From NCBI GenBank assembly GCA_964534545.1, contig CAZHQS010000004.1, positions 1 to 35,640 on the forward strand: a stretch of 35,640 nt of DNA, in the 5' to 3' direction. Positions 1 through 35,640 of this stretch are shown in pieces. Position 1 is the stretch's first letter; each line of letters starts with the position of its first letter. Below the pieces are notes generated by a model, which saw nothing but the letters and a program-made list of their open reading frames with translations, ran no database searches and was not told where the DNA came from. The DNA is from Candidatus Hydrothermarchaeota archaeon. Its GTDB lineage: Archaea; Hydrothermarchaeota; Hydrothermarchaeia; Hydrothermarchaeales; JAADFM01. The position numbers and the translations under genes are program-made.

Positions 1-38
1 CACTGCCCAAGGGGTATGAATCCGTCTGGAATATGCAC
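1..38 (-). CDS. ECF-type Ni/Co transporter S component (NikM/CbiM family), 5' end only; runs off the window edge
   Basis: Not in the ORF track. Reverse strand reads GTG CAT ATT CCA GAC GGA TTC ATA CCC CTT GGG CAG = MHIPDGFIPLGQ, the NikM/CbiM N-terminal metal-binding signature. RBS GGAGGT at 45-50. Confidence 0.85.
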   Translation of the reverse strand, partial: MHIPDGFIPLGQ

Positions 39-59
39 TGGGTTACCTCCTGTCAAATG

Positions 60-89
60 GTAATATTATTTTAAAAAAAGTAATATTAT
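60..89. promoter_or_regulatory. Possible NikR-type operator/promoter region of the nikM-like gene
   Basis: GTAATATTAT occurs at 60-69 and 80-89 and contains the GTAATA half-site seen at the nikR operator. The inverted arrangement has an 18-nt spacer, not 16. Confidence 0.4.
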
Positions 90-369
90 ATATAGTTTGC
101 TCAATCTATTCTTTCATCCTCAGAAGTAGCGTCTCTCCTTTATGGTCCCCTTCATCTCAGGTTTTTAATTTTCGGGAGGCAATGACTTTTGCCTTTGCAA
201 GGTCTGAGTCCCCCGGTTCATTTTTCAGTGCCATAGTCCACCACCTGGACCACTAACATGATAAAGGAAATCAGTCTATCCCCTTCCCATGGAGGTTATG
301 GAGGATTTCAGGAACGTGATGATCCGAGAGCGGTTCTTGGCCAAAGCCTACTATACTTTTTGCAAACGT

Positions 370-390
370 TAATTACCGTTATGGTAATTA
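370..390. promoter_or_regulatory. Inverted repeat, probable autoregulatory operator of the AbiE-like pair
   Basis: TAATTACC-gttat-GGTAATTA, perfect 8-bp arms, just upstream of the RBS and ATG at 402. Confidence 0.5.
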
Positions 391-401
391 TGAGAGGATA
401 C

Positions 402-1010
402 ATGAAATTGTATGGCTGGATGCACGAAGCCTTTGGGGCCAGGGAGTTCACAATAGATGATTTCAGGGCGGTTTTCCCCAGCCCTCAGCCTGCAAAGGTG
501 ATGCACGATTTGGTCAGATTGAACTATGTGGACAGGGTAAAAAGGGGAAGATACAGGGTCGTGCCTCCTGAAAGGTTCGTTGAAAGGATAGTGGAAGAAA
601 ACATGAAGCAGGAGGATATTTTGAAAGTGGCAACCAGGAGATATGCCTACTGCGACAATGACGCCGTGAGCATCTGGACCGAGGGGTACTACTGGACCGG
701 ATTCACGGCAGGGTTCAAGCCCATCCACATCAAAGTCTTGGAAAAGGACTTGGAGTGGTGGGAGGGTTTTTTCAAGAAAAACGATGTCGAGTATTCAATT
801 GCAGGGGAGCATAGGACACTGTTCGGCTTGTCATATATTTTGCATCCCGAGAAGAGATTCAGGATGGAAATGAAGGACGGCACGCCAACAGTACCTTTGA
901 GGGAGACGATAGAATTCTGCAGGAAAAATGAATTGGCATACAGACCGGCCTTGGAATATCTGGACAAGCGATTCCATTTGAACTTGTTTGAAATTCATGA
1001 GCATCTGTAA
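402..1010 (+). CDS. AbiEi-like antitoxin / winged-helix transcriptional regulator
   Basis: N-terminal wHTH-like pattern (FTIDDF...MHDLVRLNYVDRVKRGRY), directly upstream of a nucleotidyltransferase. Start moved from 258 to ATG 402, which follows GAGAGGA. Confidence 0.55.
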   Translation: MKLYGWMHEAFGAREFTIDDFRAVFPSPQPAKVMHDLVRLNYVDRVKRGRYRVVPPERFVERIVEENMKQEDILKVATRRYAYCDNDAVSIWTEGYYWTGFTAGFKPIHIKVLEKDLEWWEGFFKKNDVEYSIAGEHRTLFGLSYILHPEKRFRMEMKDGTPTVPLRETIEFCRKNELAYRPALEYLDKRFHLNLFEIHEHL

Positions 1011-1020
1011 GGGTGGTTGA

Positions 1021-1731
1021 TTGAGAGAGCAGATTAAGCAGAGGGAAGCGAAGTGTTTCGAGTTCCTGAAGGCGGTCCCAAAGACCAGGAAGTATGTTTT
1101 GGTGGGCGGGTATGCCGTCTCTTCCTTTCGTTTTCCCAGGCTTTCGGTTGATCTGGATATCGTGATACCAGAGAAGGAGCTGGAGTTCTTCAGGGGCCTC
1201 CTGAAGGAGCAGGGGTTTGTCCTGACAGGCCAGAAATCGGATTTCGATGAGACATACGCCGGAAGGTTCGAGAAATACAGGAGAGACGAAGAGCTGCCTG
1301 TCAGTGTCGATCTTTTGGTAAATTCCGTCCAGGCAAGGCAGACAGGTTACGCCTATTCTTTTGCCTATGTTTCAAGGAACTCGGAAATCAGGGAGATAAG
1401 GGGATGGCATCCTGGGGTCAGGGCCGAGGCAAGAACGGCCGACAGGGAGATGCTGATAGCCCTGAAGGCAAATTCCATGAGGTCTGCTGACAAAAGAGAC
1501 ATAATCATGCTGTGCTACGATAAGCCTGACGTGGAAAAGATCACCGCGCATTTGAAAGGATGCCCGAAGGAGACCATACTCCGGCACATCAATGACCTGA
1601 AAAAGACCCTGGAGGACCCGGGGCAGTCGGATGCGATAAAGGGGGTCTTCACGATAACCGACAAGGTCCTGGAAAGGGCAAAAGGCAATTGCCTGGATGT
1701 TATCGAGAAAATCCAAAAAGGGCTGGAGTAA
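1021..1731 (+). CDS. Pol-beta-superfamily nucleotidyltransferase (AbiEii-like toxin)
   Basis: LVGGYAV...RLSVDLDIV (GG plus DxD motif) and C-terminal K...RSADKRD. Confidence 0.7.
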   Translation: MREQIKQREAKCFEFLKAVPKTRKYVLVGGYAVSSFRFPRLSVDLDIVIPEKELEFFRGLLKEQGFVLTGQKSDFDETYAGRFEKYRRDEELPVSVDLLVNSVQARQTGYAYSFAYVSRNSEIREIRGWHPGVRAEARTADREMLIALKANSMRSADKRDIIMLCYDKPDVEKITAHLKGCPKETILRHINDLKKTLEDPGQSDAIKGVFTITDKVLERAKGNCLDVIEKIQKGLE

Positions 1732-1809
1732 TGCCCTAACTGTAAATGGCGATATTTGGAGTTATAGGGTTAATATATGACCTCCCCATTTTTAACTGCT
1801 GTCTGCTTA

Positions 1810-2002
1810 CTAGTCCATCCCCTTCCCCGTCGAGCTCATCACCAGCTTGCCGTGCTTGACATCCCGGGCGCTTATCAGGCTGTCGGCCAGATCCTTTATC
1901 TCTCTGGCATCCCCCCGGATGACCAGAACCTCCAGGATCTTATCGAAGCGCCCCATGAGCCTGGGGGGAGAAGGTCACACTGAACCTGGCCACCTTTTCC
2001 AT
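1810..2002 (-). pseudogene. nikR: nikR pseudogene with internal deletion and +1 frameshift
   Basis: [13 protein letters not shown](+1)RLMGRFD is joined to [41 protein letters not shown], matching both ends of nikR at 13315-13734; 193 nt versus 420 nt. Confidence 0.92.
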
Positions 2003-2018
2003 AAATATGACGTATTAA

Positions 2019-2046
2019 GTAATACTATTTAAAGTTATTGTATTAT
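2019..2046. promoter_or_regulatory. Relic NikR operator upstream of the nikR pseudogene
   Basis: GTAATA-N16-TATTAT, one arm mismatch from the site at 13750-13777; overlaps the cbiJ stop codon. Confidence 0.7.
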
Positions 2047-2799
2047 TTTATCCAGGTCCTCCACCCGGGATACCACCACAGGATAATCTAGCTTCGGCCT
2101 ATCAATGACCATGACTTTCACTCCCATCTCCCTGGCCGCTTCTATCTTCTCAGGAAAACCCCCCTCGGCGCCGCTCTCCTTGGTCACCAGGCAGTCGCAG
2201 TTGAATTTTTTCAGGTGGGCCAGGTTGTCCTCCCTGCTGAAGGGCCCCACGGCCGCTATGATGTTTTCTCTGGGGAGGCCAAGGGATAGGGCCTTTTCGA
2301 CGATATCCGGGGTGTAGAGTACCCTGGCGAAAAGTTCCTTGTTCCTGGCCCCGGCCTCTTTTACGAAGAGTTCCAGGTTGTTTGTCCCAGCGGTGTAGAG
2401 GATGCGCTCCCCCTCTTCGAAGGCCCTTTTGGCTGCCGTCTTGAAGTCAGGGGAGGGGACGATGTCGTCTCCTTCTACCTTAACCGAGGGCCTCTCGAAC
2501 CTGATGTACCTGGCCCCGGTCTTCTCAGCGGCGGCCATGGCGTTCTTTGATACCTCCACGGCGAAGGGATGGGATGCGTCGATGACAGTGGTAATGCCGT
2601 TGCCCTCTATTAGCCCCTCCATGGCCTCCCTGTCCAGGGGTCCTTTTTCTACGACATCCGCCCCGGCCTCCTTCGCGAGGGCAGCGCCGTAATCCGTAGT
2701 AGCAGAGGCCAGGACAAAGGCCCCCGCCCCCTTGAGGTGCCCTATGACCCTAGAGCCGTCTGATGTCCCGGAAATGACCCAAACCCTATCCGATTTCAT
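2035..2799 (-). CDS. cbiJ: Cobalt-precorrin-6A reductase
   Basis: SGTSDG, IDASHPFA, YIRFERP, LVTKESG, VIDRP motifs; likely start ATG 2799. Confidence 0.93.
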   Translation of the reverse strand: MKSDRVWVISGTSDGSRVIGHLKGAGAFVLASATTDYGAALAKEAGADVVEKGPLDREAMEGLIEGNGITTVIDASHPFAVEVSKNAMAAAEKTGARYIRFERPSVKVEGDDIVPSPDFKTAAKRAFEEGERILYTAGTNNLELFVKEAGARNKELFARVLYTPDIVEKALSLGLPRENIIAAVGPFSREDNLAHLKKFNCDCLVTKESGAEGGFPEKIEAAREMGVKVMVIDRPKLDYPVVVSRVEDLDKIIQ

Positions 2800-3535
2800 A
2801 CTTCGACCCATACCCCCTGGGGGTTACCATCCAGCCGTCAAAGACAAAGGTCTCCGAGTTGCCTATTATGACCGTGGAGCGCATGTCGACATCTGACTCT
2901 TTGAGCCTTTCCAGGGTGGTTATCTCCACGGACTCCCCCTTGCGGCTGGCATTTCTCACGATTCCGGCAGGGGTCTCCGGCCCCCTGTGTTCCAGGACGA
3001 TCTCCACTGCGCGGCCGAGCTGCCAGTCCCGCTTTTTACTTTTTGGGTTATAGAGGCAGATGACGAAATCCCCTGACGCTGCCGCCTCCAGCCTCTTCTC
3101 GATGACATCCCAGGGGGTCAGCAGGTCCGAGAGACTTATGACCGCGAAGTCGTGGCCTAAGGGGGAGCCCAGGCGGGCCGAGGCTGCGTTGGCGGAGGTG
3201 ACCCCGGGGATGACCTCCACCTCGACGGGGAGGCCCTTCTCCTTGAGGTATTCCAGGACGATGCTCGCCATGGCATAGATGCCCGGGTCCCCGCTTGAGA
3301 CCACTGCCACTTTCTTTCCTGCCAGGGCCAGCTCGACGGATTCCCCGGCCCTCTCCACCTCTCTCATCATACCGCTTGAGACTATCTCCTTATCTTCAAT
3401 GATGTCCTTCACCAGGTCCAGGTAGGTGGTGTACCCCACCACTGTGTCGCACTCCCTCAGGGCATCCAGGGCCCGTCCCGTCATGTGCTCCCTGCTTCCG
3501 GGACCGATTCCGACGAGATAGATTTTCCCTGCCAT
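2786..3535 (-). CDS. cbiH: Cobalt-precorrin-3 C17-methyltransferase
   Basis: VGIGPG, VVGYTTY, SSGDPGIYAM, HDFAVISLSDLLTPW, LYNPKS, VTPRGY. Confidence 0.95.
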   Translation of the reverse strand: MAGKIYLVGIGPGSREHMTGRALDALRECDTVVGYTTYLDLVKDIIEDKEIVSSGMMREVERAGESVELALAGKKVAVVSSGDPGIYAMASIVLEYLKEKGLPVEVEVIPGVTSANAASARLGSPLGHDFAVISLSDLLTPWDVIEKRLEAAASGDFVICLYNPKSKKRDWQLGRAVEIVLEHRGPETPAGIVRNASRKGESVEITTLERLKESDVDMRSTVIIGNSETFVFDGWMVTPRGYGSKYEIG

Positions 3536-3536
3536 T

Positions 3537-4568
3537 TTATTCGATCCTCCCTATGGCCACCGTCACACCGTCAAACTTCTGCTTTTTCGCAACGAGGCGG
3601 GACCCTTCCCTGGCCAGGACGCCGCAGGGCTCCGAGACCGCCCCCACCCCGATCTTCTCCTTTACGAATTCCGAGGTCTCAAAATCTCCCTCGACTTTTA
3701 TAATGTCCTCCTTTGGTATGCTGTGAAGGGGGACCCCCAGGGCCTCCGCCGCCTGGATGATGCCCGGCTCCTTAGCCTTCATATCAATGGTAGAGATGGC
3801 CCCGAGACTGTCAATGCTCAAGGACGCCGAGGCAAAGGCCCTCCTTATGGCTTCCAGGACCGCTTCTTTTCCCACCCCTTTTCTGGCGCCCACCCCTGCT
3901 GTGAGGCTGGGGGGCCTCAGGAAGATGTGGGGCAGTTTTACACCTTCCATTAGGCGGTCCGTGATTATTATGGCGGCCTCGGTCTCTGTCCCGGGGAGGT
4001 CGTCAATCCGGAATACAGGGATGCCCCCTGCCCCTTTGACCCTATCCCCATAATCTGAAAACATCCCCACCTTATCACCATTGACGATGGCCGAGTTCAC
4101 CGCCGTCAGGTCCCCTTCCCCGACCTTCCATCCCTTCTCCTTGGCGATCCCCTCCACCGACGGCAGGCCCAGGACATCGGTGGCGGTGGTGATGACCGGC
4201 ACGGCCCCCAGACCCTTGGCTATCCCTTCTGCAAGGTCGTTGGCGCCACCGAGGTGGCCCGAGAGGACACTTATGGAGTACTTCCCGGCCTCGTCCACGC
4301 AGACCACCGCCGGGTCGGTCCTTTTGTCTTTCGGGAGGCCGGAGATGGACCGGACCACAATCCCCAGCGCCATGACAAAGACCAGGGCGTCGTATTCCTT
4401 GAAGACCCTTGCCACGAAATCCGAGAGGGGCAGGGACAGCTCCCCCTCGCCAGCGTCCTTGAACCTCGATGCCACGAACACGTCCACATCATGGTCCCCG
4501 AGGCATTCCCGGACCTCCCTGGCCCTTGCTGCGCCACCTTTTGTGAGGGCGATGACTGCTACCTTCAT
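3537..4568 (-). CDS. cbiG: Cobalt-precorrin-5A hydrolase
   Basis: MALGIVVR, KDKRTDPAVVCVDE, SGHLGGAN, VITTATD, GVGAVSEP. Confidence 0.95.
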   Translation of the reverse strand: MKVAVIALTKGGAARAREVRECLGDHDVDVFVASRFKDAGEGELSLPLSDFVARVFKEYDALVFVMALGIVVRSISGLPKDKRTDPAVVCVDEAGKYSISVLSGHLGGANDLAEGIAKGLGAVPVITTATDVLGLPSVEGIAKEKGWKVGEGDLTAVNSAIVNGDKVGMFSDYGDRVKGAGGIPVFRIDDLPGTETEAAIIITDRLMEGVKLPHIFLRPPSLTAGVGARKGVGKEAVLEAIRRAFASASLSIDSLGAISTIDMKAKEPGIIQAAEALGVPLHSIPKEDIIKVEGDFETSEFVKEKIGVGAVSEPCGVLAREGSRLVAKKQKFDGVTVAIGRIE

Positions 4569-5317
4569 CGTTCCCTCCTGAACCCGTGGCTGAACTTTTT
4601 TGAATAGAGCTTGGACCTTTTCCCTTTCTGGGCGAGGAAGTCCCCCACCAGGATGAGGGCGGTCTTCCTGATGCCCTGTTTTTTCACCTCACCTGCCACC
4701 TTATCCAGGGTCGTGATTATAACCTTCTCGTCGGGCCAGGTGGCCTTGTATACCACGGCCACCGGCGTGTCGGCATCGTATCCGGCCTTCAGCTCCTCCA
4801 CTACCTCATCAATCATGGAGGCGCTTAAGAATATGCAGAGGCTCGCCCGGTGCTTTGCCAGGTCTTTCAGGGCCTCCTCTTCTGGCACAGGGGTCCGGCC
4901 TGCAAGGCGCGTGACAATGACCGTCTGGGGTCCGCCGGGGACGGTAAACTCCTTCTTGAGAGCTGCGGCAGCAGCGGTAAAGGAGCTCACCCCGGGGATT
5001 ACTTCGTATTCTACGCCGGCCGCCTCCAGGAGCTCCATCTGCTCCCCTATTGCGCCGTAGATGCTGGGGTCCCCGGTGTGGAGCCGGGCCACCTTTTTCC
5101 CTGCCCCCACGGCTTCGAGGATTACCCTATGGGTCTCTTCCAGGGTCATGGTGGCGGAGTTGTGGACCTCTGCACCCTCTTTTGCGAACTCCAGGACTTC
5201 AGGGTTCACCAGGGAGCCTGCATATATCACTACATCGGCCTCCTCCAGGGCCTTTTTTCCCTTCAGGGTAAGAAGCTCCGGGTCCCCGGGACCTGCGCCG
5301 ATGAAGGTGACCTGCAT
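4565..5317 (-). CDS. cbiF: Cobalt-precorrin-4 C11-methyltransferase
   Basis: IGAGPGDPELLT, YAGSLV, RLHTGDPSIYGAIGEQ, YKATWPDE, SKLY. Confidence 0.95.
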   Translation of the reverse strand: MQVTFIGAGPGDPELLTLKGKKALEEADVVIYAGSLVNPEVLEFAKEGAEVHNSATMTLEETHRVILEAVGAGKKVARLHTGDPSIYGAIGEQMELLEAAGVEYEVIPGVSSFTAAAAALKKEFTVPGGPQTVIVTRLAGRTPVPEEEALKDLAKHRASLCIFLSASMIDEVVEELKAGYDADTPVAVVYKATWPDEKVIITTLDKVAGEVKKQGIRKTALILVGDFLAQKGKRSKLYSKKFSHGFRRER

Positions 5318-5322
5318 CTTGA

Positions 5323-6021
5323 CTACCTCTTAATCACTATCATGGACATGAAGTCCACCTTCTCCTCCCGGACATCCACCAGGGGCATGGTGACGAACCC
5401 TTCCCGGCCGCACCTGGAGAACAAGGTGGCGTTGTCCAGGAGTCCCATCTCTTCGAGGTCGTCTCTGATCCTGGAGAAGCTCCGGGACACCTTCATGAGG
5501 ACCACGGTGTCAAAGGTCCCGGCGATTTCCTGAAGGTCGGCGATGCCGTACTCCGCCGGGATTACCGCCAGTCTGCCGTTTCCCTCCACCAGGGGGGCGT
5601 TGATGCCTCCCATACAGGAGAGGGGGGAGGCCACCCCCGGGACGGTCTCTATCTCGATCTCGGGGTGGTCGTTCTGAATGATCTTCATGACGTAGGCGAA
5701 AGTGGAGTAGAAGGTGGGGTCCCCGATGGTAACGAAGGCCACGTCCTTTCCCTTCTCCAGATGGGGATATATCTCCCCTGCGGCCCTTGCCCAGTGCTCT
5801 TCCAGGACCGCCCGGTCCCTGCTCATGGGAAAGAGGGGCGTTATCACCTCTGGCATTCTATCCAGGACCTTCTCCACGATGCCCAGGGCTATGCTCCTGC
5901 GCCCCTCCTTCGAGATAGGGGAGCATATCACATCCACAGTCTCAAGGACCTCCTTTGCCTTCAGGGTCAAGAGTCCGGGGTCCCCCGGTCCGAGCCCTAT
6001 GCCATAGAATTTACCTGTCAT
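5323..6021 (-). CDS. cbiL: Cobalt-precorrin-2 (factor II) C20-methyltransferase
   Basis: GIGLGPGDPGLLTLKA, FPM, TIGDPTFYSTF, VLMKV; start ATG 6021 overlaps the cbiT stop (ATGA). Confidence 0.93.
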   Translation of the reverse strand: MTGKFYGIGLGPGDPGLLTLKAKEVLETVDVICSPISKEGRRSIALGIVEKVLDRMPEVITPLFPMSRDRAVLEEHWARAAGEIYPHLEKGKDVAFVTIGDPTFYSTFAYVMKIIQNDHPEIEIETVPGVASPLSCMGGINAPLVEGNGRLAVIPAEYGIADLQEIAGTFDTVVLMKVSRSFSRIRDDLEEMGLLDNATLFSRCGREGFVTMPLVDVREEKVDFMSMIVIKR

Positions 6022-6596
6022 TGCCCCAACCTCGCCAACGATATGATGAAAACAGGGTTCAGCGCCCTCATCAAACCTCTCTCGTCCATCCTGCTCACCT
6101 GGACCTGGACCACCTCTGGGTGGAGCCCTTCCGGGACGTGGTCTAAAACCCTTTTCAGGGTATCGATGGAGACGGCATTGACCACTATGATGCCGTCGCC
6201 GGTGAGCTTCCTGGCACATGCGTCAAGGATCTCCTCGATCCTGCCGCCGCTGCCGCCGATGATGATCCTGTCTGCCTGGGGCAGCCCCTCAAGGGCCTCC
6301 GGGGCCTCCCCCTCCACCACATCCACGGTGGTAAGGCCGAACTTGGAAACGTTCTGTCTTATCAAATCAAGGGCCTCTGACCTCCTCTCTATGGAATAAA
6401 CCCTACCCTCCGCTGCAAGGTAGGCGGCCTCCACGGTTATGGAACCTGTGCCTGCCCCCACGTCGTATATAATGGAATCCCTTTTTATCCTGGCCTTGGA
6501 GAGGGTCACGGTCCTCACCTCCTCCTTGGTCATCGGAACGGAGTTCCGCTCGAAGAACCTGTCCGGTATGCCCGGGGTGGCAAAATCCCATTTCAT
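6018..6596 (-). CDS. cbiT: Cobalt-precorrin-6B C15-methyltransferase (decarboxylating)
   Basis: PMTKEEVR, YDVGAGTGSIT, GEAPEAL, IIGGSGG, NPVFII. Confidence 0.95.
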   Translation of the reverse strand: MKWDFATPGIPDRFFERNSVPMTKEEVRTVTLSKARIKRDSIIYDVGAGTGSITVEAAYLAAEGRVYSIERRSEALDLIRQNVSKFGLTTVDVVEGEAPEALEGLPQADRIIIGGSGGRIEEILDACARKLTGDGIIVVNAVSIDTLKRVLDHVPEGLHPEVVQVQVSRMDERGLMRALNPVFIISLARLGQ

Positions 6597-7219
6597 AGGG
6601 CATCACCTATTATCATGATAGAAAGCGTGGCCTCTCCATCCTTCTCCCCAGCCAGTATCTTCAGGGTGGTCTTCACGACCCTCTCATTGGGGTAAGAAAG
6701 GTTTTCCAGTACCCACACCTCTCTGTTCACGACTCCACCCTTCAGGAGACTATGTGCTATCTTCTTTGGCGTATTGACATTGTCGGTCAGGATAGCTGCC
6801 TTTTTCGCTACTGAGACCCGGTCCGCGATATCGCCCACCTCTTTGCCGTGCAGCGACAGGAAGACCGCGTCCTCGAAGGTCTCCTTCATCCTGGCAAAGG
6901 CCAGCTGGATGGAGCCTATTCCCGGGATTACCTCCAGGGCATCAGGGCCGAACTCCCTTTTCAGTACAGGCAGGATGCTGAAGAGCCCCGGGTCCCCGGA
7001 GACCAGGACGGCCACCTTTCGGGCCCTGTTGCGCCTTATGAACTCCAGGGTCTCTGGGATGGATTTTATCCTGAAGGTCTCCTTTCCCATGTCCTCGAAA
7101 AGCTCCAGGGCCCTCTTGCCACCTACCAGCACGTGGGCCTCCTCCACGGCCTTTTGCGCCAGGGGTATGATGTAATCCCGGCTGCCCGGTCCTATGCCTA
7201 CCACAGATATCCTGCCCAT
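6593..7219 (-). CDS. cbiE: Cobalt-precorrin-7 C5-methyltransferase
   Basis: VGIGPG, VGGKR, SGDPGLFS, IPGIGSIQLA, SLHG, ENLSYPNER. Confidence 0.93.
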   Translation of the reverse strand: MGRISVVGIGPGSRDYIIPLAQKAVEEAHVLVGGKRALELFEDMGKETFRIKSIPETLEFIRRNRARKVAVLVSGDPGLFSILPVLKREFGPDALEVIPGIGSIQLAFARMKETFEDAVFLSLHGKEVGDIADRVSVAKKAAILTDNVNTPKKIAHSLLKGGVVNREVWVLENLSYPNERVVKTTLKILAGEKDGEATLSIMIIGDAL

Positions 7220-8319
7220 CTCGACCTCCTGGCCGCATCACACGCCCCGATTATCTCACCCTTCAAATCGAGGATGACCGCTGAAACATGGATACTCTCG
7301 CCCACCAGGTCCCCGCACCTCCTGGAAACCTCCCCCGCAATCCTGTCATAGACCTCCATGAGGCCGGCCCCCCTTACCACCTCCAGGGCCGCCTCGGCGG
7401 TCTTTGCCTCAAGGATATCATTGACTGCCTCCCTCGATGCCCCCATGGCCGCGGCATGGGCCGCGAGGATCTCGAGTTTCGCGTCCGCCACCTTCGAGTG
7501 GGTATTGAAAATCCCCCCCGCCACCTTTACGAGCTTGCCCTGGTGGCCGAAAAGCATGACCTCCTTTACCCCCTTCCGGGCGCACTCCTTCAACATGTAT
7601 CCCACATAGTTCCCCATCTGGACCACGGCATCCTCCGGGATTCCTCTCTCTAGGGCATTCCTCTCCCCGATGTTCCCGGGCACCAGGACCAGGCTCTCAA
7701 ACCCTGTCTCCAGGGCGATATCAATCTGGGGGACGAGGGAGCGCATGAAGGCATCGTCGGACCAAGGCTCCACTATGCCGGTGGTGCCGATGATGGAGAT
7801 GCCGCCCTCGATGCCGAGTTTGTGGTTGAGGGTCCTCCTGGCCAGTTCCTCACCACCTGGCACCGATATGGTCACCTCGGCCGAGGAGCCTTCCGGCAGG
7901 ACCTTACTGACCTCTGATTCGATCATCTTTCTGGGCACCGGGTTTATGGCTGCCTCCCCTACCCCTATCTCAAGGCCGGGTTTTGTCACCCTGCCGATAC
8001 CCTCGCCCCCCTTTATCCTGACTTCCCCCTTCCCGTCTTCTGTCAGCCTCACCCTTGCACAAACCATGGCACCGTCGGTGACGTCCGGGTCGTCCCCGGC
8101 GTCCTTTACCACACAGCATATTGCCCCATCATCCTTTTCCGAGCATTCAGCCACCTCCAGGGTTACCTCATCACCCCCGGGCAGGGTCACCTCCACCTCT
8201 TCCACCCTCTCCCCGAGCAGTCTGAAGACCGCTCCCTTGGCCGCAGCAGCAGCACAGGTCCCTGTGGTAAGGCCCCGCCTGAGGGTCTTCCCGTCCCTTT
8301 CAATCACCATCTGTACCAT
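7198..8319 (-). CDS. cbiD: Cobalt-precorrin-5B C1-methyltransferase
   Basis: GLTTGTCAAAAA, KDAGDDPDVT, AINPVPR, GIEGGISIIGTTGIV, GIFNTHS. Confidence 0.96.
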   Translation of the reverse strand: MVQMVIERDGKTLRRGLTTGTCAAAAAKGAVFRLLGERVEEVEVTLPGGDEVTLEVAECSEKDDGAICCVVKDAGDDPDVTDGAMVCARVRLTEDGKGEVRIKGGEGIGRVTKPGLEIGVGEAAINPVPRKMIESEVSKVLPEGSSAEVTISVPGGEELARRTLNHKLGIEGGISIIGTTGIVEPWSDDAFMRSLVPQIDIALETGFESLVLVPGNIGERNALERGIPEDAVVQMGNYVGYMLKECARKGVKEVMLFGHQGKLVKVAGGIFNTHSKVADAKLEILAAHAAAMGASREAVNDILEAKTAEAALEVVRGAGLMEVYDRIAGEVSRRCGDLVGESIHVSAVILDLKGEIIGACDAARRSRWAGYLW

Positions 8320-8923
8320 TTTCGCAAGCCAACCTCAACAGGGCATTTACAACAGCCGCCGCCACCGTGCTGCCACCCTTCCTCCCCCTGGTGACTATGG
8401 CCGGGACGTCGTATCCCAGTATCTCTTCCTTGGACTCTGCCGCCCCAACGAACCCCACCGGCACCCCCACCACCAAGGCGGGCGTAAGACCGTCTCCTAT
8501 CATGGCGCAGAGTTCGAAGAGGGCGGTGGGGGCGTTGCCAATGGCCACGATACTGCCCCGTATTTTTTCCTTGTTCAATCGGAAGGCCGCCGCAGAGCGG
8601 GTCATGTCCCTTTCTGCCGCCGATTCCTCGACCCCCTCCCCGTTCAGGAAACAAAGGGCCTGTGAACCGAATCTTTCCAGGTATTTCCGGCTGATGCCGG
8701 CCCTGACCATCTCCACGTCAGTTATGACCTTTGCCCCATCCTTAAGGGCCCTGACCCCTGCGCTTATGGGGTCGTTGTGGAAATAGAGGATGTCCTTGAA
8801 CTCGAAGTCCGCCGTGGCATGGATGACCCTCCTCACCACTGACCGTTCGGGTTCTTTCAATCCTCCTAGCTCTGATTCGATTATTCCAAAACTCTCCTTT
8901 TCAATCCTTTTTCCTGCCTTCAT
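8300..8923 (-). CDS. cbiC: Cobalt-precorrin-8 methylmutase
   Basis: RVIHATADF, TRSAA, AIGNAPTAL, PVGFVGAAESK, GRKGGS. Confidence 0.96.
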   Translation of the reverse strand: MKAGKRIEKESFGIIESELGGLKEPERSVVRRVIHATADFEFKDILYFHNDPISAGVRALKDGAKVITDVEMVRAGISRKYLERFGSQALCFLNGEGVEESAAERDMTRSAAAFRLNKEKIRGSIVAIGNAPTALFELCAMIGDGLTPALVVGVPVGFVGAAESKEEILGYDVPAIVTRGRKGGSTVAAAVVNALLRLACENGTDGD

Positions 8924-9327
8924 CCCAGGACCTCTTCTGCCCTGTCCAGGACGATGTCTGCCAGGCGCTCGTCTGCCCCCACGTGGTTGGCGTAGAGTAT
9001 CTGGACATCCTCGGGGACTTCCAGCTTCTGGTACCCGAACTCCGGGACCTCACCTTCCCTCAAGCCCAGAAGGATGGGGATGTCCTCTGTCACGTGGAGG
9101 CCCGGGAGGAGGAACAGGGGAACCACCACGATCCGCTTGAACCCTTCGTTGATGAGCCCCTGTACGGCCTCAATGAGATTCGGCTCATGGTGCTTCATGT
9201 AGGCGACCCTCACAGTGTAGCTGGATTTCCTGTCCGCAATCTCCACAACCCCTTCGTAGACCTCCTTGGTCACGGGGATCCTCGAGCCGTGGCCCACCAC
9301 TACGATTCCTGTTTTGTCTTCATTCAT
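8920..9327 (-). CDS. cbiX: Sirohydrochlorin cobaltochelatase, short archaeal form (CbiX-S)
   Basis: VVGHGSR and PLFLLPGLHVTEDIP; 135 aa; inside the cbi operon. Confidence 0.9.
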   Translation of the reverse strand: MNEDKTGIVVVGHGSRIPVTKEVYEGVVEIADRKSSYTVRVAYMKHHEPNLIEAVQGLINEGFKRIVVVPLFLLPGLHVTEDIPILLGLREGEVPEFGYQKLEVPEDVQILYANHVGADERLADIVLDRAEEVLG

Positions 9328-10468
9328 CCTGAAACTCTCCTTCTCTATTTAATATCTCAACCTGTATATCAAGGCCGCTTTCTTCGTTATATCCTTTAAC
9401 CCTCTCCCGGACCTTCTCCACCATACCGCCGCTTGCTATTATCAGGCAGCTGAAACCCGCCACCGCCTTGAGGATGCAGTTGTTCACCACGTCCGAATAG
9501 AAGTCTGCCTCAAGGCCCATCTCCCTGGCGGCAAGCTTTGCCTTGGTGCCGAGGACACCCATGTACTGGACCCTGGCGGGGGCCAGCTCCCTGGCTCCTG
9601 ACGGATCAGTCACATAGATTTTTCCCACACCGTTCCTTTTGACCATCCTTTTCGGCAGGCCATCCATTAACTCCAGGAGGTTCTTTGGTGGGCTTCCATT
9701 AGCAAGGCCCCGCCCCTTGAGTTCTGAGTAGACCTTCAGGATATGGGGCTGTCTCAGTCCCGCCCTCTTCAGCAGACTGGGCCGGGTGAATATCTCCAGG
9801 GGCGGACCATGTTCCAGAACGGCCCCATCTTTAAGGAGATAAACATGGTCTGCCCACTGGTATGCCAGTTCCACGTTGTGGGTGGCCACCACAATGGTCT
9901 TTCCCTTCTGGTTGAGTTCCTCTAAAAGACCCAGGAGGTCATCCATACCTGACGGGTCCAGGTTCGAGAGGGGCTCGTCAAAGACCAGGATTTCAGGGTT
10001 CATGGCCAGGACCCCGGCAATGGCGGCCCTCTTCTTCTGGCCGTCGCTTAAGAGATGGGGGGGTCTGTCCCGGAAGGTCTCCATGCTCACTACCTCCAGG
10101 GCCTCATCGACCCTCCTTCTTACCTCCTCCTTTGACAGGCCGAGGTTCAAGGGCCCGAAGGCCACGTCCCTGGCGACGGTGGGAGCAAAGAGATGGTCGT
10201 CCGGGTTCTGGAAGACCATCCCTGCCATGGACCGAAGTTCCACCAGGGATTTCCTGTCGTATTTTATCGGCTTCCCCTCCAAGAGCACCTCGCCCCCAGT
10301 AGGTCGCAGTATTCCATTGAAGTGCAAAAGGAGGGTGGTTTTCCCTGCCCCGTTATGCCCCAGGATGGCGGTCTTTTTTCCCTTTTTTATACTGAGGTCA
10401 ACCCCTTTCAGGGCCGGGGTGCCGTCGGGATAGGTATGTTCCAGACCCCTGGTTTCGATGATGTTCAT
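9320..10468 (-). CDS. cbiO: Cobalt ECF transporter ATPase with a ~100-aa C-terminal extension
   Basis: Walker A GHNGAGKTT, FQNPDD, variant signature LSDGQKKR, Walker B LVFDEP, H-loop ATH. Confidence 0.9.
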   Translation of the reverse strand: MNIIETRGLEHTYPDGTPALKGVDLSIKKGKKTAILGHNGAGKTTLLLHFNGILRPTGGEVLLEGKPIKYDRKSLVELRSMAGMVFQNPDDHLFAPTVARDVAFGPLNLGLSKEEVRRRVDEALEVVSMETFRDRPPHLLSDGQKKRAAIAGVLAMNPEILVFDEPLSNLDPSGMDDLLGLLEELNQKGKTIVVATHNVELAYQWADHVYLLKDGAVLEHGPPLEIFTRPSLLKRAGLRQPHILKVYSELKGRGLANGSPPKNLLELMDGLPKRMVKRNGVGKIYVTDPSGARELAPARVQYMGVLGTKAKLAAREMGLEADFYSDVVNNCILKAVAGFSCLIIASGGMVEKVRERVKGYNEESGLDIQVEILNREGEFQDE

Positions 10469-11157
10469 ATATCCTCCCCCAGGGCTGACAGATCACCGTC
10501 ATAGCAGCGGGCGTCCATGGAGGTGTAGAGCCTATCGCTTCGGTCCCAGGACCTTATGAAGAGGTTGGATGCCAGAAGGCCGAAGGAGGATATGGACCGC
10601 CTGAAACCGGAGTGCCCCAGCCTCGCCCTCTGGGCGAAGTGCATCCTTGAGGCCTCCTCCATTACCACGAAGATGAACCGGTAGACCATCATGGAGAGGT
10701 TGACCAGGGGAGACGGGACCCTGAGTCTATGTAAGACTGCGAAGAGTTCCACCATGGGGGTCGTGAAGGCCAGGAAGAACATGGAGGCCGACCCGCCCAG
10801 GACCCGGCTGAGGACCAGAATCCCTTCATCGAACCCGTCACCGTAGGCGGTCAAGGTAAACCCGAGAATATCAAAAGAGAAGATGGGATTTTCCTTTCCA
10901 AAGAAGAACACCATTGCAGCCACCGCCGGCAGGGTGAAGGCAACCGGTCCGTAGAACATCTTTAGATAAACCCTTCCAGGGACCCCTGCCCGGGATACGG
11001 TGAGGAACCCCATCGCCGCAAAAACCGTGAGGGGTACGAGAGGTGAGCCTGCAAACACACCTGAAAGGAGGGCCAAAACAGCGACCCCGACCTTGAGTTC
11101 CGTGGGGGTAGATTTCAGCCGGTTGCAGTGGGCATAATAGTCAAGGATGGAGTGCAT
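10465..11157 (-). CDS. cbiQ: Cobalt ECF transporter T component
   Basis: Hydrophobic protein with FTTP, YRFIF, AQRARLG and MDARCY motifs. Confidence 0.92.
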   Translation of the reverse strand: MHSILDYYAHCNRLKSTPTELKVGVAVLALLSGVFAGSPLVPLTVFAAMGFLTVSRAGVPGRVYLKMFYGPVAFTLPAVAAMVFFFGKENPIFSFDILGFTLTAYGDGFDEGILVLSRVLGGSASMFFLAFTTPMVELFAVLHRLRVPSPLVNLSMMVYRFIFVVMEEASRMHFAQRARLGHSGFRRSISSFGLLASNLFIRSWDRSDRLYTSMDARCYDGDLSALGEDI

Positions 11158-11172
11158 GGGGACTCACCGGGA

Positions 11173-11445
11173 TCAGGCCGACTTCCCTTTATGGTATCCG
11201 AGGTAGTACCCGATGACCAGGGCCCCCAGGGCGGCCTGGAGGGAGAAGAGCAGGGACTCTATCTCGCCGCTTGGCGGCTCCCAGATGGGGTCGAACCAGG
11301 GTTCATAGTCCGGGGCGATCTCTGAGATCTTATCCTCGGCAAGACCGTCTGCCCCGCTCCAGGGTTCGGCCTCTTCCTGGGCCGAGACAAGGGGTGTAAG
11401 GGCAAATAGTAAAATCAGGAAGGCAACGCTCTTGATTCTGGTCAT
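11173..11445 (-). CDS. cbiN: Cobalt transport protein CbiN
   Basis: WSGADG, YEPWFDPIWEPPSGEIESLLFSLQAALGA. Confidence 0.95.
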   Translation of the reverse strand: MTRIKSVAFLILLFALTPLVSAQEEAEPWSGADGLAEDKISEIAPDYEPWFDPIWEPPSGEIESLLFSLQAALGALVIGYYLGYHKGKSA

Positions 11446-12125
11446 CAGTTACCCCCTCCTGCCTGGGGCGTTATGACCTTCAGTCTTACAAGGATGTCAG
11501 AGCGGAGGGTGAGGATATGGTTGAAGAGCACCACCGTCAGGGCGCCTTCCAGGATGGCCAAGGGGACCTGGGTGATGGCAAAGATGGCCGCGAACACCTT
11601 GAAGGAACCAAGGACCCCGCCGCTGGCGGCAGGGAAGGCCAGGGCGAGCTGCACCGACGTGGTGACATAGGTGGCCCAATCGCCCAGGGCCGCGGCGAGG
11701 AAGACACACCATTTCATGCCGAGGCCCGCCTTGCTGGATGCCCGGTAGACCCCGTAGGCCACCGCCGGCCCCACAACACCCATGGAAAATATGTTGGCCC
11801 CCAGGGTGGTGAGGCCCCCGTGGGCCAGGAGGAGGGCCTGGTACAGGAGCACCACGGCCGCAAGGACCGCGGCCACCGCCGGACCGAAGAGCACCGCCCC
11901 CAGGCCGGTCCCGGTGGGATGGGAGCAGGACCCGGTTACCGAGGGTATCTTCAGGGCGGAGAGGACGAAGGCGAAGGCCCCGGCCATGGCCAGCATGGTG
12001 CTGGCCTTCGGGTTCTCGTCTGTTATTCTCTTTATCTGGCTTATGCCATAGAACACGACAGGCAGACTGAGGGCAAACCAGACCTCCCACCAGGGGTGGG
12101 GCAGGAATCCTTCCATGATATGCAT
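11445..12125 (-). CDS. cbiM: Cobalt ECF transporter S component
   Basis: True start MHIMEGFLP (ATG at 12125); [30 protein letters not shown]. Confidence 0.96.
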
Positions 12126-12155
12126 CTTATCACCACTACCCCGTGGGAAGGAGGA

Positions 12156-12163
12156 TTTATATA
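12156..12163. promoter_or_regulatory. TATA box, possibly shared by the divergent cbiM and arsR genes
   Basis: TTTATATA in the 58-bp gap between the two start codons. Confidence 0.5.
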
Positions 12164-12183
12164 CATAGCCTTTGTGATTAAAT

Positions 12184-12717
12184 ATGTTACCCGGAACGGA
12201 AAATGAGGTTTTATTGATGTTCAAGGCCCTCTCCAGCAAGACCCGACGCGAGATGATCAAGATTCTCTCGAAGGAGGAGATGCATGTGACAGGCCTGGCG
12301 GAGGAGCTGGGCATCTCGGTCCCGGTGGCATCCAAGCACCTGAAGGTTCTCCTGGAGGCAGGTCTTGTCAGGAGGAGGATACTTGGAAAGAGCCACATAT
12401 ACAGGGCGAATATGGAGAAGGTGTACAGTGCCCTGGATGGACTGGGGGAAACAGTGGAGGTGGAGGTGCCAAAGGGGGCATCGGTCCTGGACGCCCTGAG
12501 AAAGGTGGCAGGGATAAGGCTTGGCAGGGTGGGGGAAAGGGAGTTCGTTACGGACGTGGACGGCGACAAGGGCTACTATGTCTATGAGGTGGACGGGGAA
12601 CTCCCGGAGGTGGGGATGGAGAGGTTCACCCTGGAGGAGGATACGGTGGTGGAGCTCAAGAAGATTCTGTATGTGAGGAAGAAGAGGATGAGGGTGAAGG
12701 TGAGAGTAAAGGGATAG
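12184..12717 (+). CDS. ArsR-family regulator with a C-terminal DUF4430/transcobalamin-like beta-grasp domain
   Basis: ArsR HTH ([13 protein letters not shown]...[13 protein letters not shown]), then [13 protein letters not shown]...FVTDVDG...[13 protein letters not shown]...LEEDTVV. Confidence 0.75.
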
Positions 12718-12759
12718 AAAGGGACCAAGGCTGCCGTCGCATACCCTGAGGATTTGTGA

Positions 12760-13280
12760 GGCAGTCCGTCAAGTCCTTCATTCTTACCACTTTGACCCTT
12801 TTCCTTATGGCCTTGTCCATGGTTATGACGATGGCATTGATCTCTTCTGCCAAGGCACTTATCAGGAATAGCTCATCCCGGAATCCGGCCTCGCAGCAGC
12901 GATAAGGGAGATGGGGGTCAGGGCCAGGACTTTTCAGGAGGTATAAGAGACGCCAGGTCCTCCAGGAGGGTGGACGAGGGCACGAAGACCCCGAGTTTTT
13001 CCAGGGATCTAGGATGTTCCTAGGCCTTTTTGTGGTGGCGGTCTCTTTCCCGGATGGCGCCCATGAGGACAACGGTGCCCAGAATCTTCATCCCAGAAGG
13101 AGCCTCTTCCCTCTGTGGTCCTCTTCCCTCCAGTCCCCCAGTTTCCTAGAGGCTATTGCCCTGGAAAGCTGGGAGTGCACCGGCACCGCCTACCACCCTC
13201 TCCTTTGGAGCGGACCTTCTTCTGCAGCGCGATGCGCCCCTTCTTGTCAATTACCACTGTTGTCGTTCTGTACCACTTAT
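12760..13280 (-). pseudogene. Decayed vapBC (AbrB-type antitoxin plus PIN toxin); boundaries approximate
   Basis: Minus-strand fragments: VVIDKKGRIALQKKVR (AbrB-like); MKILGTVVLMGAIRERDRHHKKA* from ATG 13091 (PIN N-terminus, expected Asp replaced by Gly, premature stop); DELFLISALAEEINAIVITMDK (PIN C-terminus). Confidence 0.65.
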
Positions 13281-13314
13281 TACGTCTCAGACCACAAAGG
13301 AGTTAACGGAATCC

Positions 13315-13734
13315 CTAATCCATCCCTCTCCCGGTAGAGGTCATGACCAGCTTGCCGTGCTTGACACCCCGGGCGCTTATGAGACTGTCGGCCAGATCCT
13401 TTATCTCCCTGGCATCCCCCCGGATGACCAGGACCTCCAGACAGTTGTGCTGGTCCAGGTGGACGTGCATGCTGGAGAGGACATGGGTGTGGTGGGAGTG
13501 CTGGAGTTCCGTGAGTTTGTCCGACACCCCCCGGACGTCATGGTCGTAAAGCAGGGTCAGCGATCCGATGCTCTCACCCTCGGCCTTTTCCCACTCGTCT
13601 GCCACGATGAAGTCCCGGATCAGGTCCCTTATCCCCTCGGACCGGTTGGCATAGCCCTTCTCCTCAAGGACGGCATCGAAGCGCTCCATGAGCCTGGGGG
13701 ATATAGTCACGCTGAATCGTGTAACCTTTTCCAT
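13315..13734 (-). CDS. nikR: Nickel-responsive regulator NikR
   Basis: RHH domain (RFSVTI...[14 protein letters not shown]); metal-binding domain [18 protein letters not shown]. Confidence 0.96.
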
Positions 13735-13749
13735 GTTTCTACATACTAT

Positions 13750-13777
13750 GTAATATTATTTAAGATTATTGTATTAC
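13750..13777. promoter_or_regulatory. NikR operator (autoregulatory)
   Basis: Perfect GTAATA-N16-TATTAC just upstream of the nikR ATG; same 6-16-6 architecture as the E. coli NikR operator. Confidence 0.8.
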
Positions 13778-13844
13778 TTGGGCCCCCTAGACCTCCAGCC
13801 ATAGAATATAGACCAGGGGCCAGGGAAGGTTAATCACAGCAATC

Positions 13845-13880
13845 TTTATATCCCCTCAAAACAAATTATGGAAAGGAGGT
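13845..13880 (+). promoter_or_regulatory. TATA box and strong RBS of the peptide/ATP-grasp/radical SAM operon
   Basis: TTTATA at 13845-13850; GGAGGT at 13875-13880. Confidence 0.6.
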
Positions 13881-13886
13881 ATGTAG

Positions 13887-13922
13887 ATGAAAGAATGGTC
13901 TGCAGAATGCAGCTCGAAATAA
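13887..13922 (+). CDS. 11-aa peptide MKEWSAECSSK, candidate precursor peptide
   Basis: ATG AAA GAA TGG TCT GCA GAA TGC AGC TCG AAA TAA, 6 nt after GGAGGT; first ORF of an operon of modifying enzymes. Confidence 0.6.
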   Translation: MKEWSAECSSK

Positions 13923-13968
13923 CCTTCTAGGGGTTTTGGGGGGTATACGAGCCCCCTTTTATTATTTT
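13921..13968 (+). terminator. Tandem hairpins and U-rich tract after the peptide ORF (leaky terminator or stability element)
   Basis: AACCT-tctag-GGGTT (13921-13935), then GGGGG-tatacgag-CCCCC-TTTTATTATTTT (13939-13968). Confidence 0.5.
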
Positions 13969-13979
13969 AGGGGTAACCA

Positions 13980-15083
13980 ATGGATAATATACCGGTTTTT
14001 AAAGCCATATCAGGAGAATTGTCCAAGATCTGGAATTACTCCTGGATACCGGTTTCCCTCGATCCAAAGACTTTTTCTGAACTCACCAGGGCAAATGAAC
14101 TGGCCCTGAAGATCATCGCTGAGCAGTACAGGGAGGGGCACTACGAGAACAACTCCCACCCCTTCACCCACAAGATTTCATGCCTTGATGACCCTGAAAT
14201 CTCAATCGTGCCCTTCAGGATAGACTATCTCAAAAAGAGGGACGGCACCTTCGCCATGTACGATCTCAACACCCAGCCCGGGGTTCCAGGGTCCTTTTTC
14301 TGGGAGGAGTTCTGGAGGCAAAGGGGGACGGACCGTTTCATTCAGCATGGGAAGGAGCTGAGATACTTTAGGATATTCCCCATCCTGGGCGATATCTTCA
14401 AGGACCACTCAGGGGACAGGCCCAGGATAGCCATGTTCCAGGAAAGAGATCCCATGATGGGTAAAAGTACCCTCAGGGGGCTGACCACCATCTGCGAGAA
14501 GACCTCCTCCTTTGGCTACTACAACATCGATTTTGTCCAGGAAAGAGATGACCTTGAGGGTTACCATGTCATCGAGCCCTTTTACTTCATCAGGGGGGAC
14601 GTGACCAAGGTATTCTCAAACTATACCACGGCCCTGAAAACCGGCAGGCCCCTTGCCAGCAACCTGAAACTCGAACCCTATACCTCCAAGGACATGAGCT
14701 TTGCCACCAATATGGAATCCTATCTTGATTCCGGAGAAGGTGAATTTTTGAGGGAAAGGATCGCCTTTCCTTCCAAGGGCGACGGTGTTAAAAAGAGGCT
14801 CTATGGCATGAGCGGCACCGGTTACTATGACGGCAACGATTCCATACCATGGTCTAAGGAACTGGTGTGCCAGGAGAGGCTCTTCCCGGAGAGGTGCCAG
14901 GTATCCCGGGGAAAGGACATCATTGAGATGATGTACGACGTGGGGATCACCAGCATCATGGTATTCAGGGGCTGTGAGATGGTGGACTTCCACCCCGTGG
15001 TGGATATCACCATCCGTGCCAAGGAGGAGCACCCCATATCCGGTCCTGATACCAATGTGGTCCCGGCGGCGGTGGAGATATGA
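13980..15083 (+). CDS. Divergent ATP-grasp amide ligase (circularly permuted, glutathionylspermidine/glutathione synthetase-like)
   Basis: FRIDYL...AMYDLNTQPG (RxD then ExN-like, here DxN), KKRLYGMSGTG (K then Gly loop) and VCQERL, in the motif order of permuted ATP-grasp enzymes. Confidence 0.55.
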   Translation: MDNIPVFKAISGELSKIWNYSWIPVSLDPKTFSELTRANELALKIIAEQYREGHYENNSHPFTHKISCLDDPEISIVPFRIDYLKKRDGTFAMYDLNTQPGVPGSFFWEEFWRQRGTDRFIQHGKELRYFRIFPILGDIFKDHSGDRPRIAMFQERDPMMGKSTLRGLTTICEKTSSFGYYNIDFVQERDDLEGYHVIEPFYFIRGDVTKVFSNYTTALKTGRPLASNLKLEPYTSKDMSFATNMESYLDSGEGEFLRERIAFPSKGDGVKKRLYGMSGTGYYDGNDSIPWSKELVCQERLFPERCQVSRGKDIIEMMYDVGITSIMVFRGCEMVDFHPVVDITIRAKEEHPISGPDTNVVPAAVEI

Positions 15084-16540
15084 GGGCGCTGCTTTTCTAC
15101 CCTGACAACATGGTCAAGGGCACCATCCTGCCCCCCTATTCCCTCCTCTACCTCGCCAAGGCCCTGATGAAGGAGGGCCACGAGGCGGTGATCCTGGACG
15201 GCCGATTTGAAGACAAAAAGACCATCGAAGACGAGATATCCAGAACAGACCTTTTTGCTGTAAGCGCTGGCATGAACCTCCAGTTCGCCACCGCCCTGCC
15301 CTTTGCAAAGATGGCCAAGGGTTATGGGGTCCCGGTGCTCTTCGGCGGGGTCTTCTCGACCCTGAACCATGAAGCCCTGCTAAAATACCCCAATATCGAT
15401 GGCATCTGCCTGGGGGAGGGGGAGGTTGCCATTGTCGAAGCCCTGGAGAAGAGTGTCAGAAAGGCCTCCAATGTGGCCTATCTCGACGGGGGAGTTCATA
15501 GGAACCCCCAGGCCCCCTTTATCAATCTGGACCACTACACCCCCCTGCCCTGGGACCTCACGGACATGGAGAGATATGTCACCAGATACAAGGACATGGA
15601 CATCTTCTATTATACCACCAGCCGGGGGTGCCCCCACCGTTGTGATTACTGCTACCAGGGAGGCTTCTGGAACAGGAGATGGAGGGGTATGGGTGTTGAG
15701 AAGGTAAAGGAAGAGATCCATGTCATCACCGAGTCGGTGGATATTGACGGGGTCTATCTCTTCGACGACAACTTCCTGGTGAACAGAAGGAGGGCGGAGG
15801 AAATAACTCAATACTTTCGTGAGAAAGGGCTGAAGTGGTCCTGCATGACCAGGGCGAGCTATCTGGACGAGGCCCTTGTAAAGCATATAAAGGAGTCGGG
15901 CTGTTTCAAGCTGAACATCGGGGCTGAAAGCGGGTCCCAGGCCACCTTAGAGCGCATGAAGAAGGATATAAGGATTGAGGATACCCTCCAGGCCGCCCGG
16001 CTCCTTGGGGAGGCAGGGCTTTCAAGCGAGTTCTATTTCATGATCGGCTACCAGGGAGAGACCATGGAGGACATCATGAAGACCGTGGTGTTGGCCGATC
16101 AGGTGGAGAGGCTCTCGGGGGCCGAGACCTTCATCAGGGTGGCCCTGCCCTTCAAGGGTACCCCCTATTATGAAGCTGCCAGGGAAGCGGGCTTCGAGAG
16201 GGGGGATGACCTCATCTCCCTGTGCACCGAGGACTGGGGCAGGAGGCCCCCTCACCTGCCCTGGTTGAGTGATGAGGAGAACCGGATAGTGAAGAACATA
16301 GCCACCCTGAGCGAGATAAGGTTCATGAAGAAGAAGTTCCTGGCTAACATGCCCCTCTGGGAACGGGTATACATATCCATGATATACCCTTTACTGGAGC
16401 TGAGGTGGAAGAGGAGGCTATGGAAAAGTATTTACGAGCTGGTCCCCTATGAGTTGTATGAAAGCAAGCTGGAATCCAGGCGGTTGAAGGATTCCCTTGA
16501 GATTGCCGGTGGGATGGAAAGGTGTCCGAGTTCGATTTGA
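15080..16540 (+). CDS. Cobalamin-dependent radical SAM enzyme (class B-like)
   Basis: N-terminal B12-binding domain (PPYSLLYLA, LFGGVFST, GEGE), TSRGCPHRCDYC, DDNF, GAESGSQ, FMIG; ATGA overlap with the upstream gene. Confidence 0.92.
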   Translation: MRALLFYPDNMVKGTILPPYSLLYLAKALMKEGHEAVILDGRFEDKKTIEDEISRTDLFAVSAGMNLQFATALPFAKMAKGYGVPVLFGGVFSTLNHEALLKYPNIDGICLGEGEVAIVEALEKSVRKASNVAYLDGGVHRNPQAPFINLDHYTPLPWDLTDMERYVTRYKDMDIFYYTTSRGCPHRCDYCYQGGFWNRRWRGMGVEKVKEEIHVITESVDIDGVYLFDDNFLVNRRRAEEITQYFREKGLKWSCMTRASYLDEALVKHIKESGCFKLNIGAESGSQATLERMKKDIRIEDTLQAARLLGEAGLSSEFYFMIGYQGETMEDIMKTVVLADQVERLSGAETFIRVALPFKGTPYYEAAREAGFERGDDLISLCTEDWGRRPPHLPWLSDEENRIVKNIATLSEIRFMKKKFLANMPLWERVYISMIYPLLELRWKRRLWKSIYELVPYELYESKLESRRLKDSLEIAGGMERCPSSI

Positions 16541-17859
16541 TGGTCCTGGGCGGGGGAACGGGTGGGCTTCCCTCGGCGGTCATGGCCGCCAACATGGGGA
16601 AGAAGGTGGCTGTAGTCGAGGGGGACAAACTGGCCGGGACCTGCATGAACTACGGGTGCACCCCCACCAAGGCGATTATCCATTCCGCCCGGGTCTATGC
16701 CCAGGCAAAGGATTCGAAGCGCTTTGGTATCGATTTCGACAACCTGCGCCTGGACTTCAAGAAGGTCATGGAGCGCACCCGGAGCATCGTCTCAGAAGGG
16801 AGGGGAAGGAATGAGAAACGGGTGGAGGACAACCCTAATATTACCCTCTTTAAAGGTACAGGGAAGTTCGTCAACGAGAAGGAGGTCCAGGTGGGCGGGG
16901 AGACCATATCAGCCGGGACTATCTTCATCACCACCGGGGCATCTCCCTTTGTCCCTTCAATCAAGGGATTAGACAAAGTCGGGTATCTTACCTACAAGAC
17001 CATCCTGGACCTTGAGGAGCTTCCTGGGTCCATCATCATAATGGGCGGTGGTTTCATCGGTGTGGAATATGCCTCGGCCTTCAACGCCTTCGGCTCGAAG
17101 GTGACCCTCATCCAGCGCAGCGATAAGCTTATTGGAAAAAGCGATGGGGACATATCCAGGGCCCTGGCCGAATACCTCACGGAAGACGGGATTGACATAA
17201 GATTTGGTACCGAGGCCGAAAGGGTCGAGGAGAGGGATGGAAGGGTGGTCATCACCACAAAAGGCGGCGGGACCCTGGAGGCCGAGAAACTACTCATGGC
17301 CGTTGGGCTGCGGCCCAACACCTCAGGGTTGAACCTGGAGGCCTGCGGGGTCGAGACCAACCCGAGGGGGTTCATCCAGGTGAACGGGTACAACAGGACC
17401 ACCGCCGAGGACATCTGGGCCTTTGGAGACGTGGTGGGCAGGAAGATGTTCACCCATGCGGCGCTGAAGGAGTTTGCCATCACGATAAAGAACGCCTTCC
17501 AGGATGCAAGGATCAAAATCGACGAGGCCAACCTCCCCTACGCGGTCTTCACGACTCCCGAGATCGGTTCCGTTGGGCTGACGGAAGAGGAGGCTAGGGA
17601 GAAGGGCCTGGACTTCAAGGCCAAGAAGGCCTATTACGCCGATACCTCCAAGGGGATTGTTGCGGGAGATACCCGGGGTTTCGTCAAGCTCATCCATGAC
17701 GATGCCAAAATCCTGGGATGCCACGCCATCGGGACCCATGCGGGTATCCTGGTCCAGGAGATCGCGGCCCTTCTGAACTGCCCGGGCTCCCTGGATGCCT
17801 TCAGGGCAACCACCCATACCCACCCCACCCTCTCGGAGATATTTGAGGATTTGAAATAA
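16522..17859 (+). CDS. Class I pyridine nucleotide-disulfide oxidoreductase (dihydrolipoamide dehydrogenase/glutathione reductase family)
   Basis: LGGGTGG, GTCMNYGCTPTK (redox CxxxxC), MGGGFIGVE, WAFGD, HPTLSE. Confidence 0.92.
   Translation: MSEFDLMVLGGGTGGLPSAVMAANMGKKVAVVEGDKLAGTCMNYGCTPTKAIIHSARVYAQAKDSKRFGIDFDNLRLDFKKVMERTRSIVSEGRGRNEKRVEDNPNITLFKGTGKFVNEKEVQVGGETISAGTIFITTGASPFVPSIKGLDKVGYLTYKTILDLEELPGSIIIMGGGFIGVEYASAFNAFGSKVTLIQRSDKLIGKSDGDISRALAEYLTEDGIDIRFGTEAERVEERDGRVVITTKGGGTLEAEKLLMAVGLRPNTSGLNLEACGVETNPRGFIQVNGYNRTTAEDIWAFGDVVGRKMFTHAALKEFAITIKNAFQDARIKIDEANLPYAVFTTPEIGSVGLTEEEAREKGLDFKAKKAYYADTSKGIVAGDTRGFVKLIHDDAKILGCHAIGTHAGILVQEIAALLNCPGSLDAFRATTHTHPTLSEIFEDLK
17818..17859 (+). 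repeat. Direct repeat copy 1 (3' end of the reductase gene)
   Basis: 17818-17850 is identical over 33 bp to 28899-28931. Confidence 0.95.
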
Positions 17860-17893
17860 TGCTCGTTGATGGGAACTGCTGAAATTAGGGTAG

Positions 17894-18055
17894 TTACCTG
17901 CCACTCTTCGCTATCTCTTCCAGCCTCCTCCTCACCGCATCTTTTACGAACTCGCTTATAGAGGAGTATCCAAGCTCTTCATTCTCTATGACCTTTTCTA
18001 TCCTGGAGACAAGGGTTTCAGGAATACGTAAGGAGCGGTAACTGGTTTTGGGCAT
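17894..18055 (-). CDS. CopG/ribbon-helix-helix protein, 53 aa
   Basis: Not in the ORF track. MPKTSYRSLRIPETLVSRIEKVIENEELGYSSISEFVKDAVRRRLEEIAKSGR*. Confidence 0.85.
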   Translation of the reverse strand: MPKTSYRSLRIPETLVSRIEKVIENEELGYSSISEFVKDAVRRRLEEIAKSGR

Positions 18056-18182
18056 GTGATTTGCTCTGAATAATCACTGATATCTAATTTGTTTGTCATG
18101 GGTGAGATATGGGTGATGCAAATGGAAAGATTTAAATATAGGAAGGCTCAATGGCGAACTGTTAGAGTTGAGGGTTGAGGAC

Positions 18183-19679
18183 ATGGGGGCCAGAGAATCA
18201 CTCCAAACATTGATTCCCTTTTTGGTGGTCCTCTCCCCGCCTGCCCATGCTCTTTTTGGCATCCAATGCACCAATCCATCCGATTATCGCCATGGTCAAA
18301 TCGTATCGGTTTCCTGCCCATCAACCGCCAAGACGAACTCCTGGGTCACTATCTCACTGACGGCAAAAAACACCGGAGACTGCGCAACCATGTATCGGGC
18401 CTATGCTGAGGTCCCAGGTAATTATTTCTCACAATACAGTTTCCCTGACTATTTCTGGCTTGATGCTGGGGAATCAAAGACAGTCAGCATGCAGTTATAC
18501 ACGGGGGGGCTTGCAGGAAGCCCAACTGTTAAGATAAAACTTGAAAGCCACTACACGGCCCTTACCTATGAGGTTGATTCCTGGACAAAAACGATAGCCA
18601 TCGAGGAAGAATCGCCCTCACTTGATGAACAGATACAGCAGACCCAAGATGCGATAGGGTCAGAGATCAGTGAAGAAATTGACAAGACTCAACAGCTGCT
18701 TGATTCCGCCCTCTCCTCTGCCAACTCAGATTTTAAAAAATCCATCCTGAGCAAACTCGGGAACATCCACTACGCCCTTCATATTGTAGGGGAAAAGGCT
18801 GCATCTGAAGACAGGCAGGCGGCGATTGAAGCCCAGAAGCTCGAAATAGAGATAACAGAAAATGCTGCGGATGCATTGGCTATAGCAGTGGGACATGCCT
18901 TTACCCCTGCGGCTGGAGCAGGCCAAGCAGTGGTTCAAACGGTTTGTGCCTTCAGCAACTTTAAAAACACGCCCCTTGGCGATATCAGGAACACCATTAC
19001 ACAGAGATTATTGAAAAACGATATATTCTCGGATGGTTATGTTGGAGAAAAACAGAAGAGCTATATCACGGTTTATCTTGGAGGGCCTGTCGCCAACAGG
19101 AAGATGGGTGAAGTAAATGAGCGGATGAGGGATTTGAATCTGCCTTATTTTGAGGGAAATAACCTCATTGCTCCAGATGGACGAACATACGGCTGGGGTT
19201 ATGGGGTGTATGCCATTATCCCTGACATCAACCCAGCAAGCATCCGGGCCGATGGAACGTTTACGATCAACGTCAATGAACTTAACAGCCGCATCCAGAG
19301 AGGTGATTCGAGGCTCTATTACGTGGTGACAAGCGGTACAAACAGGGAAGGCACAACCGCTGCCGAGAAAGCCTATCTTGAAACCCTCGAAGTGGCCGAG
19401 GAGATGAGCAAGGTCATAAAAAAGGGGCTCTGTGCTGGAGATCTGGATGAGGATGATCTGTACCTCATTCAAGATGTGTTGTCGGCTCATGCTCAGGCCC
19501 ATGCTCTAACCGCCCTCAAGCATCCGGAAAGCCTGGAGTTCGGCCTCGAATTCACCCAGTCATTGATGCTGCTCGGCACAAGCGACACAACAAAAGAGGT
19601 AAAGGTAAGACCAATGGCCATGATTGTAAAAAAGACTGGCAACTCATGGACGCCGGTGAGGGTTTATTATGGGGTGTAA
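18183..19679 (+). CDS. Secreted protein with an Ig/CARDB-like N-domain and an S-layer C-terminal-like domain
   Basis: Signal-like N-terminus ending in PAHA; KNTGD...LDAGESKTV; YLGGPVAN and SGTNREGTTAA resemble the archaeal S-layer C-terminal domain. Confidence 0.55.
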   Translation: MGARESLQTLIPFLVVLSPPAHALFGIQCTNPSDYRHGQIVSVSCPSTAKTNSWVTISLTAKNTGDCATMYRAYAEVPGNYFSQYSFPDYFWLDAGESKTVSMQLYTGGLAGSPTVKIKLESHYTALTYEVDSWTKTIAIEEESPSLDEQIQQTQDAIGSEISEEIDKTQQLLDSALSSANSDFKKSILSKLGNIHYALHIVGEKAASEDRQAAIEAQKLEIEITENAADALAIAVGHAFTPAAGAGQAVVQTVCAFSNFKNTPLGDIRNTITQRLLKNDIFSDGYVGEKQKSYITVYLGGPVANRKMGEVNERMRDLNLPYFEGNNLIAPDGRTYGWGYGVYAIIPDINPASIRADGTFTINVNELNSRIQRGDSRLYYVVTSGTNREGTTAAEKAYLETLEVAEEMSKVIKKGLCAGDLDEDDLYLIQDVLSAHAQAHALTALKHPESLEFGLEFTQSLMLLGTSDTTKEVKVRPMAMIVKKTGNSWTPVRVYYGV

Positions 19680-19699
19680 AGCCTATATGGAGGTAGTGA

Positions 19700-19957
19700 A
19701 TGCAAGAATATCTTAAATGGGCCCTTTTAGGTTTCACATGGGGTATAATCGCAGATATTTACTTCATAGTAGGTGATATCTTGAATATTTCTTCGCATAC
19801 TATGAGCATGAGACTTGTCGGATATATTATCGGCTGGCCACTCATCCTTTCTCCATATTTAGGCTTTAGGTTTATTTTTGTTTTTTTAGGATCTCCAATT
19901 ATCGGAGCAATCATTTGTGGAATTTTTGGTTATGTTTTATGGAGGGTGAAACATTGA
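19700..19957 (+). CDS. Small membrane protein
   Basis: GGAGGT RBS; 2-3 hydrophobic segments; overlaps the next gene's start. Confidence 0.65.
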   Translation: MQEYLKWALLGFTWGIIADIYFIVGDILNISSHTMSMRLVGYIIGWPLILSPYLGFRFIFVFLGSPIIGAIICGIFGYVLWRVKH

Positions 19958-22900
19958 AAAGATTATCAACGGTTGTTATAATATCCTTTATCTCTTTTGT
20001 ATTTTTCCAAAATAATACATACGCAATGGAAGAAAATGGTACTATTCATCTAATTTTATCGAATAATGATCTATTTTTGAAAGATGCTCAAGAAGTTAAT
20101 CTAAAAATCGTTAAAATAAGCGGTGAAAATAATACTATTTTCTGGGAGGGATTTACTGATTTACCAATTAATATATCTTTTGATGTCCTACCTGGAACTT
20201 ATAAAATCTATGTAAGTAAAAATAACTTTACAGTAATTGAATATAATAATGATAGTATTGGATATAATGTAAATCCTAAAAGTTATGTAAAAATACCACA
20301 ATCGAAGAGGGATAGAGAGGGGATTAGACCTCAATTTGTGAATACCCCTTTTACTGATGTCACTGCTGATGGGCCATGGAGACTTGAACCTTCTCAAGAT
20401 ATACCCCTCACATATATCATTAAAGATACCGATCAATATTCCTTATATATTCGGAAAATTGAAGTATATGACGATGACCCCCCTCTACAAGATGACAGTG
20501 GTTCCGGTGATACTTTAGTTTATACGCATACATTAGAACAATCATTTGCTCAGGATTTTTGGTATGATATCGATTATTTAGATCGCTCTTTATTCAATGA
20601 TGATAATTTTTTAGAAATTCATGTAAAATTCGATATTGCTTGGGAAGCTGATGTTCATAAGTATTTCACAGTCTATTTATCACCTTATCATATGCCCAGT
20701 TTATCGAATTGGTATTACGGTGATACTCATTATCACAGTAGTTATACTGATAACGCATGTGAATTTGGAGCTCCTATTGAAGCTATTGTAAATACTGGTA
20801 AACGACTAGGTCTTAACTGGGCCACAATCACTGACCATTCTTTTGACTTGGATTCATCAAGGTGGACAGCATTAGGAAATGAGTGCAACACTTATTCAAC
20901 TTTTGATTTTAAATGCTTAAGGGCGGAAGAGATTTCATGTTACCTACCTGGAACTGATACTATTCCAGGTTTATATCAATATAACCACCTCTTAGCATAT
21001 GGTATTAGTAATTTTATCGCTGGAGGGGAATGGGAAGATGGTAGTGGTTCAGATTATACCCCTACCCAAGCAATCTCGCAGGTAAATAGTCAAGGAGGGT
21101 TTAGTTATATTGCTCATCCTTATGCAGATGATCAATTCCGTAATCCATGGCAAGACTATAACTTAGACTTCAATGGTTTAGAAGTTTGGAATGGGATATT
21201 AGACAGTGATAAACAGCTTACAGCACTCAATAATGGCCTGAATAGATGGGTTTCTCTGCTATTAAGTGGGAGAAAGATTTTCATTGAAGGTGGATCAGAT
21301 GCTCATGGAGATTTTAGCCATAATGCTGCAGATGGGATAGATTGCACAAATTTTGCTTCCTATAATATTTTTGAGCCCTATGGCGGATCAGATAACGCCT
21401 TCGGCAAGGTTCGCACTGCTGTTTATTCTCCTTCTGGTTTGACGGAATCCGGCATCCTTGACGCCCTCCGCAATGGACACTCCATAATGACCGATGGTCC
21501 CATGGTTGTTTTTGATGTGAATGGGACCATAATTGGAGATGAGATGAATATATCAGCAGGCCAGAGTGTGGCTCTTAACATCCAGTATAATTCAACGCCG
21601 GAGTTTGGATATATTGACGAAATTACAGTGATTAAAGGCATAATAGGCGGGCAGGAGTCCATTTTTACAGAGTTATATCCTGGAGATTATGAGGGGGGCT
21701 ATACAGTGGTGGATGTCATCCCGACCTCGAACTGCTATTACAGATTAAATGCGACAACAAATACAGGGTACAGGGCATATACCAATCCGATATGGGTAAA
21801 CGTTGATTACTCCGATTCCTACGAACCCGACGACGATTATACCCTGGCGAACTGGATATCGACTGATGGCACGTTGCAGACCCACAACTTCCATGATGCT
21901 GGGGATTATGATTATGTGAAGTTTTATGCCACATCTGGAAATAACTATGAAATAACAACTTCAAATCTTGGGAGTAGTTGTGATACTGTTCTCTATCTCT
22001 ATGATACCGATGGGACGACACTGTTGGCTTCCAATGATGATTATGACTCAAGCCTCGCATCCCGAATTTCCTGGACGTGTCCTGCCTGTCCTGACGGAAC
22101 ATATTATGTCAAAGTCCGGAATTTCAACAGCACACTGTATGGTGCCGACACGCAATACAATATCAACATAACGGAAACCGTACTCCCACCTCCCGCTGTG
22201 GAACGTATAGACCCATCAGATGTTGCAAATATCTCCAACCGGATAGGAATTCAAAATCTTGAAAACGGCTCATGTATCGAAATCCACATTCTCGACAGTC
22301 AAAACGAAGTCTTTGGAGTTTGTTCCATTAACGGTCAAGTGCAAGTAACCAACGGAACGTTGAACAGTGCGGATTTAGTTATTAAGATTAGGAAAAGTGC
22401 ATTTTATTCTGCCCTGTTTTCTTCCAATCCCTTTAAAGAATTGAAAACCCAGTACTATGATTATGACAACATCGATGTAACCCTTGCCAATGGGGTAACG
22501 CATCTATGGGATGCCTCACCATGGGATATAATCGAACTGATAAAACTTGGATACAAGTCTATTTTCAATCGCATCATAGGCTTCTCCCTCACCACTGATG
22601 CCATTTCAAAAAGTGTTGCTCCAGATGAATCTGCAAACTATACCCTTGTCCTGGGAAATAATCAGACGACCACCGATACCTTTAATTTGACATCTACTTC
22701 TATCGGGGCAGGTGATGATGCCTCCCTGGATACATCGTCCCTCATATTGGACCCAAAGACCTTATCATCCAACCTCACCCTCACAGTCTCAAGGTCAGAG
22801 GCGACTGGATACGCCGTAAGTTGTGTAAAAGTTCTGGCGACCTCCCAAAAGAATCGTAATATCTCTGACGCCGTTTTCGTGAAGACTATTTTCGGCAATT

Positions 22901-25900
22901 TAACCCTATCCGGTACCGCTTATATTGCTGGTGAAGGCGGCCATTTGGCCGTGGTTGACCTTGAAGCCTTCACAAAGGATGCAGCCACCTACATCCCCAA
23001 GAGGGTCAGGCCCAAGGGTCTCTATGGGGGTAGCGAGACTGCGGGTGTTCTTGCCGGGATGGATATTGGTGAAATGACCGGGGAGGGGATGCCTGTCAGG
23101 CAGGGAGGGACCCATGGTGCGGCTCTGCTGGCTGACAAAGAAACCCTGGTCGTGGGCACCCTGGGCGGTCAGGTCTACGAGGTTAACCTGAAGACCAAGA
23201 AGACCACCGGCCCCGTGGACGTGGGTATCAAGTTCTGTGACGCCATGCTCGGACCCGACGGCAAGGTCTATCTCGAGGACATGGCCGACGGGAACATCTA
23301 CGTATATGACCCTGACACAGGCACTACCGCAGATATAATACCAACAGGGGATAACAACGATGCCATCTCCTCAGTCTGCGGTATTGACTGGCTCGATGAC
23401 GGCACCATGCTGATAACCGACATGCCCAGCGGAATCGTCTACCACATAGATGCCGAAGGAAACGTCCTGGGCAGCCTTAATGTCGGGACCTTCATCCACC
23501 AGGCCACCCTGACCACGGACAAGAAGGAGTTCTGGGTCTCGGCACCCGACGAGTTCAACGTTCCGGTCAACGGTCTTGACGGCTGGTCCATCAACCCTGG
23601 GGCCTCCGGCGGACACAAACCCGGAATATCCATCGTGGACCCGGCTACCATGACCGAGATCACCAGGATTGAAACTCCTAACCTATACTCCCACGACATA
23701 GAGTTTACCCCTGACGGCAAGTACGCCCTCATCAGCGCCAGGGACTATATGGACGGCGGTTGGCTAATGGTCATGGACACCGAATCCCATGAGGTCTTAC
23801 TGAAGGGAGAGGTATGTAGGAAATGCCATATGGATGCCGGGATTGAATTGGAAGCCGGAACAGTAAAACTGGGGGGTATTGTGATAGACAGCAGGGATAC
23901 TACACCCCCAAAAATAAGTTTTGGGAGAAGAACACCAGCTGATAATTTCAATTCAAGTTCTGGCAACGTAACCATTGAGATTTTGCACAGGGAAATCCAT
24001 CCAGACACTCTCATCCTATCCTGGAACAATACCAACAAAACGTACAGCTACCCTTCAGTCAATTCACAGGGCGGCGGTGGTAGTGGCGGCCCATGTAGCG
24101 GAATTTCACAGACAACCATATCCACGGTCATTCATTTGTCATGTCTTTCGGACGGAACCTATTCCTATTATGCTTGGGCAAACGATACCTATGGCAACTT
24201 TAACCTGACCGCCTCCCGGACCATCCGCATTGATACTGCCCCACCCTCCGCCGTCATCATGTGGCCACAAAACAAGACATATTATCACGATACTTTGTCC
24301 TTAAATCTTTCAGTGAATGGTGGAGCATCCTGGATTGGATATAGTTTGGACGGGGCATTCAATGTCACTACAACCGGGAGCACTGTGCTCCCCAGTCTAT
24401 CAAAAGGCCAGCATAACGTAACCGTTTATGCAAACGATACCGCAGGAAACATGGGCTCTTCAACGGTCTGGTTTACTATATCCTTTGATAGAGATGGAGA
24501 TGGCTACGATGCTGTACGATCTGGAGGAACGGACTGCAACGATTTCAACCCGAAAATAAACCCAGGAGCAAAGGAGATACCAGGAAACTTCATCGACGAG
24601 AATTGTGACCTCAAAGACGATATAGCAAGATTTGATGTAACAGTTGATGAAAAAGAGAAATTCATAAATGCGGGAGAGAAGGCTACTTACAACATCACCA
24701 TATCAAATACTGGAGACCTTAAGGATTCCTATACCCTCAAGGTCTTTAATCCAAAACATGAAATCTCGATCGATAAGACCTTCATCACCCTTGGTAAAGG
24801 AGCTAGCAGTTCTATCATTCTGAACGTATCTGCAGACCTGCCAGGGGAATATTATACCTACATCTCAGTGTCATCGCTAAACCACAACATCTTCAGATAT
24901 CTTACAACAAAGACCATCGTGAAGGGAAGCAGCCTAGCTGTAAAACCTGATGCCTATGAGCAAACCGCCGCCCAAAACGGGACTGCAAGCTTCAAAATGT
25001 TCATCAAGAACACCGGAAACCAGGAGGGCAGCTACACAATAAATGTCTCGTCTAAGGCGACAATAACCCTATCTGCTAACAATCTGTCGATACCGCCAGG
25101 ATCGGATGGGATGGTCGAAATCCAAGCCAATGCTTCTAATCCTGGATTTTATCCCATCACTGTGAACGTCACAACCGACCACGGTCTTTCAAAGGTCGCC
25201 AGGGTATTTCTCAAGGTAGTGGAAACTGAGACCCTTGCCGTATCCTTGACATCCGATAACCTGTTCTCCCAGGTAGATATTGGGGAGAACGCCAGCTATA
25301 ACATAACAATAAAGAACACCGGCAACAGGAACGGTTCACTGCGCCTCTTTGTGAGAAATCCCTTCGGGGCAAAAGTATACTTTGACACATCACCTGTCAT
25401 CCTATCACCAAGGGAGTCGGTAAACAGGATCCTCAATGTCACGACATCGATCATAGGAGACTACAGGGTTGAGGTTATTGCATTGCTATCAGGGGCCAAT
25501 TCGACAAAGGTAAAGATCACTGAATATGCAGACTTCGAATGTCCATACTGTGCTCTCGCCGCTGATACGATAAAACTGATCAGGGACACATACGGTCATC
25601 GTGTTGATGTTGAGTACAAACATTTCCCGTTAAGCTACCACCCGAATGCACAAAAGGCGGCAGAGGCTTCTGAATGTGCCAGGGATCAAGGTAGATTCTG
25701 GGAATACTATGACCTTCTGTACGACAACTACAACTCCCTCTCCATACTCAAAATGAAACAGCTCGCCGGTGATCTAGGTCTTGATACATCCAAGTTCAAC
25801 ACCTGCCTTGACAGTGGTAAAAAATCTGACGTTATAGCCGAACACAAAGATGAAGGTATAAAGGTAGGAATAACCGGCACACCTACTTTCTTCGTGGATG

Positions 25901-28158
25901 ACAAGAGGCTGGTAGGGGCTCACCCTTTCAGTGCTTTCAAAGATCTGATTGATAATAAACTTGGTAGCAACTCCGTTGTTGATCCTCAACAGGTTAAGTC
26001 ATCTTTAGTGACCAACACGCGTGTTCCCTCCTCCTTTGCCATGAAGGTCTACCCCATGGCCCAGGTAGGCTACCAGAACACCAGCACTATCTATACTATC
26101 TATATCAAGAACACCGGTACACAAGCGCATAACTACACCATCACAGTTGTCAACTCCACCGAGTTCGCAAACCTCAGTGACAATTTGATATCCCTTGGAA
26201 GCGGGGAGGCCGAAAAGGTCACACTGACACTAAAGGAACCCGATACAGGCAAATACAACGCCACGATAACCGTCACGACCCAGGAGACCGGACAGGTTCA
26301 AAAACGCAGGGTCGGATTACTTGTCATTTCCCAGGACATCTACGGCGTTTCCCTGACCTCTGATTCCGTATTACAATTCGCCCAGGCAGGCGATGACGCA
26401 GAATACATCCTCTCAATCGTCAATCTCGGAAATATCGATGATACCTACAATCTCTCCTTAAAGGAAGCAATCGATGCAGACACTGCTACGTTCTACAATT
26501 CCACCGATGAGTTCACCTCGGCCCTTGTCGATATACCGGCAGGCTCAGCAAAGCCCTTCTACCTTAAGGTAAGAGATTCCACACCTGGGGTCTACCCAGT
26601 AAGGGTCGTTGCTTCATCCACAAACCGGACCTATGTAAAAGACATCCTGGCAGTAAAAACCGTCGTAGTCGGCCAGAGGGATTACGCCATTGATTACACA
26701 AGCTATGCAAAAGACGATTCGGTCTTAAAGGACGGAACAACGGTTGCTAACCGGTCTGTTATCATCGATTCTCTGGTTTCAGCTTCCACAATTGTCCAGT
26801 CCATCATAATCGATTCGGAGATCTACAATAGCAATGTGACAAATACCACCCTCAAAGATGTCATCCTGAAAGGTGGGGTGGTAACCGACAACAAGATCCT
26901 GTCAGGCAATATCACAATGAACGACGTTGAGTTCAGCATCTCAAAGGAGACCTCTATTGATGACCTTGTCTCAGGGGCCGATGAAGAGGACAGCAGCATC
27001 ACAGGTACGGAAAATGGTTCGGTAGAGGTCCTCGCCAACAAGTCCAACATAAAGTTCGCCATCTTTGGCAAACAGCATTTCGTTGGTGGTTCTCTGAAGG
27101 TGGTCAAAGCGAGAAAACCGCCAAAAACTGTCAGAGGTTTTAATGGGAACAAAAAGGCTCTCCACTACTACCAGATAGACATCAGCGAGAACATCAACGC
27201 CAGCATGAACTACACGAATCTAAAGGTTTATTACAACAGGAGCGACCTGCCTTCAGATGTAGACGAATCCACCCTCCGTTTCATGTACTTCAACGGTACC
27301 GATTGGGAGGAGGTCGAACAGCAGAGGCTCTATAAGGATGCTGATCCACCCTATATCGAGGCCAACGTGACCCACTTCTCCGACTACAGCATCGCGGGTA
27401 GCGTCGAACCCGATAATAGCGGTTCCACCGGAGGAACCGGCGGCGGCGGCGGTGGCGGCGGAGGTGCCGATACCGGCCTGACTGCCACCATCAAATCGAT
27501 AATCGCGGGCGGGGTAGGTTCTGCGAAATTTGACATTGCCGAATCGAAATACATCTCCGAGATTATCCTTAAAGCGAAGGAGAACATCTTTAACGCCCAG
27601 GTGAAAGTTGAAATCCTTGACAAAAAACCCTATGCCACCATGCCTGACCCGGATGGAACCGTCCTATCTTACCTGAAATTGACCAAGACGGGGATGACAA
27701 ATTCACAGTTCGAAGCGCCTGTCATAAGGTTCCAGGTGCCGGTATCCTGGCTTGTTGAGAAGGACATAAACCAGGGAAAGGTTTACCTGAAAAGGGATGC
27801 CACCAGCAAATGGGAGACCCTCGAAACGACATTCCTTTCAGAGGATGATGAGTACGCATACTATTCCGCGGTGACTCCTGGTTTCTCCTACTTTGTCATA
27901 ACAGGTGATGATGGTTCTGGATATGTCAAGCCTGAAGAGGAGGCAGAGGAGATTGCAAAACAGCCCGAGGTGACTGTCCCGCCGGTTGTTACCACCGTGC
28001 CGCCAGCAACGTCACCGCCTGCTGAGGTTGCGGAAAAACCAGAAGAAACAAAACCGCCCGCTCCTGAACCTGAAGAAGAGAAGAAAGGGATTTGCGGACC
28101 TAGTTTGGTTATCCTTCTGGCCCTTGCGCCCCTTCTGTCAAAGAGATGGATGGATTAG
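19954..28158 (+). CDS. Giant multidomain cell-surface protein (PHP hydrolase, PPC, beta-propeller with CxxCH, Ig-like repeats, DsbA-like, PGF-pre-PGF, CGP-CTERM-like anchor)
   Basis: TTG 19954 after GGAGGGTG gives a signal peptide; DTHYHS/TDHS/AHP/GSDAH; CRKCH; DRDGDG...DCND...DENCD; ADFECPYC...GTPTF; TPGFSYF; KKGICGPSLVILLAL. Confidence 0.85.
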   Translation: MKRLSTVVIISFISFVFFQNNTYAMEENGTIHLILSNNDLFLKDAQEVNLKIVKISGENNTIFWEGFTDLPINISFDVLPGTYKIYVSKNNFTVIEYNNDSIGYNVNPKSYVKIPQSKRDREGIRPQFVNTPFTDVTADGPWRLEPSQDIPLTYIIKDTDQYSLYIRKIEVYDDDPPLQDDSGSGDTLVYTHTLEQSFAQDFWYDIDYLDRSLFNDDNFLEIHVKFDIAWEADVHKYFTVYLSPYHMPSLSNWYYGDTHYHSSYTDNACEFGAPIEAIVNTGKRLGLNWATITDHSFDLDSSRWTALGNECNTYSTFDFKCLRAEEISCYLPGTDTIPGLYQYNHLLAYGISNFIAGGEWEDGSGSDYTPTQAISQVNSQGGFSYIAHPYADDQFRNPWQDYNLDFNGLEVWNGILDSDKQLTALNNGLNRWVSLLLSGRKIFIEGGSDAHGDFSHNAADGIDCTNFASYNIFEPYGGSDNAFGKVRTAVYSPSGLTESGILDALRNGHSIMTDGPMVVFDVNGTIIGDEMNISAGQSVALNIQYNSTPEFGYIDEITVIKGIIGGQESIFTELYPGDYEGGYTVVDVIPTSNCYYRLNATTNTGYRAYTNPIWVNVDYSDSYEPDDDYTLANWISTDGTLQTHNFHDAGDYDYVKFYATSGNNYEITTSNLGSSCDTVLYLYDTDGTTLLASNDDYDSSLASRISWTCPACPDGTYYVKVRNFNSTLYGADTQYNINITETVLPPPAVERIDPSDVANISNRIGIQNLENGSCIEIHILDSQNEVFGVCSINGQVQVTNGTLNSADLVIKIRKSAFYSALFSSNPFKELKTQYYDYDNIDVTLANGVTHLWDASPWDIIELIKLGYKSIFNRIIGFSLTTDAISKSVAPDESANYTLVLGNNQTTTDTFNLTSTSIGAGDDASLDTSSLILDPKTLSSNLTLTVSRSEATGYAVSCVKVLATSQKNRNISDAVFVKTIFGNLTLSGTAYIAGEGGHLAVVDLEAFTKDAATYIPKRVRPKGLYGGSETAGVLAGMDIGEMTGEGMPVRQGGTHGAALLADKETLVVGTLGGQVYEVNLKTKKTTGPVDVGIKFCDAMLGPDGKVYLEDMADGNIYVYDPDTGTTADIIPTGDNNDAISSVCGIDWLDDGTMLITDMPSGIVYHIDAEGNVLGSLNVGTFIHQATLTTDKKEFWVSAPDEFNVPVNGLDGWSINPGASGGHKPGISIVDPATMTEITRIETPNLYSHDIEFTPDGKYALISARDYMDGGWLMVMDTESHEVLLKGEVCRKCHMDAGIELEAGTVKLGGIVIDSRDTTPPKISFGRRTPADNFNSSSGNVTIEILHREIHPDTLILSWNNTNKTYSYPSVNSQGGGGSGGPCSGISQTTISTVIHLSCLSDGTYSYYAWANDTYGNFNLTASRTIRIDTAPPSAVIMWPQNKTYYHDTLSLNLSVNGGASWIGYSLDGAFNVTTTGSTVLPSLSKGQHNVTVYANDTAGNMGSSTVWFTISFDRDGDGYDAVRSGGTDCNDFNPKINPGAKEIPGNFIDENCDLKDDIARFDVTVDEKEKFINAGEKATYNITISNTGDLKDSYTLKVFNPKHEISIDKTFITLGKGASSSIILNVSADLPGEYYTYISVSSLNHNIFRYLTTKTIVKGSSLAVKPDAYEQTAAQNGTASFKMFIKNTGNQEGSYTINVSSKATITLSANNLSIPPGSDGMVEIQANASNPGFYPITVNVTTDHGLSKVARVFLKVVETETLAVSLTSDNLFSQVDIGENASYNITIKNTGNRNGSLRLFVRNPFGAKVYFDTSPVILSPRESVNRILNVTTSIIGDYRVEVIALLSGANSTKVKITEYADFECPYCALAADTIKLIRDTYGHRVDVEYKHFPLSYHPNAQKAAEASECARDQGRFWEYYDLLYDNYNSLSILKMKQLAGDLGLDTSKFNTCLDSGKKSDVIAEHKDEGIKVGITGTPTFFVDDKRLVGAHPFSAFKDLIDNKLGSNSVVDPQQVKSSLVTNTRVPSSFAMKVYPMAQVGYQNTSTIYTIYIKNTGTQAHNYTITVVNSTEFANLSDNLISLGSGEAEKVTLTLKEPDTGKYNATITVTTQETGQVQKRRVGLLVISQDIYGVSLTSDSVLQFAQAGDDAEYILSIVNLGNIDDTYNLSLKEAIDADTATFYNSTDEFTSALVDIPAGSAKPFYLKVRDSTPGVYPVRVVASSTNRTYVKDILAVKTVVVGQRDYAIDYTSYAKDDSVLKDGTTVANRSVIIDSLVSASTIVQSIIIDSEIYNSNVTNTTLKDVILKGGVVTDNKILSGNITMNDVEFSISKETSIDDLVSGADEEDSSITGTENGSVEVLANKSNIKFAIFGKQHFVGGSLKVVKARKPPKTVRGFNGNKKALHYYQIDISENINASMNYTNLKVYYNRSDLPSDVDESTLRFMYFNGTDWEEVEQQRLYKDADPPYIEANVTHFSDYSIAGSVEPDNSGSTGGTGGGGGGGGGADTGLTATIKSIIAGGVGSAKFDIAESKYISEIILKAKENIFNAQVKVEILDKKPYATMPDPDGTVLSYLKLTKTGMTNSQFEAPVIRFQVPVSWLVEKDINQGKVYLKRDATSKWETLETTFLSEDDEYAYYSAVTPGFSYFVITGDDGSGYVKPEEEAEEIAKQPEVTVPPVVTTVPPATSPPAEVAEKPEETKPPAPEPEEEKKGICGPSLVILLALAPLLSKRWMD

Positions 28159-28201
28159 ATGGCACTGGAGAAGACCTGAACATGCCCTTTCAGCTAGGCT
28201 C

Positions 28202-28798
28202 TCACGCCCCCACCTTCTCCAGGACCCTGGCCAGGGTGGCCCTGATATCGGCAATCTCCTGCCGGAGCTCTGCGATGTCCTCCCAGGGGTGTCCTGAGAA
28301 AGTTTCCCGGGTCTTCTCACCTTCGTCTCTTATGACCGAGGATAGCACCACCCTCGTCTTTCCCGATTCCTTCCTGACCGTTTCTCGGGTCTTCTCACTT
28401 TCATCCTTTATGACGTGGATGGTCTCGTCCTGTTTTTCAAGCATCTTGGAAGTATTATCCCTTATCTCCAGAAGGACGGGGATGCCCCTGCCCCACTGGT
28501 TCATCTGGAAGGCCTGGATGCAGCGGTCTATGGGCGGGACCCTCCCTGGGTAGTCTTCCTCGGTGATGTCTGCCACCTCTGCCCTCTCCGGCCTCTGGGA
28601 TTTGACAAAGGAGAGGTACTCCCTGTACTCGTCATCCTCCCCCTGGAACAGGACCACTACCTTCTGGGTGCCGTCCAAGGCAAGGTTATAGGCATTGAAG
28701 TTGTCAAGGCCCATGGCCAAAGCCCTGTTTATGAGAAGGGCACGGTAGCCCACGCCATGAACCCTTTCACCTGAGATAACAATCCTCTTTTTTATCAT
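28202..28798 (-). CDS. Acylphosphatase-domain protein with a C-terminal coiled-coil
   Basis: ISGERVHGVGYR and AYN motifs; heptad/EKTRE-repeat tail; likely start ATG 28798. Confidence 0.75.
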   Translation of the reverse strand: MIKKRIVISGERVHGVGYRALLINRALAMGLDNFNAYNLALDGTQKVVVLFQGEDDEYREYLSFVKSQRPERAEVADITEEDYPGRVPPIDRCIQAFQMNQWGRGIPVLLEIRDNTSKMLEKQDETIHVIKDESEKTRETVRKESGKTRVVLSSVIRDEGEKTRETFSGHPWEDIAELRQEIADIRATLARVLEKVGA

Positions 28799-28898
28799 GC
28801 TGACCATTATTTTTTGCGAGACTTCATATTTATTTCCTTTCCTATTGATGGCTAAGATATCTGCCTCTATGGGCATGGTCTCTGGAAGGAGATGTTTA

Positions 28899-28940
28899 AC
28901 CCACCCCACCCTCTCGGAGATATTTGAGGATCTGAAGTAG
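28899..28940 (+). repeat. Direct repeat copy 2 (orphan 3' end of the reductase gene)
   Basis: Encodes THPTLSEIFEDLK*; 33 bp identical, then CTG AAG TAG versus TTG AAA TAA. Confidence 0.95.
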
Positions 28941-29077
28941 GATTGAAGATCCGTCTAATAAATCCTATACCGGTTAGGTTTCGATGATATATTAGGGAAG
29001 GGACCCGGTCCAATTCATCACCTCCAATACACCTCTCGGGTTGATGGATTCTTTTTGTATGGGTCCCTTCCTTCCAT

Positions 29078-30067
29078 TTATTTGCGATAGTGAAAGCACC
29101 TGTCGTCAGAACCCAGGATATCCCCCTTGGCCGCCGCATTGCCCCTGCACCCCCCGCAGGACCACTTGATGTCGCAGGTGCCGCACTTTCCCTCGAAGTC
29201 CCGGTTTCGAAGCCTTATGGCGGTGGGAGAGTTCCAGGCCGCCTCCAGGTCGTCGATGTGGCCCATCTTCACCGGGGCCTTCCGGCAGGGATAGACCGAG
29301 CCGTCCACGTCCACGCACAGGAGGCAGATGAAGGCCGCACACCCCGCCCTCTTGTCCACCAGGTCCTCGGCGATGGAGCAGTAGGGGGGGTCCTCCACGA
29401 AGAGGCGGGTCTTTCCCTTCCAGTTGTAGGCAAACTCATAGAAGTCCCTGCGCTCTTCCCGGGAGAGGAGGTCCAGGTCGGCCCCGGCCCCAATGCCTGT
29501 GACCTCCCTGACATGGAACTTGTCCGCCTCCCCGTCCAGCTTGTGGAAGAACTCCTTTATGTGGCCGATGTTCCCTCCTGAGAGGGTGGTGCCGATGACC
29601 ACCCTCAGCCCCACAGCCCTGGCGTTCCTTACGGCCTGAAGGGCCTTTTCGTAGGTGCCCTCGCCCCGGATGGAGTCGTTGTACTCCCCCAGGCCCTCGA
29701 TGCTGACCTGGAGGTGGTTGCACCCTGCCTCCTTGACCTTCCTGGCGAACCCTTCGGTCATCCGCATGCCGTTGGTCAGGAGCATGGGGACCGCGCCGTT
29801 TTCCCTGATGCAGGAGATAATCTCCAGCAAATCCTCCCTGAGGGTGGGCTCCCCACCGGAGATGTTCATGGTGTGGTCCTTGAACCCCTGGCCCCTGGAG
29901 AAATCGCAGATGGTCTTGATCCTTTTTTTTATTGTTTCAAGGCTCGGCATCTCCCGGGGCTTGAACCTGGAGTCCCCCACGTAGCAGTGGGTGCAACGTA
30001 AGTTGCACTGGTCGAGGAGATGTATCTGGCTTATGAGCTCTGTGGGGATGGGTATTTCCTGGTCCAT
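29078..30067 (-). CDS. Radical SAM/SPASM-domain protein
   Basis: CNLRCTHC, SGGEP, TNG; SPASM cysteines GCAA...GSVYPC...CGTC...CGGC...C; likely start ATG 30067. Confidence 0.9.
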   Translation of the reverse strand: MDQEIPIPTELISQIHLLDQCNLRCTHCYVGDSRFKPREMPSLETIKKRIKTICDFSRGQGFKDHTMNISGGEPTLREDLLEIISCIRENGAVPMLLTNGMRMTEGFARKVKEAGCNHLQVSIEGLGEYNDSIRGEGTYEKALQAVRNARAVGLRVVIGTTLSGGNIGHIKEFFHKLDGEADKFHVREVTGIGAGADLDLLSREERRDFYEFAYNWKGKTRLFVEDPPYCSIAEDLVDKRAGCAAFICLLCVDVDGSVYPCRKAPVKMGHIDDLEAAWNSPTAIRLRNRDFEGKCGTCDIKWSCGGCRGNAAAKGDILGSDDRCFHYRK

Positions 30068-30149
30068 GGATAATGGAGTAATCTCCCCGAAACTTATATC
30101 TACCGCTAACGAAGGAGACATGGGGGGATTTGAAAGGGCGGGAATTGTT

Positions 30150-30199
30150 TGGGCGAGGAGCCGTTTTGATCCTATGTGCCGGCGAGGATGAGGAAGAGG
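30150..30199 (+). repeat. Orphan copy of the ahbD/nirJ-like 3' end
   Basis: 46/50 nt identical to 32296-32345; the TGT (Cys) codon has become TGA. Confidence 0.9.
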
Positions 30200-30264
30200 A
30201 TGGAGAAAGAAGCAGCCGGGAGCCGATAGCACTTTTTATATACCATCTCCCTTTAATTAATGCC

Positions 30265-30921
30265 ATGTCCAAGAGCGAAAAGAAGGGAGGTATCATAAAA
30301 TATCTGGCCATTGGAATCGTCCTGCTCGCTGCCATTGGGCTGGCCATGGGAATGAAAAATGACCCCGGCCAGGTAATAGATAATGCCTATGAGGACCCTG
30401 CGGCACAGCAGGCCGCCGACGAGATAATAGGCGAGGTGGTGCAGGAGATTGACGACGAGGACGGCATGAACCAGAGCAGTCTTGACGAGTTCATGCAAAA
30501 CGATTCTGATGGTGTCGAGAACACCGAAGAGACCGACAAGGTCGAGGAAGACGTTTTCATGGACAAGTACACAGGACGTTCAGGAAAAATACTCTGGGGC
30601 AGTCCAGAACCAGGAGATACAGGCTTTGGCTATGGAATGGACCAGAACAGAGACGGTAAGGAGGACTTTAAATTGACACATTATAACACACCAAACGCAT
30701 ATATCAATGAGTTCCCAAGCATACTCAACGAAGGAGACAGCCTGACGTACATAGAGTACGACACAGACGGCGACAACGAGCCCGATGTTGTGGAGATTTG
30801 GATAAACGAAGTAAAGAAAGCTACTTATGAATGGGATAAGGCAGGCACTTTAGAAAGCTGGCTGGGTGCTATGGATAATCCAGAACGGTGGAGTTATTTC
30901 GCTGCTTTAAGAATCGATTAA
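30265..30921 (+). CDS. Membrane-anchored acidic hypothetical protein
   Basis: TTTTTATA upstream; N-terminal TM segment; DQNRDG and DTDGDN Ca-binding-like loops. Confidence 0.7.
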   Translation: MSKSEKKGGIIKYLAIGIVLLAAIGLAMGMKNDPGQVIDNAYEDPAAQQAADEIIGEVVQEIDDEDGMNQSSLDEFMQNDSDGVENTEETDKVEEDVFMDKYTGRSGKILWGSPEPGDTGFGYGMDQNRDGKEDFKLTHYNTPNAYINEFPSILNEGDSLTYIEYDTDGDNEPDVVEIWINEVKKATYEWDKAGTLESWLGAMDNPERWSYFAALRID

Positions 30922-31203
30922 CAGCCAGCTTCTGAAGGTTTGTTGTCAGTACATTTACACCCATCTATCTCAGTATCAAAACCACCAGTATTTCCACAAT
31001 TATTATAGTTTCCTTTCAACCCGGCGCAGCATTTGTAGCATATCGTCTGGCAGGAGAGGGTGTTGTTCTTGATGTTGTCGGCTGTCTGGCCGCTGAACTT
31101 GCCGAAGAAGCCCCCGCTGCTTCCCATCCGGCCCTTGCGCATACAGGACAATTAGTATCCAGTGGTTTATTTCGCCCTTACTCTTTTTCAACAACCATCC
31201 CAT
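30918..31203 (-). pseudogene. Frameshifted small Cys-rich, possibly pilin-like gene
   Basis: MGWLLKKSKG-EINHWILIVL in one frame; FFGKFSG...CQTICYKCC...CKC...C* in another. Confidence 0.35.
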
Positions 31204-31294
31204 TTCCTCACTAACTCATCCTTCACAAAACGCAACCAGGACGAGATACCCAGGGTCTACGCTTTCAAAAACTGCGCCACCCCCTGGTACATGA

Positions 31295-31561
31295 TTATTT
31301 GTAGACCTTCCCCCTGAAGTCTATCCGATGGATTCGGATTATCTTCTCCTTCCAGAAGACCTCGTAAAGGATTCGGATTTTTCCTTTTCTGATGCGATAG
31401 ATGTTCTTGTACCCTTTCATCTTGGTTACATCGAGGGACTTGACCGGTACGGGGTCGGTTTTCAAAAGGAGGATATTCTCTTGGAGTATCTCCCGGTCTC
31501 TTTTCTGAAGTTGGGAAATAAATTTCAGAGGACGGTCTTTGATCCTTATCTCAAAGCTCAT
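31295..31561 (-). CDS. relE: RelE/ParE-family toxin
   Basis: 88 aa, basic; KMKGYKNIYRIRKGKIRILY...IDFRGKVYK. Confidence 0.88.
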   Translation of the reverse strand: MSFEIRIKDRPLKFISQLQKRDREILQENILLLKTDPVPVKSLDVTKMKGYKNIYRIRKGKIRILYEVFWKEKIIRIHRIDFRGKVYK

Positions 31562-31746
31562 TTATTCAGGGCCCTGAAGAGTTCGTCCTCACCCCTCACC
31601 TTTTCTTTACTTTCGATTGCCTCGATGTCCTCGGGCTCGGGCTCTTCCTCGGGCACAAGCCGATTTACAAGTTTGGCGTAAAGGTTTGTGAGCAGGTCAA
31701 GGTCGGTTCTAATCTGTTTAATATCATCCGCAGTGTCGGCTTCCAT
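31558..31746 (-). CDS. Acidic antitoxin of the RelE toxin
   Basis: [14 protein letters not shown]; ATGA overlap with relE; ATG 31746 follows GTGAGG. Confidence 0.75.
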
Positions 31747-31805
31747 TAACCTCACCTTGGCATTATCTCAAGAAATTAACATATTTAAAACTTAACACTT
31801 TCTCC

Positions 31806-32363
31806 ACCGCCTGGTACATGTTCATGATAGTCCCTACCGGCAGGGGCAAGGAGATTATGGACGAGCTCATCTCCAAGGAGGACTACGAGAAAATCCTGGA
31901 GTGGCACTATCAGATGGAAAAGGACGAGAAGGATATCCTGGTGCGCCCCACCTGCGCCCCCATGTACTACCGCATCTTCCGCCAGAAGGCCAGGGAGGAG
32001 GGCATTGATTTCAAGAGGCGCAACCTCTCATTCTCGACGGGCGGGGCCAAGGGGTGTCTCGCGGGCCAGCTCATCGCCCTGATAACAGCTACCGGTGAGG
32101 TCCAGCCGTGTTCGTATTTCCCGAAGAGCGCCGGCAACGTCTACAAACAGTCCTTCAAGGACATCTGGGAGAATTCGGAACTCTTGAAAGACCTGCGTGA
32201 CTTCAAGAAGTACAAGGGGAAGTGCGGCGAGTGCGAGTACATCTCGGTCTGCGGCGGGTGCAGGGCCAGGGCATATACGATGGACGGGGATTATCTGGGC
32301 GAGGAGCCGTTTTGTTCGTATGTGCCGGTGAGGGTGAGGAAGAGGGCGGAAGCGAAAACTTGA
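31806..32363 (+). pseudogene. 5'-truncated radical SAM/SPASM gene, AhbD/NirJ (heme biosynthesis)-like
   Basis: [47 protein letters not shown]; no CxxxCxxC half, and GC-rich coding sequence starts abruptly next to the relBE promoter. Confidence 0.8.
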
Positions 32364-32490
32364 ATAATTATCCGCCTAAAAACATTGTAGGGAAATTTAG
32401 CAAAAAAAGTTAAATCCCCGTCCTGGAAACATGTGAAATAAGTGAAACAATCAAAAGATTTTTATAGTTTCGTCCGACTAAATATACTCC

Positions 32491-33507
32491 ATGAAATATG
32501 TCAGGAAGAAGGTAATAAGCGGCATCCCGTACTACTACTTCGAGTATAACCTGAAAACAGAAACCGGCAGAGTCCAGTATTCCAAGTACCTCGGTAAGCA
32601 TCTGCCCTCTGACCTGAAGGACAGGATTGAGGGTTTCTTTTCCGATATAGCAAGGATATCCCATGAAAAGTTGAACCCGGAAACCAGGGATTACTTCCCG
32701 CCAGGGGGGGCAAGGAAGATAGAAGAGCACAGGTTCAGATATGTGTGCTTGAACCACGAACTCTTCGAGGAAGAGTTCAAGCTTTTCAGGAATCTCTTCA
32801 ACATCCTCTTTATGCTGAATTCCAACCGGGCCGAGGGTTCCAGGGTCACAAGACCCGACATTGAAAGGGTCCTGAAGCGGAGGATAAAACCCAAAACGCT
32901 CATAGACAGGGAGATAGTAAACTCTGTCGATGCCCTGAATTTTGCATTTTCCAGGGACTTCAAGTGGAACCTCAAGTCGATAAAAAAAGTTCACAGGAGG
33001 CTGTTCCATGATATCCCTGGTTTTGAGGCAGGGACTTTCAAGAAAGAGGACAATATTGCAGGAGGCGGGTTCAAGGGTCTCGTTTCAAGGACCACCCCAT
33101 GGAAGGAGGTCCCCAGGGAGATGAAGGGACTGCTGGAATGGTTCAAGGAAGAGAAGAAGAAAAATACCTACCCGCCTATCCTGGCCCTGAAGTTCCATTT
33201 CAGGTTTGAGGCCATCCACCCCTTTTTGGATGGCAACGGAAGGGTCGGGAGGATTCTTCTCAATGCCCAGCTCATAGAAAAGGGTTTCATGCCGGTGATC
33301 TTCTTCTCCCAGAACCACCGGGCCTACTGCAATGCCATATCCAAGGCGAGGGAGGGACAGGAGATGAACCTGGCAAAGCATTTCGTGGACCACCTGGTCA
33401 AGACCTGGCGGGCGGTCCAGGAGTACAAGAAGGAAGGCATAATAAAAGGGGGCTCCCCACAGATAGGTGAATGGGAAATCCAGAAAGGCAATATTCGGGT
33501 TTATTGA
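32491..33507 (+). CDS. Fic-domain protein (class II-like)
   Basis: Canonical HPFLDGNGRVGR; N-terminal inhibitory motif SNRAEG. Confidence 0.92.
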   Translation: MKYVRKKVISGIPYYYFEYNLKTETGRVQYSKYLGKHLPSDLKDRIEGFFSDIARISHEKLNPETRDYFPPGGARKIEEHRFRYVCLNHELFEEEFKLFRNLFNILFMLNSNRAEGSRVTRPDIERVLKRRIKPKTLIDREIVNSVDALNFAFSRDFKWNLKSIKKVHRRLFHDIPGFEAGTFKKEDNIAGGGFKGLVSRTTPWKEVPREMKGLLEWFKEEKKKNTYPPILALKFHFRFEAIHPFLDGNGRVGRILLNAQLIEKGFMPVIFFSQNHRAYCNAISKAREGQEMNLAKHFVDHLVKTWRAVQEYKKEGIIKGGSPQIGEWEIQKGNIRVY

Positions 33508-33510
33508 TAA

Positions 33511-33535
33511 GGGTGAGGAATCGTTTTGTTCTTAC
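33511..33535 (+). repeat. Third, more diverged copy of the ahbD/nirJ-like 3' end
   Basis: GGT GAG GAA TCG TTT TGT TCT TAC = GEESFCSY versus GEEPFCSY; 20/25 nt identical. Confidence 0.65.
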
Positions 33536-33576
33536 ATTCTAGGGAAGACATGGATAGAGGCGGACTGATAAATCTA

Positions 33577-34941
33577 TTAGATAATTCGAACTTTTCGCTT
33601 TCGGGGAATCCCTCTTCGATCGAATTCAAGAGTATAGATTTTCCTATTTTGTTGGAAAATAATCTTTTTTTCAAGTGGCAGGAATAATAGTCTTATGTCA
33701 GACTCTCTAGTCGCATCTCTCAAAAAAAATCCTACATCTTTTTCGTTCATCCTGTTTTCAACCGATTGATAAAATAGAAAAACCCAAGAATATTTGGTAA
33801 ATTCAATTCGCCTAAAAATGTCAATTAGAAGTGTCCATGCTTCACCATAGTTATTAATATGCTTTTCCATAAAAATATGGTTCGTAAATTCTTCTAAAGA
33901 CATTAATATTGGTCTAAATGAATTTATTCTATTTATTCTCCAATTTAATAAATTCAAATTACTAATTTTCGCCTTAAACGCCAGCCATTGTTGATACGCG
34001 TATTCATATCTCAATCCAACCTTTGATGGAACAGCTACGGCAAATTCACGGATGCTTGAGAATTCATCCACACCGTGGAACGAACTAAGAAGTTCATTTA
34101 TAGTTAAAACCTGATATGGATATTTTGATTCATCATGAACAATAAAACCATCTACTATCCCATCTTTCATCGTGTGTCCAATAACAACAATTGAATGATA
34201 TCCACTTGTGTTTGTATTCCACCAAGGTAAGTCTTTTGTATCGACACCGATGATTACTGGCAATCCAGACTCGACATATGAATATAATGAAAATAATATC
34301 TCCATATCGCTAAGTTGGTAATCTTCATTTGATGTGTAGAATGCGTTACATTTGCACATCCTCAAAAGTCGTGCTATTTGAACAAATTTTAATCCTTGGT
34401 AATCTGCATATGGCCTTCCCGTTGCAAGTGTCTGGATATGAGGTATGTCACAAGCTGCAATTTTACCTTTACTCATATTTTCCAAGATCTTCAGACAAAT
34501 CCAAATTGAACCTTGTGCGCACATCCCAAATATAGTTTCAGGCATAATGAAGGGGACACAATCTATTGTCTCTCCATATTCTTCAAACTTCCGTTTACAC
34601 TTTATAAAATATCTGTTAGGGTGCTGTGTCATGATTTTTGGTGGGGCAAGATATGTCTCAGTCAATTCAGATAAATCAGATGTTGGCCTGAGGTGTACGA
34701 ATCCCCACGATTTCTTCCCATCCTTAAAAAAGAGCCTACTCACGAACGGTTTGGATTTAGTTTGTTCGGAGTAGAATAACTCATGTTCTTTAGTCCAATT
34801 AGTATCATGCGCACCTTTAATTATCCTGCTGACTCTTAAATTACCTGGATATACTGTGTCTATAATATCAAATAAGTAAGGTGCCTCACTCTCTAGATCG
34901 AAGTTTACCAAAGTTTCACATCCCCCAAGAGAGTAAGACAA
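33577..34941 (-). CDS. Papain-fold (C39-like) cysteine peptidase-domain protein
   Basis: GMCAQGS (Cys), LPVIIGV, GYHSIVVIG (His), IVHD (Asp); AT-rich. Confidence 0.65.
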   Translation of the reverse strand: MSYSLGGCETLVNFDLESEAPYLFDIIDTVYPGNLRVSRIIKGAHDTNWTKEHELFYSEQTKSKPFVSRLFFKDGKKSWGFVHLRPTSDLSELTETYLAPPKIMTQHPNRYFIKCKRKFEEYGETIDCVPFIMPETIFGMCAQGSIWICLKILENMSKGKIAACDIPHIQTLATGRPYADYQGLKFVQIARLLRMCKCNAFYTSNEDYQLSDMEILFSLYSYVESGLPVIIGVDTKDLPWWNTNTSGYHSIVVIGHTMKDGIVDGFIVHDESKYPYQVLTINELLSSFHGVDEFSSIREFAVAVPSKVGLRYEYAYQQWLAFKAKISNLNLLNWRINRINSFRPILMSLEEFTNHIFMEKHINNYGEAWTLLIDIFRRIEFTKYSWVFLFYQSVENRMNEKDVGFFLRDATRESDIRLLFLPLEKKIIFQQNRKIYTLEFDRRGIPRKRKVRII

Positions 34942-34942
34942 T

Positions 34943-35158
34943 TTACAAAATCGGTGCCAGCCTGCCTGATTTAGCTCGTTGTTCTACCTCTTTGTCTCTC
35001 AAGATGACATTGTTTTCCCATTTATCGACGATTTTGCAGAACTCTTCAATCGAGGCATCTTCAGGTAACCGTTTTAGCATTTCTTTCAAATCCTTATCGA
35101 AACTTGGAATCTTCCCAATTGGAACAACCATTTTCAGTCCACCAGTGTTATAACGCAA
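34943..35158 (-). CDS. Small hypothetical protein co-transcribed with the peptidase
   Basis: GGAGGTG RBS before TTG 35158; stop codon abuts the next gene. Confidence 0.5.
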   Translation of the reverse strand: MRYNTGGLKMVVPIGKIPSFDKDLKEMLKRLPEDASIEEFCKIVDKWENNVILRDKEVEQRAKSGRLAPIL

Positions 35159-35434
35159 AGTCTTCACCTCCAAGACTCACGAAGAACATAAGATATTATT
35201 CCACTGGGAAACCATGGGAAAAATAAATATTCTCGTGTTTTCCATCGCCTTTTCCGGAAGGAAGTCCATCTTCTTTACCCCCTGCTCTGTGAACGAGTTA
35301 TCTATATTCACATTTTAACATTTAAATATTTGTTGTTTTAGTCACCTCCTTAGACCATACATAACTGCCGATTTCGCAGTTTTGTTGGTAAATGATATTT
35401 ATTTTTTAAGCATAAATTTTTCTGTCATCTGGAT

Positions 35435-35640
35435 GGTGCTGTCAAGTTAAGCTATAAGTGAGAACGAGGCGTCCATTAAGTTCCAGGGGGTGATCAAAAT
35501 GATAACCCTGGAGTTCGAAAGGGAACGGACGCCTCCAATAGTTGTACTCTTTGCCACGTATTTGTATCTTGCGGGCCTAGCTTTTTCCTATCGCAGGGTG
35601 GAGGCGTTTTTACAAAATCTGCGTATTAGGAGAAGCTATG
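35435..35640 (+). mobile_element. IS6-family insertion sequence, left end
   Basis: Terminal GGTGCTGTCAAGTT at 35435-35448 resembles IS6 inverted repeats and precedes a transposase start. Confidence 0.7.
35499..35640 (+). CDS. IS6-family transposase, N-terminus (partial)
   Basis: GGGGGTG RBS; MITLEFERERTPPIVVLFATYLYLAGLAFSYRRVEAFLQNLRIRRSY resembles archaeal IS6 transposase N-termini. Confidence 0.7.
   Translation, partial: MITLEFERERTPPIVVLFATYLYLAGLAFSYRRVEAFLQNLRIRRSY

Follow-up and report, generated by a model that had tools for sequence, protein, structure and literature searches.

The 35,640-nt window analysed here, the whole stretch of DNA under study, contains a 14-gene operon in which cbiM, cbiN, cbiQ, cbiO, cbiX, cbiC and cbiD are followed by a TP_methylase gene, a CbiT-like methyltransferase gene, two TP_methylase genes, cbiG, a further TP_methylase gene and cbiJ. 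Divergent from this cbiM-led operon stands the gene of a predicted regulator that has a winged helix-turn-helix (wHTH) of the ArsR/SmtB type at its N-terminus and a C-terminal DUF4430 domain, and a nikR gene is found beyond it. Coordinates are collected in Table 1.

Table 1. Positions of the features at the cbiM/regulator locus and the basis of each assignment.
Feature	Positions	Strand	Basis and remarks
Tightly packed 14-gene operon, cobalt uptake and corrin synthesis	2035..12125	-	Pfam; neighbouring ORFs overlap or are spaced by 15 nt at most
Divergent promoter region, cbiM/regulator gene	12126..12216	.	Sequence; lines up with the regions upstream of cbiM at five other loci
TTTATATA, archaeal TATA-box-like element (putative)	12156..12163	.	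Some 30 nt separate it from the cbiM ATG and 22 nt from the operator-like 18-mer
Degenerate copy of the family operator (putative)	12186..12203	.	PWM score -1.3 bits
ArsR-wHTH + DUF4430/SLBB regulator gene	12217..12717	+	166 aa; ORF list, Pfam, database protein, homologue N-termini
ArsR/SmtB-type winged helix-turn-helix	12217..12444	+	Residues 1-76 of the 166-aa form; HTH_5
Transcobalamin-beta-like SLBB (DUF4430) domain with conserved basic C-terminal tail	12445..12714	+	
nikR, nickel-responsive ribbon-helix-helix repressor	13315..13734	-	NikR_C, E 3.6e-32, and RHH_1; convergent with the regulator gene

The original prediction had placed 58 bp and one central TATA between the starts of cbiM and the regulator gene. 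The distance is exact (12126-12183) if the regulator is read from the in-frame ATG at 12184, which gives an ORF of 177 aa (12184..12717, +), with the cbiM ATG at 12125 on the reverse strand. The ATG at 12217 is the more likely start, because the database protein is the 166-aa form, because the N-termini of homologues agree with it, and because GAGG at 12205-12208 stands ahead of it; the intergenic distance then becomes 91 bp. The TATA was found as described, in the form of the box TTTATATA, which is a putative promoter element; a TATA-like element occupies the same position at three other loci (L014, L015 and L045).

The same prediction held that the spacer leaves no room for a cobalamin riboswitch, and none was found in the spacer, the window or the genome. 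RF00174 matched nothing in 12126-12216, in the remainder of the window or elsewhere in the genome, which is 98.25% complete, and the same search was positive in 7 of 14 control genomes. Across the window, all Rfam families stayed below their gathering scores, and a permissive scan of 11700-12600 up to E 10 returned six chance-level matches, none of them cobalamin.

In the regulator, HTH_5 (PF01022) matched residues 18-63 with an E-value of 5.2e-14 (52.3 bits against the Pfam cut-off of 22), and the family carries the motif S.HL, which we take to be the recognition-helix signature of ArsR/SmtB proteins. The AF2 model of the full-length protein (pLDDT 88.9, pTM 0.52) was matched by Foldseek to structures of ArsR, NolR, SmtB and CzrA, with E-values of 4.5e-6 to 1e-4 and target-normalised TM scores of 0.6-0.74. 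Only ArsR-type matches were returned for the whole model because the N-terminal domain filled the list, and the C-terminal domain was folded and searched separately.

The metal-sensing ArsR/SmtB proteins bind metals at alpha3/alpha3N, with Cys, or at alpha5, with Asp, His or Glu, and the sensors NmtR, KmtR and CzrA control metal export. Since the family falls within ArsR/SmtB, a cobalt or nickel ion has to be weighed as the signal, sensed at the DUF4430 domain or between the domains of a factor that controls metal uptake; overall, we find this explanation unlikely. The window's regulator has no Cys, no Cys is conserved in the 33-sequence family alignment, and neither the sequence nor the alignment presents a His, Asp or Glu cluster in the alpha5 segment, which together suggest that the canonical ArsR-type metal site (alpha3N or alpha5) is absent. 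One residue in favour of an ion is His23, invariant in the alignment, which by alignment to the ELCVCDL motif presumably occupies the position of the metal-binding Cys of ArsR.

The assignment of the ArsR tail to DUF4430, also part of the original prediction, was supported by Pfam (PF14478). The C-terminal 90 residues by themselves scored 25.7 bits, above the cut-off of 23.8; in the 177-aa form the domain (residues 98-158, E 7.4e-5) scored 23.6 bits, just below it; and 53 of 56 homologous C-terminal domains matched, the best with an E-value of 8.7e-11. BtuH was considered as a DUF4430 protein and rejected, BtuH proteins being listed as DUF4465. In the Foldseek search with the AF2 model of the C-terminal domain (pLDDT 92.1), ranks 1 to 18 were taken by transcobalamin, haptocorrin, intrinsic factor or 3u7z, a DUF4430 structure, and by nothing else, with weak E-values of 0.037-0.8 and none at or below 0.001. 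With VIA-align these proteins matched the domain at Z 9.6-10.6 (rmsd 1.6-1.9 A, 76-77 of 90 residues aligned, identity 9-22%), against Z 6.2 for the next-best folds, the ubiquitin-like ThiS and SAMP1, so that the tail is a transcobalamin-type beta-grasp and not a generic ubiquitin-like one. When its sequence profile was compared with PDB chains, none was significant; the best match, a TonB-dependent receptor plug, was rejected at E 0.23.

The modelled domain contains a helix (14-18) followed by a beta-hairpin (E24-29 and E32-38), and in the family alignment G43 is invariant while G40 and G51 reach 90% conservation or more. A beta-hairpin after a helix and two conserved glycines are given as marks of the transcobalamin clade in the account of that clade by Burroughs et al. 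(2007, PMC1796856). As judged from the model, both marks are present in the C-terminal domain, the match of individual glycines to those in the published figure being presumed. A hairpin position that is mostly aromatic (F/Y in EFV/EYV), and replaced by non-aromatic residues in Methanosarcina members, may correspond to the base-stacking position that the same account assigns to the clade. PDB entry 5np4 is, by its title, the isolated transcobalamin beta domain with cyanocobalamin. The nearest relatives of the sensor domain are corrinoid binders and not ion binders, which weakens the case for an ion, although 3u7z was labelled 'putative metal binding protein' by its depositors.

A domain of this kind could also be no sensor at all, serving oligomerisation, DNA contact through the basic tail or binding of protein partners in a regulator that is constitutive or otherwise controlled. 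Protein contacts are often made through beta-grasp domains, and ThiS and SAMP1 are the folds that match next best; the conserved basic tail VxKKxxxIxV, in which K72 and K80 are nearly invariant, is without counterpart in transcobalamin; and a pTM of 0.52 for the full-length model does not settle how its two domains are placed relative to each other. We nevertheless regard this as very unlikely, as the hairpin and glycines of the clade, which form the ligand site in transcobalamin, are retained, the architecture is conserved across several archaeal lineages, and the gene contexts are of the type of a small-molecule feedback loop.

Relatives of the regulator were present in 27 of 31 related genomes, and also in Methanosarcina, ANME and Thermoplasmata. 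The same architecture was seen across Hydrothermarchaeota, Methanosarcinales, Methanocellales, Thermoplasmatales and Bathyarchaeia, with the family richest in methanogens and ANME, and full-length homologues of Methanosarcina were 42-47% identical (L043, L046, L059, L062, L076 and L079). The ArsR regulator MM2441 of M. mazei (PMC3510493) was considered as a member; it is the second gene of the MM2440-41 operon, unlike the Methanosarcina context of the family, and no link was made.

Linkage to cobalt and corrinoid genes was found to recur in the family. At 35 of the 75 loci with a gene call, Pfam assigned a function in cobalt or corrinoid uptake or synthesis to a neighbour, defined as a gene within four genes of the regulator. 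These neighbours were CbiM/N/Q/O at 8 loci, a DUF2162-MotA/ExbB-DUF2149 set at 14 (6 of them with CobN too), extracellular DUF4430, prenyltransferase-like or ECF genes at 8, and BtuF-like, FecCD, CbiZ, TP_methylase or NicO genes at 5. The commonest targets are metal-related (CbiMNQO, the CobN-linked putative transporter and NicO), and it is this richness of the regulon in metal transporters that keeps a cobalt or nickel signal among the rivals, together with nikR, which adjoins the regulator here and at several loci. Corrinoid-specific targets also occur, namely BtuF-like, CbiZ and CobT-like genes and transcobalamin-like surface proteins, and they argue against it.

The other 40 of the 75 loci were without a cobalt or B12 neighbour, and there the regulator followed an ADP-ribosylglycohydrolase gene in 14 cases and stood beside nrdD in 5. 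The nrdD product is a B12-independent enzyme, and as genes of such enzymes are often B12-controlled in bacteria, the nrdD context need not count against B12. These loci nevertheless leave room for a soluble ligand other than a corrinoid, either another tetrapyrrole (sirohydrochlorin or F430) or an unrelated metabolite. The methanogens and ANME in which the family is richest are also F430 makers, the hairpin aromatic is replaced in Methanosarcina members, and Burroughs et al. and their reviewers, in their remarks on HTH-fused SLBB domains, stress that these may bind other ligands (PMC1796856). We think such a ligand improbable, since cobalt- and corrinoid-specific genes recur as targets and the partner operon here is the B12-specific cbiC-cbiJ set.

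An 18-bp palindrome, RTTAnCCAWWTGGnTAAY, was found ahead of the family's own genes and also ahead of cbiM, the CobN-linked transporter operon and BtuF-like genes. With a PWM trained on the upstream regions of the family's own genes, 75 sites of at least 12 bits were detected in 775 kb of loci, compared with 7 in one Markov-1 randomisation. A site stood at the family's own start in 47 loci, a number that is partly circular owing to the training, and the remaining 28 of the 75 sites lay away from such starts and hence outside it. Eleven of these 28 were in the spacer adjoining the DUF2162 operon; others preceded cbiM (L014, L024 and L033) or a DUF4430 surface protein (L037), or lay beside BtuF-like/NikR genes (L012 and L019). 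Among cbiM homologues of at least 40% identity, 5 of 7 had a site between -54 and -80 relative to the ATG, the 59%-identical cbiM of L078 being without one. The homologues below 40% identity, probably of the nickel type, had a site in 0 of 4 cases, which counts against an ion-sensing factor.

In its own genome, the regulator has a 51%-identical paralogue with a near-consensus palindrome directly ahead of its ATG, and a CobT-like gene (DBI_PRT) has a 15.1-bit site in front of it. The two highest-scoring intergenic sites of that genome do not stand before B12 genes; a UbiD-like gene follows one of them and a CN-hydrolase/PRC-barrel pair the other. The surplus of sites was modest, with 7 against 1 from 14 bits upwards and 15 against 9 from 12 bits upwards. 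In a complete 4.1-Mb Methanosarcina genome, the strict IUPAC pattern had one exact match, as did the reversed control pattern, and a genome-wide Methanosarcina regulon drawn from it was rejected because one site is too few. That match falls in the interval separating the end of cobN from a gene for a surface protein, and the regulator gene is about 8 kb away.

Co-occurrence is the sole basis on which the motif is provisionally assigned to the ArsR-DUF4430 factor, and the palindrome might instead be bound by another factor such as NikR, to which the regulon proposed here would then belong. Its half-sites, GTTAC/GTAAC, are similar to GTGTTAC-N13/14-GTAACAC, which was predicted as the NikR signal of delta-proteobacteria (PMC545781). 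In the window nikR lies near the regulator, and a tblastn search with the window's NikR placed it near the regulator at 9 of 80 loci. We consider this highly improbable. The spacing of GTTAC and GTAAC is 8 nt in the palindrome against 13-14 nt in the NikR signal; the compactness of the 18-bp palindrome is in keeping with a winged-helix dimer; most loci are without nikR within 6 kb, even though the site recurs at the family's own starts; and the single strict match in Methanosarcina, for what it is worth beside its equally frequent control, falls beside cobN.

In the window itself, the PWM scan gave no significant site; the best, of 12.5 bits at 25063 inside a giant ORF, is at chance level because the random maximum averages 11.4 bits. 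In 12060-12280 the only exact inverted repeats were a palindrome at the TATA and a second one where cbiM starts. The degenerate copy in the divergent promoter region has one perfect arm, GGGTAAC in the cbiM direction, and keeps T, T and C of TTAnCC in the other. It is in register with cbiM-upstream sites of 10.8-20.5 bits at five loci (L014, L015, L024, L033 and L045), a positional argument made post hoc. The copy lies downstream of the TATA in the regulator direction, which fits autorepression, and about 22 nt upstream of the TATA in the cbiM direction, where activation by the ligand-free form and repression fit equally well.

The central claim of the original prediction, that a corrinoid-responsive factor controls B12 synthesis and cobalt uptake here, stands in part: fold, gene context and operator speak for it, the corrinoid ligand is a matter of inference, and the operator in the window is degenerate. 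An ArsR protein with a transcobalamin-like domain, facing a complete cobalt/B12 operon, probably plays in archaea the part that falls to B12 riboswitches in bacteria, to judge from sequence and models. On balance, we lean towards a one-component corrinoid-responsive factor that gives feedback on B12 supply as the overall explanation. ArsR proteins are dimers, and the factor is predicted to bind DNA through its ArsR-type winged helix, probably as a dimer and probably on the 18-bp palindrome. Its C-terminal domain would bind a corrinoid, either B12 or a late precursor; this would alter its DNA binding, and end-product feedback on B12 supply in archaea, which are not known to have a B12 riboswitch, would be the result. 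In the window, the factor would act on the promoter region common to its own gene and the cbiMNQO-cbiX-cbiC...J operon.

A broader form of this explanation, which we put forward tentatively and hold to be somewhat short of an even chance, extends it to the whole family as an archaeal protein counterpart of the B12 riboswitch, with the corrinoid bound in the transcobalamin-like domain of a winged-helix dimer, where it would switch binding to the 18-bp palindrome, and with a possible dual mode set by the position of the site relative to the TATA. From a site downstream of the TATA the factor would repress its own gene and uptake operons, and from a site about 20 nt upstream of it the ligand-free form would activate the cbiM-led cobalt-uptake/B12 operon. 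The two paralogues of this genome may both use the operator, with de novo synthesis the task of one and other targets that of the second.

A large share of the world's B12 is made and used by archaea, and in the literature searched we found no experimentally shown archaeal B12-responsive regulator. If the explanation is right, a protein sensor built on the fold of the animal B12 carriers would account for the way archaea, methanogens and methane oxidisers included, keep de novo synthesis, the scavenging of corrinoids and the uptake of cobalt in balance. With members in cultivated, genetically tractable Methanosarcina and a defined 18-bp operator, the question is directly testable, and the sensor could serve as part of a B12 biosensor.

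The architecture and the idea of a B12 sensor were already published in 2007, when ArsR-SLBB fusions of Methanosarcina were proposed in silico to be one-component factors that probably respond to B12 (Burroughs, Balaji, Iyer and Aravind, Biol Direct 2007;2:4, PMC1796856); the protein of the window is a further member of the predicted kind. Those factors, as portrayed there, share the N-terminal wHTH, the transcobalamin-clade SLBB domain, the cytoplasmic location and the proposed response to B12 or a precursor, and their Methanosarcina members belong to the family of the window protein. Their description in the relevant sections is architecture-based, the operator, the regulon and the link to a de novo cbi operon being absent from it, and members of the Hydrothermarchaeota type and the two-paralogue state postdate it. 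A literature search at listing level found no experimental follow-up of ArsR-SLBB factors.

Compared with the beta domains of transcobalamin, intrinsic factor and haptocorrin (PF14478; 5no0, 5np4, 4kki, 2pmv and 2bb6) and with the bacterial 3u7z, the regulator has the same fold, hairpin and glycines, but it lacks the alpha-domain partner that sandwiches B12, is cytoplasmic, and carries a fused DNA-binding domain and the extra basic tail at the low sequence identity given above. With SmtB, CzrA, NmtR, KmtR and CadC it shares the DNA-binding fold including the S.HL signature; unlike them, it lacks the alpha3N/alpha5 metal sites and has an additional SLBB domain, and its family's targets are uptake and synthesis genes, not the efflux genes of SmtB-type repressors. 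The targets of the RF00174 riboswitch, as summarised in a review of the cobalamin riboswitch regulon (PMC7689651), are likewise cobalt uptake, corrinoid uptake/salvage and cbi/cob genes under presumed end-product feedback, but here the regulator is predicted to be a protein acting on DNA and not an RNA. A further parallel is RbkR, the archaeal riboflavin regulator, which according to its published description (PMC5397151) is an activator switched off by its ligand; it too joins a wHTH to a domain for a pathway product or cofactor and has a palindromic operator known from comparative genomics, but its sensor is a riboflavin kinase, and it has been tested by experiment whereas the present family is predicted only.

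The domain composition also separates the regulator from B12-dependent light sensors. CarH/LitR combine a MerR DNA-binding domain with the Rossmann-type B12-binding domain PF02310 and use B12 as ligand; the regulator matched 17 families at E-values up to 0.1, and neither PF02310 nor a MerR-type HTH was one of them. Close by, PF02310 occurs solely in a radical SAM enzyme (15080-16540).

The regulator gene and the operon on the opposite strand (table below) confirm the starting observation of the original prediction, an ArsR protein with a DUF4430 tail opposite the cbi operon. The 58-bp spacer with one central TATA described there is right for a regulator start at 12184, and the spacer to cbiM is 91 bp if translation begins at 12217. 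Of the two starts, 12217 is the more likely, because the resulting 166-aa form is present in the protein database (entry P0001), the N-termini of most homologues agree with it, and a GAGG motif precedes it. No Rfam family was detected at cut-off in the window, and a permissive Rfam scan of 11700-12600 gave chance-level matches only. The cobalamin riboswitch (RF00174) had zero matches in the 98.25%-complete genome, with 7 of 14 control genomes positive.

Features of the window (a contig is named where a feature lies elsewhere in the genome)
Feature	Position	Strand	Remarks
Uncharacterised 250-aa ORF, then weak AbiEii-type nucleotidyltransferase match	258-1731	+	E 1.7e-4, slightly below cut-off; after uncharacterised 250-aa ORF
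Decayed second nikR copy	1810-2048	-	directly downstream of cbiJ
CbiO ATPase	9320-10468	-	C-terminal extension; weak DUF7839 match, E 0.045
cbi operon, first genes in order		-	cbiM, cbiN, cbiQ, cbiO, cbiX, cbiC, cbiD
cbi operon, after cbiD		-	TP_methylase, then CbiT-like methyltransferase
cbi operon, last genes		-	two further TP_methylases, cbiG, fourth TP_methylase, cbiJ
cbiM start (ATG)	12125	-	heads tightly packed 14-gene row
TATA box	12156-12163		TTTATATA
Regulator ORF, long form	12184-12717	+	177 aa
Best 18-mer of spacer, putative decayed operator	12186-12203		-1.3 bits
GAGG	12205-12208		
Regulator gene, favoured start	12217-12717	+	166 aa
Intact nikR, segment matched by remnant	13315-13440		90% nucleotide identity
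Intact nikR, segment matched by remnant	13662-13779		77%; spans 5' end and promoter
366-aa ORF and radical SAM gene	13980-16540	+	
Short repeat pair	17818-17858 / 28899-28939		
Giant ORF	19915-28158	+	2747 aa
Short repeat pair	30136-30199 / 32282-32345		
Fic/DOC-domain protein	32491-33507	+	in low-GC flank
Second ArsR-DUF4430 gene (L084)	C12:6339-6845	-	

In the 177-aa form, Pfam assigned an ArsR-type helix-turn-helix (HTH_5) to residues 18-63 (E 5.2e-14) and DUF4430 to residues 98-158 (E 7.4e-5), the latter at 23.6 bits, where the curated cut-off is 23.8. The last 90 residues alone scored 25.7 bits, above the cut-off, and 53 of 56 homologous C-terminal domains matched DUF4430 (best E 8.7e-11), so the original DUF4430 call on the tail holds. 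A structure search with the full-length AlphaFold model (pLDDT 88.9, pTM 0.52) returned ArsR/SmtB structures only, because the ArsR domain fills the match list, and the C-terminal domain was therefore folded separately from the 56-sequence alignment (pLDDT 92.1). Foldseek ranks 1-18 were then taken up entirely by 3u7z, a bacterial DUF4430 protein, and by beta domains from transcobalamin, haptocorrin and intrinsic factor, at weak E-values (0.037-0.8). A sequence profile of the domain gave no match among solved structures. VIA-align to transcobalamin-type entries gave Z-scores of 9.6-10.6 (rmsd 1.6-1.9 A, 76-77 residues aligned), compared with 6.2 for the next class, ThiS and SAMP1. By this difference, the modelled tail is a beta-grasp of the transcobalamin type and not a generic ubiquitin-like fold, which favours the original prediction. 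In model and alignment, the domain also has a beta-hairpin after the helix and conserved glycines, marks of the transcobalamin clade according to the available part of Burroughs et al. 2007 (PMC1796856). PDB entry 5np4 is, by its title, an isolated transcobalamin beta domain with cyanocobalamin, so that standing alone is no obstacle to holding B12. A C-terminal domain without any sensing role is, in our estimate, quite improbable.

A database search gave 49 homologous clusters, 39 of which had a precomputed DUF4430 match, and 130 relatives came from a scan in which each species was represented by one genome. The 80 loci retained from these come from Hydrothermarchaeota, Methanosarcina, other Methanosarcinales, Methanoperedens, ANME-1, Methanocellales, Thermoplasmatales and Bathyarchaeia. 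Among 31 related genomes, the window's own counted, 27 had a match, as did 15 of the 17 of high quality; several of the genomes have two copies. Crude gene calling recovered the regulator in 75 of the 80 loci; neighbours up to four genes on each side were clustered, and 70 cluster representatives and 133 singletons were scanned against Pfam. A cobalt or corrinoid neighbour was found in 35 of 75 loci, again favouring the original prediction: CbiM/N/Q/O within four genes (8), DUF2162-MotA/ExbB-DUF2149, mostly divergent from the regulator (14, of which 6 had CobN too), extracellular DUF4430, prenyltransferase-like or DUF6580-DUF4430 proteins with ECF parts (8), and BtuF-like, FecCD, CbiZ, TP_methylase or NicO genes (5). 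The regulator lay beside nrdD in 5 loci and after an ADP-ribosylglycohydrolase gene in 14; 21 showed nothing telling or were on a short contig. The protein itself has zero cysteine and no alpha5 His/Asp/Glu cluster, and the classical ArsR/SmtB metal sites are therefore missing. This speaks against a sensor of cobalt or nickel ions, which we regard as unlikely.

The ADP-ribosylglycohydrolase loci (L021, L025, L030, L031, L034, L036, L038, L039, L044, L048, L052, L053, L055 and L070) are mostly ANME-1/Methanophagales-type MAGs. That gene precedes the regulator on the same strand, in 12 of the 14 with no gene between them, and the operator is located near its end; the pairing shows no evident connection with B12. 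In the Pyrohabitans-type loci L006, L009, L011, L018 and L022, the regulator adjoins nrdD (anaerobic, B12-independent ribonucleotide reductase) and is divergent from an uncharacterised 163-aa protein; a radical SAM gene comes after in 4 of 5, and 3 of 5 continue with a plain ArsR gene and one for a P-type ATPase. The C-terminal extension of CbiO recurs in several loci, with a strong DUF7839 match in L033 (E 3.3e-18).

The upstream regions of the family genes have in common an 18-bp palindrome, RTTAnCCAWWTGGnTAAY, usually placed after a TATA-like box and ahead of the start codon, or else overlapping the start codon. Across 775 kb of loci, a weight matrix built from those regions scored 75 sites at 12 bits or more, compared with 7 in one Markov-1 randomisation. 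Of these, 47 are at the family's own starts, a count that is partly circular because the matrix was trained on those regions, and 28 lie elsewhere and are not circular. Eleven of the 28 fall in the long spacer adjoining the DUF2162 operon in Methanosarcina-type loci, and others are before cbiM (L014, L024, L033), before the gene of a DUF4430 surface protein (L037), and beside BtuF-like and NikR genes (L012, L019). Seven cbiM homologues share 40% identity or more with the cbiM of the window, and 5 of these have a site between positions -54 and -80 relative to the ATG, the remaining two being L023 (site at -7) and L078 (none); below 40% identity, it was 0 of 4. From this co-occurrence we infer that the ArsR-DUF4430 protein binds the palindrome. 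The delta-proteobacterial NikR signal has similar half-sites, which would suit ownership by another factor such as NikR, but its spacing in the available part of the description is different, 13-14 nt (PMC545781), and we consider such ownership very improbable.

The matrix found no good site in the cbiM-regulator spacer, and the best site window-wide (12.5 bits) lies within the giant ORF, at chance level. In a post hoc positional alignment, the best 18-mer of the spacer lines up in register with the operators before cbiM in L014, L015, L024, L033 and L045; its cbiM-side arm, GGGTAAC, is perfect, and its second arm is preserved in part. The window, L014, L015 and L045 share one layout: operator, about 20 nt, TATA-like box, about 30 nt, cbiM ATG. 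Read towards the regulator, the TATA box comes first and the site follows 22 nt later, close to where transcription probably begins, a position suited to repression. Read towards cbiM, the order is reversed, and a site upstream of the TATA box can in archaea go with activation as well as with repression; RbkR is described, in the text available, as an activator switched off by its ligand (PMC5397151). Elsewhere in the genome, a CobT-like gene is preceded by a 15.1-bit site. Of the intergenic sites, the two that score highest stand before a UbiD-like gene and before a CN-hydrolase/PRC-barrel pair. Genome-wide, sites are in modest excess (7 vs 1 at >=14 bits, 15 vs 9 at >=12 bits). The second ArsR-DUF4430 gene, 51% identical, has a near-consensus palindrome directly before its ATG; its neighbours are two T2SSE-type ATPase genes and, in divergent orientation, a DUF531 gene. 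Contig C127 of this genome (G000; locus L085) carries a second ECF metal transporter, which may be a nickel-type system, made up of a CbiM with 34% identity to that of the window, a PDGLE-domain protein, an ABC ATPase and CbiQ; its promoter region extends past the contig end.

We propose that the regulator would bind the palindrome, that its C-terminal domain would bind a corrinoid, and that this would alter DNA affinity and give feedback on B12 supply. As a whole, this reading seems to us somewhat better than an even bet. The corrinoid-responsive regulator of the original prediction is thereby supported in part, by fold and context, and its corrinoid step is kept as a proposal. Burroughs, Balaji, Iyer and Aravind described the same architecture in Methanosarcina and, in the accessible part of their paper (PMC1796856), suggested that such proteins are one-component factors whose signal would be B12, one of its precursors or another ligand; one of the reviewers had wanted the B12 claim toned down. 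A non-corrinoid ligand is, in our estimate, unlikely. With the same architecture and proposed response, the window's regulator belongs to the kind predicted in 2007, and the B12-response idea has been in print since then. Among the papers listed on DUF4430, archaeal cobalamin regulators and Methanosarcina cobalt/corrinoid regulation, none showed an experimental test, a published operator or a published regulon, nor did the available part of a 2021 review (PMC7689651) for ArsR-DUF4430 factors; further papers may exist. Specific to the window are the direct divergent pairing with a complete cbi operon for de novo synthesis, the putative decayed operator, the second paralogue and the site before the CobT-like gene. 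How archaea sense B12 is a real question, and it is now directly testable.

The cbi operon and regulator gene are bracketed by an intact nikR and the nikR remnant, both in the same orientation, the remnant having lost about 221 internal bases and carrying an early stop. There is a 4-nt overlap between the 366-aa ORF, for which Pfam gave no family, and the beginning of a B12-binding radical SAM gene (PF02310 and PF04055), and the two are probably a single operon. The giant ORF has Ig-like and PPC domains, a MopE-type metal-binding motif and an embedded DsbA/thioredoxin domain (residues 1859-2014), and its GC content is 0.456 compared with 0.59 in the cbi segment.
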